A program made the position numbers and the translations under genes. Source: an uncultured Saprospiraceae bacterium (lineage in GTDB: Bacteria; Bacteroidota; Bacteroidia; Chitinophagales; Saprospiraceae). From it: a stretch of 64,000 nucleotides of DNA. The stretch covers positions 4,717 through 68,716 of the forward strand of contig CAZYHJ010000006.1 of assembly GCA_964646645.1 (NCBI GenBank). Reading direction: 5' to 3'. Positions 1 through 64,000 of this stretch are shown here, piece by piece (the first letter of the stretch is position 1; each line of letters opens with the position of its first letter). The notes beneath the pieces are model-generated. The model was not told where the DNA came from and made no database searches. It saw nothing but the letters and a program-made list of their open reading frames with translations.

Positions 1-1194
1 CTCGGTGAAAAAAAGAAAACTCCGCAGGGACCTCATAAAGAAAGAGCAGTTTTGATAGGTGTCGTGATCCCTCCGCAAACGGAAGAGAAGGTGGTGGAGT
101 ACATGGATGAGCTGGAGTTCCTGGCCCAGACAGCGGGTGCGGATACGGTGAAGAGATTTTTACAGAAGCTGCCAAAACCTGATTCCAAGACATTTATCGG
201 CAGTGGAAAGGTAGAAGAGATCGGGAAGTACATCGAGAGCCACGAAATTGATCTTGCGATTTTTGATGATGACCTCACCGGAAAGCAAACGAGTATACTC
301 GAAGAAATGTGGAAGGTCAAGATCGTGGACCGCACGAGCCTGATCCTGGACATTTTCGCTTCACGTGCGCAGACCGCTCAGGCAAAGGCACAGGTTGAGT
401 TGGCACAACTCCAATACTTACTGCCACGATTAAGAGGATTGTGGTCCCACCTTGAACGTCAGCGTGGAGGTATCGGAATGAGAGGTCCGGGAGAGATGGA
501 AATTGAAACGGACCGTCGTATTGTGCGGGATAAGATATCCTTGCTTAAAAAGAAGCTGGAAAAAATTGATCAGCAAAGCATTACGCAACGTAAGAATCGC
601 GGGGAGTTGATCCGGGTTTCTCTCGTGGGGTACACCAATGTGGGCAAATCCACGCTGATGAATGTATTGAGCAAAAGCGAGGTGTTTGTAGAAAACAAAT
701 TATTCGCCACCCTCGATACTACGGTGCGGAAAATTGTTTTTGGCACCATGCCTTTTTTACTCAGCGATACGGTAGGCTTTATCCGAAAACTTCCCCATCA
801 TCTTGTGGAGAGTTTTAAATCCACACTGGACGAAGTACATGAAGCAGATATTTTGCTGCATGTCATCGATATTTCTCATCCACAATACGAAGATCATATT
901 CAGGCCGTCAATCAAACGTTGCTTGAAATTAAAGTAGAGCAAAAGCCCACGATCCTCGTACTCAATAAAATCGATCAGTACCGTAAAAACCACTACGACG
1001 ACTACCTCGAGCAAAGTGTGAAAGATCAGATCGAAGAAGAAATTCAGGACAGGCTGCGTAACGAATACGGCATGGAGACGGTATTGATCTCCGCGGCGAC
1101 AGGTGAAAACATGGATAAGCTGCGTGAGGCCATGAACCGGTTTATCGGCGAGGCTTACGAAGTGCGTTATCCTTATCGAGTAAAAGAATGGTAA
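1..1194 (+). CDS. hflX: GTPase HflX (5' end upstream of window; frame open from base 1)
   Basis: G1 GYTNVGKST, G3 DTVGF, G4 NKID; frame 1 is open from position 1 (..ERAVLIGVV..), so the listed Met at 52 is probably internal. Confidence 0.9.
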   Translation, partial: LGEKKKTPQGPHKERAVLIGVVIPPQTEEKVVEYMDELEFLAQTAGADTVKRFLQKLPKPDSKTFIGSGKVEEIGKYIESHEIDLAIFDDDLTGKQTSILEEMWKVKIVDRTSLILDIFASRAQTAQAKAQVELAQLQYLLPRLRGLWSHLERQRGGIGMRGPGEMEIETDRRIVRDKISLLKKKLEKIDQQSITQRKNRGELIRVSLVGYTNVGKSTLMNVLSKSEVFVENKLFATLDTTVRKIVFGTMPFLLSDTVGFIRKLPHHLVESFKSTLDEVHEADILLHVIDISHPQYEDHIQAVNQTLLEIKVEQKPTILVLNKIDQYRKNHYDDYLEQSVKDQIEEEIQDRLRNEYGMETVLISAATGENMDKLREAMNRFIGEAYEVRYPYRVKEW

Positions 1195-2324
1195 ATAGCA
1201 TGCAACAATCCTATGTGCCTGATGGCGTATTGATGCAGAAGTATGCAGATCTCTTATTGCATTACTGTCTGCAGGTTAAGGAAGGACAACGGTTATTTGT
1301 GTCCAGTTCTTTTCTGGCCGAACCCCTGCTCCTTGAAATTCACCGTGAAGCGACAAAGTCAGGTGTTGCTGTGGAGTATGACCTGGCATTCAGAGATAAA
1401 GGTTTTGTGTATTGGTTGGAAGCAAAGGGTGAATTGTTGGATAAGGAGCCGGTGTTCCAGACCTATGCGATGGAGCACTTCGATGCCTACCTCGCCATTC
1501 GCGCGCCTTACAACCTGCACGAAGATCTTCCTGCCACTCCTGAACAGAAGAAGAGAAGAGCAGCAGCAGGAGCGAGAGCCAACCAGTTTTATTTTTCACG
1601 CACGGCGGATAAAAGTATGGTCCGCAGCCTTTGTCAGTATCCAACACAGGCTTCAGCGGACGCGGCAGGAATGACGCTTGAGGAATATGCCACATTTGTC
1701 TTTAATGCATGCCGGTTGGATGAACAGGACCCTATGCAGGCCTGGCTTGAAGTGCGAAAGGAGCAACAGCGTTATGTTGATTTTCTCAATACCTGCGATC
1801 TGATCCAATATAAAAATGAAAAGACCGATATACGCTTTTCTGTCAAGGATCGTATATGGATCAATAGTGATGGACGAGCCAATATGCCGTCAGGCGAAGT
1901 ATTTACAGGACCGATTGAAGACAGTGTGGAAGGTGTTGTACATTTTGATTATCCTACCGTTTATAATGGTCATGACGTGAAGGGCATAACCTTATGGGTG
2001 GAGAAGGGTCAGGTGGTAAAGTGGGAAGCTGAGCAAGGGCAAAATGTATTGGACCAGATCTTTGCCATCGAAGGTTCCAGGTATTTTGGAGAAGTGGCCA
2101 TTGGCACCAACTATCGCATCCAGCGCGCCACGCGTAATATTTTGTTTGACGAAAAAATTGGTGGCAGCATCCACATGGCCATCGGACAGTCCTATCTGCA
2201 GACCGGTGGTAAAAATCAATCCACCGTGCATTGGGATATGATCTCGGATATGAAGAAGGGCGGTGAGATCATTGCGGATGGAAGAGTGATCTACAGGGAT
2301 GGTTATTTTATCAGTGATCTGTGA
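1188..2324 (+). CDS. aminopeptidase, peptidase M29 (AmpS/PepS-like) family
   Basis: 378 aa with overall M29-like layout (LMQKYADLLLHYCLQVKEGQ N-terminus, GEVFTGP, HMAIG). ATG overlaps the hflX stop (ATGGTAA); alternative start at 1200. Confidence 0.75.
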   Translation: MVNSMQQSYVPDGVLMQKYADLLLHYCLQVKEGQRLFVSSSFLAEPLLLEIHREATKSGVAVEYDLAFRDKGFVYWLEAKGELLDKEPVFQTYAMEHFDAYLAIRAPYNLHEDLPATPEQKKRRAAAGARANQFYFSRTADKSMVRSLCQYPTQASADAAGMTLEEYATFVFNACRLDEQDPMQAWLEVRKEQQRYVDFLNTCDLIQYKNEKTDIRFSVKDRIWINSDGRANMPSGEVFTGPIEDSVEGVVHFDYPTVYNGHDVKGITLWVEKGQVVKWEAEQGQNVLDQIFAIEGSRYFGEVAIGTNYRIQRATRNILFDEKIGGSIHMAIGQSYLQTGGKNQSTVHWDMISDMKKGGEIIADGRVIYRDGYFISDL

Positions 2325-2385
2325 TCTGTATTGTGATGTGGTGATTTGGTGATGGAGTGATGTGGTGATGGAGTGATTTGGATAA
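2313..2385. repeat. GT-rich tandem word repeat, period ~8 (nnnGTGAT)
   Basis: gtgatctgtgatctgtattgtgatgtggtgatttggtgatggagtgatgtggtgatggagtgatttgg; begins inside the last codons and stop of the aminopeptidase gene. Confidence 0.8.
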
Positions 2386-2432
2386 TACTTTTTTTACCGG
2401 TCCCGATAACAATGGGAGTTAAAGCAAGAATT

Positions 2433-2526
2433 CTCTATCCACTGCTCTCTGCCCTATGCTCTCTGCCCTATGCTCTTTGCCCTATGCTCTTTGCCCTATG
2501 CTCTTTGCCCTATGCTCTTTGCCCGT
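2433..2526. repeat. 14-nt tandem repeat (gccctatgctcttt), 5 full copies plus degenerate flanks
   Basis: Units at 2451, 2465, 2479, 2493 and 2507. Same word family (ctatgc[tc]) as at 20567, 47841 and 53214. Confidence 0.9.
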
Positions 2527-2607
2527 ATTTCCATTTGGAGTTGTATTTTGGCCAACTTTTAGGGTTGGCAGGATATTTGTCAGTCCTGGTACCGTAAATC
2601 AGACAAA

Positions 2608-4302
2608 ATGAGTTCAGAAACCAAGCCCAAAGAGGTCAATATCGACCTCGAGATCGCTCAGAATGCTCCTATACGCCATATCCGTACGATTGCCGAGAAA
2701 CTGGGCATCACGGAGGATGACCTTGAATATTATGGGAAATACAAAGCAAAATTGCCTCATTCCCTGATCAATGAAGATAAGGTCAATCAATGCAATCTGA
2801 TCCTGGTGACGGCTATCAGCCCTACTCCTGCAGGTGAAGGAAAGACTACGGTATCTATCGGATTGACGGACGGTCTTAATAAGATCGGAAAGAAAGCCGG
2901 CGTGGCCCTTCGCGAGCCTTCCCTGGGACCAGTGTTTGGCATTAAAGGCGGAGCAGCCGGTGGAGGATATTCCCAGGTGATTCCCATGGTGGACATTAAT
3001 CTCCACTTTACCGGTGATTTTTCAGCCATTGAAAAAGCCAATAATCTCCTGGCGGCATTGATCGACAATGCGATCCAGTTTAAGAATAAGGCAGACATTG
3101 ATCCGCGTACCATCGTGTGGAAACGCGTCATGGATATGAATGACCGCAGCCTGCGGCATATCGTCATCGGTATCGGAGGTACGGCCAATGGCGTTCCACG
3201 GGAGGACGGTTTTAATATTACCGCGGCTTCTGAGGTGATGGCGATCGTTTGTCTTTCCAAAGATTTTGAAGATCTCAAGCGGAGGTTGGGCAATATTTTC
3301 ATCGGGTATACCTATGATAAGAAGCCGGTTTTCGCGCGCGAGATTAATGCCCAGGGCGCAATGGCCTTATTGTTAAAGGATGCCATCAAACCCAATCTTG
3401 TTCAAACGCTTGAAGGTAATCCGGCCATTATTCATGGTGGACCTTTTGCCAATATTGCGCAGGGAACCAACTCGATCATTGCTACCAAAACAGCCATGTC
3501 GCTTTGTGATTATGTCGTGACAGAGGCAGGTTTCGGCGCAGATCTTGGAGCAGAAAAATTCCTTGACCTCAAATGCCCTGTTGCCGGCATCAAGCCTAAA
3601 GCGATTGTGCTCGTGGCTACCATTCGCGCCCTTCGTCATCACGGAGGCGCAAAGAAGGAAGAATACAATACACCGGATCTTGGCAAGGTGAAAAAAGGTT
3701 TTGAAAACCTTGAGAAACACCTCGAGAATTGTAAAAAGTTTGGCCTCACTCCTGTTGTAGCCATCAACAGTTTTATCTCCGATAGCGCGGAAGAAATCGC
3801 CTACGTTCAGGAGCGTTGCCAGTCTCTGGGTGCGAAAGCAGTCGTATCAAAAGGATGGGCGCATGGTGGAGAAGGGACAAAGGAACTCGCTCAGGCCGTT
3901 GTGGACGTCATTGCCGCCGGAGGTAATAACTACAAGCCACTCTATGACTGGACTCTGTCCATCGAGGAAAAGATCAAAAAAGTAGCTACTGAAATCTATG
4001 GTGCTTCACATATCGAGTACTCTGCTAAATCCAAATCGCAACTCAAGGAATTCGCACGCATTGGTTTTGATAAACTGCCAATCTGTGTGGCCAAGACACA
4101 GAAATCATTTTCGGATGATGAACGAAAGATTGGTCGTCCAACGGACTTTACCATCACCATTCGTGAGTTTGAAGTAGCAGCCGGCGCGGGTTTTGTGGTA
4201 CCCATCCTGGGTGAAATGATGCGTATGCCGGGCTTGCCTGCGATCCCAGCGGCTGAGGGTATGGACATTGATAATGATGGAACTATTACCGGACTTTCCT
4301 AA
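2608..4302 (+). CDS. fhs: formate--tetrahydrofolate ligase
   Basis: 564 aa, PTPAGEGKTT P-loop signature, full-length FTHFS-like sequence. Confidence 0.97.
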   Translation: MSSETKPKEVNIDLEIAQNAPIRHIRTIAEKLGITEDDLEYYGKYKAKLPHSLINEDKVNQCNLILVTAISPTPAGEGKTTVSIGLTDGLNKIGKKAGVALREPSLGPVFGIKGGAAGGGYSQVIPMVDINLHFTGDFSAIEKANNLLAALIDNAIQFKNKADIDPRTIVWKRVMDMNDRSLRHIVIGIGGTANGVPREDGFNITAASEVMAIVCLSKDFEDLKRRLGNIFIGYTYDKKPVFAREINAQGAMALLLKDAIKPNLVQTLEGNPAIIHGGPFANIAQGTNSIIATKTAMSLCDYVVTEAGFGADLGAEKFLDLKCPVAGIKPKAIVLVATIRALRHHGGAKKEEYNTPDLGKVKKGFENLEKHLENCKKFGLTPVVAINSFISDSAEEIAYVQERCQSLGAKAVVSKGWAHGGEGTKELAQAVVDVIAAGGNNYKPLYDWTLSIEEKIKKVATEIYGASHIEYSAKSKSQLKEFARIGFDKLPICVAKTQKSFSDDERKIGRPTDFTITIREFEVAAGAGFVVPILGEMMRMPGLPAIPAAEGMDIDNDGTITGLS

Positions 4303-4337
4303 TAAGTCAGTCCTTCAGGACCTGGTTTCGGTATTTT

Positions 4338-4580
4338 TCAATGTTCTTTTTTTATCTGGTCTGCATCAGGATGTAAGTCCCTTTGCATCCTTTTAAAGCT
4401 ATTTGCCATCCGGATACCTATAAGTAAGGAAGCGATTAGAATGGTTCCGCCCAGTATAAGGCCATAAACATTGTTCATTTTCAGATATACGATTCCTCCG
4501 ATGATCAGCCCTATCAGCATCGGCGAGAGCACTATCCTGCACCACACCAGGATCTCCATGATAAGCGTCGACAGATTCAT
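4338..4580 (-). CDS. small membrane protein (2 TM), unknown function
   Basis: 80-aa ORF with two hydrophobic helices; no recognisable family. Confidence 0.4.
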   Translation of the reverse strand: MNLSTLIMEILVWCRIVLSPMLIGLIIGGIVYLKMNNVYGLILGGTILIASLLIGIRMANSFKRMQRDLHPDADQIKKEH

Positions 4581-4712
4581 TATGTCCCAAATTTAGTCAG
4601 CAAAAACCTCTTTTTCTTTAATACCTCCTTGTTATTTCTCTTAGCAAATTCGGGACAGTTAACTCATTAATCCTTACAGCAGGTAGCATTTATATGCTTT
4701 GCAGATTAATAC

Positions 4713-4785
4713 TACCTCCTGATTCCTTGCCACTTGCTGATTGCCTATTGCCAATTGCCTATTCCTATCTCCTGATTCCTATTTT
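4713..4785. repeat. word-repeat mosaic (ttgcctattgcc / ctgattcct words)
   Basis: cctcctgattccttgccacttgctgattgcctattgccaattgcctattcctatctcctgattccta; 4761-4781 is identical to 45687-45707. Confidence 0.6.
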
Positions 4786-4815
4786 ACAACTATCCAACTC
4801 AAATCATCATTTATA

Positions 4816-4831
4816 CTGACCCTTGTCATTT
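4816..4831 (+). promoter_or_regulatory. candidate Crp/Fnr-type operator CTGACCCTTGTCATTT (TGAC-N4-GTCA)
   Basis: 15/16 identical to 9658-9673. The -7-like element cATTTTTG at 4852-4859 lies 36 nt downstream, the same spacing as the second copy. Confidence 0.45.
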
Positions 4832-4898
4832 CGCAGATGATAGCTAACCCTCATTTTTGATACGTCAATAAGATTCTTAACCTTTAAATCATAAAGTC

Positions 4899-5342
4899 AT
4901 GTCACTCATCAAATGGAATGATCCAATGAAGCTGATGGGGAAGAGGAACTGGGTTGAGAACTTCTTTGCGGAAACCGATGATTTCCTGAAAAACTGGAAT
5001 TGGGATGTCTCTCAGGATGTTCCGGCCGTCAATGTGAAGGATGAAAAAGATTTCTTCATGATTGATGTGGCTGCTCCGGGAATGAAACGGGAAGATTTCA
5101 AGGTGGAAGTCGACAGAGGAGTTTTGATCATCAGCGCTACTACTGAAGAGAAGAAAGAGGAGAAGACGGAGAACTTTAAACGTCAGGAGTTCAGTTACCG
5201 CAATTTCAAACGTTCTTTCTGGCTGCCGGAAAATATAATGCCCGACAAAATCGAGGCCCATTATGAAGATGGCATCCTGAAATTGAAACTGCCCAAAATG
5301 ATGGAAATACCTGAAAAGGTACAGACGATAAAAGTGGTGTGA
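4899..5342 (+). CDS. Hsp20/alpha-crystallin small heat-shock protein
   Basis: 147 aa with an alpha-crystallin domain (PAVNVKDEKDFFMIDVAAPGMKREDFKVEV...EDGILKLKLPK). Confidence 0.95.
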   Translation: MSLIKWNDPMKLMGKRNWVENFFAETDDFLKNWNWDVSQDVPAVNVKDEKDFFMIDVAAPGMKREDFKVEVDRGVLIISATTEEKKEEKTENFKRQEFSYRNFKRSFWLPENIMPDKIEAHYEDGILKLKLPKMMEIPEKVQTIKVV

Positions 5343-5351
5343 TTTCAAATG

Positions 5352-5382
5352 CCGGGGTTCGGCGACGGGCCCCGGTTTTTTT
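5352..5382 (+). terminator. rho-independent terminator after hsp20
   Basis: ccgggg/ccccgg stem followed by a T7 run (ccggggttcggcgacgggccccggttttttt). Confidence 0.7.
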
Positions 5383-5419
5383 ATTTTAGCACCATTATTC
5401 ACGAATATCAGCATTACTC

Positions 5420-5842
5420 ATGGATACCAGCAGACCCGTTTCCGAGATCATGACAAAGCACCTGGTGACCGTTAAACCGGAAGATACCATTGATCGAATC
5501 CATGATCTCTTTGAAAAACACACCTTTCACCACATTCCGGTGGTGGAGAAGAACAAGCTCGTCGGGATCATCTCCAAAACCGACTATGTAAAAATTCGGC
5601 ACATGTTGGCCACCACCTGGTCCGGGGAGACTATTTGCCAGGATATGTATAAGGATATGTGTGCCGGGGATATCATGTCCCGGGAACCCCTTAAAGTGGA
5701 ACCGGCCGATACGATAGGCCTTGCCGCGGATATATTCCGTGCCAATGCCTTACATGCCCTTCCGGTGGTCGAAGAGGGTGAGCTCGTTGGTATAGTTACC
5801 TCTCATGATTTGCTCAATTACGCATACCAGGGCATGCTCTGA
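5420..5842 (+). CDS. CBS-pair domain protein
   Basis: 140 aa, two CBS motifs (HHIPVVEKNKLVGIISKTD; HALPVVEEGELVGIVTSHDLL). Confidence 0.85.
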   Translation: MDTSRPVSEIMTKHLVTVKPEDTIDRIHDLFEKHTFHHIPVVEKNKLVGIISKTDYVKIRHMLATTWSGETICQDMYKDMCAGDIMSREPLKVEPADTIGLAADIFRANALHALPVVEEGELVGIVTSHDLLNYAYQGML

Positions 5843-5890
5843 TTTGCGTTATGCTTATAGTGATTTTCTGATTTATAAATTTTGCTCGTC

Positions 5891-6337
5891 ATGGACAAAT
5901 GGATAGCTGTCAAGCATATTATGACCACTGACCTGGTGACTGCCGATCCGGATGAAGTGCTGGATTCCGTTAAGCACAAGTTGATCTCCAATCACATCCA
6001 GCATATTCCGGTCGTCGAAGGGAAGAAAATACTGGGCATCATCAGTATCAGCGATATGCGACGGATGGAGCATCACTTTACCTTATTTAAATCTGAAAAG
6101 GCTTTGGAAAGCAATCGACAGATTTTTTCCACGATTCTGGCTTCAGAAGTGATGACCAAATCATTGGTCAAGTTGAAGGACACAGACACGGCGTCCATTG
6201 CCGTGGACCTCTTTCGGGAGAATTTGTTCCATGCCCTTCCGGTCGTCAATGACAAAGATCACCTGGTCGGGATGATCACTCCGCTGGATCTGTTAAAATA
6301 TGCCTTTGATGAAAAACCTCCATTAGAGGAAAGTTGA
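5891..6337 (+). CDS. CBS-pair domain protein
   Basis: Two CBS motifs (QHIPVVEGKKILGIISISD; HALPVVNDKDHLVGMITPLDLL). First ATG is at 5891; the listed 5882 start is TTG. Confidence 0.85.
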   Translation: MDKWIAVKHIMTTDLVTADPDEVLDSVKHKLISNHIQHIPVVEGKKILGIISISDMRRMEHHFTLFKSEKALESNRQIFSTILASEVMTKSLVKLKDTDTASIAVDLFRENLFHALPVVNDKDHLVGMITPLDLLKYAFDEKPPLEES

Positions 6338-6349
6338 AAATCAAGTGCT

Positions 6350-7183
6350 ATGAAGATCCTGTTCCCCACTGATTTTTCTACAACGGCAGAAAATGCCTTT
6401 ACCTACGCGATCAAGCTTGCCGACCGTCTCAAAGCTTCCATTACCGTGGTGCATGTCTACGAGTTGCTTCAGTTGCATACCTGGATAGAAGGGGCCACCA
6501 ATATGAACGATCTCAATGAAAAAGTCACCATTGGTGAGTTTGAACATTTCAGGGAACAGATTGACACGTTGAAACGAATAGCCCGCGAAAATCAACTGGA
6601 GCATATTGAAGTAGATTATGTGTTGAAGGAATCAGATTATGTCATTGAAGCCATACAACAGGAAGCAATGACCAACGGAGCGGATTTGATTGTGATGGGG
6701 ACCAAAGGCGCCAGAGGATTAAAGGAAATCTTTTTTGGAAGTGTGGCCACTAAGGTCATGGAGACAGCCCCTTGCCCTGTATTTGTAGTACCTGAAACGG
6801 CCCATTTTAAAGGCATACAGAAAATCGGGCTAACGCTGGAATATAAGCCGGTGGAATATGACCTGATTGAAAAGGCGCTGAGGCTGACCCGTCGGTTGGG
6901 CGGTCACCTGCATTGTGTTCATATTGACAATTATGACGATGAACAGAAGCGATTAGCCTTCCAGGATTACCGGAAGACGTTTGAAGCGGAGCAGGATATA
7001 AGTTTTCACATCCATCACGATCCTGATACGGAAAAGGGAATACTGGATTTCATGAAATTTAATCAGATGGATGTCATTGTGATGTATGTTCATCCCCAGT
7101 CGTTGCTGAAGGATATTTTTTCCTTTAGTATTGCCAAGCGGGTAGCCTATCACAGCGATATTCCCATCCTGGGAATTCATTAA
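6350..7183 (+). CDS. tandem universal stress protein (2x UspA domain)
   Basis: 277 aa. KILFPTDFS...ITVVHV, GADLIVMGTKGARGLKEIFFGSVATKVMETAPCPVFVVP, and a second Usp half ending in DIPILGIH. Confidence 0.9.
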   Translation: MKILFPTDFSTTAENAFTYAIKLADRLKASITVVHVYELLQLHTWIEGATNMNDLNEKVTIGEFEHFREQIDTLKRIARENQLEHIEVDYVLKESDYVIEAIQQEAMTNGADLIVMGTKGARGLKEIFFGSVATKVMETAPCPVFVVPETAHFKGIQKIGLTLEYKPVEYDLIEKALRLTRRLGGHLHCVHIDNYDDEQKRLAFQDYRKTFEAEQDISFHIHHDPDTEKGILDFMKFNQMDVIVMYVHPQSLLKDIFSFSIAKRVAYHSDIPILGIH

Positions 7184-7190
7184 AAACACG

Positions 7191-7233
7191 TAGGGACAGG
7201 TAGGGATATGTAGGGGCAGGTCGCGACCTGCCC
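7191..7233. repeat. decamer word repeat (tagggacagg) ending in a 20-nt perfect palindrome
   Basis: tagggacagg tagggatatg taggggcagg; gggcaggtcg|cgacctgccc at 7214-7233. Confidence 0.6.
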
Positions 7234-7251
7234 TTGTGAAATTTTGATAAT

Positions 7252-7295
7252 AAAAATCGGTAGGGACAGGTCGCGACCTGTCCCTACCGATTTTT
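7252..7295. terminator. 44-nt perfect palindrome; likely bidirectional terminator between convergent usp and response-regulator genes
   Basis: aaaaatcggtagggacaggtcg|cgacctgtccctaccgattttt: a GC-rich stem flanked by A5/T5, ending 2 nt from the regulator stop codon. Confidence 0.75.
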
Positions 7296-7296
7296 A

Positions 7297-8322
7297 TCAA
7301 TTGTGGATGATGATATCCGATCCCTGGATGGATACCAATCCTTCTTCTTTAAATTCCGAAAGGCAGCGGATAATGGTTTCTTTGGCTGTGCCGGCCATAC
7401 TGGCCAGATCTTCGCGAGCGACCGGGATGACCGCGGTGCCATTTTCAAGGTAAAATGCGTGGAGGTCCACGAGGGTAGCGGCCAGTTTCATCCGCACAGA
7501 GCCGAAGGCCTGAAGCAGGAGTTTTTCATCCGCCTGAAGTTGGTTATTGGCCATTTCCTGGAGAAAATAATACGCGATGGAAGGATGATGCAAGACGAAT
7601 GAGATAAAATCATCCCGCTTGATCGGAATCAACTCAAGGTCCTCAAAAGCCTTTACCGTTTCCTGGTATTTGGTGCCTGAGAAGGCAGAGGATACACCAA
7701 CGATCATCGGGTACTGATATAGCCGGGTCACCACTTCTTTTGCGTAGTTGTCAATTTTAGTAGCGATCGCCCTTCCGGATTTTATGGCAAAAACAAAACG
7801 ACAGGTTTGACCTTCGGCAAACAGCAGATCCTTTTTCCTGACCATCCTTGTTTCACTATCCAGGAGGGATTCCGGAAGAGTCTGCATCACTTGTTCTGCG
7901 GTAGGCAGGTTGACTATGGAAGCAGCGACTCCGGCATGTCCCTGATGCGATCTGTGCTTATTTAGTCTGAATTCAATTGTGTTGAGTAACTCAACATCAT
8001 CAAAGGGTTTGGTGATATAATCATCTGCCCCCAATGTCATGCCCCGTCTGACATCAGTCAATTCGGTCTTAGCGGTAAGGAATAAAAATGGGATCATTGC
8101 CGTGGCTTCATTTTTGGACAGAATCCGGAGCACGGTATATCCATCCATTTCCGGCATCATGATATCACAGAGGATCAGATCCGGTACATGTGCAACAGCT
8201 GCTTCCACCCCTAATTTACCATTAGGGGCTGTAACAGTTTCGTATCCGGAGAGCGTCAACAATTCGCTCAGATTTTCTCTGACGTCATTGTTGTCTTCGA
8301 TGACCAGGATTTTATTTTTCAT
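7297..8322 (-). CDS. response regulator with REC domain fused to Crp/Fnr-type effector domain and HTH
   Basis: REC: KILVIEDN, DLILCDIMMPEMDG, KPF. C-terminal cNMP-binding-like barrel plus HTH REDLASMAGTAKETIIRCLSEFKEEGLV. Start taken at MKNKILVIEDN, overlapping the kinase stop by 11 nt. Confidence 0.9.
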   Translation of the reverse strand: MKNKILVIEDNNDVRENLSELLTLSGYETVTAPNGKLGVEAAVAHVPDLILCDIMMPEMDGYTVLRILSKNEATAMIPFLFLTAKTELTDVRRGMTLGADDYITKPFDDVELLNTIEFRLNKHRSHQGHAGVAASIVNLPTAEQVMQTLPESLLDSETRMVRKKDLLFAEGQTCRFVFAIKSGRAIATKIDNYAKEVVTRLYQYPMIVGVSSAFSGTKYQETVKAFEDLELIPIKRDDFISFVLHHPSIAYYFLQEMANNQLQADEKLLLQAFGSVRMKLAATLVDLHAFYLENGTAVIPVAREDLASMAGTAKETIIRCLSEFKEEGLVSIQGSDIIIHN

Positions 8323-9649
8323 AGCTAAGTGGTAGGGTGATATAAAAGGTGGTGCCTTTGCCTTGTTCACTTTCGAACCTGAGCGTGCCCTTCAGGGTGT
8401 GAAGATAGGATAAGACGATATTTAAACCCAAACCGGTTCCTGGAACGTTCACGGCATTTGAAGCTCTGAAAAATCTGGAGCCGATATGTTTCTGGTCCTC
8501 CGGGGGTATGCCCATGCCTTCGTCCGCGATGATCATCTGGAGGAGGCCCTCTTCAATGAAAATGGTGCATCTGACCTTAGTCCCTGCTTCCGAGTACTTG
8601 ATGGCATTGGAAATCAAATTATAGAGAATATTCCGGAGGATGTTTTTATCGGTTTTCATCTCCAGATCATCAAAATCGTGATGGCAGAGAAACTGCTGTT
8701 GTTGCTTCAATAGCCCGTCTACATCGGCTTTAAGCTCAGAGAGAAGTCCATGGACAGAAAAGGTGCTTATGACCGGTACAAATTGACCTTCTTCCAACCG
8801 GGTGATCGAAAGAAAGTCCATGAGAATATTGTTGAGATGGGAGACACTTGATTTTATACGCTCCACGTGACGATTGCGGTCGGCGTCCTGTTCGGTAGTC
8901 GTGTATTTGGATATCAGTGCGGCAGAAGAAAGGATACTTGCGAGCGGTGTCTTAAACTCATGAGAGGCCATGGACACAAATCTCGATTTGAGCGAACTCA
9001 ACTCCTTCTCCTTTTCCAGGGATTTATGCAGTTCATCCCTTGCCGCCACCAGGGCGGTTTCATAAATTTTATGCTTTTCAATCGACTCATTGAGTTGTCG
9101 GTTAGTATCCAGGAGCAAGTTGACCGTATCCTGTAGTTCTGTTGTACGTTCGATGACCAACTGCTCAAGCTCATGATTTAATTTGATGATTTCATCCTGC
9201 ACTTTTTTCATAGGCGTGAGATCCTGCAGGATGCCTGTGAAAAAGTGGTTTTGATCGACGATGATTTCGCTTACCGCCAACCGGACCGGAAACAGGGTGC
9301 CGTTTTTTCTCCGGCCTTCGACTTCGCGGCCGATTCCAATGATCTGTTTATGACCAGTCGAGAGATAATTTTCCAGGTAGTGGTCATGGCCTTCTCTATG
9401 GGGAGATGGCATGAGCATGGATACATTTTCACCAATTAATTCTTCGATGGAATACCCAAAGAGGTGGGTCACCGCAGAATTAGCCATGTGAATCCTCCCT
9501 CTGGTATCAATGACGATAATACCATCGATTGCCGTTTCCACCACAGATTCAAGGACATGTGCGGAGTTGGCATGGGGAAATGTATAAAAGTCAGACACAG
9601 GGCTAAGATATCCATTGTCTATCGCGCGGGCAATGCTGACTATAATCAA
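8312..9649 (-). CDS. soluble PAS sensor histidine kinase, FixL-like heme-PAS type
   Basis: PAS with LMPSPHREGHDHYL...IIGIGREV...FTGILQDLT. H-box SHEFKTPL, N-box NAIKYS, G-boxes DEGMGI and GTGLGL. The start is TTG (9649) or GTG (9598); there is no ATG upstream of the PAS. Confidence 0.9.
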   Translation of the reverse strand: MIIVSIARAIDNGYLSPVSDFYTFPHANSAHVLESVVETAIDGIIVIDTRGRIHMANSAVTHLFGYSIEELIGENVSMLMPSPHREGHDHYLENYLSTGHKQIIGIGREVEGRRKNGTLFPVRLAVSEIIVDQNHFFTGILQDLTPMKKVQDEIIKLNHELEQLVIERTTELQDTVNLLLDTNRQLNESIEKHKIYETALVAARDELHKSLEKEKELSSLKSRFVSMASHEFKTPLASILSSAALISKYTTTEQDADRNRHVERIKSSVSHLNNILMDFLSITRLEEGQFVPVISTFSVHGLLSELKADVDGLLKQQQQFLCHHDFDDLEMKTDKNILRNILYNLISNAIKYSEAGTKVRCTIFIEEGLLQMIIADEGMGIPPEDQKHIGSRFFRASNAVNVPGTGLGLNIVLSYLHTLKGTLRFESEQGKGTTFYITLPLSYEK

Positions 9650-9657
9650 TTTATTGG

Positions 9658-9673
9658 CTGACCCCTGTCATTT
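9658..9673 (+). promoter_or_regulatory. candidate Crp/Fnr-type operator CTGACCCCTGTCATTT (TGAC-N4-GTCA)
   Basis: Near-identical to 4816-4831. A perfect TAnnTTTG (TACCTTTG, 9694-9701) lies 36 nt downstream. The site is 9 nt upstream of the kinase TTG start on the other strand. Confidence 0.45.
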
Positions 9674-9862
9674 TGACCTTTTATCCTTTCAAATACCTTT
9701 GAGAGGGTGAGTTTTGCATGAGGGGTAAGTATAATGTAATCCCGATTTCCATCGACACCTTGCTTTTTTGGCGCATACGTTTTTTATATTAAAAAATAAT
9801 TAATGCGTTAATAGACAGATTGTCAATCAATTAGATTTTATCACACCAATTTTTATAACACA

Positions 9863-10303
9863 ATGGATTTTACAGCACCTGTTTCAAAATGGATGACCAC
9901 CAAAATGGTCACTGTGGTTCCGGGAGATTCGGTTTCCGTGGTCAAGGATATTTTTGACCAGCAACGGATTCACCATATCCCGGTCGTGAAGTATCGTACC
10001 CTGGTTGGATTGATCAGTAAATCTGATTTTCTCCATTTTCTCAGGGGTATGGAGACCACCCCTTATGACAAGTTGGTTGAAAAAAGCCGGCTTGAGCATT
10101 ATAAGGCAGAAGATATTATGACTACGGGACTGGCGACACTTGAGCCCAATGAAAGGCTTAACGTGGCCCTTCAACTTTTTAGTGAGAACCTTTTTCATGC
10201 CATTCCCATTGTCGAGAAGGAGGAGTTAGTGGGTATCCTCACCACATTTGATATTATCAGAGCATTGGTAGAGGAAGATAATAAACGAATTAAATCAACC
10301 TGA
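9863..10303 (+). CDS. CBS-pair domain protein
   Basis: 146 aa with HHIPVVKYRTLVGLISKSD and HAIPIVEKEELVGILTTFDII. Confidence 0.85.
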   Translation: MDFTAPVSKWMTTKMVTVVPGDSVSVVKDIFDQQRIHHIPVVKYRTLVGLISKSDFLHFLRGMETTPYDKLVEKSRLEHYKAEDIMTTGLATLEPNERLNVALQLFSENLFHAIPIVEKEELVGILTTFDIIRALVEEDNKRIKST

Positions 10304-10307
10304 TTTC

Positions 10308-11423
10308 ATGCAATGCTCTAATGCCATTGAAGCAATGAATATAGAGTTGTATAGTATTCGCGGGTTTACAGGAAGTGCGCTGAAGCAGAAGCTTGAGCGC
10401 GAGTTGGTGGCGCACCATATGCATGTACCGGTGGATGAGATCAACCAGGTCGACCGATTCATCAAAGCTGGGCTGGTGGCTGTTCCTGCATTTAAGATTG
10501 GGGACAAGGTGATCCAGCATCCGCATAATGGAGATGTCGAAGAGACCGTCAGGAATGTAATGGATTATATCCTCGCGGAGCATTTGAACAACATTCTTGT
10601 GCCGGTTGATTTTTCCGAAGGGTCCTTCAATGCCATCGCATTCGCCAGAGCTATTGCGGTCAAAATGGGCTATGGTATAACACTGGTGCATATTCACCAG
10701 ACGCTTTATGATCCCATTTCCGCAGGGGCCCTGGATGTACAATTGCTGAAGGATGTCAATACCCGTCTCCAGCAGTTAGTGGAGGAACTCAGCGTGCAGG
10801 CTATTTCGGATGGGCAAGATATTCATTTCAATGCCCATATGGAAGTAGGGGAGACCTCCAGCAGTCTGATTGAATTGCTGGATCATGGAAAATATGAAAT
10901 GATGGTCATGGCTACCAAATCCACCGATAATGCCATGCGCAGATTTTTTGGAACCGTGTCTTCAGAAGTCAGCCGAAGAAGCCATAAGCCTGTGGTCGTT
11001 ATTCCGCCTCATACTGAAGCGAAGTTTCCCGGAAAGTTAGTCATTGGATTTACCGAAGAACTATTTCATGAAAATGTATTGGATGATATCATTGAATTTG
11101 GCTGCATGAATAATGCTTTTTTTGATTTCATCCATATCACCAATGACCAGCACCATTTTGAGCGTTTGAAGGATAAATTGTACCAGCGGCTCGTGACTAA
11201 GCGCGATTTACTTTGCGGTTTCAATATCAAATGCCTGGAGGGGGATGATGGAAAAGTACATGAGAAGATCTCTCGGTACGCAAATGAAGTACGCGCCGGT
11301 ATGATTGTTCTCGTGACGCATCAGAGAAAGTTCCTGGAAGCATTGAGGCATGAAAGCGTAACCAAAAAGGCCCTTCATCACCCTGAACTTCCGATCCTGA
11401 TTATACACCAGGCAAAAGATTGA
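10308..11423 (+). CDS. tandem universal stress protein with N-terminal thioredoxin-fold-like extension lacking CxxC
   Basis: N-terminal ~90 aa resemble small Thioredoxin_3-type proteins (IELYS...VPAFKIGDKVI) but have RGFTGS where CxxC is expected. Two Usp domains follow (ILVPVDFSEGS..., MMVMATKS..., PILIIH). Alternative start at 10335. Confidence 0.8.
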   Translation: MQCSNAIEAMNIELYSIRGFTGSALKQKLERELVAHHMHVPVDEINQVDRFIKAGLVAVPAFKIGDKVIQHPHNGDVEETVRNVMDYILAEHLNNILVPVDFSEGSFNAIAFARAIAVKMGYGITLVHIHQTLYDPISAGALDVQLLKDVNTRLQQLVEELSVQAISDGQDIHFNAHMEVGETSSSLIELLDHGKYEMMVMATKSTDNAMRRFFGTVSSEVSRRSHKPVVVIPPHTEAKFPGKLVIGFTEELFHENVLDDIIEFGCMNNAFFDFIHITNDQHHFERLKDKLYQRLVTKRDLLCGFNIKCLEGDDGKVHEKISRYANEVRAGMIVLVTHQRKFLEALRHESVTKKALHHPELPILIIHQAKD

Positions 11424-11432
11424 TGCCTTTCA

Positions 11433-13946
11433 TCAGACAGGAGACGAAACGCGTTTTATTGCTTTGACCGCTTCAAACCAAAATACTGAAAGGGCCGCTA
11501 CGCCTGTACAAATCAGGATGTCCTTCCAGTGTGGGGTAGCCAGTTGGAAAAAAGCAGTGATGGGCTTGAAATAGAGCATGGAGCTCAGGATCAGTAGGGT
11601 CAGCCCGATAATTCCGTAAAGTAATTTATTGTTGTAGCGCAGCGTAGTCAGAAAGGAGTAATAAAACGATCTGTTGACAAGCGTCAGGAATATATTAGAG
11701 ATGATCAGCGTAGAGAAAACCATCGTTCTTACATAGGTTTCCGTACCACCTCTCCACAGTGAAAACTGGTATATAGCCAGCACGCCTGCTGTAATCATTA
11801 AGCCTTGCAATATGCTCATGCCCAGTTCTCTGAAGTTGAGAAATGTCTCTGTCATACGACGCGGAGGCTGCTGCATCGTATTGGCTTCCATGGGTTCATT
11901 TTCAAATACAATGGAGCAGGTAGGCCCCATGACCAGTTCAAGAAAGATCACATGTACCGGCGTGAAAATATCAGGGTAAACCCATCCCAAAAAAAGTGGA
12001 AGGGATACCGTAAGGATAATCGGAATATGGATCGAGATGATGTATTGGATCGCCTTCTTGAGATTGGCATAAATTCGTCTGCCGGTGGCAATTGCTGATA
12101 CCAGTTTGCCGAGATCGTCGTTCAGGATAATAAGGGCGGCCGCGTTTTTAGCCATTTCGGTTCCCTTTTGCCCCATGGCGATTCCTATATGCGATGATTT
12201 TAGCGCAGGACCGTCGTTGACTCCATCCCCCAACATCGCCACGATTTGCTGATCTTGTTTCAGCGCATTTACAGCGGCGAGTTTGGCTTCAGGATACATG
12301 CGGGTAAACAATGCTTTTTCGGCGACGGTCCTCACAAAGGCAGACTCATCCATCCTCATGAGTTCCTCCCCATCTACGGCTTCACCTGTATTTTTAAGTC
12401 CCGCTTTTAACGCAATCGCTTTTGTAGTCTCCGCGTTGTCACCGGTGATGATCTTGACCTTGATGCCTGCTTCCTCAAATTGCCTGAATACATTTTCAAT
12501 CCCTGTTTTGGGGGGATCATAAAAGATAACAAGCCCAATAAAGGAAAAATTAAAATCACGCTGGTCATCGGGAAATTCATGGCCACTATATTCAGCCCTG
12601 GCTACCCCTAACATCCTGTATCCCTTTGCGGCAAGTGATTGTAACGTGTCAATGATTTTACTCCGTTGTGCGGGAGATAATCCACAGGCTTGAAGGATGG
12701 CTTCCGGGGCGCCTTTGGAGGCAATGATTCTGCGTCCTGCCTTGTCCTCAAAAATATGGGTCATCATAGGCGGTTGACCACCCAGCGGATATTCATGCGC
12801 CATGGTGAAATCATCCCGCTGATCTTCGCTGATATACATTTCGTATGCCTGATGGATCGACTTTTCCATCGGATCAAATGGATTTGGTTCGCTTGCCCAC
12901 ATGGCTGCCTCTATGACGTTCATGCCTTTGTTGGCGAAGGCATCAACTTCCATGATCAGGTGGTCATGTTCAAAATCATATACCCCGATGAGGCTCATCC
13001 TGTTCTCGGTAATGGTACCTGTCTTATCCGAGCAAATGACGGTAGCGCTCCCTAAAGTTTCCACCGTTCTTGTTTTCTTGACGATGACTCCATCTTTCAT
13101 CAGACGACGTGAACCAAGCGCCATAAACGTCGTAAAGGCTACGGGGATTTCTTCAGGCAAAATGGACATGGCCATGGTGAGGCCTTTGAGCAGGCTTGCG
13201 AGGATATTTTTACTTTCGGCAAACTGTACGGCCCACACCATGAGAAAAACCAGGATCCCCACAAGCGCCATTTTTTTGACAAACGATTCTATTTGTTGTT
13301 GCAGTGGGGTGGGTTCTTCCCGTATCTCCACCATCGACTTTCCGATCTGGCCGATACGTGTTGAGCTGCCTGTTTTATCCACCTGATATACAGCCAATCC
13401 GGAAGAGGCTAATGTCCCACTGTATACCCGTGGGTCCGAACTTGATGTTGATTTGAAAATAGCCTGCGCCTCACCGGTCAGAGCGGACTCATTGACCGAA
13501 AAATCATTGGAATGGACGATCACACCATCCGCATTAATCGTTGCACCCTCTTCTGCCAGGACAAGATCACCCGGAACGATTTCGGTGGTCAGAATATGCT
13601 GCGGCTCTCCATTGCGAATGACTTTGCTCAGCGGTGTATTCAATGCTTCCAGCGCCTCCAGCGCCTTCCGGCTGCGATTGTCCTGATAGAAAGAGATGCC
13701 GGAGACAATCAATATCGCAGCCAGCATGAAATAGGCCTCTCCCAACTGTCCCATCCAGATATAGATCAACGCGATAGCCAGCAATAGCAGCAACATCGGT
13801 TCACGCATGATCTCAAAAAGCACGTGCCACCAAGTACGTTTTGCTTTCTGATGTTGAATGTTCAGCCCGTATTGTTTTCTCAATGACAAGACTTCCGCAT
13901 CTGAAAGACCGGTGAGATGAGAAGGAATGTTGAGCCGGGTGGACAT
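11433..13946 (-). CDS. cation-transporting P-type ATPase (P2-type, Ca2+-ATPase-like)
   Basis: 837 aa: DKTGTITEN phosphorylation site, TGDN, GDGVNDGPALK hinge, PEEIPV in TM4, Cation_ATPase_N-like start. Confidence 0.95.
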   Translation of the reverse strand: MSTRLNIPSHLTGLSDAEVLSLRKQYGLNIQHQKAKRTWWHVLFEIMREPMLLLLLAIALIYIWMGQLGEAYFMLAAILIVSGISFYQDNRSRKALEALEALNTPLSKVIRNGEPQHILTTEIVPGDLVLAEEGATINADGVIVHSNDFSVNESALTGEAQAIFKSTSSSDPRVYSGTLASSGLAVYQVDKTGSSTRIGQIGKSMVEIREEPTPLQQQIESFVKKMALVGILVFLMVWAVQFAESKNILASLLKGLTMAMSILPEEIPVAFTTFMALGSRRLMKDGVIVKKTRTVETLGSATVICSDKTGTITENRMSLIGVYDFEHDHLIMEVDAFANKGMNVIEAAMWASEPNPFDPMEKSIHQAYEMYISEDQRDDFTMAHEYPLGGQPPMMTHIFEDKAGRRIIASKGAPEAILQACGLSPAQRSKIIDTLQSLAAKGYRMLGVARAEYSGHEFPDDQRDFNFSFIGLVIFYDPPKTGIENVFRQFEEAGIKVKIITGDNAETTKAIALKAGLKNTGEAVDGEELMRMDESAFVRTVAEKALFTRMYPEAKLAAVNALKQDQQIVAMLGDGVNDGPALKSSHIGIAMGQKGTEMAKNAAALIILNDDLGKLVSAIATGRRIYANLKKAIQYIISIHIPIILTVSLPLFLGWVYPDIFTPVHVIFLELVMGPTCSIVFENEPMEANTMQQPPRRMTETFLNFRELGMSILQGLMITAGVLAIYQFSLWRGGTETYVRTMVFSTLIISNIFLTLVNRSFYYSFLTTLRYNNKLLYGIIGLTLLILSSMLYFKPITAFFQLATPHWKDILICTGVAALSVFWFEAVKAIKRVSSPV

Positions 13947-13948
13947 AG

Positions 13949-14141
13949 CGTGAATGGTGAGTTGTGAGTTGTGAATTGTCAGTTGTGAGTGGTCAATGCG
14001 TTGTGTTAACTATGAAGTCCCCTTCAGGCGTCGTGCTGAGCGGAGTCGAAGTAGGATTTAGGGGCCAAAGTATCGTGAGTTGTGAGCAGTGAAACTTGAG
14101 TCGTAATTCGTAATTACTAATTCGTAATTACTAATTCGTAA
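13949..14141. repeat. mosaic of heptamer word repeats filling the SulP-ATPase intergenic region
   Basis: (gtgagtt/gtgaatt/gtcagtt)n at 13949-13994; the gaagtcccctt...ggatttaggggcc element at 14024-14065; (tcgtaat/tactaat)x6 at 14101-14142 abutting the SulP stop. Confidence 0.8.
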
Positions 14142-14144
14142 TTT

Positions 14145-15716
14145 TTAATGTAATTCAATCGTCTCTACCTCTGGTATATTAATCATCTTCAGTTGAATAT
14201 GTTTACGATGTGCTTTGGATTTAAAGTCGTGGAAAATTTCAAGAATATCCTGGTCAATATAAACACTGTCTGCTCCATTGATTTCCACAACAGCATATTC
14301 GGGGATCTTGTCCAGCATTTCCATGATCCTTTTTTTATTGATAAAGCTCACATTGAGGGCCAGTTCGATGACATAATGCTTCATGTGGCCATCATGCTTT
14401 TCCTTGATGACATAACCGGCCTTGATCGTGTTCTTTATCAGGAAGTACACGGCATAGGTGATACCAATCAGTACGCCAATGAGAAGATCGGTAGCCAGAA
14501 TCGCAATGACGGTGACTAAGAAAGGAATAAACTGTTCGCGTCCTTGTTTATAGATGGCTTTGATCATCGAGGGTTTGGCTAGGTTGTATCCGGTACGCAC
14601 CAGGATGACCGCCAGTACACAATATGGAATCAGATTAATGAGTGGGATCGCAACGACTATGGCCAGCAACAACCATATACCGTGCATAAATGCTGAAAGC
14701 CTTGTCCTGGCACCAGCTTCAGCATTGGCTGAACTTCTCACAATCACCGCGGTAATAGGGAGTCCGCCTAATAATCCACTCAGAAAATTACCGGTGCCCT
14801 GGGCAACGAGTTCGCGATTTTGTGGCGTGATCCTGTTTAGTGGATCGAGTTTGTCGACCGCCGTGATGCTGAGCAAGGTCTCCAGTGACGCCACAAAGCA
14901 AATGACCACCGCATTTTGCCAGATCAGTCCATTACTAAAGATTTGATTGAAGTCTGCCGGTTTGATCTGACGAAGTATATCATGAGGAATATTGACGAAT
15001 TGCGATGGCTTGATCTGTGTAGTTGTAAATAATTGATTAAATGCAATGGCCAGGAGAATCCCCGAAAGCACCGTAATGAAGGAGGTGGGCAGAAAACTGA
15101 TTTTTGCGGCGATGTACTTTTTCCAGAGAATCAGGATCAGTAAGGTCATAACAGAGATCGTAACAGCTCCTGTCGAAGTATGGTGATATAAACTTCCAAT
15201 GCCGTGAAATCCGTTTTTGAAGGTGATCAGATTAAAAATTTCATTGGTCCAGAAATCTGGTTGGTCATACCCCACAAGTAGGGGGATCTGTTTGGAGATG
15301 AGGATAATCCCGATCGCGGTCAGCACGCCTTTGATGACGGCCGATGGAATGAAATGGGTAAAACCACCTAATCTGAAGATGCCGAGTAATACCTGTAAGA
15401 GTCCGGCAACAGCCACTGAAACAAAGAAGATTTCTATTGCGCCTAATTCGGTAATCGCAGTCGCGCATATCGCCGTAAGGCCAGCCGCAGGTCCGCTGAC
15501 ACTGAGTTCTGATTTGCTGATCAGTGAGATGATGATTCCACCAATGATACCCGCCAGAATACCTGAATACACCGGAGTACCCGATGCCAGCGATACACCC
15601 AAACAAAGTGGAAGGGCAACGAAGAAAACCGTGATACTGGCCTTAAAGTCATGACGACTGAAGGTAAGCCAATAGTATCGAATCTTTCGTGGATTCCAGA
15701 TCCTGGCAAAATCCAT
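14145..15716 (-). CDS. SulP family anion transporter with C-terminal STAS domain
   Basis: 523 aa, multi-TM Sulfate_transp-like core (LPLCLGVSLASG, VAQGTGNFLSGLLGGLPIT) plus a soluble C-terminal STAS-like domain. Confidence 0.88.
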   Translation of the reverse strand: MDFARIWNPRKIRYYWLTFSRHDFKASITVFFVALPLCLGVSLASGTPVYSGILAGIIGGIIISLISKSELSVSGPAAGLTAICATAITELGAIEIFFVSVAVAGLLQVLLGIFRLGGFTHFIPSAVIKGVLTAIGIILISKQIPLLVGYDQPDFWTNEIFNLITFKNGFHGIGSLYHHTSTGAVTISVMTLLILILWKKYIAAKISFLPTSFITVLSGILLAIAFNQLFTTTQIKPSQFVNIPHDILRQIKPADFNQIFSNGLIWQNAVVICFVASLETLLSITAVDKLDPLNRITPQNRELVAQGTGNFLSGLLGGLPITAVIVRSSANAEAGARTRLSAFMHGIWLLLAIVVAIPLINLIPYCVLAVILVRTGYNLAKPSMIKAIYKQGREQFIPFLVTVIAILATDLLIGVLIGITYAVYFLIKNTIKAGYVIKEKHDGHMKHYVIELALNVSFINKKRIMEMLDKIPEYAVVEINGADSVYIDQDILEIFHDFKSKAHRKHIQLKMINIPEVETIELH

Positions 15717-15721
15717 AGAAT

Positions 15722-16117
15722 CTATGTTTTAGCATGTTTGTACAAATAAAGGCCAATCAGGAATAAAGCTACACCAATACTTCCATAGAGCAGCTGGAGA
15801 TAGGAGTACTGCCGGATCATCAGCATCTGTACCAGGATCCATCCTGATAAGATGATGCCTTCTGCAAGGATCAGCCATGTATAATGCTTCCAACGAAGAG
15901 CGGTCCAAACCAGCGCCACGATGGACAATATACCATTGAAGGTGAACAGGATAATGCCTGGGATCAGAAAATCTTTAAACGGACTGTGTTCAAGAAAGGT
16001 GACCGGCATTTGAAGGTCACTGCCTGTAGGATCCATGATCAGGCTCCAGCCTCCAAATATTGCACTTACGCCATTAAAAAGTAAGAGTATCAATGCAAGA
16101 ACGTTAAGTGTTTTCAT
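15722..16117 (-). CDS. membrane protein (4 TM), unknown function
   Basis: 131-aa hydrophobic ORF, 5 nt upstream of the SulP start; likely co-transcribed. Confidence 0.5.
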   Translation of the reverse strand: MKTLNVLALILLLFNGVSAIFGGWSLIMDPTGSDLQMPVTFLEHSPFKDFLIPGIILFTFNGILSIVALVWTALRWKHYTWLILAEGIILSGWILVQMLMIRQYSYLQLLYGSIGVALFLIGLYLYKHAKT

Positions 16118-16165
16118 GATTCAAGTGTTGAAAATAAGAAAATGATCTTGCTCTTGTAATTGCTA

Positions 16166-16846
16166 TCAGGCATTCCATTTTCTCGATTTAAGAAAAATGG
16201 CTAGCATCAACATGATCATCCAGATATTCCAAAAGAGATAGAGTCCCATACCTGTCGATGTCAGCACCCAACCCGGTTCCAGTATTGTCCATATCGGACT
16301 GATCATACTGATGAGCCCATTCCCAATCATCAACCACTTAATGAAGTTGCTTTTATTTTGATAAAAAGTTGCTCCAGCCCATGTCGCCCATCCCAGAAAG
16401 CAATATCCCCACATTTCATTGGCCCAACAAAAGGATTCAGGATTGGCCATGGATAACCCTGCAATCAGGCTTTCATATTCTGGCCGAAAGTCTTCCACCA
16501 GATTTGGAATAAAACTAATTTGACAAACATAATTGAATGCAATCAACCCCAGAAATACGATAGTCAGGGCAAGGGAAATGACCATTGAAGGTCTGATTTG
16601 TTTTGTGGAAGTAAAATCATAGGATAAATGACCCACAGCCAGTAGTAGCATTCCTGCAAGAATGAGAAATCCAAGATAGTAGGGAAGGGACTGGATTGGA
16701 TGATAATAGGTAATGTATTGAGAAACCGTCAGCCAATCAGGTTGTGGATGAGTGATCAAGACTATTGACACTGCCATTGGGCCAGAGCAAAAAAATCCAA
16801 TCAAACTAATAAGCGCCCCTGCCCTAATCATTTTTAAAGCTTTCAT
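16166..16846 (-). CDS. membrane protein (multi-TM), unknown function
   Basis: Hydrophobic ORF. First ATG (MKALKMIRAG) is at 16846; the listed start at 16888 is TTG. Confidence 0.5.
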   Translation of the reverse strand: MKALKMIRAGALISLIGFFCSGPMAVSIVLITHPQPDWLTVSQYITYYHPIQSLPYYLGFLILAGMLLLAVGHLSYDFTSTKQIRPSMVISLALTIVFLGLIAFNYVCQISFIPNLVEDFRPEYESLIAGLSMANPESFCWANEMWGYCFLGWATWAGATFYQNKSNFIKWLMIGNGLISMISPIWTILEPGWVLTSTGMGLYLFWNIWMIMLMLAIFLKSRKWNA

Positions 16847-16971
16847 TCGCACTGGTAGTTTAATCAAAGCCAATGGCAATTTAACCAACTACTGCATTAA
16901 AATTCAATTCCCGCTGAACGATAAAACCAATTTCTGCTGTCAAGTTTAATCTTAATCTAAAATAAAATATC

Positions 16972-17005
16972 TGATATCCGTCACCAGATAAGATGACAAT
17001 AGTCA
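16972..17005. promoter_or_regulatory. pair of TGA-N6-TCA palindromes (TGATatccGTCA, TGACaataGTCA), 22 bp centre to centre
   Basis: Read directly. The minus-strand -7-like element TAAACTTG (16941-16948) is 29.5 bp from the proximal box centre, as at hsp20 and cbs. Confidence 0.3.
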
Positions 17006-17067
17006 TAGATCTTCACGGAAGGTGGAGCATGAGAATCTAATCCAGATAATCTACAAAACTATTTGCG

Positions 17068-18705
17068 TCAGCCCGGGCTAATGATTTTTCTTGCATGAGC
17101 TAATGCATCACGTGAAGAAGGAGCATTTCCATTGATCGTGATCAATTGCGTGTAATATGATGTTGCTTTCTTTAGATCTCCCATTTTTTCTGCGGCGATG
17201 CCGGCACCAAATACGGACCTGAATCGGTTTGGCCTGCCGGTCAGGCATTGTTCGTATGCAGTCAAGGCTTCTTTGAGCATCCCCGCCTCCATGTACATAT
17301 CGCCTAACAGTTCACGGGAAGGGAGTAGTTCACCCGGAGACACAGGGTTTTTTACGGTGGCATCTTCAAGATCTGCTGCTGCTTTCATCATGGTTATGCC
17401 CTCATCCTTTTTGCCGGATTGATAAAGTATCCAGGCTGAAATGGAATTTTTCTGTGCTTCCATTTGATCAAACCAATATTTTGTTTGAGGTGCATTTCCG
17501 AGTTGTGTTTGAAGCGCAGTGAGTTGAGCCAATGCTTCATTGGCTTCGGTGTTCTTTCCGCTCCTGGCAGCACCAAGCCCTTTGGCATAAAAGACGAGCG
17601 CCGCCCATTGAGGAAATTTGTTCCAGGTCAGTTTTGATGTATCTGGTACAGGTAATTGAGCAGCTTCGGACCAAAGCCCGTTTTCCAGTGGAATCCTGGA
17701 AGGAATGGCAGCCATGGCATAAGCAGAAGCCGCATTAAAATATATAGGTGTGGAGATAGTATCGATTTGCTTTTTAATGGCAATTGCTGCCTCATCATTT
17801 CCTTGCTGGAGCAGGGCATATACTTCATAATCCAACGCATGAAACATATGAGGAGACACCTGTCCGTTGTATGGAAGTCTCGCTGCAGCCTGCGCAGATC
17901 TTGCATTCCATTCTATCGATTCAGGCCAATATCCAAGGCGGGTAAAAATATGCGATGGCATGTGGAGGGCGTGAGGAATTTCAGGTGCAATCTTGCCATA
18001 AGTTCTCGCCACTTCGATAGCACGGTCCGCCAGGGGAGGTACATCGTATGCGTGTATGGCATAATGATAAGCGCCCGGATGGTCCGTATATGTGGCCAGG
18101 TATTTCTCTGCCATTTCTCCTACCTCACGCTGAACGGTAAAAGTTTTATCTGCGGGAGAAGCGGTACCTAACCTGAAAAGTCCGTTAAATAAGGCGGCTT
18201 CAGGATCATCGGGAAGTTGAGCAGTGGCCTGGGCCCAACCTTGCTGGAAATCAGCCAAACGTTGTGCTTTGTTTTTATCACTTCTTTCATAAAAGGACGC
18301 GAGTGCGGCCCCATACAATTTCTGGGTTTCATTGCCGGCGAGGGACATCGCCTTTTGGGAGAGTTGCCATCCAGATTCCATTTCTTCTGCCGTCGGAACA
18401 TCGGGCCAGAGTGGGTGTATATAGGTCATGGCTTTGCCCCAGTATCCCCAGAAACATTTAGGATCCTTTTCAATGACCTTGTCAAAAGTGTATGCAGCGT
18501 CCTCATAAGTCATGTGATGGATCAGCGCAATTCCAAATCGAATGAGCGTATCCGTTTGTGGGCCGCACCCATCCGTAAACTGGATAGTACCACACATTAC
18601 CTCAGGCGTGAGGAAAACATTTTGTGAAGCATCAGTAACCTGTTTCTTGTCCGAACAGGCATAAAAAGGCATAAGGAATGCCAATGGAAGGAGAACATTT
18701 TTCAT
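17068..18705 (-). CDS. TPR-like lipoprotein, unknown function
   Basis: Signal peptide plus lipobox (PFYAC), helical-repeat composition, His-rich segment HYAIHAYD...HALHMPSHIF. Confidence 0.55.
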   Translation of the reverse strand: MKNVLLPLAFLMPFYACSDKKQVTDASQNVFLTPEVMCGTIQFTDGCGPQTDTLIRFGIALIHHMTYEDAAYTFDKVIEKDPKCFWGYWGKAMTYIHPLWPDVPTAEEMESGWQLSQKAMSLAGNETQKLYGAALASFYERSDKNKAQRLADFQQGWAQATAQLPDDPEAALFNGLFRLGTASPADKTFTVQREVGEMAEKYLATYTDHPGAYHYAIHAYDVPPLADRAIEVARTYGKIAPEIPHALHMPSHIFTRLGYWPESIEWNARSAQAAARLPYNGQVSPHMFHALDYEVYALLQQGNDEAAIAIKKQIDTISTPIYFNAASAYAMAAIPSRIPLENGLWSEAAQLPVPDTSKLTWNKFPQWAALVFYAKGLGAARSGKNTEANEALAQLTALQTQLGNAPQTKYWFDQMEAQKNSISAWILYQSGKKDEGITMMKAAADLEDATVKNPVSPGELLPSRELLGDMYMEAGMLKEALTAYEQCLTGRPNRFRSVFGAGIAAEKMGDLKKATSYYTQLITINGNAPSSRDALAHARKIISPG

Positions 18706-18784
18706 GGCGGTGGATTTCAGATGAAATCAAAAGATACATCTTTTTGCCATGAAAAGCAAGAATATGTTTCCCGGATACCTGCTT

Positions 18785-19660
18785 CTATCCTATCCTGACT
18801 GAGGTCATGGATATGGAGCCCATGATCGTCCGGTCATTGAAAAAGGATAGACGGTCCTCTTCATCTTTCAAGCCGAGGGTATAGAGCAGGGGAAGGTAGT
18901 GCTCCGGTGTGGGGATAGAAAGTTGAAATGCCTTACCCTGACCGGAGTAATTGATCAATGATTTTACATCACCTTTATTGATCATGGTCTTAAATCCTTC
19001 ATTGGCTTCGATGGCCCAATCATAGCCTGTGTCCTGGTGTTGCCAGTCGACCATGCCGAGATTGTGTACCATATTTCCACTGCCAATGATTAAAATCCCT
19101 TTATGTCGAAGGAGATTGAGTTCTTTAGCTAATTCATAATGATATTGTGGACCTTTCGTGTAGTCGAGGCTGAGTTGCAGTACAGGTACATCCGCATTCG
19201 GATACAAGTGCTTTACGACACTCCAGCAACCGTGGTCCAGACCCCATTGCTGATCGAGACCCACTTCGGTTGTGGTGATTGTGGCTTTTGTCTGCATCGC
19301 AATCGCCGGACTACCAGGTGCCGGGTATTGAACATCGAAGAGTTCTTGAGGAAATCCTCCAAAATCATGTATGGTTTTGGGCTTGTCCATGGCCGTGACC
19401 CATGTTCCTTTAGTTTCCCAGTGTGCGGAGACGCAAAGTATCGCCGTTGGACGAGGTAAGGATTTTCCGATATCACGCCACCCTCGGGAAAACTCAGTTT
19501 CCTGAATGGCATTCATAGGACTCCCGTGACCCAGGAAAAGGACAGGCATCTTCACGGAAGACTCCAGTGAAGTTGACATTTTGGATAGATGGCTTAGTTG
19601 CATGGCGGTACCAGCTATAGGTAAGAGGGCAAGCGATTGTAAAAACTTTTTTCTGTCCAT
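18785..19660 (-). CDS. class III extradiol dioxygenase (YgiD / 4,5-DOPA dioxygenase-like) with N-terminal export-like extension
   Basis: MPVLFLGHGSPMNA motif and LigB-family length. A ~37-aa N-terminal extension MDRKKFLQSLALLPIAGTAMQ precedes it. Confidence 0.85.
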   Translation of the reverse strand: MDRKKFLQSLALLPIAGTAMQLSHLSKMSTSLESSVKMPVLFLGHGSPMNAIQETEFSRGWRDIGKSLPRPTAILCVSAHWETKGTWVTAMDKPKTIHDFGGFPQELFDVQYPAPGSPAIAMQTKATITTTEVGLDQQWGLDHGCWSVVKHLYPNADVPVLQLSLDYTKGPQYHYELAKELNLLRHKGILIIGSGNMVHNLGMVDWQHQDTGYDWAIEANEGFKTMINKGDVKSLINYSGQGKAFQLSIPTPEHYLPLLYTLGLKDEEDRLSFFNDRTIMGSISMTSVRIG

Positions 19661-19726
19661 GGCAAACGGAATGGCTCCGGGAGTTGCATTTACATTAAGG
19701 TAATCTTTTTCGATGATATAAAATGA

Positions 19727-19762
19727 AAAGGCAGCGAATACCTAATGGAATCCGCTGCCTTT
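19727..19762 (-). terminator. terminator downstream of yceI-like gene
   Basis: aaaggcagcg/cgctgccttt 10-bp stem, followed on the minus strand by ttcatttta. Confidence 0.65.
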
Positions 19763-19776
19763 CCGGGGGACAAGCA

Positions 19777-20334
19777 TTAGGATGCTTTGACTAATTGTAT
19801 GTCACAAGAGATCCTGACCTCTTCACTTACCAGCACACCACCTGCTTCCAGGGCGGCATTCCAGTTGAGGTCCCAGTCTCTCCTGTTGATTTTGGCATTG
19901 ACAGTAATACCGGCTTTGTGGTTGCCCCAGGGATCTTTCTGAATGCCACCAAATTCAATGCTGAGTTTGATTTGTTTCTTGATTCCCTTGATGGTGAGGT
20001 CTCCCCAGATTTCATAGCTGCCGTCGTTGTCCACTTTTTCAACCGCAAAATCAGAGGTAAAGTGAATTTGTTTGTGGGTTTCCACATCAAAGAAATCCGC
20101 ACTTCTCAGGTGGTTGTCTCTATTGGCATCACCGGTATCGACTGAAGCAGGGTTGAGCCAAAAATCAATCTCTGCGGACATAAAGTCCTCGTTGGTGGTA
20201 TAGATGCTGGCATCAAATTCCCGGAATACGCCTTTTACATTGGTGATCATCAGGTGTTTCACCTTGAATCCGATTTCACTGTGAGTTGGATCAATGATCC
20301 ATTTTGTTTTTGTCAATTCAGCGGTCTCGCTCAT
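19777..20334 (-). CDS. YceI family polyisoprenoid-binding protein
   Basis: 185 aa: WIIDPTHSEIGFKVKHLMITNVKGVF, RDNHLRSADFFD; typical YceI beta-barrel signature. Confidence 0.85.
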   Translation of the reverse strand: MSETAELTKTKWIIDPTHSEIGFKVKHLMITNVKGVFREFDASIYTTNEDFMSAEIDFWLNPASVDTGDANRDNHLRSADFFDVETHKQIHFTSDFAVEKVDNDGSYEIWGDLTIKGIKKQIKLSIEFGGIQKDPWGNHKAGITVNAKINRRDWDLNWNAALEAGGVLVSEEVRISCDIQLVKAS

Positions 20335-20352
20335 GTTGTGATAAGGTTTAAA

Positions 20353-20597
20353 TGTTTAGTTGTTTAATTGTTTAACTGTTGGTTGGTTTATGGGTTTATA
20401 AGATTAGGAGCTTAGAGGCTTAGGGATTGAAGGTTTATAAGTTTATGGGTTTATAGGTTTATGGGTTTATGAGATTAGAAGATTAGTGGCTTAGGGATTT
20501 TTGAGTTTACTATTGGTGAGTTGATCCGAACCTCAAGTTTATAAGTTTATGTTGGATTTCCTGACTCCTTGCCCTATGCTCTATGCCCTATGCTCCC
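20353..20597. repeat. ~200-nt array of octamer words (gtttatgg/gattagaa/gcttaggg) followed by ctatgc heptamers
   Basis: About 25 consecutive 8-nt units in near-constant register at 20353-20552, then ccctatgctctatgccctatgctc ending 2 nt from the pirin stop. Confidence 0.85.
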
Positions 20598-20598
20598 A

Positions 20599-21474
20599 TC
20601 ACATCGTCATTGGCACATCCATTAAAAGAATTTCAGCATCCGGCGTCAGGGCCTTGACAGAAATCTTTTCTGTATCCCATGTGCCGAGTCCATCACGTTC
20701 AAAGAGATGCTGGCCGTCTATCAGGACTTCGCCTTTAATGATAAATGCATAAACGCCATTTCCTTTTCTTTTGATTTTATAGTCGGTGGTATGGTCCTTG
20801 TCGAAGCGGCCGAGGTGGAACCAGGCATCCTGGTGAATCCATACGCCGGCATCATCGGAAGTGGGGGATAGGATTTGCTGGAATTTATTGTGTCGATCCT
20901 TATGATTTAAAGTGATTTGGTCATACCTGGGCGTTACCCCTTTCTTATTGGGGAAGAGCCAGATTTGAAGAAACTTGACCTGTTGGTCCGCATTCTTATT
21001 GTATTCACTGTGGGTAATGCCTGTTCCGGCACTCATCACCTGGATATCGCCATGGCGGATCACGGAGACATTGCCCATGCTGTCCTTGTGCTCAAGGTCG
21101 CCATCCAGAGGGATGGAGATGATTTCCATATTGTCGTGTGGGTGGGTGCCAAACCCCCGTCCCGGTGCCACGATATCATCATTGAGTACCCGGAGCACAC
21201 CGAAGTGCATCCGCTCAGGATTGTGGTAATTGGCAAAACTAAAGGTGTGCCGGCTGTGCAGCCAACCGTGATTGGCATCCCCGCGGGAAGAGGCACGATG
21301 TAATACGGTATTGTTCATGATTTTTGACGTGGTGTTGGGAATATGGTTAAAACCAAGCGTTTCCAACGGCTGGAGCTCATCGATATCGTTTTTTAGGACA
21401 TTGGCCATGGCCGATGAAGTTACCAGCATGCCCGTTCCCAGGAGGCCTTTGCGGAGGAAATCTTTTCTGTCCAT
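20599..21474 (-). CDS. pirin family protein with N-terminal export-like extension
   Basis: Cupin metal site GFGTHPHDNMEIISIPLDG; N-terminus MDRKDFLRKGLLGTGMLVTSSAMA. Confidence 0.9.
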   Translation of the reverse strand: MDRKDFLRKGLLGTGMLVTSSAMANVLKNDIDELQPLETLGFNHIPNTTSKIMNNTVLHRASSRGDANHGWLHSRHTFSFANYHNPERMHFGVLRVLNDDIVAPGRGFGTHPHDNMEIISIPLDGDLEHKDSMGNVSVIRHGDIQVMSAGTGITHSEYNKNADQQVKFLQIWLFPNKKGVTPRYDQITLNHKDRHNKFQQILSPTSDDAGVWIHQDAWFHLGRFDKDHTTDYKIKRKGNGVYAFIIKGEVLIDGQHLFERDGLGTWDTEKISVKALTPDAEILLMDVPMTM

Positions 21475-21612
21475 CGTTGATTTTGATTTGGTTATAGTTA
21501 AAATAGAATTTCAAACCGGGTTGTTCATTTATAGATCGGAAAAATCATACCGAAAGGCGTATGGGCCGGTTCAAAATGTAAAAATCGCATATTGGCTATA
21601 TATTCGTAATTC

Positions 21613-21646
21613 CTATACTTTTGTATATCACTATACCAAAGTATAG
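21613..21646. promoter_or_regulatory. 34-nt nested palindrome; candidate HxlR-type operator in the pirin/hxlR divergent region
   Basis: ctatacttt-t-gtata-tcac-tatac-c-aaagtatag: perfect 9-nt outer arms and 5-nt inner arms. Confidence 0.5.
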
Positions 21647-21847
21647 CATGTGGTCAGGAATTTTACTTGTTTTTGGCAGGGGTGCGAGAAAAAAAATGCG
21701 TCATGGAAGCAAGTTTATACTTTGATCTCTTGCTTCCAAACGAAGACTTGTTACCTCCGTAATTCAAATAGCGGATGACGAGTGGATTTACTCTTCTTCC
21801 GGTTGGCCTTTCTGAACTTTAAAACATTAACCTAAACAGCGATAATT

Positions 21848-22204
21848 ATGTCAAATTTGAAAGCCATTGAGCGGGCAAGAACATGTGCAACAGAGTATGT
21901 GTTGGCGCTCAACGATACACTCAACGTCATGAGTGGAAAATGGAAACTTCCGATTATTGCCTCACTGATGTTTGGTAAGAAGCGGTTTAAAGAACTGGAG
22001 CGGGATATTCCAAAGATAACGCCCCGAATGTTATCCAAGGAATTAAAAGACCTGGAGATGAATGGTATGGTCAAGCGTACTGTATATGATACCATACCGG
22101 TGACGGTGGAATACGAATTGACAAAATCCGGTTTTTCACTGAGTGAAGTTTTAGATAAAATGATGGAATGGGGCGTCGCGCACAGGAAGGAGATCATGAA
22201 GTAA
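21848..22204 (+). CDS. HxlR family transcriptional regulator
   Basis: 118 aa: SGKWKLPIIASLMFGKKRFKELERDIPKITPRMLSKELKDLEMNGMVKR; typical HxlR winged helix. Confidence 0.85.
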   Translation: MSNLKAIERARTCATEYVLALNDTLNVMSGKWKLPIIASLMFGKKRFKELERDIPKITPRMLSKELKDLEMNGMVKRTVYDTIPVTVEYELTKSGFSLSEVLDKMMEWGVAHRKEIMK

Positions 22205-22315
22205 TTCGAGGTGGAATTGACGCAGATGCGCTGAACTTGATTGTGTGGGGTAGGCTCATGTCCATTTTTTAGATTTTGGTTAATGCATTGATTTCACATA
22301 AAAACTCAACACAAC

Positions 22316-22810
22316 ATGAAAAAGACATGGTTTTGCTTAATGATTTTCGGAGCGCTTTATTCGGGTTCATCCCTGGCACAGGAAGTTCGCGTAGGAGCCA
22401 ATATGCTCATCCTGGGTTACATTAACGATCCCTATATCGGTGCGGGTCTCGGTATAGAAGCCAACCTGGGCGAGCATTTTACTCTGGGGATGGATGCCAA
22501 CTGGGGATCACAGGAGAATGGTACTTCATGGGAATTCAGGCCTGCGGTCAACTATTATTTTGGAGGAGATCATAGTGGCTTTTTTCTGGGTGCCGCGTTA
22601 AAGTACATCACCCTGAGTGAGGCGGAGGAAAGTACTGTGGATTGGGAGGACGATATCTATACCCTGGGTTTCAATGTGGGGGTAAAAGCGCTGTTAAGTG
22701 AAAGCATCACTTTTGGATTGACCGCGAGCCCTCATGTGGCTGTCGGTGGAAAACAGGAAGGCGATGTAGCCGGCATCAGTGCACAGCTAGGAATAGGCTA
22801 TAGATTTTAA
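22316..22810 (+). CDS. small outer-membrane beta-barrel protein
   Basis: Signal peptide, alternating Gly/aromatic beta-strand pattern, C-terminal GIGYRF. Confidence 0.65.
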   Translation: MKKTWFCLMIFGALYSGSSLAQEVRVGANMLILGYINDPYIGAGLGIEANLGEHFTLGMDANWGSQENGTSWEFRPAVNYYFGGDHSGFFLGAALKYITLSEAEESTVDWEDDIYTLGFNVGVKALLSESITFGLTASPHVAVGGKQEGDVAGISAQLGIGYRF

Positions 22811-22828
22811 AGACAAGAGAAATTGGAG

Positions 22829-22855
22829 AAAAGGCCGGGTGATCCGGCCTTTTTT
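22829..22855. terminator. bidirectional terminator between convergent genes
   Basis: aaaaggccgg-gtgat-ccggcctttttt. Confidence 0.75.
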
Positions 22856-22868
22856 ATTTCATGTATGG

Positions 22869-23738
22869 TCAGGCATGTGGTTCGACATGGATCAATACAT
22901 TGGCCACTTCAGGCCATGCATCCATCAGTTTGGCTTTAAGAATGTGTGCGATTTCATGACCTTCCCTCACGGCGAGGTCTCCATCTACTTCTATATGGAG
23001 ATCGATAAAGAAGCGCATACCTACTTTTCTGACCTGACATTTTTCGGTGGCAGATACTCCATCCACCTGCATGGCCAGTTCGCGGATCTTTTCGATAAAG
23101 TCATCATGCGTATGTTCATCCATGATCTCGCCCAGGGCGGGACGGAAGATCAGGTAACTGTTGTACAGAATAAATCCGGAAGCAGCAAGGGCCGCCCAAT
23201 CATCCGCGGATTCATAGCCTTCCCCCATGAGCAATGCAACTGAAATGCCTATAAAGGCTGCGACGGAAGTAATAGCATCGCTTCGATGATGCCATGCGTC
23301 AGCTTTAAGGATGGTGCTTTTTGTTTCCCGGCTTTTCCGCATGACGATTTGGAATGAAATCTCCTTCCAGATAATAATGGCACCTAATACGATAAGGGTA
23401 AATGGCGCCGGCCCTTCATGAGGCGTCCTGATGTTTTTAATGCTCTCATGCGCAATCACAATGGCTGAGGTGATCAGAAATCCGACAACGATAAACGTGA
23501 TGAGCGGTTCGGCCTTGCCGTGACCATAGGGATGGTTTTCGTCAGCGGGGCGATTGGCATATTTTATTCCAAGTAAGACCAGGACTGAAGAAAAAACATC
23601 CGTGGTCGATTCAATAGCATCTGCGATCAATGCGTAGGAATTGCCGAAGTAGCCTGCAAACCATTTGATCAGGGCAAGAGATGCATTGCTGAGGATGCTA
23701 AACCAGGTGGTCCGTGTTGCGATTCGTTCATTACTCAT
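22869..23738 (-). CDS. cation diffusion facilitator (CDF) family transporter
   Basis: CDF TM core (ADAIESTTDV, HHRSDAITS) plus a C-terminal cytoplasmic domain. Start taken at MSNERIATR; the upstream 47 codons look non-coding. Confidence 0.85.
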   Translation of the reverse strand: MSNERIATRTTWFSILSNASLALIKWFAGYFGNSYALIADAIESTTDVFSSVLVLLGIKYANRPADENHPYGHGKAEPLITFIVVGFLITSAIVIAHESIKNIRTPHEGPAPFTLIVLGAIIIWKEISFQIVMRKSRETKSTILKADAWHHRSDAITSVAAFIGISVALLMGEGYESADDWAALAASGFILYNSYLIFRPALGEIMDEHTHDDFIEKIRELAMQVDGVSATEKCQVRKVGMRFFIDLHIEVDGDLAVREGHEIAHILKAKLMDAWPEVANVLIHVEPHA

Positions 23739-24050
23739 GAATGGACCAAAGCTAACTAAAGATGGTTCTAATCCAATGGAATGAATCGGGATCCTGACAA
23801 TCAAAAAAAAAGGGGATGCCTGTGCACCCCCACTTTTTCCAAAAAATCCATGTTCTTTGATGTACCCCGTGTCAATCAACCCGGGGGGAGAACCATGCCC
23901 GACCTATATCCGGAAATGCATGGTGATCATCTTCAGTAATCTATCGAATCAATTGCGTCTGAAATGCCTTCACAAGGCGCAACTTTGACTTCTCGAAACA
24001 AATATGATGTATATTTAATTATAAAGCAAACTGATAGTTTCTATATTTGC

Positions 24051-24065
24051 ATAGATTAAATCTAT
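24051..24065 (+). promoter_or_regulatory. OxyR-type half-operator ATAGaTtaaAtCTAT overlapping the LysR start codon
   Basis: Matches ATAGnTnnnAnCTAT at all fixed positions; ATG at 24064. Confidence 0.4.
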
Positions 24066-25005
24066 GAATATGAATTTTCAGCAATTGGAATACATTCTGG
24101 CCGTTGATGCCACTCGTCATTTTGTCAATGCCGCTGAAAAATGTAACATCACTCAGGCGACCCTCAGCATGATGATCAAGAAACTGGAAGAAGAAGTGGG
24201 GGTAAGGATTTTTGACCGAACCAAGTCTCCTGTGATTCCGACAGAAATTGGAAAAAGGATTCTTGCGCAGGCGAGAGTGGTCCTTATGGAACGGGACCGG
24301 ATCGCAGAAATCATAGATGAAGAACAAAGGGAACTTCGCGGGGATCTCAGGATCGGCATTATTCCCACACTGGCCCCTTATCTCCTGCCCTTGTTCCTGA
24401 CTGAATTCCTGCGCAAGTATCCGAAAGTAAATCTTACAGTAAGTGAACTCACGACTCCGGAAATTATCAATCGCCTGAGTGATCATGGGATTGACGCGGG
24501 ATTACTTGCCATACCATTACATCAGCCCGGATTATCAGAGCAGCATTTGTTTTATGAAGAGTTTGTACTGTATGGTCCAAGCAGCGACAGTGTGATGAAG
24601 AAAAAATATGTCCTTCCGAATGATATTGATGTCAACCGGCTTTGGTTGCTGGAAGAAGGTCATTGCCTCCGGGATCAGGTGATCAATCTGTGCGAATTGA
24701 AAAACAAGGAGCGGTCCATTCATCAACTTGATTTTGCGGCAGGCAGTATAGAGACCTTACGTAGAATGGTCGAGATGAATCAGGGCTTGACCATCCTTCC
24801 TGCACTCTCCTTAAAATACCTCTCTGCGGAACAGCAGGAAAACATACGTCAATTTAAACGACCTGCCCCTGTCCGTCAGGTTGGCCTTGTAACCTCCAGG
24901 TTATTTGTCAAAGAGAAATTATTAGCGGCACTTAAAGAGAGTGTGCTTTCGAGGATACCGGAGGAAATGATCAAAGCAAGCGGGAAGGAGATTGTGGAGA
25001 TGTAG
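24064..25005 (+). CDS. oxyR: LysR family regulator, OxyR-like
   Basis: 313 aa. The N-terminal HTH MNFQQLEYILAVDATRHFVNAAEKCNITQATLSMMIKKLEEE and the LEEGHCLRDQ segment resemble Bacteroidota OxyR. The symbol is tentative. Confidence 0.75.
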   Translation: MNMNFQQLEYILAVDATRHFVNAAEKCNITQATLSMMIKKLEEEVGVRIFDRTKSPVIPTEIGKRILAQARVVLMERDRIAEIIDEEQRELRGDLRIGIIPTLAPYLLPLFLTEFLRKYPKVNLTVSELTTPEIINRLSDHGIDAGLLAIPLHQPGLSEQHLFYEEFVLYGPSSDSVMKKKYVLPNDIDVNRLWLLEEGHCLRDQVINLCELKNKERSIHQLDFAAGSIETLRRMVEMNQGLTILPALSLKYLSAEQQENIRQFKRPAPVRQVGLVTSRLFVKEKLLAALKESVLSRIPEEMIKASGKEIVEM

Positions 25006-25089
25006 TAACATACATTAATATTCGTCTTACATCATTATTCCTTAATGCTTGAAAATGGCATAGGATTATACAACCGAAAAAATCGGATT

Positions 25090-25824
25090 TCATATATCCT
25101 CAGTAAGTAAAAGTGCTAATAATCCACTCACGTCCATGATCTGGATATGCCGGCCTTTAATCTGCACGAGATCTTTACCTTTCAAGCCATGAAGCGATCT
25201 GACTATGGTTTCCAATGAAGCCCCTACATATTCTGAAAGTTCTGTCCTTGTGATCGTAATTTCTCCGTTCACCGAGCCCGATAGCCTGTATTGTTCATGG
25301 AGAATAAGTAATGCAAGCACTAACCTGTGGCGAACCGGAAACTTTGTAAAAATGGTCATTCGATTCATCCAAACGGTAAAGTCTCGAGCCAAGGCCAAAA
25401 GCAGTCCCTGGACAAAAGCAGGTGAAACTTCCATTAATTTTTTAAAGCTGATAGCGGGAATCAGGATGACCTCCGCATCTTCGAGTAGAACTGCAGAAAC
25501 CGGATGTAGCTCTTCGGCAATCAGTTGCCTGAACCCTATTAAATCGCCATTGGAATAGATATATAGTGTCTGTCGTTGACCACCAGGCGTCTCTTGCAGG
25601 ATTTTAACTTTCCCGCTGATCAGCCACACGACTTGCCTTGGAATGGTTCCTTGTTTGAACAACCATTCTCCACGCTTGAGTTTTTTGAGTTTGCCATGTT
25701 GTCTTAGCCAATCCTTGTCACTAAGGGGTAGTTTGTCCATCCATTCCTGGTTTCGGAACAGATAAGGCGAAATGATTTTAGTCAAAGCGACATCCTGATC
25801 CCTCATCCAGTCAAACGTAACCAT
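25090..25824 (-). CDS. Crp/Fnr family transcriptional regulator
   Basis: cNMP-binding-like barrel (GEWLFKQG...GDLIG) and C-terminal HTH (RTELSEYVGASLETIVRSLHGLKGKDLV). Confidence 0.8.
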   Translation of the reverse strand: MVTFDWMRDQDVALTKIISPYLFRNQEWMDKLPLSDKDWLRQHGKLKKLKRGEWLFKQGTIPRQVVWLISGKVKILQETPGGQRQTLYIYSNGDLIGFRQLIAEELHPVSAVLLEDAEVILIPAISFKKLMEVSPAFVQGLLLALARDFTVWMNRMTIFTKFPVRHRLVLALLILHEQYRLSGSVNGEITITRTELSEYVGASLETIVRSLHGLKGKDLVQIKGRHIQIMDVSGLLALLLTEDI

Positions 25825-25852
25825 CTTTTGGCATACTTCATGGCATCGCTAC

Positions 25853-25890
25853 AAAATAAAACTGGCTGTGCTCACCTCAAGCACAGCCAG
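25853..25890 (-). terminator. strong rho-independent terminator after the haloperoxidase-like gene
   Basis: ctggctgtgct/agcacagccag 11-bp stem; on the minus strand it is followed by ttttatttt. Confidence 0.8.
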
Positions 25891-25931
25891 CGACAATCCG
25901 AACTCAACGTTGGAAGAGTTGATCTTTTCTT

Positions 25932-27317
25932 TTATTGCCAGGGCAATGCGTTGACACGTCGCCCAACCTTGAATCCAAGGTCAAGTGCTGCCTCGGCATC
26001 CATACGGAAATGAACACCAATGGGAATGCGGGAATAAGCATTCTCTGAGGCCATCTCATAGAAGTTATGGAAGGTACGGGGCGTTCCAATGAATTCAGAT
26101 CGATCCTTATGACAGTTGTCAGTCATTTGAAAATCATGTCCGAACATAGATGTGAGCACCTCAGCAGCTGCGGCACCAAACGTGCCATGACCTGATGGGT
26201 AGGTTGGAAACTGGGGAGTAAAAAATTGGCCGGCACCATCAGGACACATGATTGTATTCCACTCCGAATGTCCCATTTCATTCCGGATATAATCAACAGG
26301 ACGTAAAAGATTGAATCGATATTTTTCTCCCCAGCATCGTATGCCTGCATCGCATAGGGCCATGCCAAGTTTTGCTTGCACGATAATGGCTTTTTCCAGG
26401 TTGGCTGAAGATTGTTCCAATGCCTGATTTGCAATGGCCACCCATCGGCCGGCAGGGGTAAAGGTTAATGCGGGACAATCATCGCTCCAAAACTCAGCAA
26501 TCCATTTGTCTTCATAGTTCTTTCCTTGCCGGATCAGATTGATTTTGTTTTCCGTTTCCTTGGCCTGTACATAAAATTCACTTTGTTCATCCGTGCTAAA
26601 GGGTAAGTGATCTTCGCATTTGTCATCCGGTCTGGCAGCAAAGGTCCTGACCTCGCCCCAATGCGGTAGTAAGGCAGCGCCAAAGTTAGGATACGTGGGT
26701 TGCCAGCGTCCCGGTCCTGCAGGTGGGACATAGAGTGGATCGGTATTATGCAAATACCCCTCGTGTCCTGCCGGATCAGACGTCGACCAGGTATATACCG
26801 CTTCTGCAATACTTTCTCCCCATTCGATCGAAGCACTTATGATTTGTGGTGTGGCTTCTTCAGCATATTTAGCGTTGAAATATTGTTGTAAGGAAATCAC
26901 CTCCGCTAACTGAGCTGCGGGAATATCCGGGTACAACTTATTGACCATCGTCGCATACGCTGCATTTAAAGCGATAGGATAGTGGTACTGAATGTTGGGA
27001 TTAGATGCTGGCAACTGCAGTTCGAGATAGTATTCACTCAGTGAATTGTTGTCAGGCATGCCTGGAATCGCCGTTTCGTAGGAAGCAAGTCCAATGTATC
27101 CCAGACTTCTTGCCGCTACAGGTGGAAGGTATCCTGGAGTGAAACGTTCCACTTCGAGAATCAGGTCCATCCAGCGAATCACCACTTCGGGATCATAGGC
27201 AGATACATGAGTGTCGCTTACTTGTACGGGTTCTTCTTCGCGACATGAAATCATCGCGAAAAGCAGAAATAGCAAGGGGAGCGCCCATAGCTTAATCGTT
27301 CTTACATTAGTTTTCAT
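25932..27317 (-). CDS. PAP2 superfamily / vanadium-dependent haloperoxidase-like protein (secreted)
   Basis: All three PAP2 motifs are present: K-x6-RP (KYRFNLLRP), PSGH (YPSGHGT), SR-x5-H-x3-D (SRIPIGVHFRMD). N-terminal signal with lipobox-like ISC. Confidence 0.8.
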   Translation of the reverse strand: MKTNVRTIKLWALPLLFLLFAMISCREEEPVQVSDTHVSAYDPEVVIRWMDLILEVERFTPGYLPPVAARSLGYIGLASYETAIPGMPDNNSLSEYYLELQLPASNPNIQYHYPIALNAAYATMVNKLYPDIPAAQLAEVISLQQYFNAKYAEEATPQIISASIEWGESIAEAVYTWSTSDPAGHEGYLHNTDPLYVPPAGPGRWQPTYPNFGAALLPHWGEVRTFAARPDDKCEDHLPFSTDEQSEFYVQAKETENKINLIRQGKNYEDKWIAEFWSDDCPALTFTPAGRWVAIANQALEQSSANLEKAIIVQAKLGMALCDAGIRCWGEKYRFNLLRPVDYIRNEMGHSEWNTIMCPDGAGQFFTPQFPTYPSGHGTFGAAAAEVLTSMFGHDFQMTDNCHKDRSEFIGTPRTFHNFYEMASENAYSRIPIGVHFRMDAEAALDLGFKVGRRVNALPWQ

Positions 27318-27346
27318 GATTAATAAAGGATTTTATGGAAATATGA

Positions 27347-27847
27347 TCAATAGGATTTCGGTTTGTCTATGGCTTTGAATTGGTCCGCGTAATACTGGTA
27401 CAGGTCGGGATGGGTTTTAGCCATTTTAGCCAGGAAACTAATCCTTGCTTTTTGCAGTGTATTGATTTGCGTCTGCAGGGAGAGCATTTTTACAGAGAGC
27501 AGACTATCCTGATGTCCGGCTTGTTGAACAAACGATTGTACTTCGGGTGGAAGTGATGTATAGGACATGAACATTTGAATGTGGTCAGCATTGCGGGCCT
27601 CGAGCAGCAGTTTCCTGTCGATCGATGGGAAATCAGACGGAAGTAATTGGTTCAGGGTAAAAGAGGTGGTATCCCAAAGGCTATCCGTCATCATGCTGAG
27701 ACGATTAAGATCGGTCTGGAGTTGCAAGGTTGATGTAATTAGGAGGTCCCCTTCTTCTTTCACATTGTTTTCCTGGCCACACGATATGCATATCAAAGCG
27801 ATAGGGTAGAGTAGGAAGAGTTGAAAGAGGAAAACTAGAAACTTCAT
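27347..27847 (-). CDS. putative lipoprotein, unknown function
   Basis: Signal peptide plus Cys (LICISCGQ); 29 nt upstream of the haloperoxidase-like gene. Confidence 0.5.
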   Translation of the reverse strand: MKFLVFLFQLFLLYPIALICISCGQENNVKEEGDLLITSTLQLQTDLNRLSMMTDSLWDTTSFTLNQLLPSDFPSIDRKLLLEARNADHIQMFMSYTSLPPEVQSFVQQAGHQDSLLSVKMLSLQTQINTLQKARISFLAKMAKTHPDLYQYYADQFKAIDKPKSY

Positions 27848-27920
27848 AGGCCTTCGGTGCTGAATAGGAGGAATTCCTCACATCAATTCCGAATGCAAAT
27901 TTTGAAGTCCCTGGGAAATC

Positions 27921-27944
27921 AAAGTTTGATATACATCAAACTTT
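27921..27944. promoter_or_regulatory. 24-nt perfect palindrome containing a consensus FNR/Crp-family box TTGAT-atac-ATCAA
   Basis: aaagtttgat-atac-atcaaacttt, 85 nt upstream of the lipoprotein/haloperoxidase operon start. Confidence 0.55.
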
Positions 27945-28101
27945 AGTTCGTCGGGTCCATCATTAGAGAAATCTAATACGGTCATTTGATTATCATGAGC
28001 GGCATGAAGGCGCTAATAGCTTATGCAAATTATATCAAGGGCATTTTTAGTTCGGCTTATGCCTGATTTTTTCTATCTTCCCTCATCAAAAGAAATAGGA
28101 C

Positions 28102-28323
28102 ATGAACTTCGCAAAAAACCGGTGGTGGCTTCATGGATTGTTCTGGGGATCCATGATGTTCATTTTTATGGGTGTGCTCTGGCCACTCAGTCAACATGAG
28201 CATTTAATGCTTAAGGAAATAGTTCTAACGCTTGTTTTTTGGTTGGCTTTAGGCCTTTTTATTGGATGGCTATTGAAAACCGGAAGTGTGAGGTGGGACT
28301 TTAAATCAAGCAGTAAGGAATAG
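28102..28323 (+). CDS. small membrane protein (2 TM)
   Basis: 73-aa hydrophobic ORF followed by a hairpin terminator. Confidence 0.4.
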   Translation: MNFAKNRWWLHGLFWGSMMFIFMGVLWPLSQHEHLMLKEIVLTLVFWLALGLFIGWLLKTGSVRWDFKSSSKE

Positions 28324-28359
28324 CTATGGGCTAATTGATTTCAAAACATTTAAAAACCT

Positions 28360-28390
28360 GTGCCACACCTAAGTGTGGCACCAGATTTTC
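28360..28390 (+). terminator. hairpin terminator
   Basis: gtgccacac-ctaa-gtgtggcac 9-bp stem, then cagattttc. Confidence 0.6.
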
Positions 28391-28605
28391 ATGGAAATGG
28401 GTCAAAAAATGGCGTCATTTTTACACTTCATCTCCAAATGTAATTAGTTGAACATCAACAATATAATGAATTGAAAACACAGAGAACTTCCTAAAACATA
28501 CCCTTGATTTTTTCTTGGATGTTTATTCGAGTTTTCAGTAAAAATTGAAAATTGGCCGAAAATCGTGATTTTGGAAAGAAAATGACCCTCTTAAAACCTG
28601 AACGT

Positions 28606-29235
28606 TCAACCCCTTTTATGAGGTGATTTTTCTAAAATTTCAATCACCTCCTCATCCGAAACCTGTCCGAAATCGTGGTAGAATTGCCCCACGCCGTAGA
28701 AATCTTCAGGCGTGTCCACACAGATAAAATCATCGACCATATCACGAATCTTGCGTGCGGTTCGATAGGGTGCTACCGGGACGGCCACTATGATTTTAGC
28801 AGGTTTTTGCTCCCTGATCATTTTTATAGCGGCCATAATCGTATTGCCGGTAGCTATACCGTCATCCACGATAATCACGGTTTTGCCATGGAGATCCGAA
28901 GGATGACGATCTCCCATAAATTTCTTGTATCGGTCTCTTAAGGACTGACGAATTCTGAGGATCTCATTTTCCACGTAGTCTTCCGCTATGGTAAAGCGAT
29001 CATCAAGCACCTCATTGACAAGGCTGACCGCGCCTATAGCCAATTCCGGATTTTCTGGATGACCAATTTTTTTAGTCAGCAATATTTCAAGAGGGAATTG
29101 CATTGCCCTGGCGATGATGGCACCTAATGGAACTCCGCCACGGGGTATGGCCAACACGATCCCATCTTCATTTGCATACGATGCTAGCAATGGCACCAAT
29201 TGCAATGCTGCATCTTCTCTGTTTTGGAACATCAT
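28606..29235 (-). CDS. phosphoribosyltransferase-domain protein
   Basis: PRPP-binding loop TVIIVDDGIATGNT; 209 aa. Confidence 0.85.
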   Translation of the reverse strand: MMFQNREDAALQLVPLLASYANEDGIVLAIPRGGVPLGAIIARAMQFPLEILLTKKIGHPENPELAIGAVSLVNEVLDDRFTIAEDYVENEILRIRQSLRDRYKKFMGDRHPSDLHGKTVIIVDDGIATGNTIMAAIKMIREQKPAKIIVAVPVAPYRTARKIRDMVDDFICVDTPEDFYGVGQFYHDFGQVSDEEVIEILEKSPHKRG

Positions 29236-29253
29236 GGTATATGGATTAAAGTG

Positions 29254-29904
29254 TTAGCCAGGATGAAAGCACATTGAGAACCAATTTTTAGCCCGTTCAG
29301 CTACTTCCTCCATTTTTCCCTGCTCTTCAAAAAGGTGCGTTGCCCCTTGGATAATGGTGAGTTCTTTTTTACATGACATCTCCGTCATTGCTTTCCTGTT
29401 GAGCATCAGCACATCCTTATCCAGACTACCTACAATGAGTAGTACCGGGCACTTGACTTTGTCCAAGGAACCAATAGCCAGATCCGGACGCCCTCCCCGC
29501 GATACTACTGCGCCAATGCGATCATCAAGGATGGCAGCCGCTTTTAATGCCGATGCAGCCCCGGTACTGGCACCAAAAAACCCTATGTTCCGAAAGGACC
29601 ATGCAGGTGCATCAGAGATATACATTGTGACATCAACCAGCCGTTGGGTAAGGAGATCAATGTCAAACCGGTTTTCGACACGACGATCTTCTTCCACTGT
29701 TAACAAATACATCAGTAGCGTGGCAAATCCAAACCGATTCAAATGGGCAGCTACAAACCTGTTTCTGGGACTCAGCCGGCTACTTCCGCTTCCATGGGAG
29801 AAAATAATAAGATCACGCGCCTCATCCGCCATACTCAGATCGCCTATGATACGCTCCCCATTCCCTGTGCCTATCTCAATTTCCCGATATTTAACAGCAC
29901 TCAC
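29254..29904 (-). CDS. dienelactone hydrolase-like alpha/beta hydrolase
   Basis: 216 aa: IIFSHGSGSS, nucleophile elbow FFGASTGAA, late GATHLF His. Confidence 0.75.
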   Translation of the reverse strand: MSAVKYREIEIGTGNGERIIGDLSMADEARDLIIFSHGSGSSRLSPRNRFVAAHLNRFGFATLLMYLLTVEEDRRVENRFDIDLLTQRLVDVTMYISDAPAWSFRNIGFFGASTGAASALKAAAILDDRIGAVVSRGGRPDLAIGSLDKVKCPVLLIVGSLDKDVLMLNRKAMTEMSCKKELTIIQGATHLFEEQGKMEEVAERAKNWFSMCFHPG

Positions 29905-30089
29905 CGGAATAATATTTTATTAAAGTTCATCCCGGGCACTCAAAATCCCTATGATGTCAATCATTTGCCTGTGTGAGGTCAGTCATATGAAATTTATTAG
30001 TATTTCATTTGGTTTATGATACTATAGATGGGTGCTTTATCATCCAGTATGGAGGGATGTGTATGCATCTCAATTTTATACAACGAACA

Positions 30090-31850
30090 ATGTCTACGCT
30101 CAATCACTCATTGTCGCGTGTCCTTTCAGAAATGGGAGAAATGTACAGGTACCTTGGCGCGCCGGAGCGATTTCGTGCTCTTGCTTATGCCAGGGCTGCC
30201 AGAACTATTGATAATCTAAAGGAGGATATCTCGCACTATATACAGCAAAACACATTAGAGGATATCCCCGGGATTGGTGAAAGTATTGCGGAGAAAATTA
30301 TTGAGTACACTCGTCGTGGACGAATAAAAAAATATGAGGAACTGAAGAAATCAGTGCCTTTTGAATTGATGGACCTGATGAGTGTAAGTGGGTTTGGGCC
30401 TCAATCGCTTAAGCAGATACATGACGAGTTGGGGATTTCAACCAGAGCAAAACTGATCCGTGCGCTTGAAGATGGACGAATCAGCCAATTAAAAGGTTTC
30501 GGCCCGAAGAAGGTCGAGAATATGCTTAGAGGGCTTAAGATGTTTAAGCAATCGGAGGAACGGATACTGTATGCAGAGGCAAAAGCAATCGCGGACCAGA
30601 TCGTGAAAACCCTCAGCGCGATGAGTGAGATTCTTGCCATTGAAGTAGCCGGAAGCATCAGGCGCGGAAAGGAAACGATCGGCGACATTGATATTCTGGT
30701 CGCATGCCGGACTGCTGACCGCAAGAAGGTCATTCAACGATTTGTGCTATTGGAAAATCGCAAATTGGTCCTGGTCAGAGGTAACACGAAAGCAAGTATC
30801 GTTGTGACGGATCACCACCGGCAAGTCGATTTAAGAGTTGTGAGTGAACATGAATGGGGAGCCGCATTACTATACCTGACAGGTTCCAAAGAGCATAATG
30901 TCCAATTACGAAGTCTTGCGAAGGAGAGAGGTATGAAGATCAATGAGTATGGGGTTTTTGATTTGAAAACAAATAAGCACATGGCGGGACGTTCAGAAGA
31001 GGAAGTATACAAACGTCTTGGATTTCAATTTATTCCACCGGAGTTGCGGGAAATGAATGGAGAAATTGAATGTGCCGCGAAAGGGAAATTACCCAGACTT
31101 ATTGAACCGCATGATATCCGCGGCGATATGCAGATGCACAGTCAATGGAGTGATGGAACAATGGATATTGCGACCCTGGCAAAATTTGTACGCGATCATT
31201 ACCCATACGAGTACATTGTACTGACGGATCATTCGAAGTCCTCCCGGATAGCGGGTGGATTGGATGCAAAGGAATTCAGAAAGCAGGCAAAGGAGATCGA
31301 CCTTGTAAACAAGCACCTTGGTCGGGACTTCATCAAAAAGGGAGTCGAGGTGGATATTCTTCCGGATGGATCTCTTGATTTACCGGATGATTTGTTGATG
31401 GAAATGGATTGGGTATGTGCGTCCATCCACTCCGGTTTTCAACGGGACAATACCGCAAGATTGGTCAGTGCGTGCAAGCATCCATATGTGCATTGCATCG
31501 GACATCCATCCGGAAGATTAATAGGCAAACGGGAGGCCTATAAGGCAGATTGGCAGGCAATATTTAAAGTGGCGGCTTTCACCGGAACGGCCATGGAGAT
31601 CAATGCCCAACCACAGCGCTTAGATCTCAGTGATCAACTGGCCAGGCAAGCGATCGAGGCTGGTGTCATACTGACCATAAGTACTGATAGTCATGCAGAA
31701 TCCCATTTTTCCTACATGACAGGTGGAGTACTGGTGGCCAGACGTGCCTGGTGCGAATCAGGTCATGTGCTCAATACAAAAAGCTGGGCGGAGGTAAAGA
31801 AATTCACACGGCAGAAGTATAGTTTGTCAAAGAGGAATGCCGGAAAATAA
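30090..31850 (+). CDS. DNA polymerase X family protein with C-terminal PHP domain
   Basis: HhH GIGESIAEKI, Pol-beta NT core GSIRRGKETIGDIDILV, PHP HSQWSDG...LTDHS. Start taken at MSTLNHSL. Confidence 0.9.
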   Translation: MSTLNHSLSRVLSEMGEMYRYLGAPERFRALAYARAARTIDNLKEDISHYIQQNTLEDIPGIGESIAEKIIEYTRRGRIKKYEELKKSVPFELMDLMSVSGFGPQSLKQIHDELGISTRAKLIRALEDGRISQLKGFGPKKVENMLRGLKMFKQSEERILYAEAKAIADQIVKTLSAMSEILAIEVAGSIRRGKETIGDIDILVACRTADRKKVIQRFVLLENRKLVLVRGNTKASIVVTDHHRQVDLRVVSEHEWGAALLYLTGSKEHNVQLRSLAKERGMKINEYGVFDLKTNKHMAGRSEEEVYKRLGFQFIPPELREMNGEIECAAKGKLPRLIEPHDIRGDMQMHSQWSDGTMDIATLAKFVRDHYPYEYIVLTDHSKSSRIAGGLDAKEFRKQAKEIDLVNKHLGRDFIKKGVEVDILPDGSLDLPDDLLMEMDWVCASIHSGFQRDNTARLVSACKHPYVHCIGHPSGRLIGKREAYKADWQAIFKVAAFTGTAMEINAQPQRLDLSDQLARQAIEAGVILTISTDSHAESHFSYMTGGVLVARRAWCESGHVLNTKSWAEVKKFTRQKYSLSKRNAGK

Positions 31851-31876
31851 AAACAGAGAATTGAACGCTGCACTTG

Positions 31877-33484
31877 TTATTCCCTGGCAATTATTTTTTG
31901 TGTGTATGATTGTCCGCCGATCATGAGGGTAATAAAGTAAACACCGTCAACTTTCATTTGTCTGCACCTTTTTTCTATCCGGTTTTCCCCGACCAGCACT
32001 TCATGGGTGATATCCTCTTTCAGCAATCTTTTTCCCTGATCGTCGCTGATTTCAAGTTGGACCGGGGTGATCTGATCGAGGTGAAAACGAAGCGTAAACG
32101 TTCCATTTGTTGGATTTGGAAAGACCTGGAGTTGAAAACCATTGTGACTTTGATCATTCGGATGATGGGATGATGTGGCAGTGTTTTTTATGAGGTATAC
32201 TTCATAGATCACCGGATGCGCAGCGCTTTCTGTCCCGGTATTGGTCCAGAAAATATTGGGGAGCGTACTTTCAATTCCTCCAAAGATGTATCCCACCATG
32301 ACGGAATCAGCCTGCAGGCCATTTAGTTTTAATACACGGTTGTTAAATCTTGGCAAGTCCTCCGCAGGGATGAATTCCGCACTGGCCCCGAGGTAACCCG
32401 GCATTTCGATCGGCATGACAAATTCGGCCATGTTTCCCAGCTGATCCCGCTCGATTCGGGCGATGGTTTTGACAAACGGAACTCCGTTATCCTGCGTCAA
32501 TTTTCCTCCTTCGAGATAATATTGGGCAATACCCCCAAAGAAAACAGTATGCATTTTTCTTTCCGCTTCATCATATAACGGAAGCACCGGACAGTGATAA
32601 TTATTAAAATATTGAGCAAAGTCGGGCACAATGTAGTGTGTGTCTTTTTCGATCATGACTGTATTGAGATAGGGAAGGTCTGCATCGATCCGAAAGGGTC
32701 CGGAAAAACTCATGATGGCTTCTTCTCCTTCAGGGGTGATCTGTGCCCCGACATTGTAATCCCGTCGATGAAAAGCAGCGGTATCCGTGATGGTTTCCAA
32801 TTTTTCAATGATGAGTTGGACCCCGTCATCCATGAGCGTAAATCGCTTTACCCCATTGGTATATTCCTGGGTGAAACTGGGATGATTCATGGGGTTATAA
32901 TTGCCGTCAAATTTTTGTCCACCCACCAGATGCCATACGTCGTTGATTTTTTCGAGATGTCCACCAGTAACCGCAAAGTAAGGATCGGTGATACTACGGA
33001 TATGGGAAGTAAGATCCTTCCCTTCTTTGACGGCCTCTATTGTGGCGGGTAGGTCGATCGCAGTCAACATCGCGTAGGTGAGTTTTTCACCGACAGTCTC
33101 ACTATGACCGTATCCACCCACCAGGTACAATCTGCTATCCTGCTGAAGGAATTCCATGTTGGTGGAACTCAATTGATCCTGCAGATGTAGCGGAAGCGAT
33201 GTAAGTGGGCGGGTCCAAACCAGTTTTTCATTTGGATCAACGACATAGAGTTGAGTATTTCTTCCTTCAGAGTCAAAGGTGGCCCAGGGTTGTCGCCGAT
33301 GGAGTCCATCGATACGACCGCCGACAATGAGCCATTGTCCCTCATGCTGGCCAAAGGCAAAAGCTTGAATGCCGGGCAGATCGGGAATGGTTAAAGGTTT
33401 GAGGTGAATCTGGAAAGGATCTGATTGGGCGACCATCACAATAGATGCCCAAATCAAAATGAGGAGTAGAGCGAACTTTTTCAT
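31877..33484 (-). CDS. secreted beta-propeller-like protein with T9SS C-terminal sorting domain
   Basis: Signal peptide MKKFALLL, repeated xVGG/FGG strands. The C-terminus VFPNPTNGTFTLRF...VDGVYFITL is typical of Por_Secre_tail. Confidence 0.7.
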   Translation of the reverse strand: MKKFALLLILIWASIVMVAQSDPFQIHLKPLTIPDLPGIQAFAFGQHEGQWLIVGGRIDGLHRRQPWATFDSEGRNTQLYVVDPNEKLVWTRPLTSLPLHLQDQLSSTNMEFLQQDSRLYLVGGYGHSETVGEKLTYAMLTAIDLPATIEAVKEGKDLTSHIRSITDPYFAVTGGHLEKINDVWHLVGGQKFDGNYNPMNHPSFTQEYTNGVKRFTLMDDGVQLIIEKLETITDTAAFHRRDYNVGAQITPEGEEAIMSFSGPFRIDADLPYLNTVMIEKDTHYIVPDFAQYFNNYHCPVLPLYDEAERKMHTVFFGGIAQYYLEGGKLTQDNGVPFVKTIARIERDQLGNMAEFVMPIEMPGYLGASAEFIPAEDLPRFNNRVLKLNGLQADSVMVGYIFGGIESTLPNIFWTNTGTESAAHPVIYEVYLIKNTATSSHHPNDQSHNGFQLQVFPNPTNGTFTLRFHLDQITPVQLEISDDQGKRLLKEDITHEVLVGENRIEKRCRQMKVDGVYFITLMIGGQSYTQKIIARE

Positions 33485-33676
33485 ACCACAGGTCAATACA
33501 GTTGAGACCTGAAAATTAAGTTGGTTTGATCACCCGAATTGTAACAAAAGTTGAATAGTAATGCATCACCAATGAAAAAGGAAATAGTAAAACCTAGGAC
33601 GTAACAGTCAAAAGGCAGTAAATTTTAACCTCTTCAACTGCTCTTTTCAATCTTCAATCTTCATTTTTCAATTGAA

Positions 33677-34408
33677 CTACTCTACTTGTTTCTTCTTTTT
33701 ACTCTTATGCTTCAGCACCTTGGCCTCTACATAAAAGATAATTTCTTCCGCGATGTTTTTGCAGTGGTCGCCAACGCGCTCCAGCTTTCGGATGGTGGAA
33801 AGGATGTATAAGCTTTCTTCAATTTTATCGGGGTGATTTCGGATAAATTCAGCAACAACATTGTTCGCGCTGAAGTTAATTTCATCCACCACTTCATCCC
33901 GTTTGAATACGCCTCTGGCCATTTTCGTGTCATCCGTTTCAAATGCTCTTAATACATCTTCGAGAATGTTGTTGATTTCGCCGTACATCTCGAGTATCCT
34001 TGTTTTTTCAAGCAGTTGAGGATCAAATGGGTGATCGGCAAATATGATATACTTCGCGATGCCTTCAGCAATATCCCCGTTGCGCTCCAGGTTATTGTTC
34101 ATTTTGAGTACAGCCAGTACTATGCGCAGGTCTATGGCAACAGGATTGTAAAGCGCAAAAATATTTTCACAATCCCTGTCGATCTTGAGTTCGAGGGAAT
34201 TGACACGTTTTTCGGTAGCGACCACTTCGCGCGCCAGATCTTTATCGAACTGGACCAACGCTTCTTTTGTTTTGACCAGTTGCGAGATGACCAGCTCCCA
34301 CATGTTGGTGAGTTCGGCCCGCAACAAGCCCAATTCTTCTTCTAGATGTGTCATATTATCGGAATTAAGTGCATTAGATATATCCTGTTCTTTATCGTGA
34401 ACGTCCAT
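33677..34408 (-). CDS. phoU: phosphate signalling complex protein PhoU
   Basis: 243 aa with two PhoU repeats (E..VN.LE..ID; ERVGDHCKNIAE), downstream of pstB. Confidence 0.9.
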   Translation of the reverse strand: MDVHDKEQDISNALNSDNMTHLEEELGLLRAELTNMWELVISQLVKTKEALVQFDKDLAREVVATEKRVNSLELKIDRDCENIFALYNPVAIDLRIVLAVLKMNNNLERNGDIAEGIAKYIIFADHPFDPQLLEKTRILEMYGEINNILEDVLRAFETDDTKMARGVFKRDEVVDEINFSANNVVAEFIRNHPDKIEESLYILSTIRKLERVGDHCKNIAEEIIFYVEAKVLKHKSKKKKQVE

Positions 34409-34423
34409 ATCTAAGTAAAAAGT

Positions 34424-35194
34424 TTAACCGAATCTTCCGGTGATGTAGTTTTGAGTGAGTTCCTTTTTTGGATTAATAAATATCGTTTTCGTATTGTCAT
34501 ACTCCACCAGTTCGCCAAGATAAAAAAAGGCGACCTTATCACTGACCCGGCCGGCCTGTTGCATATTATGGGTAACAATGATGATGGTGTATTGATTCTT
34601 TAGCTCGTGGATGAGTTCCTCAATCTTTGAAGTAGAAATGGGATCCAGCGCGGATGCAGGTTCGTCCATCAGCAGAATGGAGGGTTGCACGGCCAAAGTA
34701 CGGGCGATGCAGATTCTCTGTTGCTGTCCACCGGACAATGATAATGCTGATTTATTAAGGTTATCCTTTACTTCATCCCAGATTGCGGCCCGGCGGAGAG
34801 AAGTTTCTACGGTTTCATCCAGCAGCGATTTATTATTGATGCCCTGTATACGCAGGCCATACACGATGTTTTCGTAAATCGATTTTGGAAACGGATTGGG
34901 TTTTTGGAAGACCATACCCACCTGCTTGCGCAGTTCTTCAACTCTTACCTTTTTATCATAAATATCCTCCCCATCGATTCGGATACTTCCGGTTTTCCTG
35001 AAGCCATCGATATAGTCGTTCATGCGGTTGAGCAACCGGAGAAAGGTCGATTTACCGCATCCGGAGGGACCGATAAACGCCGTAACAGTATTCGCCTGTA
35101 TATGGATGCTGACATCCTTGATCACATGGGCCTGATCATAATAGACATTTACATTTTCCGCGACCAATTTATCTGTCGTCATAACTGTTACCAT
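34424..35194 (-). CDS. pstB: phosphate ABC transporter ATP-binding protein
   Basis: Walker [10 protein letters not shown], signature LSGGQQQR, Walker B LLMDEP. Confidence 0.95.
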
Positions 35195-36048
35195 TTAACT
35201 TTTTTCTGCCAGCGGTTGCGAAGATAGATCGCAATGCCGTTGAGGACAAAGGTGATCAGGAGCAGAATAATAATTGCCGCGGTGGCATTGACAATAAACG
35301 CCTTCTGGGGTCTCGACAACCAGTTGAATATCTGGATGGGCAGGACTGAAAAATCATCCATCGGACTGGAGGGAAGCGTGGTGATATAAAGCATTGCGCC
35401 AATCACAATCAAAGGTGCAGTTTCTCCAATGGCTCTTGAAATCGCCAGGATGACCCCGGTCACAATGCCACCTGAAGCGGCTGGGAGAACCTGGTGCCAG
35501 GTGGTTTGCCACTTAGTGGCGCCAAGCGCGAAGGAGGCTTCCCGGATCGTCTTGGGTACAGCTTTCAATGCCTCACGGGTGGCGACAATGATGATCGGCA
35601 AAATAAGCAGGGATAAGGTCAAACTTCCTGACAACAAACTTCTGCCAAGTCCGAAGATGCGTACAAAAACTTCCAGGGCCAACAATCCATAAATAATGGA
35701 CGGCACACCAGCAAGGTTAGTGATGTTGATTTCAATAAAGGACGCAAATTTGTTTTTTGCTCCATATTCCTCAAGATAAATGCCTGATGCGACGCCAAGA
35801 GGAATGGCAATGAGTGAAGTCAACACCATGATCCACATGGTCCCTACCAGTGGAATCAGAATTCCCGCATTTTCAGGTTTGCGTGACGGAAGCGAAGAGA
35901 GAAACTGAAAGTCCAATCTATGGAAGCCCTCATTGACCACACTGATGAGAAAAATCGCAAGCATAAATAGCCCGAACAGGGTACAGGCGATCCCGAAATA
36001 CCGGAATGCCGAATCCTTAAAACGGTTGATGGCAGCTTGCCTACTCAT
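35188..36048 (-). CDS. pstA: phosphate ABC transporter permease PstA
   Basis: 6-TM BPD_transp_1 permease with EAA-like loop ([14 protein letters not shown]); operon position. Confidence 0.9.
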
Positions 36049-36916
36049 ACTTCTCCTGGAATTTTCGCTTGATATAGAAGCTGATATTGTTCAGTATAAA
36101 AGTCAATACAAACAATGCGATCCCTGCGGCAAAAATGGTCTGGTACTCCAGCGATCCCTGCACCACATCGCCAAGGCTAACCTGAACGATGTAGGTGGTG
36201 ATCGTTTCCACAGGCACGAAGGGGTTGAAAGTAAGTCTGGGTTGTTGTCCTGCAGCTATAGCAACAATCATCGTTTCGCCTACGGCCCTGGAGATAGCCA
36301 GAATCACCGAAACAATGATGCCGGAGGATGCGGCCGGAACCAATACCTTAAATGAGGTCTGAAATCTGGTGGCACCAATGCCATATGAAGCTTCCCTTAG
36401 TGAAGTAGGCACTGCATAAAGCGCATCCTCACTCAATGATGAAATCATCGGGATGATCATAATACCCATGACAATACCCGGAGAAAGTGCATTGAAACCA
36501 GCCATATCAGGAAAGAACTGCTGGAAAAATGGCGTAATCACCATTAAAGCAAAAAAACCATACACCACAGTAGGAATCGCGGCAAGGATTTCCAGGATTG
36601 GCTTTAGGGTCTTTCGAAACCCTTTTGGTGCATATTCATTCAGATAAACCGCGATGGACAATCCAATAGGAAGGGCCACAAGGACGGCTATAAATGAGGT
36701 CAGCAGCGTGCCGGTCACGAGCGGTAGTATCCCAAAGTGCTTGTCCGCAAACAGCGGCGTCCATTGGGTGTCAAATAAAAAATCCGTAAGAGGGACCTTG
36801 GTAAAAAAAACTGACGACTCAGAAATTAACACATAAAGGATACCCAGTGTGGTCAGGATACTGACTGCAGCACACATGAGCAATAAACCCTCTATGATTT
36901 TCTCTTTAAATCGCAT
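36041..36916 (-). CDS. pstC: phosphate ABC transporter permease PstC
   Basis: Permease with [14 protein letters not shown] loop; overlaps the pstA start. Confidence 0.9.
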
Positions 36917-36973
36917 ATATAAAACAAGTACATACGGGATGCAAAATCAATCCATCCCGTATGATGTATTAGG

Positions 36974-37936
36974 TTATTCCGCAGGATGTGAAGCCATAAA
37001 TTCACTCCACTTTGCTTTGACCGCGGTCGTTTCTTCTTCTGTTTGAGGGATAAAACCAACTTCTTCCGCCAGGCCATTTGCATTGTCGAGGTAATAGCTC
37101 ACAAACGACTGTACTTCCTTGCGCTTTGCAGCCAGGCTGTTGATATAGATATATAACGGACGTCCCAGCGGAGCATAGGTTTTGTTCTTCACCGTCTCTA
37201 CGCTAGGCAATATTGGTCCGTCACCATTTTCTGGTTTTTCATCATTGATACCGATGACTTTGAGCTTATCCTTATTTTCTTCAAAATAAGCAAGACCAAA
37301 AAAGCCAAGAGAATACTTGTCAGAAGCAACACCCTGAACAAGTACGTTGTCATCCTCACTGGCTGTGAAGTCACCCCGGCTGGAATGGCTCTTTCCTACC
37401 ACGGCTTCCGTGAAGTAGTCATACGTACCGCTTTCTACGCCGGCACCGAACAAGTGGATTTCTTCATTTGGCCATTCCGGACGGATCTGGTTCCATTTTG
37501 TGATCTTACCCTGTGCTTCCGGTTCCCAGAGTTTCTTGAGTTCAGATACGGTAATATCATTGCACCAATCGTTTTTAGGATTGACCACGACGGCCATGCC
37601 ATCATAAGCTACGATCAACTCTACATAACTTACATTATTGGCTTTGGCAATGCTGTCTTCTGCGCTTTTGATCGGACGGGATGCATCATTGATATCGCTT
37701 TCACCACGTCCGAATTTTTTAAAACCGCCGCCTGTGCCGGAAAGGGCCACGGAGACTTTTACGCCAGGCTGGGTTTTTTGATATTCTTCGGCTACGGCTT
37801 CAGTGATCGGAAATACAGTGCTGGACCCATCGATATTAATGGTGCCGCTGAGGCCACCACTTGTGTCCGTATTTTTTTGACCACATGACATGATCAGTAG
37901 GGCAAAGAGGGAGAGCAGGAAGGATTGAACAGACAT
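36974..37936 (-). CDS. pstS: phosphate ABC transporter substrate-binding lipoprotein
   Basis: Signal plus Cys (IMSCGQ); PBP-like [16 protein letters not shown] and GTGGGFKKF. Confidence 0.9.
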
Positions 37937-38373
37937 AGTTGAAGGGATAAAGTTGAAAATTAAAAAGAGGCAATATCAGGAGACCAATAATCTATGGTGA
38001 ATTTCGCCGCAAAAGTACCCAGATTACCTGCCTTAATGAAGTTCCAATGTTAATTCATCGTAAACAAATCACAGGAGGCATTAATATATGGTTGTCTGGG
38101 ATGTCAGAATCGCAGAAGTAATACTGACAAGGTATACTGCCAGTTCCTCCTGAAAGGAAGTCCGTTAATAGTCTCAATATTGATAATTAATATTATATAC
38201 ATTTTATATTAATATCATATAAATGTTTTCCAAAGGGTTCCGTTAGCGTCTGGCACCTGGACCACAGAAAGATTGAAATTTTAAAAAGTGACCTGTTTTT
38301 ATTAAATTTATGGGATTGGAGGGCGGTTTGCACTCCGATTTTGAATCAATAACCAAACGAAACACACCATTCT

Positions 38374-39333
38374 ATGAAAAAAGTACTCAAAGTACTGGGT
38401 ATCCTTATTGGGGTACTGGTACTCCTTGGAGCTGCTGGAGCAGCCTACATTCAATTTAACGGAATTCCTTCCTATGAGGTACAAGCTATTGACCTCAAAG
38501 TAACTCCGGACAGTACCATGTTAGCTGAAGGAAAACGCCTGGCCACGCTGGTATGTAATCAGTGTCACATGGCACCAAGCGGAAAACTTGAAGGTAACAG
38601 GATGCCTGATCTTCCGCCTCAGTTTGGAGAGGCCTGGTCAGCCAATATTACCCAGGATGAACAATACGGAGCAGGAAGATATTCTGATGGTGAGTTAGCT
38701 TATTTACTGCGAACAGGAATAAAAAGGGACGGCAACTATGCTCCGCCCTGGATGCCTAAGTTCCCTCATTTATCTGACTATGATCTGCACAGTATCATCG
38801 CCTACCTTCGTTCAGATGCGCCGGAACTTGAAGCGGTCAATAAGCCACAACGGCCAAGCGAACCAACTTTTTTCGCAAAGTTTTTATGTTATGTCGCTTT
38901 CAAACCCTTGCCATATCCAGATGCAGCAATCACTGCCCCTCCAAAAGAGGATAAAGTGGCTTTTGGCAAATATATCAGTACAGGTAAAGTGGAGTGCTTT
39001 GGCTGCCATAGTCCAAGTTTTGAAACCATGAACATTTTTGAGCCGGAAAAAACACCTGGATATTTCAGCGGAGGAAACGCGATGCGGGACATGGAAGGCA
39101 AAACTATTTTGACCCGTAATCTCACTCCGGATCCTACTACAGGGATTGGTGGGTGGACAGAAGAGCAATTTATCAAGGCCGTAAAATATGGTCAGCGGGA
39201 TGGCAAACCTGCCTTAAGATATCCTATGAATCCATATGCGGCCCTGACGGATGAGGAAGTGGCTGCGATTTTCGCGTACCTGCAGACGATTCCACCGATT
39301 GTCCATAATGTTGATGCTATCGTGGTCAAATAA
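38374..39333 (+). CDS. membrane-anchored dihaem c-type cytochrome
   Basis: N-terminal TM helix; two CxxCH motifs (CNQCH, CFGCH). Confidence 0.8.
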   Translation: MKKVLKVLGILIGVLVLLGAAGAAYIQFNGIPSYEVQAIDLKVTPDSTMLAEGKRLATLVCNQCHMAPSGKLEGNRMPDLPPQFGEAWSANITQDEQYGAGRYSDGELAYLLRTGIKRDGNYAPPWMPKFPHLSDYDLHSIIAYLRSDAPELEAVNKPQRPSEPTFFAKFLCYVAFKPLPYPDAAITAPPKEDKVAFGKYISTGKVECFGCHSPSFETMNIFEPEKTPGYFSGGNAMRDMEGKTILTRNLTPDPTTGIGGWTEEQFIKAVKYGQRDGKPALRYPMNPYAALTDEEVAAIFAYLQTIPPIVHNVDAIVVK

Positions 39334-39366
39334 ACCCCGAAAATGAAATTCCAGGACCTGGGATAC

Positions 39367-39846
39367 CTACTGATTTAAAAACCAGATGGCGGCATTTAAT
39401 ACGGTCGCAAAACTGACCCATGCCAGGTATGGGAGTTGGAGGTATGCAGCTGGTCTGGATAGTTTTCTGAAAACAAGGATCATAAAGAGAATCATGATCC
39501 AAAGGACCACGATATTGATTAAGGCAAAAAATGGAGATTGAAAGTTGAAAAACACAAAACTCCAGCTGATGTTAAAAGCAAATTGAATTAAAAAAATCAG
39601 TACTGCCTTTTTTCGGGATGGTGTGGAAGGAGTTTGCAGGATAAGATATAAACTCATTCCCATCAAAAGGTATAATAGGGTCCACACCGGACCAAATATT
39701 GTATTGGGCGGATTAAAGGAGGGTTTAATCAGCGAAGCGTACCAGCCACTAATGCTTTCTGCGCTGGCATATCCTGCCAGTGCTCCTAGTATCACCGGGC
39801 CAGCTAAACAAAGAAACAGCTGCCCCCATTTGATCGACTTATCCAT
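39367..39846 (-). CDS. tspO: TspO/MBR family tryptophan-rich sensory protein
   Basis: 159 aa, 5 TM: WYASLIKPSFNPPNTIFGPVWTLLY, Trp-rich. Confidence 0.85.
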   Translation of the reverse strand: MDKSIKWGQLFLCLAGPVILGALAGYASAESISGWYASLIKPSFNPPNTIFGPVWTLLYLLMGMSLYLILQTPSTPSRKKAVLIFLIQFAFNISWSFVFFNFQSPFFALINIVVLWIMILFMILVFRKLSRPAAYLQLPYLAWVSFATVLNAAIWFLNQ

Positions 39847-39870
39847 ATGTTGAAAGTAACAAGTGAGCGT

Positions 39871-40569
39871 TTAGGTTTTTAATCGTGATATTCCCCCATC
39901 TACATGGATGACTTGTCCGGTGATCCAACCTGATTTTTCAGAAAGCAGGAAAGCAGCCATGTGTGCTATATCCTGAGGAGTCCCGATCCGTTTTAAAGGA
40001 TGCCTTTGCGCATTGGCATTGCGTTTATCTTCTGTATTCAATAATGAGGCAGCAAGGGGCGTATCGGTAAGGGATGGAGCAATACAATTGACCCGTATTG
40101 TTGGAGCCAACTCGGCAGCAAGTGCCCTGGTGAGTCCCTCCAACGCCCCTTTTGATGAAGAAACCATGGAATGAAACGGTAAGCCGGTATCCACTGCCGC
40201 AGTCGAAAATAAAACCACTGATGGGTTTGCACCTTTTTTTAACGCAGGTAAGGCAGCCTGAAGCGCCTTTATGGCGCCAACGACCTGCAAGCGATAGTCC
40301 TCCAGGAAAGCATCCGCACTGATCCGATGAAATGGTTTTAACGTGATGGTCCCCGGGCAATAAACAATGCCGTCCAGCGATTCAGGAATAAACGTGAAAT
40401 CAGGTTGGTCGTCAAGCACATTGCAGGAATGAAAGTTTAGATTCGTTTCATCGGCAATATCCACTTTTCTATTTCTGGTGCCGATGACTGTATGACCTTC
40501 CGCGGCTAGAAGTCTGGCAGTCTCCAGGCCAATGCCTGAGGATGCGCCTATGATAAGAATGACTGACAT
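39871..40569 (-). CDS. short-chain dehydrogenase/reductase family protein (atypical catalytic motif)
   Basis: GASSGIG cofactor motif. The YxxxK position reads VSSSK (Tyr replaced by Val). Start taken at MSVILIIGASS. Confidence 0.78.
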   Translation of the reverse strand: MSVILIIGASSGIGLETARLLAAEGHTVIGTRNRKVDIADETNLNFHSCNVLDDQPDFTFIPESLDGIVYCPGTITLKPFHRISADAFLEDYRLQVVGAIKALQAALPALKKGANPSVVLFSTAAVDTGLPFHSMVSSSKGALEGLTRALAAELAPTIRVNCIAPSLTDTPLAASLLNTEDKRNANAQRHPLKRIGTPQDIAHMAAFLLSEKSGWITGQVIHVDGGISRLKT

Positions 40570-40645
40570 GGCCATCCTAACAATAGGAAGCGTCAAAAGT
40601 TGAAACCTCCAAGTACTACTATACTAAGCCCGAATACCTGATTTC

Positions 40646-41356
40646 CTAGGCTTTTTTCGTTTTCACCGTTTTCATCTGAATGAAGTCCACGAAGAAAGAA
40701 AAAGCCATGGAGAAATAAATATATCCTTTTGGAATGTGGAAGTCAAGCCCTTCACCGATCAGGGAGATACCAATGATCAGCAGGAAGCACAAGGCCAGTA
40801 TTTTAAACGAAGGATGTTTTGAAATAAACTCACTGATGGGCTTAGAGGCAAACAGCATGATCCCAACAGAAATGACCACCGCAGTATACATGATCCAAAG
40901 CTGGTCCACCATCCCTACGGCAGTGATAATGGAATCAATGGAGAAAACGATATCAAGCAGGAGGATCTGGATCAGCATGTCTTTAAATGTTACTTTCTTC
41001 CTTTTAGCGGCGTCTTCGTAGTCATGATGAACTTCCTCTGATTTCAGATAGATTTCTCTTGTGCTTTTATAGATCAGAAACAATCCCCCTGCCAGCAGGA
41101 TAATATCCTTGCCGGAAATATCAATATCCATGATATTGAAGAGTGAGTTGTCCAGTTTCATGATCCAGGAGATAAGGGCAAGCAAAATCAATCGCATGAT
41201 CATGGCCAGTCCAATACCCAATTTTCGGAGTTTATCCCGCTGCTCCGGAGGCAATTTATCGGCTAGAATGGATATGAAAATCACGTTATCGATTCCCAGG
41301 ATAATCTCAAGGAACACAAGGGTAATCAGGGGTAGAATAAATTGAGTAATATCCAT
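40646..41356 (-). CDS. TerC family integral membrane protein
   Basis: 236 aa: LEIILGIDNVIFISI and LLDIVFSIDSIITAVG, the duplicated TerC motifs. Confidence 0.85.
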   Translation of the reverse strand: MDITQFILPLITLVFLEIILGIDNVIFISILADKLPPEQRDKLRKLGIGLAMIMRLILLALISWIMKLDNSLFNIMDIDISGKDIILLAGGLFLIYKSTREIYLKSEEVHHDYEDAAKRKKVTFKDMLIQILLLDIVFSIDSIITAVGMVDQLWIMYTAVVISVGIMLFASKPISEFISKHPSFKILALCFLLIIGISLIGEGLDFHIPKGYIYFSMAFSFFVDFIQMKTVKTKKA

Positions 41357-41459
41357 GGAGCAGTTTTTCTTTTGTTTTAGTCTGGAATTGAAACAGGGTC
41401 GCTTGTCCCATACTCCAAACAGGGGTGAAAAATATTACTTTTCCTGTAGATGATCCCTC

Positions 41460-41495
41460 AAAAAGAAAAGGTGTACCCCTCAACAGGATACACCC
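41460..41495 (-). terminator. terminator after META-domain gene
   Basis: Minus strand: ggugUAUCC-loop-GGGUAcacc 9-bp stem followed by uuuucuuuuu. Confidence 0.55.
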
Positions 41496-41515
41496 TTCCT
41501 ACTTGATTCGGGAGA

Positions 41516-41992
41516 TTAGTTTTGGACGGCTTCGAATCTGAACATCGGCGCCATTTTTGCTTTTTGGAGGGTCATCTGGTTGCCATTGATCGAATAGTTG
41601 TCCATCATTGACAGGCTCCTGCCCATTTCCTGTTCTATGGCGACATCAGGACAAGCCATCAGGGTCGTGCCGATTCCGGAAAACCTGACTCGATTTCCTT
41701 CTGTGAGTTCGTACTGACCGATAAGTTGATTACATCCTGTGTTTCCGACCAGTTTATTGCTGTCCTGAAACATGATATAGGCTTCCTTTTGGTTGGAGGG
41801 AGGATTGGTTACAGGTTGCCCGTTCAACTCGATGAGTTTCCAGTGCGTATTCGTGATGCCGGTTTCAACAGGCGCTGCGGTAGCGGCCGCTGCTGCCGGA
41901 GCAGTAGTCTCGGGTTGATTATTGGAAGAAGGGGATTGACAGCTCGTCAGGAATAGGATTCCGGCAGAGCAGATGATGAGAAAGTTTTTCAT
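41516..41992 (-). CDS. META domain (HslJ-like) lipoprotein
   Basis: Lipobox LTSC, Ala/Pro linker, then WKLIELNGQPV...GCNQLIGQYEL...TLMAC; typical META. Confidence 0.7.
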   Translation of the reverse strand: MKNFLIICSAGILFLTSCQSPSSNNQPETTAPAAAAATAAPVETGITNTHWKLIELNGQPVTNPPSNQKEAYIMFQDSNKLVGNTGCNQLIGQYELTEGNRVRFSGIGTTLMACPDVAIEQEMGRSLSMMDNYSINGNQMTLQKAKMAPMFRFEAVQN

Positions 41993-42012
41993 ATTAAAAG
42001 TTGGTTTGTTGA

Positions 42013-42480
42013 CTATTGTTTTGCCAGGATATACTTGTCTGCGAGTCCACCCGTAATCCTGTTACCGGACATGTCGAGCTGGATGACCTGATTTTCACCC
42101 ACAAAATACTGGGTTGGTGCATTTTCAATATTGCCCAGGATTACCGTATTGCCGGCGGGATTCCATGTAAATGAACCTGTTTTTTCGATGGCCTGAGCAT
42201 CCGGTTTGCCGAGGTAATTGGTCCGTAGCAAATAGGTGTTATCACTATTCAGGATGAGAACGGTTTCAATACCTTCACAATCCGCGCATGGTACCACGCC
42301 TTTGTACATGCCCGCCCAGTCAAGGGCATTTTGTGACGAATGGGCTTTGTCTGCCATCAGGGTATCTGCTCCCTGGGTTGCAGCATCAGCAGCTGCAGAG
42401 GAAGTATCGGCGGTGCCTTTTGTGCCGCAGGCGGCAAGGAATAAGGCAGCAAGAATGGGGAGGAAGAGTGTTTTATTCAT
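42013..42480 (-). CDS. NlpE N-terminal domain-like (copper resistance) lipoprotein
   Basis: Lipobox LAAC; YKGVVPCADCEGIETVLILNSDNTY matches the NlpE_N CxxC region. Confidence 0.7.
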   Translation of the reverse strand: MNKTLFLPILAALFLAACGTKGTADTSSAAADAATQGADTLMADKAHSSQNALDWAGMYKGVVPCADCEGIETVLILNSDNTYLLRTNYLGKPDAQAIEKTGSFTWNPAGNTVILGNIENAPTQYFVGENQVIQLDMSGNRITGGLADKYILAKQ

Positions 42481-42685
42481 GGTTAAGTTTTTTAAAATAA
42501 GTTCTGTGCAATAACAAGGAAGAAAAGCCTTTGTTCAGCAGCCGAAATGTCTCAGGTAACACATTATAAATGCCAGAAGGCAGACGATCTGAGAAAACAA
42601 AAGTAAATCACCTGGCCCAACAACTAAATTAGGGGCCGTCTCAATACTCCTATCTTTGTCCCGGGAAAAATATCCCATCTTGCAC

Positions 42686-43669
42686 CGCATGATCAAAGAC
42701 ACCTTCGGACGCGTCCATGATTATCTGAGAATCTCTCTCACAGACGCCTGCAATTTTCGGTGTACCTACTGTATGCCGGAGGAGGAGATGCATTTCAAGG
42801 CTTCTCCGCTCCTGATGCAGCCAGAGGAAATCGAGGCGATAGCGGGCCTCTTTGTGCGCTGGGGTGTCAGGAAAATAAGGTTGACAGGAGGAGAACCCCT
42901 TGTGCGCAAAGAAGCGGCAGATATCATCAGACGGTTATCCAGGTACCCGGTCGAACTCACCCTGACCACGAATGGAGCTAAGGTGGATGAATTTGTGGAA
43001 TTGTTTCACTCCGTTGGTATTCGTTCCCTGAACATCAGCCTGGACACCCTGAAGGAAGACCGGTTCCTGGCAATGACCCGCAGGCCCTTGTTCCAAAAGG
43101 TCTGGGATAATATCCAGCTCATGATCCGGGAAGGTTTTCATGTCAAAGTCAATGCAGTCATGATGCATGGCGTCAATGATGATGAGATCCTTGATTTTGT
43201 AGCCTGGACTAAAGAGCAACCCGTGCATGTGAGGTTTATCGAATTCATGCCGTTTACCGGTAATCATTGGGAAAATAAGCGGGTGATCAGTTATCAGGAA
43301 ATCATCAATACGGTCGCGGAACAGTATGATATCATGAAACTCAGGGATGATCACCACGATACTTCCAAAAAGTTTATGGTATACAACCATGCGGGTACAT
43401 TTTCAGTGATCAGCACGATGACGGCTCCTTTTTGCCAGGGCTGCAACCGCATGCGACTGACCGCGGACGGAAAGATGAAGAACTGCTTATTTTCAAAAGG
43501 GGAGGTGGATTTGCTCAGCGCATTCCGGAACGGCGAGGACATCGAACCATTGGTCAGGCAGTGTGTATTGGAAAAGGAAGAGGCCCTGGGCGGGCAATTT
43601 GCTCCGGATGTTGAAAGGGTTGATCCCGATCTTCTGACCAACAGGAGCATGATTCGAATCGGGGGTTAA
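42686..43669 (+). CDS. moaA: GTP 3',8-cyclase MoaA
   Basis: Radical-SAM CNFRCTYC, C-terminal CQGCNRMRLTADGKMKNCLF cluster, ends IGG. First ATG is at 42686 (the listed start is TTG). Confidence 0.95.
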   Translation, partial: RMIKDTFGRVHDYLRISLTDACNFRCTYCMPEEEMHFKASPLLMQPEEIEAIAGLFVRWGVRKIRLTGGEPLVRKEAADIIRRLSRYPVELTLTTNGAKVDEFVELFHSVGIRSLNISLDTLKEDRFLAMTRRPLFQKVWDNIQLMIREGFHVKVNAVMMHGVNDDEILDFVAWTKEQPVHVRFIEFMPFTGNHWENKRVISYQEIINTVAEQYDIMKLRDDHHDTSKKFMVYNHAGTFSVISTMTAPFCQGCNRMRLTADGKMKNCLFSKGEVDLLSAFRNGEDIEPLVRQCVLEKEEALGGQFAPDVERVDPDLLTNRSMIRIGG

Positions 43670-43716
43670 GTAAGTTGTGTTACCATTCCATAGCTTAGCA
43701 TCCCAATCCAAACCCG

Positions 43717-44892
43717 ATGATATCCGTTGACGAAGCCAGGAAATTGATTGCGGACAAATGTAAACGTCTGCAGCCCGAGTATATCCCGCTTGTTAAAGCT
43801 GTGGGTTATGTGCTCGCTGAGGATATCTATTGTACGGTGGATACTCCGCCTTTTGACCAGGCTGCTGTGGATGGCTATGCTTTCTCTTTTGCCGGTTGGG
43901 ATAAAAATCAACCGCTGACAATAGATGGTCAAATTCAAGCCGGGAGCAGTGCCGGTCATCCCATTCCTCAGCAACATGCCGTAAAAATATTTACCGGCGC
44001 TCCGATTCCGCCAGGAACAGATACTGTCGTCATGGTGGAAAAAACTGAGCGGACTGATGATACCGTTCTTATCAATGATCCACAGATCATCCGGGGAGCA
44101 AACGTTCGACTGAAAGGGTCGCAAACGCGTATAGGGGAGAAAGCACTTTCAGCCGGTCATAACATGAATCCGGCTTCAGTTTCATTTCTCGCCAGCCTGG
44201 GCATCGGGAGTGTCAATGTATATGCCCGACCTAAGGTCAGAATTATTGTTACCGGTAATGAACTGGTGCCTCCGGGAGTACCGCTGAAGGATGGGAAGAT
44301 TTATGAGTCGAATTCAGCAGGATTGATTGCTGCCTTAAAAGTCGCGGGCATCAAACCACTATCTGTGGAGGTCATTGATGATCAGGAATCGGCCATCATG
44401 CATGCCATCAACCGGTCATCTGACGCGAATATTTTGATTCTTACAGGTGGGGCCTCCGTCGGGGATTACGATTTTGTACCCTCGGCATTGACAAAATGTG
44501 GTGTGCTGAAGATCTTTCATAAAGTAAAACAAAAGCCTGGTAAACCTTTATTCTTTGGCATGGAAGATGATTTGTTGGCCTTTGGTTTGCCGGGCAACCC
44601 TGCGGCTGTCCTGACTTGTTTCTACGAGTACATCCTTCCGGTGATTGCCGTCATGTCGGGTATAAAACCATTCGAAAAGACTACCGCTGTATTGGAAAAC
44701 GGAGCAAGGAAAAAAGGTGGGTTGACTTATTTTCTGAAAGGCAGGTATACAGATGGTCGGGTCACCATTCTTGAAAGCCAGGAAAGTTATTTGATGAATT
44801 CCTTTGCACACGCGAATTGCCTGATAGAACTTGAGGAGGACCGGGAGGCTTATGATGCCGGTGAGACAGTGAAAATCCTTCCGTTTCAATAA
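43717..44892 (+). CDS. moeA: molybdopterin molybdotransferase MoeA
   Basis: 391 aa with MoeA_N/MoCF_biosynth/MoeA_C layout (AAVDGYAF, ILTGGASVGDYDF, GLPGNPAA). Confidence 0.9.
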   Translation: MISVDEARKLIADKCKRLQPEYIPLVKAVGYVLAEDIYCTVDTPPFDQAAVDGYAFSFAGWDKNQPLTIDGQIQAGSSAGHPIPQQHAVKIFTGAPIPPGTDTVVMVEKTERTDDTVLINDPQIIRGANVRLKGSQTRIGEKALSAGHNMNPASVSFLASLGIGSVNVYARPKVRIIVTGNELVPPGVPLKDGKIYESNSAGLIAALKVAGIKPLSVEVIDDQESAIMHAINRSSDANILILTGGASVGDYDFVPSALTKCGVLKIFHKVKQKPGKPLFFGMEDDLLAFGLPGNPAAVLTCFYEYILPVIAVMSGIKPFEKTTAVLENGARKKGGLTYFLKGRYTDGRVTILESQESYLMNSFAHANCLIELEEDREAYDAGETVKILPFQ

Positions 44893-44904
44893 GGAAAAGA
44901 TACT

Positions 44905-45639
44905 ATGGTTGTTCCAGATATCTTTTTCTATATCCTGTTGCCTGCTGTAGCTTTCTTATATGCCTCTGTCGGGCACGGAGGAGCGAGTGGTTATCTCGCC
45001 CTGATGGCTTTGTTTTCGTTTGCACCCGAGGTCATGCGTCCCACTGCTTTGGTGTTGAATGTGTTTGTTTCCCTGATCTCGTTTATTCAGTATTATCGGA
45101 ATGGATATTTCGAATGGCGTTTATTCTGGCCATTTGCATTGGCATCTGTTCCTGCAGCATTTTTGGGCGGACTGATCGTCATGGATGGAGAAATGTATAA
45201 GCGCATCCTGGGTGTGCTTTTGATTTTATCTGTTCTTCGTTTGGTAGGTTTTGGAAAAACTCAAATCAATTCCATTAAGCCTCCGCAATTATTAACAGCA
45301 CTTCTTATCGGTGGTGCTATTGGATTCTTGTCCGGACTCATCGGAATAGGTGGCGGTATCATCCTCAGCCCTGTAATTTTATTGTTGCATTGGGGCGATA
45401 TGAAACGGACCGCAGCGGTTTCTGCACTGTTCATCTTTGTCAATTCGCTCGCCGGGCTGGCGGGATTGTGGACGAAGGGATTTGAGATGACTTCTCAGAT
45501 GGTGTTGATGCTTGGACTGGCGGTGGGTGGTGGATTGCTTGGGGCCTGGCTCGGAGCGGGACGGATGGAGAATAGGCAATTGAAATGGATCCTCGCCGTG
45601 GTGCTTACGATTGCATCGGTGAAGCTTTTGTTGACGTGA
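44905..45639 (+). CDS. TauE/SafE family anion exporter-like membrane protein
   Basis: 244 aa, 7-8 TM, duplicated G-rich motifs (VGHGGASGY; IGIGGGIILSP). Confidence 0.85.
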   Translation: MVVPDIFFYILLPAVAFLYASVGHGGASGYLALMALFSFAPEVMRPTALVLNVFVSLISFIQYYRNGYFEWRLFWPFALASVPAAFLGGLIVMDGEMYKRILGVLLILSVLRLVGFGKTQINSIKPPQLLTALLIGGAIGFLSGLIGIGGGIILSPVILLLHWGDMKRTAAVSALFIFVNSLAGLAGLWTKGFEMTSQMVLMLGLAVGGGLLGAWLGAGRMENRQLKWILAVVLTIASVKLLLT

Positions 45640-45748
45640 GTCGTGAGTCGTGAGTCGTGAGACGTGAGTCGTGAGTAAACTGCCTGATTCCTATCTCCTG
45701 ATTCCTACCTTTTTCCGCCCTTCCGCCCTTTTCCCTTACTTTACATCC
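45634..45748. repeat. heptamer array (cgtgagt)x6 plus ctgattcct and ccgccctt words
   Basis: The first unit contains the tauE stop TGA (45637-45639). 45687-45707 is identical to 4761-4781. Confidence 0.85.
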
Positions 45749-45988
45749 ATGAATTCCACCATTGAAATTCTCGCATTTGGGCAGATACTTGATATTATCG
45801 GGCAGAAAACACTGAACGTGGAGTATACTGATGATACGGATCAGTTGACTGCCACGCTGATAGAAAAATTTCCATCACTCGCCAAAGCAGAATATCGGAT
45901 GGCTGTTAATATGGAAATCATTCGTGGCAATGTGAAATTGAATCCGGGGGATGTGGTGGCATTACTGCCACCGTTTTCGGGGGGGTAG
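45749..45988 (+). CDS. moaD: molybdopterin synthase sulfur-carrier subunit MoaD
   Basis: 79 aa from MNSTIEILAFGQ, ThiS/MoaD fold pattern, C-terminal PPFSGG. Confidence 0.85.
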   Translation: MNSTIEILAFGQILDIIGQKTLNVEYTDDTDQLTATLIEKFPSLAKAEYRMAVNMEIIRGNVKLNPGDVVALLPPFSGG

Positions 45989-46064
45989 ATTCTTTTCGAA
46001 CAGGTTCGGATAAATTCCATTAATTTTAGATAAAAGAAGGGGTCGGCCTTCGAAGTATATTGGC

Positions 46065-46292
46065 ATGAAGAAGCAAATCAAGATCATCGTTGAAAAGCAT
46101 AAAGATGGCTTTGTAGCCTATCCGATTGGATTGAAAGGGGTAGTGGTTGCTCAAGGTAATTCCTACGACCAAGTCCTGACAGAGGTAAAATCAGCAATTG
46201 ATTTTCACATTGAAACCTTCGGCAAAGAAGTCTTTGAAGGAGAGGATATGATCATGGACGTATTTGTTGCCGAAACTCAGGTTGCTATGTGA
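46065..46292 (+). CDS. hicB: HicB-like antitoxin (UPF0150 type, no DNA-binding extension)
   Basis: 75 aa: IIVEKHKDGFVAYPIGLKGVVVAQGNSYDQVLTEVKSAIDFHIE. Confidence 0.8.
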   Translation: MKKQIKIIVEKHKDGFVAYPIGLKGVVVAQGNSYDQVLTEVKSAIDFHIETFGKEVFEGEDMIMDVFVAETQVAM

Positions 46293-46531
46293 TGCCCCGT
46301 TTTCCGCGTGATGCTCCCAAAGAAAAGGTTTTGAATGCCTTGAAAAGATTATCCTTTGTAATAGTAAGGGAGGGAAACCATATTGCCATGCGACGTATAA
46401 ATGCGGATGGCACATCAACGCCTCTTACCCTTCCAAACCATAACAGAATTAATGCCTCCACCCTACGGACCATTTTAAATCAATCTAACATATCCAGACA
46501 AGAGTTTTTGGAGGCATTTTACAATAAGTAA
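46292..46531 (+). CDS. hicA: HicA-like mRNA interferase toxin
   Basis: MPRFPRDAPKEKVLNALKRLSFVIVREGNHIAM...TLRTILNQSNISRQEFLEAF; the ATG overlaps the hicB stop (TGATG). Confidence 0.85.
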   Translation: MPRFPRDAPKEKVLNALKRLSFVIVREGNHIAMRRINADGTSTPLTLPNHNRINASTLRTILNQSNISRQEFLEAFYNK

Positions 46532-46547
46532 AGTACAAGGAGATGTC

Positions 46548-47093
46548 ATGAGCAATTGGTTTGTGATTTCAATATTCATCCTATTTTACGACAGCACCCT
46601 CAATGCTCAGAATAAGCCTGACCAAAAATATTTCCAGGGCGCATACTTTGCCTACATGGTTGACCCCATATATGATGAAGTAACCAGTGATTCAATCAAC
46701 CTACATAGTCAGTACCTGAATATTAATTTCCGTTATGCGCTCAACCGGGTTTGGAGGGTTGGTGCTGAATACATTCTGACTTTCATATCAGCGGATGAAG
46801 TTGACGATCCCTTCTCTACCGTTGGCTTGACGATTGATTATGATATACTTCGGGCAAAACGATCGAAATTGCATCTGCGGGCCGGCTTGAGTTGGAGCAA
46901 TTTTAATTCCCTCACGAATGGATTTCCACAGAAAAGATCGGTCTTTAATCGGGTACTTGGCGGATCCTATGAATACAGGCTCAACAATGTATTTTGGGCG
47001 TATGGAGGATTATATCATCATTTTCCATTTAATGAAATAGAATTTAAAGATGCCATGATCCAACCTTTCATTGGAATGGTCATCGGCATCTGA
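46548..47093 (+). CDS. secreted hypothetical protein, possibly beta-barrel
   Basis: Signal-like N-terminus and alternating aromatic/polar pattern; looks more AT-rich than its neighbours by eye. Confidence 0.45.
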   Translation: MSNWFVISIFILFYDSTLNAQNKPDQKYFQGAYFAYMVDPIYDEVTSDSINLHSQYLNINFRYALNRVWRVGAEYILTFISADEVDDPFSTVGLTIDYDILRAKRSKLHLRAGLSWSNFNSLTNGFPQKRSVFNRVLGGSYEYRLNNVFWAYGGLYHHFPFNEIEFKDAMIQPFIGMVIGI

Positions 47094-47117
47094 GGTATCC
47101 GTACTTTTGATTTTGAC

Positions 47118-47558
47118 ATGTCAGATAAAAAACCTAAAAAAGTCTTCATCGATGGCCCGGTCTCCCCGGAGTTTGTGGCCAAATCTATTGCGTCGCACAG
47201 CACTAAGATGGATATCGGCGCCCACAGCATTTTCCTGGGCCAGGTCCGAAATGACCTCATCGGAGAGCAGCGCGTTGAGGCTATCGAGTATACCGCCTAC
47301 ACGGAAATGGCCGAAAAGAAATTTCACGAGATCCGTGAGGATGCTTTCGCTCAATACCCATTGACTTGTCTTCATATTTATCACAGCCTCGGGACAGTAG
47401 CCGCTGGTGAGATCAGCCTTTTTGTTTTTACCTCCGCCGCCCACCGCTCCGAAGCCATCCGCGCCTGCGAATACCTCGTCGAACGCATCAAGCATGAGGT
47501 CCCTGTCTGGGGCCGCGAGATCATGGAGGATGGGAACTCGGTGTGGAAGGAGAATTAA
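47118..47558 (+). CDS. moaE: molybdopterin synthase catalytic subunit MoaE
   Basis: 146 aa: GAHSIFLGQVRND...VEAIEYTAYTEMAEK...GEISLFVFTSAAHRSEA...PVWGRE. Confidence 0.9.
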   Translation: MSDKKPKKVFIDGPVSPEFVAKSIASHSTKMDIGAHSIFLGQVRNDLIGEQRVEAIEYTAYTEMAEKKFHEIREDAFAQYPLTCLHIYHSLGTVAAGEISLFVFTSAAHRSEAIRACEYLVERIKHEVPVWGREIMEDGNSVWKEN

Positions 47559-47562
47559 GGAT

Positions 47563-47876
47563 CGTGAGACGTGAGACGTGAGACGTGAGTCGTCAGACGT
47601 GAGTCGTCAGACGTGAGTCGTGAGTTGCGGTTGGTGAGCTGTAGCACAAGGATGTGTAAAGCGGGTCGAACCATGAATGGTGAGTTGTGAGTAGTGAATC
47701 GTCAGTCGTCAGATATTTGCCTATTGCTTATTGCCCATTGCTTTCTGCCATCGGTCGCCGAAGCGCATTTCCGCGCGAAGGAGACCTTCCAGCTTAGTGG
47801 CTTCGCAGCACTGCGGGATCTCCGCTGCGCTTCGATCTTCCCTGTGCTCTATGCTCTATGCTCTCTGCTCTATGCG
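47563..47876. repeat. composite mosaic element, copy A (reverse orientation relative to B and C)
   Basis: (cgtgaga/cgtgagt/cgtcaga)x9 at 47563-47625; gtgagtt words at 47673-47714; ctattgc words at 47717-47748; core copy at 47785-47835; (ctatgct)n at 47841-47876. Confidence 0.9.
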
Positions 47877-47985
47877 TTTTTAGGCACGGTTTTCCCTATA
47901 TTTGATATCACGAAATCACCCACCCGATGCCCCCTCCACGGTGTGTTGGTTGTTTCGCCATTTGAGCTCAATTCTAAACATATTA

Positions 47986-48816
47986 ATGAATATCAAGAAG
48001 TATAACGGCCTGTATTTCAATGACGGAAAATTTTCCTCAGTGAGGGACACCCTTTCCGTTGAGGTCGGCCTGAGTATTTCAATCAATACCATTCCCTTCA
48101 CGGTCACCATGCAGACGCCCGGACAGGAGAAGGACCTGGTCAGGGGCCTCCTTTTTTCCGAAAGTATCTACCGGGATCTGAACCACCATCCAAAATTGGA
48201 AATGACTGGCATGGATGAGGATGGGTACATCAGCGCCATTAATGTGACGATACTGCAGGAACGCTTGCTAAAGGATTTTGCCGGCACCCGAAATGTAATG
48301 TCTGCCTCATCCTGTGGATTGTGTGGAAAAACAACTTTTGACGAAGCGGATACAGCCAGGATTATAAATGATCATCAAATCGATCCCGGAATCATTGGGG
48401 AGATGTTTGATCAGATGAACGAATTGCAGAATTCGTTTAAAGCATCCGGAGGTACCCACGCCGCTGGTGCATTTACGCTCGAGGGAGAATTGCTCAGCAT
48501 ACGTGAAGACATCGGCCGGCACAATGCCGTAGATAAAGTGATCGGCGACCTGATCCACCAAAACCTCCTTCAACGGGCCGCCTGCCTGACCGTTAGTGGC
48601 CGCATATCATTTGAAATCGTCAGCAAAGCAATTTCGGCCGGCATACCCTATCTTGCCTCAGTATCGGCCCCATCCTCCCTCGCGGTGGATACCGCCGAAC
48701 AAGCAGGCCTGACGCTCATGGCGTTTTGCCGCAATCACAGATTAACCGTTTACTCAAATACCGGGAACGTACGTACCGAATCAACAGAGGCGCTGGCCCC
48801 GGTCAACAAGAAGTAA
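47986..48816 (+). CDS. fdhD: formate dehydrogenase accessory sulfurtransferase FdhD
   Basis: 276 aa from MNIKKYNG; SSCGLCGK active-site loop, GGTHAAG, GRHNAVDKVIG. Confidence 0.9.
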   Translation: MNIKKYNGLYFNDGKFSSVRDTLSVEVGLSISINTIPFTVTMQTPGQEKDLVRGLLFSESIYRDLNHHPKLEMTGMDEDGYISAINVTILQERLLKDFAGTRNVMSASSCGLCGKTTFDEADTARIINDHQIDPGIIGEMFDQMNELQNSFKASGGTHAAGAFTLEGELLSIREDIGRHNAVDKVIGDLIHQNLLQRAACLTVSGRISFEIVSKAISAGIPYLASVSAPSSLAVDTAEQAGLTLMAFCRNHRLTVYSNTGNVRTESTEALAPVNKK

Positions 48817-48817
48817 A

Positions 48818-50470
48818 ATGTCAAAGAATTTAAGTGAACTCTCCGGCCGCAAAGGCCTTGAAAAGAATCTGTTTGAGGAGTTGGGTAAAGCAGCTCAAGC
48901 CACAGGCACACCTGATCTGGATGCGCAGGAACAACTGAGCTATGATTTTCTTGTGGGCAAGGCCAATGTGTATGGCGCTGTTTCTTTCTACGATTTTCTA
49001 CGTCCTGAAAACCAGGGTAAGAAAGTCTATGTCTGCAATGGAAGTGCCTGCATGACCGCCGGAACACAGGATGCACTAAAGGCTACATTATCGACCCATT
49101 TTCAAGCCGATGAAATAGGTGAAATGTGCTGTCTAGGCCGCTGCCACGAAAACAGTTCGTTTCATTATGACGGCCGCAACTACAGCGGAACGGATATCCA
49201 GAACATCAGCAGTATAAAGCAAAACCAAACGACAACCGCCGAACATTACAATGTCGGTCATATCGGTACACCGATTCTTACGGCACCTTACGGTAGCATC
49301 AATGAATACTACAGCATTTTTAAAAAATGCCTTCAACAACCCGCATCACAATTACTTACGGAATTAAAAGATTCAGGAGTGCGTGGTCGTGGTGGAGCCG
49401 GTTTCCCAATGGCCTTTAAACTTGAAGCATGCCGCAATCAGCAGGAGGAAACAAAGTTTATTGTTTGCAATGCTGATGAAGGAGACCCGGGAGCATATTC
49501 CGACAGGTATATCATGGAACAGCGTCCACATGCCCTTCTCATGGGCATGATGATCGCCGGGTACATCGCCGGGGCCAAATATGGAGTGGTCTACATTCGC
49601 GGAGAGTATCCTGAATCCGTAGACATCATCAATGATGCTATTGCGGAACTGCATCAACATCATTTGCTTGGTGAAAACATCGAAGAATCCGGTTTCGATT
49701 TTCAGTTTAAAGTAATCAAAGCACAAGGCGCATACATCTGTGGTGAAGAAACCGCCTTACTCTCTTCCATTGAAGGCCAACGTCCCGAGGTGCGCGTGAG
49801 ACCACCTTATCCGGTACAACAAGGTTTGTTTAATAAACCTACTGTCGTCAACAATGTCGAAACGCTGGCCAACCTGCCATGGATCATGCAGCAAGGTGGT
49901 AAAGCATACGCTTCGTTAGGAACTCCTAAATCAACGGGGACAAAATTGATTTCCCTGGATGGTTTTTTTAACAAGCCAGGTATTTATGAAGTGGATATGG
50001 GCACGCCCCTAAGACAAGTAGTAGATCAACTCGGTGGAGGATTTAAGTCGCCAGTAAAAGCCATGCATATCGGTGGTCCACTTGGAGGACTGGTGCCTGT
50101 AAGCGCCATTGATAAACTTACGGTCGATTTTGATTCATTTGCCCGAGAGGGATTCTTATTAGGACATGCTTCTGTTGTTTGCATTCCTGAAGATTATCCA
50201 TTGGTCCAGTACATCGAACATCTCTTCCGCTTTACGGCACATGAGAGTTGCGGAAAATGTTTCCCTTGCAGATTAGGTTCGACGCGCGGGTATGAATTGC
50301 TGGAAAAAGCACAAAAGGAAAACTATAAGATTGATATCACACTGATGAAGGATCTGCTCGACACCATGGAAGCCGGATCCTTATGCGCATTGGGTGGTGG
50401 ACTACCGCTACCTATTAAGAATGCCATGAAGTATTTTGAAACCGAACTCGCACCCTACTTTAAATCATAA
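48818..50470 (+). CDS. NAD-linked formate dehydrogenase diaphorase subunit (fused NuoE-like + NuoF-like)
   Basis: NuoE-type 2Fe-2S (CNGSAC...CLGRC), FMN/NADH site GRGGAGFP, 4Fe-4S ESCGKCFPCR. Confidence 0.9.
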   Translation: MSKNLSELSGRKGLEKNLFEELGKAAQATGTPDLDAQEQLSYDFLVGKANVYGAVSFYDFLRPENQGKKVYVCNGSACMTAGTQDALKATLSTHFQADEIGEMCCLGRCHENSSFHYDGRNYSGTDIQNISSIKQNQTTTAEHYNVGHIGTPILTAPYGSINEYYSIFKKCLQQPASQLLTELKDSGVRGRGGAGFPMAFKLEACRNQQEETKFIVCNADEGDPGAYSDRYIMEQRPHALLMGMMIAGYIAGAKYGVVYIRGEYPESVDIINDAIAELHQHHLLGENIEESGFDFQFKVIKAQGAYICGEETALLSSIEGQRPEVRVRPPYPVQQGLFNKPTVVNNVETLANLPWIMQQGGKAYASLGTPKSTGTKLISLDGFFNKPGIYEVDMGTPLRQVVDQLGGGFKSPVKAMHIGGPLGGLVPVSAIDKLTVDFDSFAREGFLLGHASVVCIPEDYPLVQYIEHLFRFTAHESCGKCFPCRLGSTRGYELLEKAQKENYKIDITLMKDLLDTMEAGSLCALGGGLPLPIKNAMKYFETELAPYFKS

Positions 50471-50475
50471 AGGTT

Positions 50476-53220
50476 ATGTCACAGACAGCCTATATCAACG
50501 ATATTGAATATCCCATCCTGCCAGGTGATACCATTTTAAAGTTGGTTCGCCGTCACCTGGGCCAGGATCATGTGCCGACATTGTGCGATGCGCCTAACCT
50601 TGATCCCTTTGGTTCATGCAGGGTATGCAGCGTGGATGTCGCCCTCGTCAAGAACGGACCCGCAAAGGCACAGGCTTCATGCCATACACCGGTCATGGCC
50701 AACTCTTACATCTATACGGACAGTGAGCGTATCACTAAACTTAGGAAGAATATCATTGAGTTGGTGTTGACAGATCACCCATTGGATTGTTTGACTTGCG
50801 AAGTGAATAACAACTGTGAGTTACAAACCGTAGCGGCAAGAGTCGGCATTAGAAAAGTACGATATCCGGAAGGTAAGAACCATCTGGATAAGGAAAAGGA
50901 TCTGAGTCATCCGTACATGACATCTGATTTTTCAAAGTGTATCAATTGCTTCAGGTGTGTGCGAGCCTGTGATGAAGTGCAGGGGCAGTTGGTGCTGAGT
51001 ATGGCTGGTCGTGGCTTTGATAGTCATATCATCAAGGGATTTGAACAAAACTTCTTTGAGTCGGATTGTGTGAGTTGCGGCGCTTGTGCGCAGGCGTGCC
51101 CAACTTCAGCGATCTCAGATGTGTTTGAATCAAAATCTGTGGCTGTTGATGAGAAGATCAGGACCGTATGCACCTATTGTGGTGTGGGATGCAACCTCGA
51201 AGTAGCGGTAGTCAATAAAAAAGTAAAGTCCATCCAGGCGCCTTATGATGCGGAAGTCAATACGGGTCATACTTGCCTCAAAGGCAGATTTGCGTTTTCA
51301 TTTTACAACCATCCCGATCGCCTGCGTACTCCGCTGATCCGTAAGGATGGAGAATTGGTCCCTGCGACATGGGAAGAGGCGTATAATTATATCGCGGATA
51401 AGCTGACCTTCATTAAGAACGAACATGGCCCGGATGCCATTGCAGGTATTTCATCTGCCCGTTGTACCAATGAAGAGAATTACCTGATGCAGAAATTCAT
51501 TCGCGCGGTCATCGGTACAAACAATATCGATAGTTGCGCCCGCGTCTGCCATTCGCCAACGGCATTGGGTATGCAGCGCACCTTTGGTACCGGGGCGGCT
51601 ACGAATTCGATCATCGATCTCAAATACACGGATTGCATCATGGTCATCGGTGCCAATCCTACCGATGCGCATCCGGTGACCGGCGCTAAGCTGAAACAGT
51701 TTGCGATGAGTGGAAAGACCACGATTGTGATCGATCCTCGTCGAACTGAAATGGCTCGTTATGCCACGTACCATTTACAACTGCGGCCGGGTACTAATGT
51801 AGCCGTCATGAATATGCTGTTGTATTGGATCATTACGGATGGCCTGGAGGATAAGAACTTTATAGATTCCAGGACTGAGGGATACGAAGAGTTTAAGAAG
51901 CATATCCTCAGCCTGGATGTGAGTGAACTGGAGAAAATCAGTGGGGTGAATAAGGATTTGGCGAGAAAGGCGGCAAGGGCCTATGCTACTGCGCCCAATG
52001 CAATGTCATTCCATGGACTCGGTGTGACAGAACATTCACAGGGCACGTACACGGTGATGCTCATTGCGGACCTGGCAATGATCACCGGGAATATTGGTCG
52101 CCGTGGTGTGGGTGTGAATCCGTTACGCGGACAGAATAATGTGCAAGGAGCTGCTGACATGGGATGTCAGCCGCATCAGGGCGCGGGCTACCTGGATGTG
52201 ACGCAACCTGAAGTGCATAAAATGTATGAGGATTTTTATCACGCCAAATTGCCATTGCACATCGGATATAAGATACCACAGATGTATGATGCCGCTTTGG
52301 CTGGAAAACTAAAAGCGTTGTGGCTGATGGGCGAGGATAATGTGCAGACGGATCCGAATACACAGCATGTGGTGAGTGCGATGGAGAAACTTGACCTTTT
52401 AGTGGTGCAGGAAATCTTTATGACGGAGACCGCAAAATTAGCGCACGTGGTATTGCCTGCCTCTTCATTTTTAGAAAAAAGTGGAACATTTACGAATGGG
52501 GAGCGGAGAATACAAAGAGTACAAGCCGTTGTGGAGCCGCTTGAAGGCACCAAACCAGATGGACAGATCATCGTTGATATCATGAATCGTATGGGGTATG
52601 CTCAACCCGATTATGATCCGGCATTGATGTTGGAGGAGATTTCGCAGATCGTGCCTTTCTTCGCTGGTGTGAAGTGGGATGAGTTGGGTGAGAATGGCAA
52701 GCAATGGCCTGTTAAACCAGATGGTACAGACACGGAGATCCTGCACATTGATAGTTTCAAACGCGGTAAAGGAAAATTCCAGGTGGCCACGTGGCGTGAA
52801 TCAGAGGAGATTCTCAATCATGGCCAGGAGTTCCCGTATATCCTTACCACAAACCGCGAGCTTGAGCATTACAACTGCGGCACCATGACACGCCGCACGG
52901 GTAACGTTGAAATTCTTACGGATGATGTTTTACTGATTCACCCGGAAGATGCCGCCAAACATTTCATAGAAGAAGGTGATTTCGTTTGCATCATCAGCGC
53001 CCGTGGCAAGATCGATGTCAAGGCTAAGATCACTGATGAAGTACGGCCTGGGGTGCTATCTTCCACCTTCCATTTTCCTGAAGTGCGCATGAACGATCTG
53101 ACCTCATCTGTAAGTGACAGCGAAGCCATGTGCCCTGAATATAAAGTGGTGGCTGTAAATATTCGTAAGAGCAAGGGCGTGCATAAAGCAAAAGCGAATG
53201 GCGCTACTGCGAAAGCATAG
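50476..53220 (+). CDS. formate dehydrogenase alpha subunit (molybdopterin, Cys-type, NuoG-like N-terminus)
   Basis: 2Fe-2S CDAPN..GSCRVC; HPLDCLTCEVNNNC; CINCFRCVRAC; CVSCGACAQAC; MopB CTYCGVGC. Active site ARVCHSPT with a Cys codon at 51547-51549. Confidence 0.95.
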   Translation: MSQTAYINDIEYPILPGDTILKLVRRHLGQDHVPTLCDAPNLDPFGSCRVCSVDVALVKNGPAKAQASCHTPVMANSYIYTDSERITKLRKNIIELVLTDHPLDCLTCEVNNNCELQTVAARVGIRKVRYPEGKNHLDKEKDLSHPYMTSDFSKCINCFRCVRACDEVQGQLVLSMAGRGFDSHIIKGFEQNFFESDCVSCGACAQACPTSAISDVFESKSVAVDEKIRTVCTYCGVGCNLEVAVVNKKVKSIQAPYDAEVNTGHTCLKGRFAFSFYNHPDRLRTPLIRKDGELVPATWEEAYNYIADKLTFIKNEHGPDAIAGISSARCTNEENYLMQKFIRAVIGTNNIDSCARVCHSPTALGMQRTFGTGAATNSIIDLKYTDCIMVIGANPTDAHPVTGAKLKQFAMSGKTTIVIDPRRTEMARYATYHLQLRPGTNVAVMNMLLYWIITDGLEDKNFIDSRTEGYEEFKKHILSLDVSELEKISGVNKDLARKAARAYATAPNAMSFHGLGVTEHSQGTYTVMLIADLAMITGNIGRRGVGVNPLRGQNNVQGAADMGCQPHQGAGYLDVTQPEVHKMYEDFYHAKLPLHIGYKIPQMYDAALAGKLKALWLMGEDNVQTDPNTQHVVSAMEKLDLLVVQEIFMTETAKLAHVVLPASSFLEKSGTFTNGERRIQRVQAVVEPLEGTKPDGQIIVDIMNRMGYAQPDYDPALMLEEISQIVPFFAGVKWDELGENGKQWPVKPDGTDTEILHIDSFKRGKGKFQVATWRESEEILNHGQEFPYILTTNRELEHYNCGTMTRRTGNVEILTDDVLLIHPEDAAKHFIEEGDFVCIISARGKIDVKAKITDEVRPGVLSSTFHFPEVRMNDLTSSVSDSEAMCPEYKVVAVNIRKSKGVHKAKANGATAKA

Positions 53221-53469
53221 AGCATAGAGCAGAGGGCATAGAGCAAGGGGCAAATAGATTTTGGGAATTAAATTCTTGAAAATTCGCGTGAATTCGCGGC
53301 TGTAACCAAATAGGCAATTCGAAGCGCAGCGAAGATCCCGCAGTGCTGCGAAGCCACTAAGCGGGAAGGCAATAGGCAATAAGCAATAGGCAATAAGCAA
53401 TGGGCAATTCATTGTGTACTACTCACTGCTCACCACTCACCATTCACAACTGACGACTGACGACTCACG
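53214..53469. repeat. composite mosaic element, copy B
   Basis: (gcataga)n at 53214-53250 includes the fdhA stop TAG; 60-nt core at 53314-53373; (gcaataa/gcaatag)n at 53368-53410; (actcac/gactgac)n at 53421-53469. Confidence 0.9.
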
Positions 53470-53505
53470 TTATACAGATCACAGATCACTGCACACCGAT
53501 ATTCC

Positions 53506-54420
53506 ATGGTAGACATCACCAATAAAATCATCACCCACAGAGTTGCTATTGCCGAAGCCACCGTACATGTCAGCGCTCAGGAGACGATAGATGCCATCCA
53601 GCAGAAAACAGTTCCGAAAGGAGATGTCTTTGAGGCAAGCCGTGTGGCCGGACTGTTCGGGATCAAACGGACCAGTGATATGATCCCGGATTGTCATCCC
53701 TTGCCGGTGGAATTTGCGGCCGTGAGATTCAGGATCGAAGGATTGGATATTTTTATTGAGACAGAGGTGCATACCCTTTATAAGACTGGCGTGGAAGTAG
53801 AGGCCATGCATGGCGCATCAGTCGCGGCACTTACGGTGTATGATATGTTGAAACCGATCGATAAAGGGATTGAGATCCGTAACATACGACTCGTGAAAAA
53901 GAAGGGAGGAAAAGGGCAGTATACGGATCTGCCTAAACGCGAACTCAAAGTTGCTGTCATCGTTTGTTCGGATAGTATATCTGCAGGCAAGAAACAGGAT
54001 TTCGCGGGAAAGGAAATCATCAGCCACTTGGAGAAATGGGGTGTACAGACGCATGACTATACTATCATTCCTGATGAATTGGCTGTCATTCAAGGCAGAG
54101 TTCAGGAGTTGTATAATCAGCAATATGATATGATCTTATTGACAGGCGGGACCGGACTTTCACCAAGAGATGTGACCCCCGAAGCTATTCGCCCTATGCT
54201 GGACCGGGAGATTCCTGGTGTTGCAGAAGCAGCCAGACAATATGGTCAGCAGCATATGCCTTATAGTATGCTGTCCCGCAGCCTCGCCGGACTCAAGGGC
54301 AAGACGCTCATCATGGCCCTCCCCGGCTCTACCCGCGGCGCAGCCGAGAGTATGGATGCTTTGTTCCCTTATATCCTCCACATTTTCCGTGTATCAGATG
54401 GTATGCCCCACGGAGAATAG
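53506..54420 (+). CDS. bifunctional MoaC (cyclic pyranopterin monophosphate synthase) / MoaB-Mog-like protein
   Basis: N-terminal MoaC (TSDMIPDCHPLP, KTGVEVEAMHGASVAALTVYDM). C-terminal MoCF domain (VAVIVCSDS, LLTGGTGLSPRDVTPEA). Confidence 0.9.
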   Translation: MVDITNKIITHRVAIAEATVHVSAQETIDAIQQKTVPKGDVFEASRVAGLFGIKRTSDMIPDCHPLPVEFAAVRFRIEGLDIFIETEVHTLYKTGVEVEAMHGASVAALTVYDMLKPIDKGIEIRNIRLVKKKGGKGQYTDLPKRELKVAVIVCSDSISAGKKQDFAGKEIISHLEKWGVQTHDYTIIPDELAVIQGRVQELYNQQYDMILLTGGTGLSPRDVTPEAIRPMLDREIPGVAEAARQYGQQHMPYSMLSRSLAGLKGKTLIMALPGSTRGAAESMDALFPYILHIFRVSDGMPHGE

Positions 54421-54595
54421 CCTAAGACCCATTCAGCCGATTTTCTTCTTTTTCAAAAAAACTCTTGATTTCTTAAGCCTTTGATTCTCAATTATCTGAT
54501 TGAGGTAAATCAATTTTTGGTCAAAATATTATTACAAAATGTAAAATAAACTATACAAAAAGTAAAATATGCTTTATGTTTGAGGCGTTAAAAGG

Positions 54596-54904
54596 GAAAC
54601 AGGAAACAGGCAATAGGCAATTTGCAATTCGAAGCGCAGCGAAGATCCCGCAGTGCTGCGAAGCCACTAAGCGGGAAGGCAATGAGCAATAAGCAATAAG
54701 CAATAAGCAATGGGCAATAAGCAATGAGCAATAAGCAATGAGCAATAAGCTATGTAAAGCAAACCACAGGCTATGAAATAATAACTCTACTAGAAGTCCC
54801 CTTTAGGGGATTTAGGGGCCGAGGATGCAATGCAATAAGCAAATTTCTCACGACTGACGACTCACGAATCCCCACTCACAACTGACAATTCACCACTCAC
54901 AATT
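54596..54904. repeat. composite mosaic element, copy C
   Basis: gggaaacagg words; 60-nt core at 54624-54683, identical to copy B; (gcaataa/gcaatga)x~9 at 54679-54750; gaagtcccctttaggggatttaggggcc at 54793-54820; (ctcacga/ctgacga/actcaca)n at 54847-54904. Confidence 0.9.
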
Positions 54905-54933
54905 AATCAATTCCCATCAAAAATTATCAAACA

Positions 54934-55431
54934 ATGAACCACAAACTTCTCTTACCCAATCGCTTCAAGATGATCGGTTGGATTTTCCTCATTCCCGCAA
55001 CAATAGCTGGGATTATACTCATGTCAATGGATTATGAGACTGAATGGCTTAACACAAAGGTTTTTGCCATCATAAACGATCAGTTTTTATTTTCCAATAG
55101 CGTTACATTTCCCAATAGAAAATTTTTCACAGTGATCACCGCTAACATTACCAATTCCCTGGTAGCGTTTTTATTTATTCTGGGAGCCATGATGGTGGCA
55201 TTTGCGAAGGAGAAGACTGAAGATGAGTACATCGCAAAACTGAGACTATCATCGCTGCTTTGGTCCGTATGGGTCAATTATATTTTTTTGTTACTGGCTT
55301 TGGCTTTTGTTTGGGGCTTCTCCTTTTTTAATGTCATGGTCTACAACATGTTTACTATCCTGATCATCTTTATCATCCGATTCAATTACCTGCTGTACAG
55401 AAGCACAAATGCGATGGCCGATGAAAAATAA
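54934..55431 (+). CDS. membrane protein (4-5 TM), unknown function
   Basis: 165-aa hydrophobic ORF overlapping the start of the following HTH gene. Confidence 0.5.
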   Translation: MNHKLLLPNRFKMIGWIFLIPATIAGIILMSMDYETEWLNTKVFAIINDQFLFSNSVTFPNRKFFTVITANITNSLVAFLFILGAMMVAFAKEKTEDEYIAKLRLSSLLWSVWVNYIFLLLALAFVWGFSFFNVMVYNMFTILIIFIIRFNYLLYRSTNAMADEK

Positions 55432-55621
55432 GATCAGGGTCGAACGCGCTATTCATGACATGACGCAGGAAGAACTCGCCAAACGAATCTCCGTCAGTCG
55501 CCAGACGATCAATGCGATGGAAGCCAATAAATACGTACCGTCCACGGTGCTGGCGCTTAAAATCGCCAGGGTGTTTGGAAAACCGGTGGAGGAGATTTTT
55601 TCTCTTGATGAAGAGGATTGA
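55421..55621 (+). CDS. small XRE-family HTH transcriptional regulator (YozG-like)
   Basis: IRVERAIHDMTQEELAKRISVSRQTINAMEANKYVPSTVLALKIARVFGKPVEEIF; ATG at 55421 overlaps the upstream gene end. Confidence 0.85.
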   Translation: MKNKIRVERAIHDMTQEELAKRISVSRQTINAMEANKYVPSTVLALKIARVFGKPVEEIFSLDEED

Positions 55622-55675
55622 CTTTAAGGCTATGGATATGTCTCAACCGAACTTGAACCGGGACAAGGAGCAGGA

Positions 55676-55849
55676 TTAGTTTCCAGTGATCCGCTTCCTC
55701 TTTTCAATTTCCACTTTTATCGATTCAGGCATTTGACGGCAAGTACAATGTTGCGCATGAGCGATATGCCATTGGATGCGTTGCTCTAACGTTGCATTTT
55801 TCGGCATACGGTGTTTTTCATGCCAGCTTTTATTGATTTTATTTGCCAT
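55676..55849 (-). CDS. unlisted 57-aa small protein (below the ORF-track cutoff), His/Cys-containing
   Basis: Hand translation: MANKINKSWHEKHRMPKNATLEQRIQWHIAHAQHCTCRQMPESIKVEIEKRKRITGN*. ATG at 55849, TAA at 55676-55678, 174 nt. Confidence 0.55.
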   Translation of the reverse strand: MANKINKSWHEKHRMPKNATLEQRIQWHIAHAQHCTCRQMPESIKVEIEKRKRITGN

Positions 55850-55884
55850 GGAACAAATTCATTTTACGTGAACAATATTTCAAA

Positions 55885-56580
55885 CTAATGCGGTGAAGAG
55901 AAATATTCAACAATCAACCGGGCAAGTGTCCCTTGGTCCACAGCCTCCAGCGGATGCTTAAATCCATCGAGAATCTTCAATTGGCCGCGTGGTAGCGCAT
56001 TTGCAGTATCTCTCGACTCATTGATCGACACCATGTGATCATCACTACCGATAGACACCAGTACATCATGCCCGATGCGGTTGAAATCTCCTGTCGTCAT
56101 AGCCAGACCATCTCCCAGTAGTGTCATCATAGCCGCTGTTTTTCGCATGATGGTTTTCCAATCCGCCGGGGCATGACGTTCAGCCAGCGTAGCCGCAAAT
56201 TGAGGTAATTTCTGCCCGATGATGTCCGGATTCATCATTCTGACTTCCTTCGCCGCAGCTTCCGGATTCCACAAGAATTTTGTGCCTAATGTCATGATGC
56301 GCTCCACCCGGTCAGGATGAAGCAATGCAAGCTTAAGCGCCACATAGCCTCCCATGCTGTACCCAAAGATGGCAGCCTTGGCAAGCTGATGCGCATTCAT
56401 GAAATCAATCGTGTCATTCACAAACAAGGAGATCGAAAAGTCATCAGGAATCTCCTTTCCGCCATGTCCGGAAAAGTTAAACGTATGTATCGTAAATTGA
56501 TCTTTAAGTTGTTCAGAAAGGATTTGGAATTGCGCTGAACTCCCAAGAGCACCATGAAGAAGAATAAGGTTTTGTTTCAT
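55885..56580 (-). CDS. alpha/beta fold hydrolase
   Basis: LILLHGALGS, nucleophile elbow GYSMGG, late DH pair (GSDDHMV). Confidence 0.8.
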   Translation of the reverse strand: MKQNLILLHGALGSSAQFQILSEQLKDQFTIHTFNFSGHGGKEIPDDFSISLFVNDTIDFMNAHQLAKAAIFGYSMGGYVALKLALLHPDRVERIMTLGTKFLWNPEAAAKEVRMMNPDIIGQKLPQFAATLAERHAPADWKTIMRKTAAMMTLLGDGLAMTTGDFNRIGHDVLVSIGSDDHMVSINESRDTANALPRGQLKILDGFKHPLEAVDQGTLARLIVEYFSSPH

Positions 56581-56592
56581 GTGGCTATAGCA

Positions 56593-57429
56593 TCATTCAT
56601 TAGGAGGCGATGAAAGCCGAGATTCGTCATAATGCGTGATCTGACGTGGGTAAGGCAGGCGAATATCTTTTTCCTTCAGCGCCTTAAAGATGGCCACCCG
56701 AATTTCACTCTTTATATTCTCTACCCGAAATACCTCCGAGCACCAAAACATAATCGTGATCTCGACGGAGGATTCACCGAATTTTGTAATGCGAATGGAA
56801 GGTTCGGGCGATCTGCTAACTGACTTGTGCTGTAACGTCACTTCTTTAAACAGCGTCATCACCGCAGGAATCTCCTCTGTATAGGGAAGTAATACCTGGA
56901 TTTCAAATCGGGATGTCTGATGACTATAGGTCCAGTTGACCACTTTCCCTTCCGTAATCACAGAATTGGGAAGGATAATATATTTATCCTCCCGCGTCAT
57001 GACCGCTGTAGTGCGCAGTTTAATCTCCTTCACCCTGCACACGATGCCATCTACTTCGATGACATCATTGACCTTGATGGTGCCGTCAAATAAAATAATG
57101 ATGCCGGATATAAAATCTTTGAAGAGGTGTTGTAGTCCAAATCCAATACCTACCAACAACGCCGCTGACCCTACAAAAATGACAGAAAGATCAATCCCCA
57201 GCGCAGTGACACCCGAAAGAACAGCCACAACGATCAAGGTGTATTTGGCCAGTTGCCGTATAGAGTATTTGGCGCCCTCGTCAATTTTCTTGTGCCGAAC
57301 GATTGCCCTGCTCAGCGTCATCAGGATGATCTTTGCGGCCAGGATGATCGCTACGACAACAAGTAGGTTGTGCACATACAAGGAGTAGTCTCCTATTTGG
57401 AAAATGCGATAGTCCAGAAATGATTTCAT
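56593..57429 (-). CDS. mechanosensitive ion channel (MscS family)
   Basis: 3 TM plus GIGFGLQHLFKDFISGIIILFDG pore helix and a beta-domain. Confidence 0.85.
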   Translation of the reverse strand: MKSFLDYRIFQIGDYSLYVHNLLVVVAIILAAKIILMTLSRAIVRHKKIDEGAKYSIRQLAKYTLIVVAVLSGVTALGIDLSVIFVGSAALLVGIGFGLQHLFKDFISGIIILFDGTIKVNDVIEVDGIVCRVKEIKLRTTAVMTREDKYIILPNSVITEGKVVNWTYSHQTSRFEIQVLLPYTEEIPAVMTLFKEVTLQHKSVSRSPEPSIRITKFGESSVEITIMFWCSEVFRVENIKSEIRVAIFKALKEKDIRLPYPRQITHYDESRLSSPPNE

Positions 57430-57444
57430 AGCCAGAATCTCATT

Positions 57445-57891
57445 TTACATTTTAAGGCTCCCTTTTTCGAAAGGGCGTTGTTCATCCAGATCCGCCGCCT
57501 GTAGAAGGAAAGTGAGCACAAGTGCGTCATCGATTTCTTCGGGCGAATGAAAGTCTCTCCAATATACTTGTTTACGATGTTCTTTAACCAAAAAGACTTC
57601 AGGATCATCCAATAGATATCCTTTTGTAAAACCAAGCCGAACTCCATTTTGTTTGACACTGCCCCATGCAATACTTACGGGCCATATAAAGCAGATATTA
57701 TTATGCCTTTTGTAAAAAGGCACATTGTAAGCAAGTTTCTCTTTAGCATCCGGAATGGCCTGGAGGACCACTTCACGAAGGTTCTCTACCAATTTTAATT
57801 CATCGCCCGGCAATGCTTCAAGGAATTCCTCCACGGAGGCAAAGGAGACATCCTGCATTTTGCGTTTGGGTTGTAATGGCTGCATGTTCAT
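57445..57891 (-). CDS. DUF1801 (YdhG-like) domain protein
   Basis: SVEEFLEALPGDE...LREVVLQAIPDAKEKLAYNVPFYK pattern; the ATG overlaps the upstream stop (ATGA). Confidence 0.7.
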   Translation of the reverse strand: MNMQPLQPKRKMQDVSFASVEEFLEALPGDELKLVENLREVVLQAIPDAKEKLAYNVPFYKRHNNICFIWPVSIAWGSVKQNGVRLGFTKGYLLDDPEVFLVKEHRKQVYWRDFHSPEEIDDALVLTFLLQAADLDEQRPFEKGSLKM

Positions 57892-59507
57892 TCTTCACTC
57901 ACGGTAAAAAACTCCCGAACTTTTTCCTGGTAAGAATATACATCCTTCGGCCTTAATTTTATCATGGCCGCCAGGCACTGCCTTTGTGCCGCAGCATTGA
58001 CATTCATCGCTTCAGCCCACATCGCTACCTCAGTGAGCATACGGTCCTCATGCTTACTTTGAGGATATGATAATCCCATGCTGGCCAAAAATTTTTCACG
58101 ACACTGATTTTCGGCTTTCTCCCGGTGACCATTGTATTTCTTTTGGATCATATGGGTCGCCCCTGCGGTGATGGCCGGAACACTGATCTGTTTATGCGTG
58201 CCTAAATTCAATGCAACGGAATCTGTAGCCAATTTTCGCAAAATTCGGGGAGGAGTTCTATAGCCTGGTTTTGCTTTGATTTTATCTGCCTCCTGTTTGG
58301 ATAATTGAAACAATGTCCTGTCCACAGGCCTGAACCCAAAACGATAATAAAACCAGAATGCGCCGGAAGCAATGCCTTCCGGGTTGTCATATCCAAACTG
58401 ATAAGGTTCAACTTCAACGTAGTTCAACCGGAAGACCTGAATGAACACCCGTAAAAGCTGAGCCATGACAAAGGAGGATTCCCCTTTCCTGAATGCAGGG
58501 AAAATATTGATCCCAAAATTGGCCCTTCCGCCGAATACCCATGAACCACCATAGGCCACAGGTATTCCATTCTTGAAGGCTGTGTATCCCACATAAGATT
58601 CCAGGGCCAACTGCCTCTCAGGAATCATCGTGTAGATTGCCACAGACACGCCCCGATCGAGGTGAAACAACCGAAGGGAATTTTCATCCATGTACGTTGT
58701 CGGATCTGTCTCCCTGACCATCAGGATCATGGCATTCTTGATGACCATGATCATATGTTCTTTTGCTGCCGCAGAAGGAGAATCGTGCAAAGGCAAGGGT
58801 TCGTTCAGTATGACCTGCGGATCTATCCGCCTGACCAGTTCCTGGTGAGTGTAGATGTTGTCCGCCGGCAATACATTATAGGCTTTGGACCACTTCGCCT
58901 GATTGGATTCTAATTTAACATAAACACCGAGTGCATCGTAGAAGTGATCTTTAATGAATGGTTCAGGATCTAAGCGCCCTAGCTCATGGATGATAAATTT
59001 TAACCTGTCGGATGTTGGTACTTTGAGGGTTTCCAGCAAGGAGATATTATCCAGTCCGGCGGTGGTCTCACTTCGCTCAAGTGCAGGCAGGGTTAGTTTC
59101 AGCACATCATTGAGATCAAGGGTGGCGTTGGCGAAGGTATCCAGCGTGATTTTGCAGCCATTTTGTTGCAGCAACCACCGAACGGCATCATGTGTAAACC
59201 GACTATAGACCGGCGTGAACGGTAATCCTGTGTTGTTTAGGGCCTCTCGCCAGGACTTCGGTTGTCGTTTAATAAAGGCAGATAAACGATTCAGGCAAAT
59301 CCGGGCGTTCCTCCGTTCTTTTTGATCGGAAGGGTAGGCTAGTATAAAAAGGAGAGCATCATGTATGGGGCCAATATGTTGTTTGGGGAACGATGAGCGC
59401 TTAGCCAGTGCCCGAAGACTTTCTTTTCTGGTGGTTATAGAGGCCTCATCCATCTGGCCTAAACTTTCTGAAAGGAGTGCAACCTGTTTTGAAAAAGACT
59501 GGCTCAT
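57888..59507 (-). CDS. hypothetical protein, 539 aa, with a GNAT-like segment
   Basis: No family recognised. Residues ~300-400 (YVGYTAFKNGIPVAYGG...GIASGAFWFYYRFGFRPV) resemble an acyl-CoA N-acyltransferase core. Confidence 0.5.
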   Translation of the reverse strand: MSQSFSKQVALLSESLGQMDEASITTRKESLRALAKRSSFPKQHIGPIHDALLFILAYPSDQKERRNARICLNRLSAFIKRQPKSWREALNNTGLPFTPVYSRFTHDAVRWLLQQNGCKITLDTFANATLDLNDVLKLTLPALERSETTAGLDNISLLETLKVPTSDRLKFIIHELGRLDPEPFIKDHFYDALGVYVKLESNQAKWSKAYNVLPADNIYTHQELVRRIDPQVILNEPLPLHDSPSAAAKEHMIMVIKNAMILMVRETDPTTYMDENSLRLFHLDRGVSVAIYTMIPERQLALESYVGYTAFKNGIPVAYGGSWVFGGRANFGINIFPAFRKGESSFVMAQLLRVFIQVFRLNYVEVEPYQFGYDNPEGIASGAFWFYYRFGFRPVDRTLFQLSKQEADKIKAKPGYRTPPRILRKLATDSVALNLGTHKQISVPAITAGATHMIQKKYNGHREKAENQCREKFLASMGLSYPQSKHEDRMLTEVAMWAEAMNVNAAAQRQCLAAMIKLRPKDVYSYQEKVREFFTVSEE

Positions 59508-59627
59508 GACAAGTCATGTAGGTGATACGGGAAAGATAAGATTTTCCCATCGGAGCCTGTTGCGAAAAGAACGTGATCCGGCTTTAATGCTTTTGGCGCA
59601 CTTAAACCTTGGTCAAAACGGGAAGGA

Positions 59628-60089
59628 TCAGTAAATGTCCTGAATGTGGTAAGTCATCCCGTTGAAAGAGAAGGAATCCCCTTTTTTAAGCCCTTTCATA
59701 TGCCCGTAAAGCGGTGCTTTTTCCGACATCCCAAAAATTTTAGCCACTTCCAAATCCAGTTCCTCACTGGACACTGCAATAAAGAACGTGCGTTTATCGG
59801 TGACCACCACAGCGCCTCTTTCCACCACTGTTGCCGGATTTTCAGGATCAATAGACCGAAGGATCTCCATTTCTGCCTTGACAAAACGGAGTTCCTGTCC
59901 CATCACTTCGAGCATTTCTTCCGGAGCGCTGGCTCCTTCATCCGTCTGGCTTGGTGTTTCACTGTGACTGTAGGCATCAGCTTTAACTTCCTCAATTCGC
60001 TGGTCAAAATGCTGGATCAATTCTTCCTGCCTGGCGATGCAGGCTTCCAGGATAACGGCTTTGGAAATTCGTGTGCTCATATGGATCAT
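59628..60089 (-). CDS. GreA/GreB C-terminal-domain-like protein (putative)
   Basis: Coiled-coil N-terminus plus C-terminal VERGAVVVTDKRTFFIAVSS...LKKGDSFSFNG, resembling the Gre FKBP-like domain. Confidence 0.45.
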   Translation of the reverse strand: MIHMSTRISKAVILEACIARQEELIQHFDQRIEEVKADAYSHSETPSQTDEGASAPEEMLEVMGQELRFVKAEMEILRSIDPENPATVVERGAVVVTDKRTFFIAVSSEELDLEVAKIFGMSEKAPLYGHMKGLKKGDSFSFNGMTYHIQDIY

Positions 60090-60314
60090 AATTAGACCTC
60101 AAAGATAGCTTTCCGGCCCCAATATTGGCATCTCAAACCATGTCTTCAGCGTCATTTGGAATGGATATTCCCCGCCACGAGGCATTCATCCACCTAAAAC
60201 GGGCATTCGGTACCCTTTTATTTGACCACAGGGTGGACCTCCCAATACTTTTGAGCCATCAAACGAATCAATAACTCAATCACACTATTCCTAACAACTT
60301 AAAAAATTTAAACC

Positions 60315-60755
60315 ATGAAAGCGTTTCTTTTTAAAAACCACTTTTTCGCCTTTGCCCTTATGTCCATCGCCGCATTATCTTTTGTCGCCTGCGACAATAA
60401 GGACGAAGAAACACCGGAACCATCACTGGAAGTCTCCCTGGTAGGGACCTGGGATATCAACTCCTACCAACTGGATGATGATGAGTGGATGGGCCTGATC
60501 GCCGAATCAGCATTCATCACCTTTGAAGAACCCGTTGACAGCTCAGGGATATTCATCCAGGAAGTCACCTTTGCGGATGGAGAGACGGTTTCGCTTTCCA
60601 GCAGGTATATCATCAGTGAAATTCCCGGCCAGATTATTATGTATTACGAAGGCGAACCTATCGTAGTGGATATCGACATTACGGGGAATAAAATGCTTTG
60701 GGAAAGCATTCAGCAGCAGTACCCGCTGGTCATCAAGGCTACAAAACGTCAGTAA
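60315..60755 (+). CDS. putative lipoprotein (lipocalin-like size)
   Basis: Signal plus lipobox SFVAC; LVGTWDINSY motif. Confidence 0.5.
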   Translation: MKAFLFKNHFFAFALMSIAALSFVACDNKDEETPEPSLEVSLVGTWDINSYQLDDDEWMGLIAESAFITFEEPVDSSGIFIQEVTFADGETVSLSSRYIISEIPGQIIMYYEGEPIVVDIDITGNKMLWESIQQQYPLVIKATKRQ

Positions 60756-60765
60756 AACCAACTAT

Positions 60766-60798
60766 GGTTGCGGAAGGAAACTTCCGCAACCCCTTTTA
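60766..60798 (+). terminator. rho-independent terminator
   Basis: ggttgcggaag-gaaa-cttccgcaacc 11-bp stem with a GNRA-type loop, then ccttttag. Confidence 0.8.
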
Positions 60799-60879
60799 GA
60801 AAGCTATACTCCTTTAACTTTGTTCCGATAGATGATAGAGAAGGTACTTGATCCTCTGGCCTCTTTCTACTAAACTTTG

Positions 60880-62772
60880 ATGATGAAAGGAATTCTGATC
60901 CTGATTTTTATTTGCAGTTTCACAGTGCTGAGGTTGCCTGCTCAGATGAACAGGGACAGCTTGTGGACCGAATGGAGCAATGCCGCAGCTTCCGACTCTA
61001 ACCGGTTGAACGCAATACAACGACTCGCCTGGCCAATGCTCAATGTCAATCTGGATTCAGTTTTATTACTGGCCAACATGCAACTAAAGTTTGCGAGGGA
61101 GCGGGACCAGCAATTATGGGCAGGGAAGGCGCTCTATACGATAGCCACTGCATATTACTATAAGGGGGATTACGTGAGTTCCCTTAACTATTACCAACAG
61201 AGTCTGGACATCCGGAAAGCGATTGGGGATTTGAAAGGTGAAGCCGCCATATATGGAAATTTTGGATTGATCTATAGCGCCAAGGGTGACAATGTCAAGA
61301 ATCTGGAGTACCAGTTAAAGTCGCTGGCCATCAATGAGAAAATCAATGACACTTCCGGATTGACAAGTAATTACAGCAATATCGCGATCATCTATCAGGA
61401 ACAAGAGGATACGCTTAAGGCACTGGAATACTATAACCGATCCATTAAGATCTATGAGGCGAAAAGGGATGAACAGGGGCTTGGATTGCTGTACAATAAC
61501 ATCGGCACGATGTACAAGGATTTTAAAATGTGGGATAAATCCTTGTATTATCTGAATAAGAGCCTGGAGATCCGGACACGACTTAATGATCGTATGGGTA
61601 TGGCGATTACTTACGTCAACCTGGGTACGGTCTACAATAAAATGGGAGAATATGAACAGGCTAAAACCTATACGCTCCTGAGTACAAAGAGTTTTGAAGC
61701 CCTCCGGGACTCCGGTAGCCTGACGAATACTTATTATACACTGGGTGAAATCGCTCTGAATCAGATGGATTTTAAAGGGGCGAAAGAATGGTGTGACAAA
61801 TCATTGGTCATCGCGAGAGCCACAGATAAAGTCCCGGTCCAACGTGCGGCGTGCAATTGCCTGTTCAGGGCTTATAAGGCCACCGGTGATGCTGAAAAGG
61901 CGCTCGGGTATTTTGAGGAATTTTATATGCTCGATGACAGTCTGAATAAACTCAACGTAGCCGTCGAGCTGAAGCGTATTGAATTTGAACGGGACCTGCT
62001 TTTGGATAGCCTGAGCCGTGAAGATGAGAAACGACAGATCAACCTGGCCCATCAGGCAGAACTGACAAAAAAGAACAACTATATCCGATTGATGCTGCTT
62101 CTGGGGATAGGTATTTTGTTGCTGGCCCTGATCTTTTTATTCCGGATGTTACGCTATCAGCGCAATTCACAGCAATTTAAATTGAAATCTGAGCAGCTTG
62201 AAAAGCAACAATTAGTCAGTGAGATTGCATTGCTGAAGACCCAGGTCAATCCACACTTCTTATTTAATAGTCTCAGCATTCTCTCTTCCCTGGTGCGTGT
62301 GGACCCGGATTTATCTGAAAAATTTATCGATCAGTTGTCCCGGTCATACCGGTATATTCTTGAGCAGAAAGATCAGCCGTTGGTGACCCTCCGTACTGAA
62401 CTCACCTTTATTGAGTCTTATACTTTCCTGCTGCGGATTCGGTTTGAGAACAAATTCAACGTTCATATTGATTTGCCTGAACAGATCCTGGATAAATATA
62501 AAATTCCACCCCTCACCTTGCAGTTGCTGATCGAAAATGCGGTGAAGCATAATCGGATGTCCGTTTCGGAGCCATTGGATTTGACCGTGACCGTAGAAGA
62601 GGATAAGATGTTAGTGATCAAAAACAATTTACAGCCGCGCAGCACACCATCGATGTCCACTGGCGTGGGGCTGCAGAATATAATGAACCGGTATGCGCTA
62701 TTAACCAAGTATCCGGTTTGGGCCGGTGAAGCGGGTGATCAGTTTGTCGTCCGGATTCCATTACTCACCTAA
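60880..62772 (+). CDS. TPR-repeat sensor histidine kinase, LytS/YehU (His_kinase) type
   Basis: Signal, ~8 TPR units, one TM (LMLLLGIGILLLALIFLF), then NPHFLFNSL H-box and an HATPase-like end. Confidence 0.85.
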   Translation: MMKGILILIFICSFTVLRLPAQMNRDSLWTEWSNAAASDSNRLNAIQRLAWPMLNVNLDSVLLLANMQLKFARERDQQLWAGKALYTIATAYYYKGDYVSSLNYYQQSLDIRKAIGDLKGEAAIYGNFGLIYSAKGDNVKNLEYQLKSLAINEKINDTSGLTSNYSNIAIIYQEQEDTLKALEYYNRSIKIYEAKRDEQGLGLLYNNIGTMYKDFKMWDKSLYYLNKSLEIRTRLNDRMGMAITYVNLGTVYNKMGEYEQAKTYTLLSTKSFEALRDSGSLTNTYYTLGEIALNQMDFKGAKEWCDKSLVIARATDKVPVQRAACNCLFRAYKATGDAEKALGYFEEFYMLDDSLNKLNVAVELKRIEFERDLLLDSLSREDEKRQINLAHQAELTKKNNYIRLMLLLGIGILLLALIFLFRMLRYQRNSQQFKLKSEQLEKQQLVSEIALLKTQVNPHFLFNSLSILSSLVRVDPDLSEKFIDQLSRSYRYILEQKDQPLVTLRTELTFIESYTFLLRIRFENKFNVHIDLPEQILDKYKIPPLTLQLLIENAVKHNRMSVSEPLDLTVTVEEDKMLVIKNNLQPRSTPSMSTGVGLQNIMNRYALLTKYPVWAGEAGDQFVVRIPLLT

Positions 62773-62813
62773 ACGGTCAATTGGGACCATTCACACTCAA
62801 AGAAATTCATGCC

Positions 62814-63569
62814 ATGAAAACCATAATCATAGAAGATGAAAATCTCACCGCAAAGCGCCTGGAAGGGTTGCTGAAAAAGTATGATTCTTCCATAGAAATT
62901 GAAGCGGTCATTCCTTCTGTCCGGGAGGCTGTCAAATGGTTGACGGACCATCCGGAGCCTGAGCTCATCTTTATGGATATCCATCTTGAGGACGACCTCG
63001 CGTTTAAGATCTTTGAACAATTGCGTATTTCGGCGCCGGTCATTTTTACTACCGCTTACGATGAGTATATGATCCAGGCGTTTAAGGTCAATAGCATCGA
63101 CTACCTGCTAAAGCCAGTCAATTATGATGAATTGGTGCAGGCCATTGAAAAATTTAAACGGCTGAAGGATCAGTTTGCTCAACCCAACCTGAACACCTTA
63201 TTAAAATCGCTTGGGCATAAGGAGCCGGATTATAAGAGTCGGTTTATGATCACGGTGGGTACGCGGATCAGGAGTATTGAGACATCAGAGATTGCTTATT
63301 TCTATTCCGAAGAAAAACTCACGTTTATGGTCACCAAAGAGGGCCAGAATCTTCCCATCGATTTTAGCCTGGATAAATTGACGACACTCCTGAATCCAAA
63401 AGATTTCTTCCGCATCAGCCGCCAATTCCTGGTCAGTTTCCAGTGTATTCAGACCGTGCATGCCCATATCAAAGGAAAGTTGAAACTTGAACTGAAACCA
63501 AAGACCAATCTGGAAGTGATGGTCAGCGGAGACAGGATGACGGACTTTAAGGAATGGCTGGGTAGGTAG
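62814..63569 (+). CDS. LytR/AlgR (LytTR) family response regulator
   Basis: REC (KTIIIEDE, ELIFMDIHLED, KPV) plus a LytTR domain (FFRISRQFLVS). First ATG is at 62814. Confidence 0.9.
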   Translation: MKTIIIEDENLTAKRLEGLLKKYDSSIEIEAVIPSVREAVKWLTDHPEPELIFMDIHLEDDLAFKIFEQLRISAPVIFTTAYDEYMIQAFKVNSIDYLLKPVNYDELVQAIEKFKRLKDQFAQPNLNTLLKSLGHKEPDYKSRFMITVGTRIRSIETSEIAYFYSEEKLTFMVTKEGQNLPIDFSLDKLTTLLNPKDFFRISRQFLVSFQCIQTVHAHIKGKLKLELKPKTNLEVMVSGDRMTDFKEWLGR

Positions 63570-63583
63570 AAATCCGGAATGGA

Positions 63584-64000
63584 TTACTTCACTTTTCGAA
63601 GGTTGTAGATCTCATCTCCATATCCTACAAACACGCAATCTTTTCCGGTGCTGTCATACGCTTTACATTTCAGCGTATAGAGTTCAAGTTTATCCTTGAT
63701 CATTTTGAAGCCAAAATATTCCCATTGGTCCGGAGATTCCCCAAGACCAACCTGGTCTACCTGCAATCCTGCGTCAAAGTAATCAATGACGGGTTTGTAA
63801 TATTTGTATTTTCCTAAGCCGGTGACTTCACCGTTTGCCTTGAATTCAACGTCGCCGGTTTTTTTTAAAGTATAGATGCCTTTGAATAGAAGTTCTTCCA
63901 GAATGGCGGGCTGGCCGTCACGCATCACCGGATTTATTTTGACAAATTTTTTGATGCCCAGTAATAATGTATCCGGTGAAGTAGGATTGAGGACATACAC
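63584..64000 (-). CDS. hypothetical protein, 5' end beyond the window
   Basis: The frame is open to the right edge (the listed Met is GTG at the boundary); no recognisable motif. Confidence 0.4.
   Translation of the reverse strand: MYVLNPTSPDTLLLGIKKFVKINPVMRDGQPAILEELLFKGIYTLKKTGDVEFKANGEVTGLGKYKYYKPVIDYFDAGLQVDQVGLGESPDQWEYFGFKMIKDKLELYTLKCKAYDSTGKDCVFVGYGDEIYNLRKVK

Follow-up and report, generated by a model that had tools for sequence, protein, structure and literature searches.

The 64,000-nucleotide stretch analysed here (the window), from a Saprospiraceae-like Bacteroidota bacterium, contains a locus which is read, with a probability of roughly 65%, as a resident low-oxygen stress regulon run by a one-step two-component system. 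In this locus small heat-shock, CBS, universal-stress (USP) and transporter genes surround a heme-type histidine kinase and a receiver–Crp/Fnr regulator. The clustering of these genes is not due to chance, since the close relatives compared likewise have CBS and USP genes on the flanks of the kinase-regulator pair, mostly along with a P-type ATPase. The neighbourhood comparison proposed in a preliminary description of this DNA revealed that the kinase-regulator core is syntenic with CBS and USP genes in the seven Saprospiraceae relatives examined, with the ATPase present in nearly all; this synteny persists where regulator identity is 49-82% and, in part, where it is about 40%, in Chitinophagaceae, Cytophagales and Flavobacteriia. 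The genes and one palindromic element of the locus are as follows.

4338-4580, minus strand: small 80-aa membrane protein with two helices, divergent from hsp20; membership uncertain
4899-5342, plus strand: Hsp20/alpha-crystallin protein (Pfam HSP20, E=1.6e-22), heading the Hsp20-CBS-CBS-USP operon
5420-5842, plus strand: CBS1, stand-alone CBS pair (Pfam CBS, two stretches, E=6e-33)
5882-6337, plus strand: CBS2, stand-alone CBS pair (Pfam CBS, two stretches, E=5e-26)
6350-7183, plus strand: USP_A, tandem USP of 277 aa (Pfam Usp, two stretches, E=5e-38)
7243-7296: perfect palindrome with core GTAGGGACAGGTCGCGACCTGTCCCTAC, where the USP_A and regulator genes converge
7297-8322, minus strand: response regulator of 341 aa with REC, cNMP-binding-like barrel and Crp-type HTH (Pfam REC, cNMP_binding, HTH_Crp_2)
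8312-9598, minus strand: soluble FixL-like heme-PAS histidine kinase of 428 aa (Pfam PAS, HisKA, HATPase_c)
9863-10303, plus strand: CBS3, stand-alone CBS pair (Pfam CBS, two stretches, E=2e-26)
10308-11423, plus strand: USP_B, 371 aa, two USP domains (Pfam) behind an N-terminal extension of about 90 aa
11433-13946, minus strand: P2-type cation P-type ATPase (Pfam Cation_ATPase_N, Cation_ATPase_C)
14145-15716, minus strand: SulP-family anion transporter (Pfam SulP)
15722-16117 and 16166-16888, minus strand: two hydrophobic proteins of 131 and about 226-240 aa, at the head of the SulP operon

The domain assignments of the preliminary description, which had offered an HMM search as a way to refute them, were reproduced by Pfam for the Hsp20, the three CBS-pair, the two tandem-USP, the P-type ATPase, the PRTase and the DLH proteins, as well as for the REC-Crp/Fnr regulator. 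The only weak point was its SulP-STAS call, in which the SulP part was recovered and the C-terminal STAS match stayed below threshold (E=0.008, 16.3 bits against a cut-off of 22.6). Among solved structures, the best relative of CBS1 is MJ1225. The start codon of CBS2 is uncertain, either TTG 5882 or ATG 5891. In USP_A the sequence retains the G-x2-G-x9-G(S/T) ATP-binding motif within the N-terminal domain, while the second domain is degenerate; the length of USP_B is conserved in relatives (359-385 aa). For the ATPase the best NCBIfam model is PMR1-type IIA, yet the score falls under the equivalog cut-off; its gene follows the SulP operon on the same strand. The two hydrophobic proteins matched no Pfam or NCBIfam family and had no homologues in the related loci; similarly, the 80-aa membrane ORF matched no Pfam family, and an unrelated small membrane ORF sits between the kinase and CBS genes in relatives. 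The locus had been called an island, a misnomer: its base composition is that of the flanks, so a foreign origin was rejected and the locus is taken as a resident chromosomal one.

The heme-PAS-like character attributed to the kinase is borne out by comparison of its PAS domain with the heme domains of FixL from Rhizobium meliloti (E=1.4e-29) and Bradyrhizobium japonicum (5.9e-27), and by the conservation of the proximal His and of an 'IIGIGR' motif with its arginine. By these matches, the PAS domain is truly homologous to the FixL heme domain. All 17 aligned Bacteroidota kinases keep the proximal His, and H-box and ATP-binding G-box motifs were found in the kinase sequence. A start at TTG 9649 was rejected in favour of GTG 9598, most likely the true one, which yields the 428 aa of the homologues. 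The kinase stop overlaps the regulator start by 11 nt, an overlap also found in relatives.

In the REC domain of the regulator the acidic pocket, the phospho-acceptor Asp, the Thr and the Lys are conserved, the catalytic residues being invariant (alignment A1), and the effector half matches Crp/Fnr structures with E of about 1e-10. The protein lacks nine C-terminal residues which are conserved in the family, because the palindromic element at 7243-7296 was inserted at that spot and takes the place of the last nine codons: the window's regulator ends after IIIHN, while protein P0388 of a near-identical genome continues with IIIHNVHKLAELRY. Because of this loss, the regulator of this genome may be impaired.

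The candidate sites of regulation were defined as an FNR/FixK-type box, TGAY-N4-RTCA, and a Bacteroidota-type -7 promoter element, TAnnTTTG. Those found in the locus are listed below.

4817-4828: box TGACCCTTGTCA, 76 bp upstream of the hsp20 start codon
4852-4859: -7-like element CATTTTTG, 33 bp from the hsp20 box centre
9637-9670: tandem boxes TGACTATAATCA (9637-9648) and TGACCCCTGTCA (9659-9670), 22 bp from centre to centre, in the divergent kinase/CBS3 promoter region
9694-9701, plus strand: perfect -7 element TACCTTTG of the CBS3-USP_B operon, with the centres of the two boxes 33 and 55 bp away
16972-17005: tandem boxes TGATATCCGTCA (16972-16983) and TGACAATAGTCA (16994-17005), 22 bp apart, of the SulP operon, with TAAACTTG, a minus-strand -7-like element, 33 bp from the proximal box

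The exact spacing of 33 bp between box and -7 element, which becomes 55 bp where a second box lies 22 bp further upstream, is shared by the Hsp20, CBS3-USP and membrane-protein/SulP operons and by one lipoprotein gene. The wiring to the regulator that the preliminary description had proposed is directly supported, at the level of sequence, by a Crp/Fnr-type box at a fixed, class-II-like distance from the -7 element, before three operons and adjoining the kinase-regulator operon. The distance of the 9637-9670 pair from the kinase start is unchanged in loci L085-L088, where TACCTTTG is conserved as well; from this element, CBS3-USP_B transcription is predicted to begin near 9706, leaving a 5' leader some 155 nt long. 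For the kinase itself, the -7-like element is found at 36 bp, not 33 bp. Tandem boxes precede SulP in L086 too. No box was found directly upstream of the ATPase, either here (13947-14144) or in L085-L088.

The window contains 22 boxes against 6.9 expected, seven of them within the intergenic 12.8% of the sequence, and four matches to the composite box/-7 motif against 0.14 expected. When the window and 18 related loci were considered together, the distance from -7 element to box centre was 33 bp in 25 cases and 55 bp in 25, over a background of 0-6 per offset; regulator loci totalling 289 kb yielded 27 matches to the composite motif at offset 33 and 0-2 at any other offset, and 111 kb from other Bacteroidota loci yielded none, figures to be read bearing in mind that part of the motif was defined on some loci later reused for the statistics. 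Moreover, the regions 5' of USP, CBS, HSP20, ATPase or SulP ORFs make up 5.7% of the sequence and contain 26 of the 77 boxes (P=6e-14).

Two further transcription units, located outside the main cluster, carry similar sites.

27347-27938, minus strand: gene for a 166-aa lipoprotein (27347-27847), with a perfect TTGATATACATCAA box (27926-27939) and a -7-like element at 33 bp
28606-29963, minus strand: operon of a DLH-like hydrolase (29254-29904) and a PRTase (28606-29235), identified by Pfam
29951-29964: box ATGATGTCAATCAT, 53 bp upstream of the DLH-PRTase operon

The lipoprotein gene, followed on the same strand by a PAP2-like gene and by a second Crp/Fnr gene (25090-25824), is a probable outlying member of the regulon. 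The DLH-PRTase operon has a poor -7 match; its upstream box is kept in three genomes, including the orthologous operons of L089 and L090. Its membership is probable.

Distant Bacteroidota also have this kinase-regulator pair and promoter type, which there would drive the genes of a FixI-type ATPase and a CcoNO cbb3 oxidase, the classical FixK/FNR targets, as well as those of tandem USPs, Hsp20 and a RIC/ScdA protein. In a related Flavobacteriaceae locus RtcB, archease, an M50-CBS protease and PfkB lie behind the same boxes.

Because the recognition helix of the second Crp/Fnr protein is very similar (ETIVR versus ETIIR in the comparison with the REC-Crp regulator), the boxes cannot be assigned to the latter by sequence alone. 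They could be bound by this protein, or by another Crp/Fnr protein encoded elsewhere in the genome, the kinase-regulator operon being then one more target, or the top of a cascade from a FixJ-like to a FixK-like protein, rather than the direct regulator. Such an arrangement would suit the truncation described above, the stand-alone Crp gene flanking the cluster in L084, the five promoters of this type in L014, in whose 20-kb locus only a single-domain REC protein was detected, and the stand-alone Anr-like regulators of the lxa locus discussed below. It is nevertheless considered unlikely, as the sole DNA-binding domain of the conserved kinase-regulator pair is of the Crp type, the tandem boxes are the only conserved palindromes in the pair's own promoter region, and 18 loci from several classes show an enrichment of boxes around the pair. 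In addition, the absence of cysteines from the second Crp shows that it is not an FNR of the Fe-S kind, and no O2 input of its own is evident.

Less probable still is the same wiring with NO, CO or redox as the signal, in a nitrosative or general stress regulon. The 'IIGIGR' arginine, which contacts bound O2 in FixL, is kept within the Saprospiraceae clade, and related genomes have the cbb3 oxidase and FixI genes among the targets; both points argue for O2. On the other side, Met, Leu or Ile replaces this arginine in distant kinases, and the gene for the Fe-S repair protein RIC/ScdA lies behind the same promoter type in L001. Heme-PAS and heme-GAF sensors also bind NO and CO, and DosS and DosT respond to both (PMC3721108). 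A generic stress-gene neighbourhood, with no common regulator and with chance or terminator-like palindromes, is very improbable: USP, CBS and Hsp20 genes are common and frequently clustered, and box matches exceed expectation in coding regions too (14 of 22), but the sharp phasing of boxes and -7 elements at 33/55 bp already speaks against this reading, as do the excess of the composite motif, the conservation of box positions in relatives and the concentration of boxes 5' of stress genes.

In the preferred reading, a low-oxygen regulon under the REC-Crp regulator, O2 bound to the heme would keep the soluble kinase inactive, as in FixL, and a drop in O2 would lead to autophosphorylation and to phosphotransfer onto the receiver of the co-translated regulator, the architecture itself being observed. 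In the latter, a Crp/Fnr-type effector and DNA-binding module replaces the LuxR-type domain of FixJ, making the protein in effect a fusion of FixJ and FixK. The activated dimer would presumably bind the TGAY-N4-RTCA boxes, often paired 22 bp apart; the observed geometry, with box centres some 41 and 63 bp ahead of the transcription start at Bacteroidota-type promoters, suggests class-II-like activation. Probable targets are the Hsp20-CBS-CBS-USP, CBS-USP and kinase-regulator operons (the last by autoregulation), the membrane-protein/SulP operon, whose transcription possibly reads through into the ATPase, the lipoprotein/PAP2 cluster and, probably, the hydrolase-PRTase operon. The small heat-shock protein would protect proteins, USP and CBS proteins would bind adenine nucleotides and sense energy charge, and ion homeostasis would also be adjusted by products of the regulon, all under O2 limitation.

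The FixL-FixJ-FixK systems of Alphaproteobacteria (Sinorhizobium, Bradyrhizobium, Caulobacter) resemble this locus in their heme-PAS kinase, whose proximal His and distal Arg are the same, in ending with a Crp/Fnr-type effector that recognises TTGAT-N4-ATCAA-like boxes near -41, and in the cbb3 oxidase and fixI targets seen in related Bacteroidota. Here, in contrast, neither a FixJ (REC with LuxR-type HTH) nor a separate fixK gene is present, and direct fusion of REC to the Crp/Fnr module would yield a one-step cascade; the kinase is a short, soluble protein containing one PAS domain, promoters are of the Bacteroidota type (TAnnTTTG -7 element), and the targets in this genome are stress genes, not nif/fix genes.

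The preliminary description knew of no characterised system of this composition in Bacteroidota. Our literature search likewise found no paper describing this kinase/regulator type in Bacteroidota, but the lxa locus of Burkholderia cenocepacia had been missed, which by analogy of content is the closest published analogue (PMC3721108). It includes several USPs, an alpha-crystallin, a SulP-family transporter, a cation P-type ATPase, CRP/Anr-type regulators, a two-component system and a TGA-N6-TCA motif; its proposed role is survival without growth under O2 depletion, and its authors had already remarked on the overlap with DosR (PMC3721108). It differs in belonging to Betaproteobacteria, in its size (about 50 genes, including ribonucleotide reductase, PHA synthesis and nitroreductase) and in its stand-alone Anr-like regulators; CBS-pair proteins are not mentioned, and low-oxygen induction was measured experimentally (PMC3721108), whereas here it is predicted from sequence alone.

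The inventory of the DosR/DevR dormancy regulon of Mycobacterium tuberculosis was correct in the preliminary description. The alpha-crystallin HspX, tandem USPs, the CBS-pair protein Rv2626c, the Rv1997 ATPase and the PRTase-containing Rv0571c and Rv2030c all match at family level (PMC5309233, PMC4410610), and a heme-based kinase and tandem operator sites occur in both systems (PMC3177182). As the preliminary description had stated, the sensor and regulator are of another type, FixL-like PAS and REC-Crp here against the GAF-heme sensors DosS and DosT and a NarL-type regulator, with a different operator. The proteins are not close relatives of the mycobacterial ones: searches of solved structures with USP_A and CBS1 (E<=1e-5) retrieved no M. 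tuberculosis USP or CBS protein. On these matches, the parallel is one of domain families, not of orthology. In Pseudomonas aeruginosa, O2 depletion induces USPs through an FNR-type box, and these Anr-dependent USPs are needed for anoxic survival (as cited in PMC3721108). There, unlike here, Anr senses O2 through its own Fe-S cluster, the kinase is absent and the genes are scattered.

The genes of the window that enter the analysis are listed below, together with their domain content.

Genes of the window (ORF listing and Pfam; Pfam for the PRTase and DLH genes)
4899-5342, + strand, HSP20
5420-5842, + strand, CBS pair (CBS1)
5882-6337, + strand, CBS pair (CBS2)
6350-7183, + strand, two-domain USP (USP_A)
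7297-8322, - strand, REC + cNMP_binding + HTH_Crp_2 (regulator)
8312-9598, - strand, PAS + HisKA + HATPase_c (kinase)
9863-10303, + strand, CBS pair (CBS3)
10308-11423, + strand, 371-aa protein with two USP domains (USP_B)
11433-13946, - strand, P-type ATPase with Cation_ATPase_N + Cation_ATPase_C
14145-15716, - strand, SulP
15722-16117 and 16166-16888, - strand, two hydrophobic ORFs upstream of SulP, without family match
28606-29235, - strand, PRTase
29254-29904, - strand, DLH

Pfam agrees with all of the Hsp20, CBS, USP, ATPase, SulP, kinase, regulator, PRTase and DLH domains assigned in the preliminary description. The SulP protein had also been credited with a STAS domain, which corresponds to a sub-threshold match of its C-terminus (PF01740, E=0.0083, 16.3 bits, under the cut-off of 22.6); the alignment of the NCBIfam DauA model on this protein reaches residue 515. 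The best NCBIfam model for the ATPase is PMR1-type (P2-like), with a score under the equivalog cut-off of that model. Neither the two membrane proteins (15722-16888) nor a 166-aa lipoprotein matched any family or had a homologue among the related loci, and Rfam gave zero matches in the window, including the predicted 155-nt leader of CBS3. The N-terminal extension of USP_B, about 90 aa long (10308-10580), looks like a Thioredoxin_3-like fold without CxxC ('...AGLVAVPAFKIGDKVI...'), for which Pfam shows no significant match; the extra length of the protein (359-385 aa) is kept in relatives.

A recurring palindrome was noticed on reading the intergenic regions of the window. Its exact form, TGAC-N4-GTCA, occurs 8 times against 0.83 expected, yet is nearly absent from two close Saprospiraceae relatives (L081 and L084) and was discarded as too narrow an operator. 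Alignment of the kinase/CBS3 intergenic region with its counterparts in four relatives led to the broader motif TGAY-N4-RTCA; so defined, it is an FNR/FixK-type 5-N4-5 box, found as a perfect TTGAT-N4-ATCAA in two relatives. The window contains 22 boxes against 6.9 expected, 7 of which fall within the 12.8% of its length that is intergenic.

Intergenic boxes of the window
4817, box upstream of hsp20
9637 and 9659, tandem boxes, 22 bp apart, between kinase and CBS3
16972 and 16994, tandem boxes upstream of the membrane/SulP operon
27927, box upstream of the lipoprotein gene
29952, box upstream of the DLH-PRTase operon

Two further boxes were set aside, one (45831) located inside a small MoaD-like ORF and the other (25772) inside the 5' end of a second Crp gene, lacking a properly spaced -7 element and treated as a chance occurrence. 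The tandem pair between kinase and CBS3 lies 44 and 66 bp from the kinase start, a position kept in four close relatives (L085-L088). Elsewhere in the relatives, boxes precede SulP (L086, in tandem), CBS-CBS genes (L087, L088), Hsp20 and divergent USPs (L084) and the ATPase (L081). Overall, 26 of the 77 boxes of related loci are found immediately 5' of USP, CBS, HSP20, ATPase or SulP ORFs, regions which make up 5.7% of the related-locus sequence (binomial P=6e-14). The P-type ATPase has no box of its own in the window.

The strongest result is the geometry of these promoters. When the distance between the box centre and the Bacteroidota -7 element (TAnnTTTG, with at most one mismatch) was evaluated for 99 boxes, from the window and 18 related loci, 25 cases were found at exactly 33 bp and 25 at exactly 55 bp, against 0-6 cases for each of the other offsets between 14 and 79 bp. 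Boxes so spaced would be centred near -41 (proximal) and -63 (second), in a class-II-like arrangement. The composite motif, made of a box and a -7 element 33 bp away, has 4 matches in the window, at hsp20, CBS3, the membrane/SulP operon and the lipoprotein gene, against 0.14 in shuffled sequences. Across 289 kb of regulator-bearing loci, offset 33 gave 27 matches, whereas the control offsets gave 0-2. None was found in 111 kb of other Bacteroidota loci; the 'control' Bacteroidota loci are not a clean set, since 5/5 control matches lie within L014, another box-rich stress locus. The common wiring claimed for the gene group gains sequence support from shared boxes, at a fixed distance from the -7 element, at the hsp20, CBS3 and membrane/SulP promoters. 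For the kinase itself the -7-like element is 36 bp away instead of 33 bp, which implies that its mRNA is leaderless.

The placement expected for a 5-N4-5 operator, near -41.5, fits the boxes located 33 bp from the -7 centre, for which the regulator encoded next to the kinase is a candidate binder. This regulator is not a FixJ, which combines REC with a LuxR/NarL-type HTH: in the overlapping partner of the kinase a REC domain, with all catalytic residues kept in the alignment, is followed by a cNMP-binding-like beta-barrel and a Crp-type HTH (PF00027, PF13545). The C-terminal half is a generic Crp/Fnr module, matching several structures at E~1e-10 (range 8e-11 to 2e-5), with values of 1e-6 for FNR and 2e-5 for FixK2. 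The N-terminal Cys cluster which holds the [4Fe-4S] of FNR is absent, the N-terminus being the REC domain, and the Arg-Ser/Thr of the cAMP pocket was not present on reading the regulator-family alignment. The family comprises 1975 cluster representatives at E<=1e-30 (clusters at 50% identity), the best 150 of which are mostly full-length, at 340-355 aa; the closest named homologues are from Saprospiraceae metagenome-assembled genomes. No REC-cNMP-Crp architecture was found among solved structures, nor any paper on a REC-Crp/Fnr architecture in Bacteroidota. RgzAB of Flavobacterium johnsoniae, the only Bacteroidota literature match naming FixL, is an unrelated GAF hybrid kinase.

A second Crp/Fnr gene (25090-25824) has a recognition helix near-identical to that of the regulator, and either protein may be the box binder. 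It is the last of three genes found in a row (25090-27847) 3' of a perfect TTGATATACATCAA box, coding for the lipoprotein, a PAP2/vanadium-haloperoxidase-like protein and the second, cysteine-free Crp/Fnr protein; this row of genes might form a second, FixK-like level of the regulon.

At the 3' end of the regulator gene, the conserved last 9 codons are replaced by a palindromic insertion, perfect over 7243-7296, with core GTAGGGACAGGTCGCGACCTGTCCCTAC and flanks AAAAATCG/CGATTTTT. The regulator of a near-identical genome (P0388) ends in ...IIIHNVHKLAELRY, a tail conserved across the family. The window holds one full copy of the palindrome and a partial second one near 7215-7240; a REP-like element and a bidirectional terminator are both possible identities for it.

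The kinase is a FixL-type heme-PAS sensor homologue, with putative heme binding and predicted O2-inhibited autophosphorylation. Its PAS domain matches the solved structures of RmFixL (1d06, E=1.4e-29) and BjFixL (1dp6, E=5.9e-27) in phmmer searches. The proximal heme-ligand His ('GHDHY') aligns with both FixL proteins and is invariant in 17/17 Bacteroidota kinases recovered; the distal FG-loop Arg ('IIGIGR') also aligns with both, and is kept in the Saprospiraceae clade, distant homologues having Met, Leu, Ile or Arg at this position. The HisKA and HATPase_c domains of the transmitter are present (Pfam), with the phospho-acceptor His located within the 'SHEFKTPL' H-box of the translation. With the start set by homology at GTG 9598, the protein is 428 aa long. 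The kinase stop and the regulator start overlap by 11 nt, in the window as in close relatives (L081, L085-L088), an arrangement typical of what would be a cognate pair.

For the conservation of the locus, gene tables were compared for contigs encoding regulators 49-82% identical to that of the window. Whether the pair co-occurs with USP, CBS, Hsp20 and ATPase genes had been asked beforehand; in this set a core of such genes recurs around it. On one side, a P-type ATPase, the long USP and a CBS gene are divergent from the kinase; on the other, USP, CBS, CBS and Hsp20 are convergent with the regulator. The edges vary: L087 and L088 are without Hsp20 and USP_A, SulP is also found in L086, L084 has seven USP genes, and L081 carries insertions coding for acetyl-CoA hydrolase and short-chain dehydrogenase. 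The gene group had been described as an island; the base composition is flat across the region and the flanks are syntenic in relatives (HflX, M29 peptidase and FTHFS on one side, TPR, LigB and YceI on the other), so the locus is to be regarded as resident rather than horizontally acquired.

Several additional features were observed around the pair. In L081 (8355-8585) and L084 (8343-8663) a small two-helix membrane protein (MKLF.L...YLLM...) separates the kinase from the CBS/USP operon; the corresponding stretch of the window (9706-9862) is without such an ORF and holds only the predicted 155-nt untranslated CBS3 leader. In two Saprospiraceae relatives, L085 (233-3947) and the one whose 152-kb contig carries P0061, Proton_antipo_M, Complex1_49kDa and Oxidored_q6 genes precede the P-type ATPase. 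They make up a module resembling either a group-4 [NiFe]-hydrogenase or Mrp/complex I, a hint that the neighbourhood of the cluster may serve anaerobic energy metabolism. L084 also encodes (19057-20376), 8 kb from the pair, a Fer2, guanylate-cyclase and globin protein, a putative globin-coupled cyclase and second heme-based gas sensor.

At about 40% identity the pair is found in Chitinophagaceae, Niabella, Segetibacter, Flavipsychrobacter, Jiulongibacter and Flavobacterium. The contig scan was led by generic REC peptides, its true relatives being L001-L012 only, while close Saprospiraceae were reached via regulator-encoding contigs. According to local HMMs, USP, Hsp20, ATPase or SulP genes lie within 10 kb of the pair in 7/12 of these distant loci; the same HMMs, trained on relatives of the window, gave almost no matches on 68 unrelated loci, the controls being from other phyla. 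The local 'ATPase' HMM does not describe a single class, its matches in L002, L005 and L008 being FixI-type P1B ATPases; the P2-type ATPase of the window is found, among L001-L012, in L007 and L009 only.

Genes under the same type of promoter in these distant loci encode a FixI/CcoI-type copper ATPase containing an ATPase-cat_bd domain (L005, L008), a CcoNO cbb3 oxidase (L008), tandem USPs (L001, L007, L009), Hsp20 (L007), a RIC/ScdA di-iron repair protein (L001) and a Pyridox_ox_2 protein (L005); in L002, too, a FixI/CcoI-type copper ATPase adjoins the pair. The cbb3 oxidase and fixI are textbook FixK/FNR targets. These targets, found beside the pair in distant Bacteroidota, and the FixL-type residues of the sensor together make oxygen the likely signal of the locus.

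The observation of the preliminary description is confirmed and its interpretation supported, with corrections. We consider it probable, at roughly two chances in three, that the locus is a low-oxygen stress regulon under Crp/Fnr-type control, in which the FixL-type kinase would act directly on the REC-Crp/Fnr fusion and the boxes would act on Bacteroidota-type promoters. Unlike the FixL-FixJ-FixK system, the FixJ-to-FixK cascade would here be collapsed into one fusion protein, the predicted direct target of the kinase.

The parallel drawn with the mycobacterial DosR regulon stands for the gene inventory (PMC5309233), but as a likeness of protein families only. Orthology of the USP and CBS proteins to Rv2623 and Hrp1 is unsupported: among solved structures, the proteins found with USP_A and CBS1 at E<=1e-5 are from archaea and other sources, none of them from M. 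tuberculosis. Orthologues of Rv2623, Rv2626c, HspX and CtpF as targets were not found, domain families alone being shared. The control also differs, DosR/DevR relying on the NarL-type DosR with the GAF-heme kinases DosS/DosT, and the locus described here on a PAS-heme sensor with a REC-Crp regulator. 'Dormancy' is used for the window locus by analogy, not as a finding.

Among published systems, the lxa locus of Burkholderia cenocepacia comes closest. It brings USPs, alpha-crystallin, a cation ATPase and a SulP transporter together with Anr-like CRP regulators and a TGA-N6-TCA motif, and its overlap with DosR was already remarked by its authors (PMC3721108). The window likewise clusters USPs, alpha-crystallin, SulP and a cation ATPase with a Crp-type regulator and a TGA-N6-TCA motif; induction by low oxygen, reported for lxa (PMC3721108), and a contribution to anoxic survival would be predicted here. 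What would be new, relative to lxa and DosR, is the phylum and the predicted wiring, from a FixL-type kinase to a REC-Crp/Fnr fusion acting on Bacteroidota-type promoters.

A wider reading, which we hold as tentative and slightly on the doubtful side, is that the pair may be a phylum-wide, uncharacterised single-step oxygen sensor, master of both micro-aerobic respiration (cbb3, FixI) and DosR/lxa-like hypoxic survival in aerobic Bacteroidota. If so, three phyla would independently have brought one 'dormancy' gene set (sHsp, USP, CBS, P-type ATPase, PRTase-hydrolase, RtcB-archease, M50-CBS and PfkB) under the control of three different types of sensor/regulator. Saprospiraceae, Chitinophagaceae, Cytophagales and Flavobacteriia include members of sludge flocs, sediments, biofilms and rhizospheres, where oxygen fluctuates, and for these aerobic Bacteroidota no characterised oxygen-sensing transcription system was found in the searchable literature. 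The locus offers a concrete candidate that comprises the sensor and its unusually built regulator, an operator whose promoter geometry is defined, and an initial list of targets. As the USP/sHsp/CBS/ATPase 'hypoxic persistence' set of Mycobacterium and Burkholderia would recur under a third kind of control, the poorly understood functions of these proteins become approachable by comparison.

Among the outlying candidate members, the box of the DLH-PRTase operon has a poor -7 partner in the window. The hydrolase-PRTase operon is conserved in two further Bacteroidota loci, L089 and Flavobacterium luteum (L090), both with a box 55-65 bp upstream of its first gene, and is flanked in L090 by dodecin and erythromycin-esterase genes. 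In M. tuberculosis, Rv0571c carries the annotation of putative PRTase (PMC5309233), and in Rv2030c a PRTase domain occurs together with similarity to erythromycin esterase (PMC4410610). Given these annotations and the conserved boxed operon, the resemblance to Rv0571c noted earlier is plausible.

Five promoters with a box and a -7 element at 33 bp are found in L014 (4700-19000), a locus from a Flavobacteriaceae MAG (CAVXJE010000006.1) sampled through a REC match alone. Its genes code for flavin reductase, DUF302, PEP synthase-PfkB, a single-domain REC, a baeRF release-factor-like protein, an M50 peptidase with CBS, dodecin, methyltransferase-archease-RtcB and a tandem USP, and strikingly mirror the M. 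tuberculosis DosR block Rv2623-Rv2631 plus Rv2029c.

Elsewhere in the window, a molybdenum-cofactor cluster (42656-54420) contains MoaA, MoeA, TauE, the MoaD-like ORF (about 45750-45990), MoaE, FdhD and MoaC/MoaB, together with a NuoF-like protein and a molybdopterin formate-dehydrogenase-like pair (48818-53220); a formate-tetrahydrofolate ligase (within 2608-4302) adjoins the stress cluster. These genes suggest a formate/C1 metabolism. Between the MoaD-like ORF and MoaE, two small adjoining ORFs (46066-46530) read in translation as a HicB/HicA-type toxin-antitoxin-like pair.

Many intergenic spacers of the window are filled by heptamer tandem repeats with 7- or 14-bp periods (GTGAGTT, TCGTAAT, CGTGAGT, TGCCCTA, GCAATAA and others), as at 2333-2524, 13950-13998, 14101-14143, 20346-20593, 45635-45676, 47562-47624, 53214-53468 and 54679-54904. 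Two stretches, 4712-4790 and 45690-45715, share a recurring 'CTCCTGATTCCTA' motif. The heptamer-repeat spacers look like a genome-wide feature.

Follow-up and report, generated by a model that had tools for sequence, protein, structure and literature searches.

The FixL-FixJ-FixK cascade of rhizobia, Caulobacter and Burkholderia acts on boxes of the type TTGA(T/C)-N4-(A/G)TCAA upstream of fixNOQP (ccoNOQP). FNR and Anr are one-component oxygen sensors with a [4Fe-4S] cluster that recognise TTGAT-N4-ATCAA. In the DosS/DosT-DosR system of mycobacteria and the Lxa locus of Burkholderia cenocepacia, Hsp20/alpha-crystallin, multiple USPs, CBS proteins and a cation P-type ATPase are grouped around a haem-kinase two-component system. 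The hypoxia responses of Burkholderia, Pseudomonas and mycobacteria comprise USP-rich regulons controlled by FixLJ-FixK, Anr or DosRS, and the regulon overlap of the DosR/Lxa-type sets has been reviewed (PMC12071387). In Flavobacterium psychrophilum, oxygen limitation strongly induces the cbb3 oxidase, no regulator being named, and genome-wide mapping of transcription starts placed the TAnnTTTG element at -12 to -5 (PMC9723704). A paper on the CRP/FNR meta-regulon of wastewater communities regards the homologues in Saprospiraceae as MalR-like, without reference to a REC-Crp/Fnr system (PMC8510549); a review of the CRP family leaves receiver fusions unmentioned (PMC10187061). In the literature searched, where absence is no proof, we found neither a described REC-Crp/Fnr regulator or FixL-like system in Bacteroidota nor a named low-oxygen regulator for environmental members of the phylum.

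The locus described here lies in a stretch of 64,000 nucleotides from an uncultured Saprospiraceae bacterium, which was analysed at its full length and is referred to below as the window. The region from 4.8 to 17 kb is a compact stress island. Synteny extends over the entire island in six genomes of Saprospiraceae. The closest relative is the Saprospiraceae MAG Candidatus Opimibacter skivensis, with 82% amino-acid identity of the regulator. The genes, assigned by Pfam except for the two hypothetical ORFs, are listed below together with a second Crp/Fnr-family gene of the window.

4899-5342, plus strand: hsp20, first gene of the predicted target operon hsp20-CBS-CBS-Usp (4899..7183), which is syntenic in the related loci L001-L006
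5420-5842 and 5882-6337, plus strand: two CBS-pair genes
6350-7183, plus strand: tandem-Usp gene
7297..8322, minus strand: regulator of 341 aa, REC + cNMP-binding-like + Crp-type HTH
8312..9598, minus strand: soluble histidine kinase, PAS-HisKA-HATPase, likely start GTG at 9598 (alignment with L001)
9863-10303, plus strand: CBS gene, in the predicted target operon 9863..11423
10308-11423, plus strand: Usp gene, in the same predicted operon
11433-13946, minus strand: P-type ATPase gene, possibly in the operon of the third promoter (below), past a gap of 198 nt
14145-15716, minus strand: SulP gene, in the predicted operon of the third promoter
15722-16117, minus strand: hypothetical ORF hyp131, in the predicted operon of the third promoter
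16166-16888, minus strand: hypothetical ORF hyp240, first gene past the third promoter
25090-25824: second, classical Crp/Fnr-family gene (cNMP_binding + HTH_Crp_2)

The kinase and regulator genes overlap by 11 nt. The order hyp131-SulP-ATPase is kept in L001, and the minus-strand genes hyp240, hyp131 and SulP, possibly with the ATPase gene (11433..16888 in all), are predicted to form the operon of the third promoter. The leader of the CBS-Usp operon is about 155 nt long and non-conserved; an Rfam scan of the whole window yielded zero matches, so this leader is not a known riboswitch.

The initial annotation had drawn attention to two near-identical 16-mers, and both their coordinates and their 15/16 identity proved exact: CTGACCCTTGTCATTT occupies 4816-4831 and CTGACCCCTGTCATTT 9658-9673. 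The -7 elements cATTTTTG (4852-4859) and TACCTTTG (9694-9701) start 36 nt past the first base of the respective 16-mer, which is the same as an offset of 35 counted from the T of TGAC, the convention used below. Three perfect copies of the inner palindrome TGACNNNNGTCA (TGAC-N4-GTCA) had been reported, all of them intergenic. A full count gives eight, at 4817, 8049, 9659, 11675, 16994, 18796, 26110 and 35451, against 0.83 expected from 100 dinucleotide shuffles, in none of which eight was reached. Five of the eight lie inside ORFs, namely in the genes for the regulator, the P-type ATPase, a LigB-like protein (3' end), a PAP2 protein and an ABC permease. No -7 element at offset 34-36 accompanies any of these five (8049, 11675, 18796, 26110 and 35451), which lack promoter geometry and were treated as non-functional or chance occurrences. 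The site at 18796 was also rejected as a promoter box of a TPR gene, with its centre about 97 nt upstream of the gene start and no properly spaced -7 element. The five ORF copies represent a mild excess over the expected number of about one.

The operator motif is degenerate, TGAY-N4-RTCA. A scan of the window with a single-box PWM returned 31 matches of at least 10 bits, against 7 in shuffled sequence; many lie in coding DNA, too many for the scan to serve as a stand-alone predictor. The single-box motif is weak; specificity comes only from tandem spacing and the -7 geometry. Such tandem pairs, 22 bp apart, occur in the window at 4795 (weak) and 4817, at 9637 and 9659, and at 16972 and 16994. 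The promoter features are as follows.

4795..4806, plus strand: weak distal box of the hsp20 promoter, CAACTCAAATCA, found by the tandem scan; 6 of 8 defined positions, predicted centre -63.5
4817..4828, plus strand: proximal box of the hsp20 promoter, TGACCCTTGTCA, core of the first 16-mer; predicted centre -41.5
4852..4859, plus strand: -7 element of the hsp20 promoter, CATTTTTG (CAnnTTTG variant, 5/6), 35 nt past the box start; predicted transcription start about 4864
9637..9648, plus strand: distal box of the CBS-Usp promoter, TGACTATAATCA, also the nearest box to the kinase promoter; predicted centre -63.5
9659..9670, plus strand: proximal box of the CBS-Usp promoter, TGACCCCTGTCA, core of the second 16-mer; predicted centre -41.5
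9694..9701, plus strand: -7 element of the CBS-Usp promoter, TACCTTTG, perfect TAnnTTTG (6/6); predicted transcription start about 9706
9603..9610, minus strand: conserved -7-like element on the kinase side, TATCTTAG, 38 nt from the box 9648..9637, with the start codon 5 nt further on
16994..17005, minus strand: distal box of the third promoter, TGACTATTGTCA on the minus strand, the third copy of the initial annotation
16972..16983, minus strand: proximal box of the third promoter, TGACGGATATCA on the minus strand
16941..16948, minus strand: -7 element of the third promoter, TAAACTTG (5/6), 35 nt past the proximal box; predicted transcription start about 16936
27927..27938, minus strand: single box with the full FNR consensus, TTGATGTATATCAA with flanks, and AAAATTTG at offset 35

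The three window promoters, those of hsp20-CBS-CBS-Usp, of CBS-Usp and of the hypothetical-SulP operon, share the tandem design. The reading of the 16-mer as an operator had picked out a real candidate site and missed its pairing with a second box 22 bp away. The original observation holds, and its interpretation is mostly right, though incomplete. Predicted transcription starts at 4864, 9706 and 16936 (minus strand) may be compared with about 4866 and 9708 proposed before for the first two. The hsp20 promoter departs from the ideal, with a distal box of 6/8 and a non-canonical CAnnTTTG; in L001 the counterpart of this weak distal box is TGTCATAGATCA (7/8), and the right half ATCA is kept. At the third promoter, an identical TAAACTTG occurs at equal offset in L001. 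The combination of a box with a -7 element of at least 5/6 at offset 35 is found four times in the window, against 0.06-0.11 in Markov-resampled sequence. The fourth case is the single box at 27927, a possible member of this regulon or of a paralogous one. A further tandem pair at 29952/29974 (8 and 7 of 8 positions) was retained as a candidate only, since a convincing -7 element is absent in both directions. On the kinase side, the start codon 5 nt past TATCTTAG makes it likely that the kinase-regulator mRNA is leaderless. The offset of this -7-like element in the present clade is 38, not 35, which makes autoregulation less certain here; in the kinase promoter of Pedobacter the spacing is canonical, at 34-36.

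A scan of Bacteroidota genomes, with one genome per species, detected more than 576 relatives of the regulator. The comparative set consisted of 80 loci (1.26 Mb) from Saprospiraceae, Pedobacter, Mucilaginibacter, Ekhidna, Cyclobacteriaceae, Flavobacterium, Chryseobacterium and others, the presence of a REC-Crp/Fnr regulator being the sole selection criterion. Identity of the regulator across the loci ranges from 40 to 82%, and the set does not consist of near-identical strains. An unbiased scan of all palindromic 4-mer dyads with spacings of 0-10 (2587 tests) was made in this set, where intergenic DNA makes up only 16%. TGAT-N4-ATCA ranked first for intergenic enrichment, with 97 intergenic and 71 coding occurrences (p 2e-34), and TGAC-N4-GTCA second, with 36 and 11 (p 8e-20), although the loci come from related species and the counts are not fully independent. 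The shifted dyads ATGA-N6-TCAT and CTGA-N6-TCAG were also high-ranking. The palindrome had been likened to FNR/CRP-type sites, a view that these ranks bear out, and an equal frequency of the motif in coding and promoter DNA had been named as grounds for refutation; the 80-locus dyad scan did not show such equality. The box consensus carries the TGA-N6-TCA core of the FNR/FixK-type inverted repeat (TTGAT-N4-ATCAA). Among the flanks, position -1 is T at 0.47 and A at 0.28, and position +12 has no preference. The window 16-mers have C at position -1, and a full TTGAT...ATCAA is present at box 27927 only.

The fixed distance between box and -7 motif, first suggested from two promoters, recurs in the set. 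Of the 993 TAnnTTTG sites in the 80 loci, 28 have a TGAY-N4-RTCA box starting at -35 and 39 have one starting at -57, against a background of about one at each of the other offsets. With TAnnTTTG at -12 to -5, as mapped in F. psychrophilum (PMC9723704), these offsets of 35 and 57 give predicted box centres of -41.5 and -63.5, and the proximal box would occupy the class II position that had been assigned to it. When the spacing between boxes was scanned from 16 to 34 bp, 145 pairs were found at 22 bp centre to centre and 8-32 at other distances; 22-bp tandem pairs are present in 72 of the 80 loci. In the 35 training promoters, chosen by a perfect proximal box alone, a distal box was nevertheless recovered 22 bp further upstream; its T, G and A each have a frequency of 0.88, and the two bases of T.A reach 0.88 and 0.85. 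A distance of 22 bp corresponds to two helical turns, which puts both boxes on one face of the DNA. In Pedobacter ccoNO promoters the distal box is perfect and the proximal box is a half-site, a pattern that is frequent elsewhere too and suggests obligate cooperative binding.

Phylogenetic footprints point to the same elements. When the CBS/kinase intergenic region was aligned between the window and five Saprospiraceae relatives (alignment A2), the invariant columns were mainly both boxes, TACCTTT and the kinase-side AAGATAT, and the spacers and the 155-nt leader vary. The distal box at 9637 is invariant as TGA..A..ATCAAT, and the proximal box at 9659 is invariant as well. In the hsp20 promoter, TGA....GTCAT.T is invariant in comparison with L001, L004, L005 and L006, and CA..TTTG is invariant at equal offset in 5 relatives; three relatives lack hsp20, and there the corresponding promoter directly precedes CBS. 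Since the box spacers vary among species, the 15/16 identity within this genome, real as it is, exceeds the functional consensus, which comprises roughly 8-11 positions.

The regulator encoded between the two 16-mers consists of a receiver domain (PF00072, 1.5e-27), a cNMP-binding-like domain (PF00027, 5e-10) and a Crp-type HTH (PF13545, 2.6e-13), and matches Crp/Fnr chains of the PDB with E down to 6.6e-11. Among 78 orthologues, at least 90% retain the receiver residues Asp/Asp/Thr/Lys (IED, LILCDIMMPE, FLTAK, TKPF) and the recognition helix E-T-x-I-R with its Glu and Arg, which, as aligned to CRP-family structures, we take to be the DNA-contacting residues of CRP and FNR. Tandem composites crowd around the regulator in the 42 loci with full flanks: the 2 kb on the upstream side of its gene contain 32 of them and the 1 kb on the downstream side 20, compared with a density of 0-7 per kb in the rest of those loci. 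They peak immediately before the kinase/regulator operon and immediately after the regulator gene. Where a Saprospiraceae locus has no kinase next to the regulator, the tandem boxes directly precede the orphan regulator gene. The earlier choice of the REC-Crp/Fnr regulator as binder gains from this clustering and from the conserved helix Glu and Arg, though the second Crp/Fnr gene (25090-25824) offers a possible alternative, considered below.

The kinase, in which no membrane segment was seen, carries a PAS domain that matches the FixL haem domains 1d06 (E 1.4e-29) and 1dp6 (E 5.6e-27). The proximal His and distal Arg (His200 and Arg220 of BjFixL) are aligned, with GHD versus EHD/RHD, and IIGIGR is identical. 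Haem binding by the kinase is not certain, as the equivalent of BjFixL Arg206 is Asn and the score against the NCBIfam FixL equivalog NF041777 is 155.3 bits, far under the cut-off of 850. Across the 80 loci, the genes downstream of boxes are those of the kinase (48 box-gene pairs), CBS (38), the regulator (21), Usp (19), 2-hydroxyacid dehydrogenase (2-Hacid_dh, 18) and the CcoN/FixO cbb3 oxidase (13), followed with fewer pairs by Hsp20, P-type ATPases, PEP-utilising enzymes, BON, OsmC and ATP-cone proteins. Given the FixL-type PAS domain, the cbb3 and Usp targets and the literature parallels mentioned above, the signal is most likely low oxygen.

With FixL-FixJ-FixK the system has in common a predicted FixL-type haem-PAS kinase, a Crp/Fnr-type HTH, a TGA-N6-TCA palindrome at about -41.5, cbb3 oxidase and stress genes as predicted targets and, in many lineages, putative autoregulation. 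It differs in that the receiver is fused to the Crp/Fnr module, one protein replacing both FixJ (REC + LuxR-type HTH) and FixK with one step fewer, in the tandem operators 22 bp apart, in the Bacteroidota -7/-33 promoters instead of -10/-35, and in a kinase that is no NCBIfam FixL equivalog. The regulator itself is not FixJ: the NCBIfam FixJ match is confined to the receiver domain and scores 64.9 bits, where the cut-off is 255, and in place of a FixJ-type LuxR/GerE output HTH, which is absent from it, its output is a cNMP-binding domain with HTH_Crp_2. Nor is it FNR, because it lacks the FNR-type N-terminal cysteine cluster; it has three dispersed Cys, and its N-terminus is the receiver domain. 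The likeness to FNR/Anr lies in the box geometry, the class II position, the helix Glu and Arg, and the USP genes and high-affinity oxidases among the targets, whereas the putative input is receiver phosphorylation and the flanking T/A of the box is only weakly kept.

The gene content of the island is strikingly similar to that of the DosR and Lxa sets. DosR is of the NarL/LuxR type and recognises a different palindrome of 18-20 bp, and its kinases have GAF and not PAS haem domains, while haem in the present kinase is predicted; the relation to DosR/Lxa is one of functional analogy, not of regulator or operator homology. As in class III CRP promoters and tandem-site FNR promoters, two dimers would sit on the same face upstream of the core promoter, one of them at a predicted -41.5, but the 22-bp spacing is nearly universal here and an occasional variant there.

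We consider it probable that each 16-mer is the box nearer the promoter in a tandem operator for an activator of the Crp/Fnr family, and that the likeliest binder is the REC-cNMP-HTH_Crp regulator encoded between them. It is unlikely that the boxes, though real, are bound mainly by another member of the family, such as the classical protein encoded at 25090-25824, or are shared by paralogues as with Anr/Dnr and FnrN/FixK. The helix LETIVR (E--VR) of the classical protein, whose cNMP_binding + HTH_Crp_2 gene is present in the window, contains the same Glu and Arg, and the single box TTGATGTATATCAA with full FNR consensus lies about 2 kb from its gene. Overlapping specificity of Crp/Fnr paralogues is well established. 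FixK/NnrR cascades, too, have been described (PMC6710368). However, the 80 loci were chosen for the REC-fused regulator alone, and 72 have tandem boxes, clustered by its gene or by the kinase operon; the Saprospiraceae loci that lack the kinase, with boxes directly before an orphan regulator gene, lead in the same direction, and the classical paralogue shows no tie to the tandem sites.

Some Crp/Fnr proteins repress from overlapping sites, and the regulator might be a repressor or anti-activator that occludes the -33 region until the signal arrives instead of a class II activator. The proximal box overlaps the would-be Bacteroidota -33 position: both 16-mers end in TTT(T/C)G, resembling the -33 TTTG, and TTTG (9672-9675) and TTTC overlap their 3' ends at that position. 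The 3' TTT of the 16-mers is clade-specific. In the 35 training promoters from the relatives, however, no conserved -33 element accompanies the box (positions +12 to +15 carry no more than 0.31 bits), which is typical of activator-dependent promoters. The -41.5/-63.5 phasing and the same-face spacing of 22 bp suit activation geometry, and where ccoNO and other FNR/FixK targets have been studied they are activated, so that repression appears quite improbable. Least credible, and effectively refuted by the comparative data, is the view that the 15/16 identity is due to chance or is a relic of a promoter duplicated with the CBS-Usp pair, with no operator function. Both downstream operons do hold CBS and Usp paralogues, and the spacers CCCT and CCTT are alike though the consensus does not need them. 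Yet the two promoters have no similarity beyond the boxes, the distal boxes and the -7 positions; half-sites with differing spacers are kept in orthologous promoters of six Saprospiraceae genomes and in analogous ones of Pedobacter, Ekhidna, Flavobacterium and Cyclobacteriaceae, and the box plus -7 geometry far exceeds its chance expectation (four seen against 0.06-0.11).

The preferred reading, activation by the REC-Crp/Fnr regulator at tandem boxes, suggests the following mechanism. The operator would consist of two TGAY-N4-RTCA palindromes 22 bp apart, the proximal one starting 35 nt upstream of a Bacteroidota sigma-A TAnnTTTG. The soluble FixL-type haem-PAS kinase would become active when oxygen falls (deoxy-haem) and phosphorylate the receiver domain of the regulator, two dimers of which might then fill the same-face tandem boxes cooperatively. 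The proximal dimer, at -41.5, would recruit RNA polymerase in class II fashion to promoters without a conserved -33 element. In the window this would switch on hsp20-CBS-CBS-Usp, CBS-Usp and the hypothetical-SulP(-P-type ATPase) operon; in other Bacteroidota the putative targets are the kinase/regulator operon itself, the cbb3 oxidase (ccoNO) and 2-hydroxyacid dehydrogenase genes. As far as sequence comparison can tell, it also seems somewhat favoured, with less confidence than the identity of the operators, that aerobic Bacteroidota possess a phylum-wide one-step oxygen pathway, leading from a FixL-like haem kinase through a REC-Crp/Fnr fusion and obligate tandem boxes (-41.5/-63.5) of -7-type promoters to a DosR/Lxa-like dormancy set (Hsp20, USPs, CBS proteins and ion transporters) and the cbb3 oxidase.

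A specialist would expect an FNR-like box beside a Crp/Fnr gene; it is the receiver fusion, the strict 22-bp tandems, the DosR-like gene set and the phylum-wide spread that, taken together, mark out a well-defined regulon. Environmental Bacteroidota, among them Saprospiraceae, Pedobacter, Flavobacterium and Cytophagia, are dominant in activated sludge, soils and waters with fluctuating oxygen. For these bacteria the finding offers a testable regulon, with a sensor, a regulator, an operator of defined geometry and targets that parallel the mycobacterial DosR and Burkholderia Lxa sets, and a natural example of how a Crp/Fnr activator may be placed on the unusual -7/-33 promoters of Bacteroidota. 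If the proposed pathway is true, it would give the sigma-A promoters of Bacteroidota their first defined hypoxia regulon and their first activator architecture of class II type, and it would represent the FixLJ-FixK cascade compressed into one protein, a domain fusion having shortened a two-step cascade.

In the window, the start codon of the FixL-type kinase gene is located only 5-7 nt past the -7 element (9596-9610). The start codons of orphan genes for the REC-Crp/Fnr regulator in other Saprospiraceae likewise lie only 5-7 nt past this element (loci L013, L014, L023, L032, L044, L048, L055-L057 and L065, close to 9980-10001 or at the corresponding position). Judging from the sequence, such short distances imply that the mRNAs of the kinase in the window and of the orphan regulators in other Saprospiraceae would be leaderless or near-leaderless.

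The CBS operons of relatives without hsp20 (L004, L005 and L006) carry a long conserved leader, as follows:

L004:10780-11000, minus strand, long conserved CBS leader
L005:5324-5545, minus strand, long conserved CBS leader
L006:12001-12246, minus strand, long conserved CBS leader

This leader includes a terminator-like hairpin, AAAAGTGGTGTGATTTCAATTGCCGGGG...CCCCGGTTTT, which suggests attenuation or an uncharacterised cis-regulatory RNA; the window has no such leader. The window does contain short direct repeats immediately before the hsp20 operator (4700-4790; ctcctgattcc, twice, and ttgcc[a/t]attgcc), and the equivalent place in L001 is occupied by a different repeat, cctcagcctcc... Two GC-rich perfect hairpins with the common core CAGGTCGCGACCTG, GGTAGGGACAGGTCGCGACCTGTCCCTACC and GGGCAGGTCGCGACCTGCCCC, were also detected (7190-7300). 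They lie in the gap where the Usp and regulator genes converge, and are likely to be either terminators acting in both directions or a small repeat element.

The first ORF behind the third tandem-box promoter (240 aa, 16166-16888) had no Pfam or NCBIfam match, and no homologue was found in any of the 80 related loci. In L001, about 150 nt separate the counterpart of this promoter from the hyp131 homologue downstream. The 240-aa ORF could represent a lineage-specific insertion, or no gene at all.

Perfect TGAC-N4-GTCA copies also occur deep within coding sequence, in mild excess (four, at 8049, 11675, 26110 and 35451, against roughly one expected), and the promoter geometry is absent at all four. 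Two candidate sites with the FNR-type palindrome also lie in the window:

29952-29985, tandem pair TGATGTCAATCA-N10-TGAGGTCAGTCA, 8 and 7 of 8 positions matched
within 27896-27940, minus strand, single full-consensus box TTGATGTATATCAA with AAAATTTG at offset 35

The tandem pair is flanked by dienelactone-hydrolase-like and PolX-like genes, and a search in both directions at offset 35 revealed no convincing -7 element. Downstream of the single box is a 166-aa ORF (27347-27847) with no Pfam match, and a second, classical Crp/Fnr-family gene (25090-25824) is located about 2 kb from the box. Together, the single box and this gene may represent a separate or overlapping regulon.

Follow-up and report, generated by a model that had tools for sequence, protein, structure and literature searches.

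The question raised by this locus is to which signal a soluble histidine kinase of an uncultured Saprospiraceae bacterium responds, and which genes it controls in doing so. Bacteroidota, which face steep oxygen gradients, are major members of host-associated communities and of those in soil, water and wastewater sludge. To our knowledge, oxygen sensing in this phylum is essentially uncharted. In this work, the kinase gene was analysed within the window, i.e. the whole stretch of 64,000 nucleotides considered here, and among related Bacteroidota loci (features in Table 1). We infer that the kinase is most likely a cytoplasmic heme-based gas sensor, and that the gas would be O2. With a probability of about 0.6, we propose that kinase and adjoining regulator form an oxygen-responsive two-component system, which shortens the FixL-FixJ-FixK cascade to one step and controls a FixK- and DosR-like regulon.

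Table 1. Coordinates of the genes, domains, codons and candidate operator boxes in the window.
Feature	Position	Strand	Description	Basis
Response regulator gene	7297..8322	-	341 aa: REC, Crp/Fnr effector-like barrel, Crp HTH	Pfam
Recognition helix K314-E-T-I-I-R319	7345..7383	-	Lys314, Glu315, Arg319 invariant	
Asp53 codon	8164..8166	-	Predicted phospho-acceptor of regulator	
Sensor histidine kinase gene	8312..9598	-	GTG start, 428 aa, soluble	Pfam, homologue N-termini
HATPase_c catalytic domain	8327..8650	-	N, G1, F and G2 boxes	Pfam, E 5.5e-25
DHp/HisKA domain	8786..8989	-	Phospho-acceptor His213, codon 8960-8962	Pfam HisKA
Helical (coiled-coil-like) linker, long	8984..9214	-	PAS to DHp	AF2 model, Pfam
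FixL-type heme-PAS sensor domain (putative)	9215..9550	-	Residues ~17-128	phmmer, AF2, Foldseek
Arg91 codon	9326..9328	-	Predicted O2-contacting FG-loop Arg; BjFixL Arg220	Invariant, 120/120
Asn77 codon	9368..9370	-	BjFixL Arg206 position (proximal, propionate-contacting)	Asn in 98/120 homologues
His71 codon	9386..9388	-	Predicted proximal heme ligand; BjFixL His200	Invariant, 120/120
Candidate tandem operator pair TGACTATAATCA-N10-TGACCCCTGTCA	9637..9670	.	Exact pair	
Second exact tandem pair (candidate)	16972..17005	.	90-112 bp upstream of ORF 16166-16888 (-)	
Perfect box 4817-4828 with degenerate partner 22 bp upstream	4795..4828	.	~76 bp before HSP20 ATG	
Single box	6250-6261		94 bp before Usp gene 6350-7183	
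Single box	18796..18807	.	97 bp upstream of TPR gene 17068-18705 (-)	
HSP20, two CBS-pair genes, Usp	4899..7183	+	Candidate regulon	Pfam
HSP20 gene	4899-5342	+	Own terminator at 5351-5376	
CBS-pair genes	5420-5842 and 5882-6337	+		Pfam
Usp gene	6350-7183	+		Pfam
CBS-pair gene 9863-10303 and tandem-Usp gene 10308-11423	9863..11423	+	Divergent; candidate regulon	Pfam
Gene run below second tandem pair	11433..16888	-	Same strand	Pfam
P-type cation ATPase	11433-13946	-		Pfam
SulP transporter	14145-15716	-		Pfam
131-aa protein	15722-16117	-	Function not assigned	
Membrane protein	16166-16888	-	Function not assigned	
TPR protein gene	17068-18705	-	Syntenic in L001	
Stand-alone Crp/Fnr regulator	25090-25824		Recognition helix ETIVR, near-identical to ETIIR	

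The PAS domain and its predicted heme pocket

[quoted passage not shown] FixL heme domains ranked first in a phmmer search against all PDB sequences, with E values from 1e-29 to 1e-25; 1d06 was the best match (E 1.4e-29), and 1dp6, 8js5, 2cmn and 1y28 followed at ~1e-26. About 120 residues were aligned to the FixL heme domains without gaps, and the match is, by these E values and the gapless alignment, far above chance. The AF2 model of the domain had a pLDDT of 81.8, and its best 20 Foldseek matches in the PDB were all FixL heme domains with 41-46% identity and an RMSD of 0.7-1.4 Å, except for 8js6_C (1.7 Å) and 1d06 (3.1 Å). For the single-domain BjFixL entries, the RMSD was 0.7-1.2 Å and the target-normalised TM score 0.94-0.96. 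The 72-residue peptide originally quoted for the domain spans residues 58-129 in the 428-aa form and is encoded at 9212-9427 on the minus strand of the window.

Kinase residue n of the 428-aa form corresponds to BjFixL residue n+129. The proximal His and the FG-loop Arg pointed out earlier coincide with their FixL counterparts in the gapless alignment, and the comparison of the structure model with the PDB agrees that both superimpose on the FixL heme pocket. Further equivalents are Tyr74 (BjFixL Tyr203), Tyr78 (Tyr207), Ile86 (Ile215), Leu107 (Leu236) and Val109 (Ile238). Among the 120 homologues, no variation is seen at His200, Ile216, Arg220, Phe232 and Leu236 (BjFixL numbering). Tyr203 and Tyr207 are each shared by 119 of them and Ile215 by 118, and 118 have Val at position 238. 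These heme-pocket statements refer to FixL-type kinases and are not pooled with the other kinases of the 85 loci described below. The domain is therefore FixL-type, with putative heme binding and O2 binding, as judged from alignment and model.

The pocket differs from FixL where the heme propionates are contacted. The replacement of one propionate Arg by Asn had been noticed from the sequence; it is correct, and Asn proved to be the family norm. Moreover, Gln85 occupies the BjFixL His214 position, so that a second propionate-contacting basic residue is missing, an uncommon state within the family. The residues at 206 and 214 vary together (Fisher p = 1e-12, phylogeny not corrected for), the usual pairing being Asn206 with Lys214 or Arg206 with His or Arg214. 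Of 157 sequences, 151 have a basic residue at one or both of these positions, which fits the expectation for a genuine heme pocket, and the remaining 6 have one at neither. In the window protein both positions are non-basic, so heme affinity or ligand coupling may differ; Lys84 adjoins Gln85, and the closest relative (P0001, 91% identity) has kept Arg at position 206. The natural swap between Asn206/Lys214 and Arg206/His214 supplies ready variants with which the role of the propionates in linking ligand binding to signal output could be studied in FixL-type sensors.

The kinase and its partner regulator

The kinase had been placed in an ORF at 8312-9649 on the minus strand, which is present in the window, and described as a histidine kinase with a PAS domain and no transmembrane segment. 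Pfam recognised PAS (E 7e-17), HisKA and HATPase_c in this ORF, and the Kyte-Doolittle 19-residue mean peaks at 1.36, which predicts no membrane span. It is also true that no ATG lies upstream of the PAS core, the earliest in-frame ATG falling within it (RIHMANS). Of the two starts proposed, GTG 9598 was retained and TTG 9649 was ruled out, because 66 of the 120 homologues have a length of 428 aa and a start matching the GTG 9598 position, where relatives have Met, and because a conserved operator box (9637-9648) sits between the two codons. The kinase has no Cys residues suited to hold an Fe-S cluster. In the AF2 model of a fragment, a helix runs from residue 128 to the fragment end, and a coiled-coil-type Pfam match extends over residues 158-280 in the numbering of the 445-aa form. 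The H-box SHEFKTPL, with His213, and the intact HisKA-type boxes NLISNAIKYS, DEGMGIP, FFRA and GTGLGL are invariant in the family. The transmitter core resembles the PhoR/PnpS/WalK type rather than FixL, and the kinase is FixL-like in its sensor domain only.

The regulator ATG and the kinase stop overlap by 11 nt, as they do in L001. An alternative regulator start at GTG 8370 was dropped for ATG 8322, which matches the homologue N-terminus MKxKILIIEDN. Pfam identified Response_reg, cNMP_binding and HTH_Crp_2 in the product, and the pLDDT of its AF2 model was 85.6. Glu9, Asp53 and Lys105 of the REC pocket are present in all 109 full-length homologues, Asp10 in 99% and Thr83 in 71%; on the sequence, the regulator has intact two-component REC features. 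The C-terminal half matched CRP, FNR, FixK2 and NtcA among PDB sequences, the model contains a helix at 247-273, and the C-terminal ~200 residues gave target-normalised TM scores of 0.7-0.8 against CRP/GlxR in Foldseek. This half is a true Crp/Fnr module. Against CRP and FNR reference sequences, Lys314, Glu315 and Arg319 align with CRP R180/E181/R185 and FNR E209/R213, and the CRP Glu72/Arg82 columns hold Val210/Gln220, i.e. the cNMP phosphate-binding residues are lost. The FNR-type N-terminal Cys cluster is absent, the N-terminus being the REC domain. No solved structure in the PDB spans the REC-Crp/Fnr architecture. The pairing of kinase and regulator occurs across the Bacteroidota, about 73 of 85 loci having a full-length REC-Crp gene next to that of the kinase.

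Candidate operator boxes and candidate regulon

An unbiased dyad scan recovered ATGA-N6-TCAT, TGAT-N4-ATCA and TGAC-N4-GTCA, and the motif TGAY-N4-RTCA (consensus aTGAy-N4-rTCAt) is the candidate operator. The box occurred in 44 of 83 kinase upstream regions and in 123 of 840 upstream regions of other ORFs (odds ratio 6.6, p = 2e-14), about half of the kinase upstream regions being without an exact box. By comparing the distances within close pairs, 34 of 50 were found to be spaced exactly 22 bp, and no such peak appeared for control motifs. The window contains 22 boxes against 6.9 ± 2.6 expected, and two exact tandem pairs against none expected. About 14 of the 22 window boxes are intragenic, so single boxes are weak predictors. 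The canonical FNR box TTGAT-N4-ATCAA (at most 2 mismatches) was also tried; it gave 87 sites against 64 expected, not concentrated at the island promoters. A sigma-70 promoter scan (22 sites, 29 expected) says little because Bacteroidota promoters depart from the sigma-70 consensus.

Of the two exact pairs, one precedes the kinase operon and the other the membrane-protein/SulP operon; single boxes precede the HSP20, Usp and TPR genes. In the pair at 9637-9670, the box centres stand 45 and 67 bp before GTG 9598, and on the other side the divergent CBS-Usp genes follow after ~200 bp. Both boxes of this pair are found at the equivalent place in L001, L002, L006-L010 and L018; the divergent CBS gene is kept in relatives, and tandem boxes between kinase and CBS gene were seen in 7 related type-A loci. 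Boxes upstream of HSP20 occur also in L001 and L026. L001 and L002 share the synteny of the ATPase and SulP genes with the kinase, and membership of the ATPase in the SulP run is uncertain because of a 198-bp gap. The island synteny was observed in Saprospiraceae genomes from metagenomes (MAGs).

In the relatives, the genes behind tandem pairs include the kinase operon, CBS, Usp, HSP20, FixS, a CcoN-CcoO fusion, FixI-type ATPases, ScdA/RIC, Rrf2 and OsmC. A strict FixL signature matched in 36 of the 85 loci only, so the remaining kinases were assigned to another PAS subtype (type B). It is at loci with a type-B PAS kinase that cbb3 oxidase, fixI and most of the other respiratory targets occur; at FixL-type loci, only FixS (L010), HSP20 (L026), Usp and CBS were seen as targets.

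Proposed pathway and alternative explanations

We hypothesize that the single FixL-type PAS domain holds heme b via His71, and that on O2 binding Arg91 and the distal Ile, Leu and Val would shift the FG loop, as in FixL. The helical linker would relay this change to the PhoR/WalK-type DHp-CA core. As in FixL, it would presumably be the deoxy form that autophosphorylates on His213, although the sign of regulation cannot be transferred outright from FixL because the kinase core is not FixL-like. The phosphoryl group would then pass to Asp53 of the translationally coupled regulator, a receiver fused to a Crp/Fnr-type dimeric DNA-binding module without cNMP-binding residues. The phosphorylated regulator is predicted to bind TGAY-N4-RTCA boxes, typically two on one helix face, and so to activate its own operon together with low-oxygen and stress genes. 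In the window, the targets would be HSP20, the CBS-pair proteins, Usp and the membrane-protein/SulP operon, possibly with the P-type ATPase; in other Bacteroidota, cbb3 oxidase and FixI/FixS may be added. One kinase and one FixJ/FixK-like hybrid regulator would thereby replace the three-tier rhizobial cascade.

Two other explanations concern the sensor itself. Heme-PAS and heme-GAF sensors bind O2, NO and CO, and the same kinase could answer NO, CO or the heme redox state, with a regulon for nitrosative or redox stress; we regard this as quite unlikely. ScdA/RIC is a di-iron protein of Fe-S repair and typically NO-induced. Tandem boxes precede it and an Rrf2-family regulator in some relatives, but at type-B sensor loci and not at FixL-type ones. 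The propionate-contacting residues unlike those of FixL could alter ligand discrimination, yet the O2-discriminating set of FixL is kept (Arg220, Ile215, Leu236 and Val238, in 118-120 of 120), and cbb3 oxidase, FixI and FixS are hallmark low-O2 genes. The loss of both propionate-anchoring basic residues could also mean that the window PAS no longer binds heme tightly and works without a cofactor or with a different ligand. The rarity of the Asn77/Gln85 pairing and the Arg206 of the closest relative speak for this, but it is very improbable, as the proximal His and all other pocket residues are intact, the FixL heme domain crystallised in PDB 2cmn is the BjFixL R206A variant, Lys84 lies beside Gln85, and the kinase has no Cys residues that could hold an Fe-S cluster instead.

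The boxes, for their part, might belong to a stand-alone Crp/Fnr regulator, e.g. that at 25090-25824, with the kinase operon as its target in an FnrN/FixK-type hierarchy. Its recognition helix is nearly that of the response regulator, and TGA-N6-TCA cores are common to the whole Crp/Fnr family. On the other hand, the boxes follow the promoter of the kinase-regulator operon in 44 of 83 loci and many families, which matches the prediction of autoregulation, and pairing at strictly 22 bp points to an oligomer of higher order, in which a REC domain would be an obvious interface. These are arguments and not proof; we regard control by a stand-alone regulator as unlikely.

If the proposed oxygen-responsive system is correct, the sensor, regulator, operator and first regulon would be identified for the Bacteroidota, in a compact, soluble, two-protein O2 switch. 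Its wiring would be new, a heme-PAS sensor being connected to a Crp/Fnr output by phosphorylation and not by a ligand or Fe-S cluster. The FixL-type version is carried by the cultured strains Pedobacter terrae DSM 17933, Flavobacterium subsaxonicum DSM 21790 and Arcticibacter svalbardensis MN12-7, so the predictions are directly testable. More tentatively, and with the odds somewhat against it, the locus may represent an undescribed, phylum-wide O2 pathway, in which a FixL-type heme-PAS kinase directly phosphorylates the REC-Crp regulator, which then assembles as a dimer of dimers on 22-bp pairs and turns on cbb3/FixI/FixS together with persistence genes like those of DosR (HSP20, CBS, Usp and cation ATPase), and in which type-B sensors, with invariant His and Met, feed the same regulator class. 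In a literature search, the combination of FixL-type kinase and REC-Crp regulator in Bacteroidota was not found described, and architecture censuses may mention it; a paper on the CRP/FNR meta-regulon does not mention receiver fusions. The RgzAB system of Flavobacterium (preprint) has a GAF hybrid kinase and is unrelated.

Comparison with known systems

The closest counterpart of the sensor is FixL of Bradyrhizobium japonicum and Sinorhizobium meliloti (1DRM, 1DP6, 1D06, 8JS5), to which it is 41-46% identical, gapless and within ~1 Å, with the same proximal His, Tyr203/Tyr207, Ile215/216, Arg220, Leu236 and Val/Ile238. The cytoplasmic part of RmFixL is likewise a PAS-DHp-CA kinase. Unlike FixL, the window kinase has one PAS domain and no membrane anchor, Asn for Arg206 and Gln for His214, and a helical PAS-DHp linker of ~75 residues. 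With the NCBIfam equivalog NF041777 (sens_FixL_Rhizob), the score was 155 bits where the cutoff is 850, and only model positions 124-255 (heme PAS) were matched; by such sequence criteria the kinase is not an orthologue of rhizobial FixL. E. coli DosP (EcDOS) belongs to the same heme-PAS clade and was the next-best match in both sequence and structure (E 1e-13, 24-26% identity); DosP has Met95 as distal ligand and a c-di-GMP phosphodiesterase output, whereas the window protein keeps the FixL pocket pattern.

On the output side, no FixJ partner (REC with LuxR/NarL-type HTH) was found at the kinase locus, FixJ being a weak REC-level match only. As in FixJ with FixK and in hFixL-FxkR-FixK, receiver phosphorylation would drive a Crp/Fnr-type factor on a palindrome with a TGA-N6-TCA core, and the targets include cbb3 oxidase (fixNO), fixI and fixS, here in relatives. 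Unlike FixJ and FixK, receiver and Crp/Fnr module are in one polypeptide, so that neither a FixJ-type LuxR HTH nor a separate fixK gene is needed. FixK operators are single TTGA-N6-TCAA boxes, whereas the candidate operator here typically forms 22-bp-phased pairs. The C-terminus shares with CRP, FNR and GlxR a CRP/GlxR-like fold and the base-contacting Glu and Arg, but an N-terminal REC domain replaces control by cNMP or Fe-S.

The regulon finds its parallel in Mycobacterium tuberculosis, where the heme gas sensor kinases DevS/DosT with DevR control hspX (HSP20), Rv2626c (CBS-pair), multiple Usp genes and ctpF (P-type ATPase). The same gene families are found in the window island, which also has the 22-bp box phasing; DevR (DosR) occupies tandem, helically phased operators at about -42.5 and -63.5 (PMC3177182). 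The DosR system, however, has GAF-heme sensors, a NarL/LuxR-type regulator and an unrelated operator, whereas that of the window is of PAS and Crp type. The likeness to DosR lies in the content of the regulon and in promoter architecture and does not reflect homology.

Sensor domain of the kinase

The preliminary description of this DNA placed a histidine kinase with a FixL-like PAS domain in an open reading frame at 8312..9649(-), and this frame exists and reads as stated. According to Pfam, the kinase contains one PAS, one HisKA, and one HATPase_c domain. By comparing it with all PDB sequences (phmmer), the match of its PAS domain to the FixL heme domain was borne out, because FixL entries rank first (S. 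meliloti 1d06, E 1.4e-29; B. japonicum 1dp6, 8js5, 2cmn, and 1y28, ~1e-26), in an alignment without gaps over ~120 residues. The next in the ranking was E. coli DosP/EcDOS (~1e-13). The numbering of Bradyrhizobium japonicum FixL (BjFixL) was obtained by counting along the alignment and agrees with the standard one (HDSY histidine, His200). Kinase residues His71, Tyr74, Asn77, Tyr78, Gln85, Ile86, Arg91, Leu107, and Val109 correspond to BjFixL His200, Tyr203, Arg206, Tyr207, His214, Ile215, Arg220, Leu236, and Ile238, respectively. An AlphaFold2 model of kinase residues 1-146 (pLDDT 81.8) had FixL heme domains as its best 20 PDB matches (41-46% identity), followed by EcDOS/DosP. The RMSD to the FixL entries was 0.7-1.4 A, except for 8js6_C (1.7 A) and 1d06 (3.1 A), and single-domain BjFixL entries reached target-normalised TM-scores of 0.94-0.96. 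The His and Arg positions therefore superimpose on those of FixL, both in the sequence alignment and in the model comparison. All hydrophobic stretches of the kinase are too short for a membrane span, in agreement with the earlier view that it has no transmembrane segment.

The 120 database homologues nearest to the kinase (48-91% identity) show a strongly conserved pocket. His200, Ile216, Gly217, Gly219, Arg220, Gly229, Phe232, Leu236, and Gly251 (BjFixL numbering) are invariant in all of them, Tyr203 and Tyr207 are kept in 119, Ile215 in 118, and position 238 is Val in 118. The replacement of Arg206 by Asn had been noted correctly, and Asn is in fact the family norm (98/120), accompanied by Lys at position 214 (98/120). 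Across 157 FixL-type sequences, positions 206 and 214 covary (Fisher p = 1e-12, phylogeny uncorrected): Lys214 occurs in 109 of the 126 sequences with a non-basic residue 206 and in only 6 of the 31 with Arg or Lys there, and 151 of the 157 have a basic residue at one position or both. Such covariation is expected of two side chains that both serve the heme propionates, and it gives indirect support to a real heme pocket. In the 120 homologues and in loci L001-L044 of our Bacteroidota set, the pairings are Asn206 with Lys214 versus Arg206 with His or Arg214. The window kinase is an outlier with Asn77 and Gln85, so that neither propionate position is basic; Lys84 adjoins. Its closest relative (91% identity) combines Arg206 with Gln214, and the difference at 206 looks like a very recent change of the pocket. 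Losing Arg206 alone need not abolish heme binding, because the R206A variant of BjFixL yielded crystals of a FixL heme domain (PDB 2cmn), but cofactor affinity and ligand coupling may be altered in the window kinase.

Classification and start of the kinase

Against the NCBIfam FixL equivalog model, the kinase scores 155 bits versus a cutoff of 850, and the match is confined to the heme-PAS segment of the model, which rules the kinase out as a FixL orthologue. Its transmitter core scores higher against PnpS, PhoR, and WalK-type kinases. All five kinase motifs (H, N, G1, F, and G2 boxes) are present in intact form and do not vary, and the PAS domain is connected to the DHp domain by a helical stretch of ~75 residues.

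Two start codons had been proposed, TTG 9649 and GTG 9598, of which the latter is retained and the former rejected. Exactly 428 aa is the length of 66/120 homologues, whose N-termini (MSL..., MSP...) line up with GTG 9598, and longer-called relatives place a Met at this position (e.g., ...RYLSP-M-SLATHF in P0011, one of the 120). Moreover, a conserved operator box (9637-9648) sits within the 51 nt that separate the two codons. The regulator starts at ATG 8322 (MKNKILVIEDN), in agreement with the family consensus. The two genes overlap by 11 nt at the end of the kinase gene, as they also do in locus L001.

The REC-Crp regulator and its pairing with the kinase

The regulator combines a receiver, a cNMP-binding-like barrel, and a Crp-type HTH domain (Pfam). 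Its receiver has Glu9, Asp10, Asp53, Thr83, and Lys105. The C-terminal 200 residues match CRP, FNR, FixK2, and NtcA structures by sequence, and GlxR, MtbCRP, and CRP by fold (target-normalised TM 0.7-0.8). The regulator carries Val and Gln at the positions of the cAMP-contacting Glu72 and Arg82 of CRP. In its recognition helix, K-E-T-I-I-R, the Glu and Arg, presumably base-contacting as in CRP/FNR, are invariant. The PDB comparison yielded no chain spanning the receiver and the Crp module together, and public names of the homologues are generic ("response regulator", "CheY-like/CRP-like").

A one-genome-per-species scan recovered 80 loci, hosted by Saprospiraceae, Chitinophagales, Pedobacter, Mucilaginibacter, Arcticibacter, Sphingobacterium, Flavobacterium, Salinimicrobium, Dyadobacter, Larkinella, Hymenobacter, and others. 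A full-length regulator lies directly downstream of the kinase in ~73 of 85 loci (L001-L085), the exceptions being mostly truncated contigs. The kinases of these loci fall into two sensor subtypes. Type A has the FixL-type pocket, LMPxP....HDxYxxxY......IIGIGR, and includes the window, Saprospiraceae, many Pedobacter/Mucilaginibacter genomes, and some Flavobacterium; cultured strains with a FixL-type kinase include Pedobacter terrae DSM 17933 (L030) and Flavobacterium subsaxonicum DSM 21790 (L026). Type B (L036, L038, L040, L041, L045, and L047-L085; PAS at roughly locus positions 8150-8400) goes with regulators of the same REC-Crp family and has the signature LIPxxxxxxHxxxRxxFxxxPxxRxMGxGRDLxGxRKDGxEFPVEISL. 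It has a His aligned with the proximal His of FixL and an invariant Met at Ile216, and the Arg220 column is variable. This Met recalls the distal ligand Met95 of EcDOS; type B could be a sensor with six-coordinate heme, or could lack heme altogether.

Candidate operator and regulon

The first clue to an operator was a pair of near-identical strings, upstream of HSP20 and of the kinase, which pointed to TGAC-N4-GTCA, present 8 times in the window (0.83 expected). An unbiased dyad scan of the 300 bp upstream of the kinases, with all 4- and 5-mer palindromes and spacers of 0-10, was led, other than by A/T runs, by ATGA-N6-TCAT, TGAT-N4-ATCA, and TGAC-N4-GTCA, which combine to aTGAy-N4-rTCAt. The exact box TGAY-N4-RTCA occurs within 200 bp upstream of 44/83 kinase genes and upstream of 123/840 other ORFs of at least 150 aa in the same loci (odds ratio 6.6, p = 2e-14), a conservative contrast because true regulon members sit in the control set. 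Among 50 box pairs up to 80 bp apart, the spacing is exactly 22 bp in 34 and 23 bp in 3, and none of six control motifs gave a 22-bp peak. The window holds 22 single boxes (6.9 +/- 2.6 expected), commonly intragenic, 2 exact tandem pairs (0 expected), and 4 tandem pairs with up to 2 mismatches (0.37 expected).

Candidate operator sites and other features of the window (box, TGAY-N4-RTCA; tandem pair, two boxes 22 bp apart)
Feature	Position	Context
Kinase gene	8312-9598(-)	428 aa
Regulator gene	7297-8322(-)	341 aa
Tandem pair	9637-9670	45 and 67 bp before GTG 9598; common to divergent CBS-Usp genes
Tandem pair	16972-17005	Before run of unknown membrane protein, unknown protein, and SulP; possibly reaching P-type ATPase
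Perfect and degenerate box	4795-4828	76 bp before HSP20
Single box	6250	94 bp before Usp
Single box	18796	97 bp before TPR gene
Box pair, 22-bp spacing, 1 mismatch	29952-29985	104-bp gap between 29254-29904(-), dienelactone-hydrolase-like, and 30009-31850(+), PolX-family DNA polymerase
Single box	27927	86 bp upstream of unannotatable 166-aa ORF 27347-27847(-)
Stand-alone Crp/Fnr-family gene	25090-25824(-)	244 aa; cNMP_binding and HTH_Crp_2; no Cys cluster
Box	25773	Within 5' end of Crp/Fnr-family gene
Box	26110	292 bp upstream of Crp/Fnr-family gene
Strong hairpin terminator	5351-5376	Directly after HSP20
Strong hairpin terminator	7209-7238	Between convergent Usp and regulator genes
Hairpin	9680-9711	Between kinase and CBS genes
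Degenerate tandem repeats	13947-14144	Gap from SulP stop to P-type ATPase start
Hydrophobic 80-aa ORF	4338-4580(-)	Long gap upstream of HSP20
Formate-tetrahydrofolate ligase	2608-4302	
Formate/C1 cluster	42656-54420	MoaA, MoeA, TauE, FdhD, NAD-linked formate dehydrogenase, MoaC/MoaB
Formate dehydrogenase, Nuo51-like subunit	48818-50470	
Formate dehydrogenase, molybdopterin subunit	50476-53220	
Pst-type phosphate ABC transporter and PhoU	33677-37936(-)	
c-type cytochrome	38374-39333(+)	Follows Pst-PhoU genes
TPR-repeat protein fused to LytS-type His_kinase domain (PF06580)	60877-62772(+)	
262-aa ORF	62781-63569	Follows TPR-LytS gene

In eight type-A loci including the window, a tandem pair precedes both the kinase operon and the divergent CBS gene, and in three more type-A loci the kinase operon alone was identified downstream. 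Tandem pairs also precede genes for Usp (L004, L008, L018, L042, and L046), HSP20 (L026), FixS/CcoS (L010), a CcoN-CcoO fusion (L041 and L045), and FixI/CcoI-type ATPases (L041, L045, and L073), as well as ScdA/RIC, Rrf2, OsmC, DoxX, and TerB. The respiratory targets come mostly from type-B loci. Synteny with Saprospiraceae MAGs extends over the island of genes that surround the kinase (HSP20, CBS, Usp, cation ATPase, SulP, and TPR), and even where the relatives are multi-PAS kinases of 50% identity, the kinase-regulator pair is flanked by CBS and Usp genes.

The strong terminator directly after HSP20 suggests that this gene is monocistronic. The gap between SulP and the P-type ATPase contains two short degenerate repeats, a GTGAGTT-like unit (~5 times) and a TCGTAATTACTAAT-like unit (~3 times), and no operator box. 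Relatives have a membrane ORF of 71-83 aa immediately next to the tandem boxes, in the interval that separates the kinase from the divergent CBS gene (L001, 9630-9878(-); L002, 9613-9828(-)); the window instead has ~190 bp of non-coding DNA there. The TPR-LytS fusion and the 262-aa ORF after it are probably a separate two-component system.

Proposed O2-responsive system and comparison with known regulons

An O2-responsive two-component system is the best-supported reading of the kinase and regulator. The sensor would operate as in FixL and the output as FixK/FNR, but under phosphorylation control. It is plausible that dimerisation of the receiver domains would bridge two Crp-type dimers on neighbouring boxes, which could impose the strict 22-bp phasing. 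By analogy, the sign of regulation would be taken over from FixL, though the transmitter is not of the FixL type. Alternatively, the boxes could be bound by the stand-alone Crp/Fnr regulator of the window, whose recognition helix, ETIVR, is near-identical to that of the REC-Crp regulator.

The sensor domain of the kinase is of a known type. A predicted heme-PAS kinase is not new in itself, because homologues are already automatically annotated as FixL-like (JGI, "sensor kinase FixL" for several; NCBI, "PAS domain-containing sensor histidine kinase") and a survey of PAS domains placed FixL and DosP in one heme cluster, with the histidine kept in >9,700 sequences (10.1101/2023.04.23.537977). What appears to be undescribed so far is the wiring, together with the operator architecture and the regulon; full-text searches of freely readable papers other than response-regulator censuses gave no description of the kinase-regulator pairing in Bacteroidota. 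The system would give specialists in bacterial gas sensing and in Bacteroidota physiology a firm lead that can be tested. The candidate regulon shares the cbb3 oxidase, fixI, and fixS with the classic targets of FixK. Its other genes are strikingly like the mycobacterial DosR regulon, among whose members are hspX, ctpF, several USPs, and the CBS protein Rv2626c, and whose boxes are also tandem and helically phased, at -42.5 and -63.5 (PMC3177182). This likeness is convergent and does not reflect homology.
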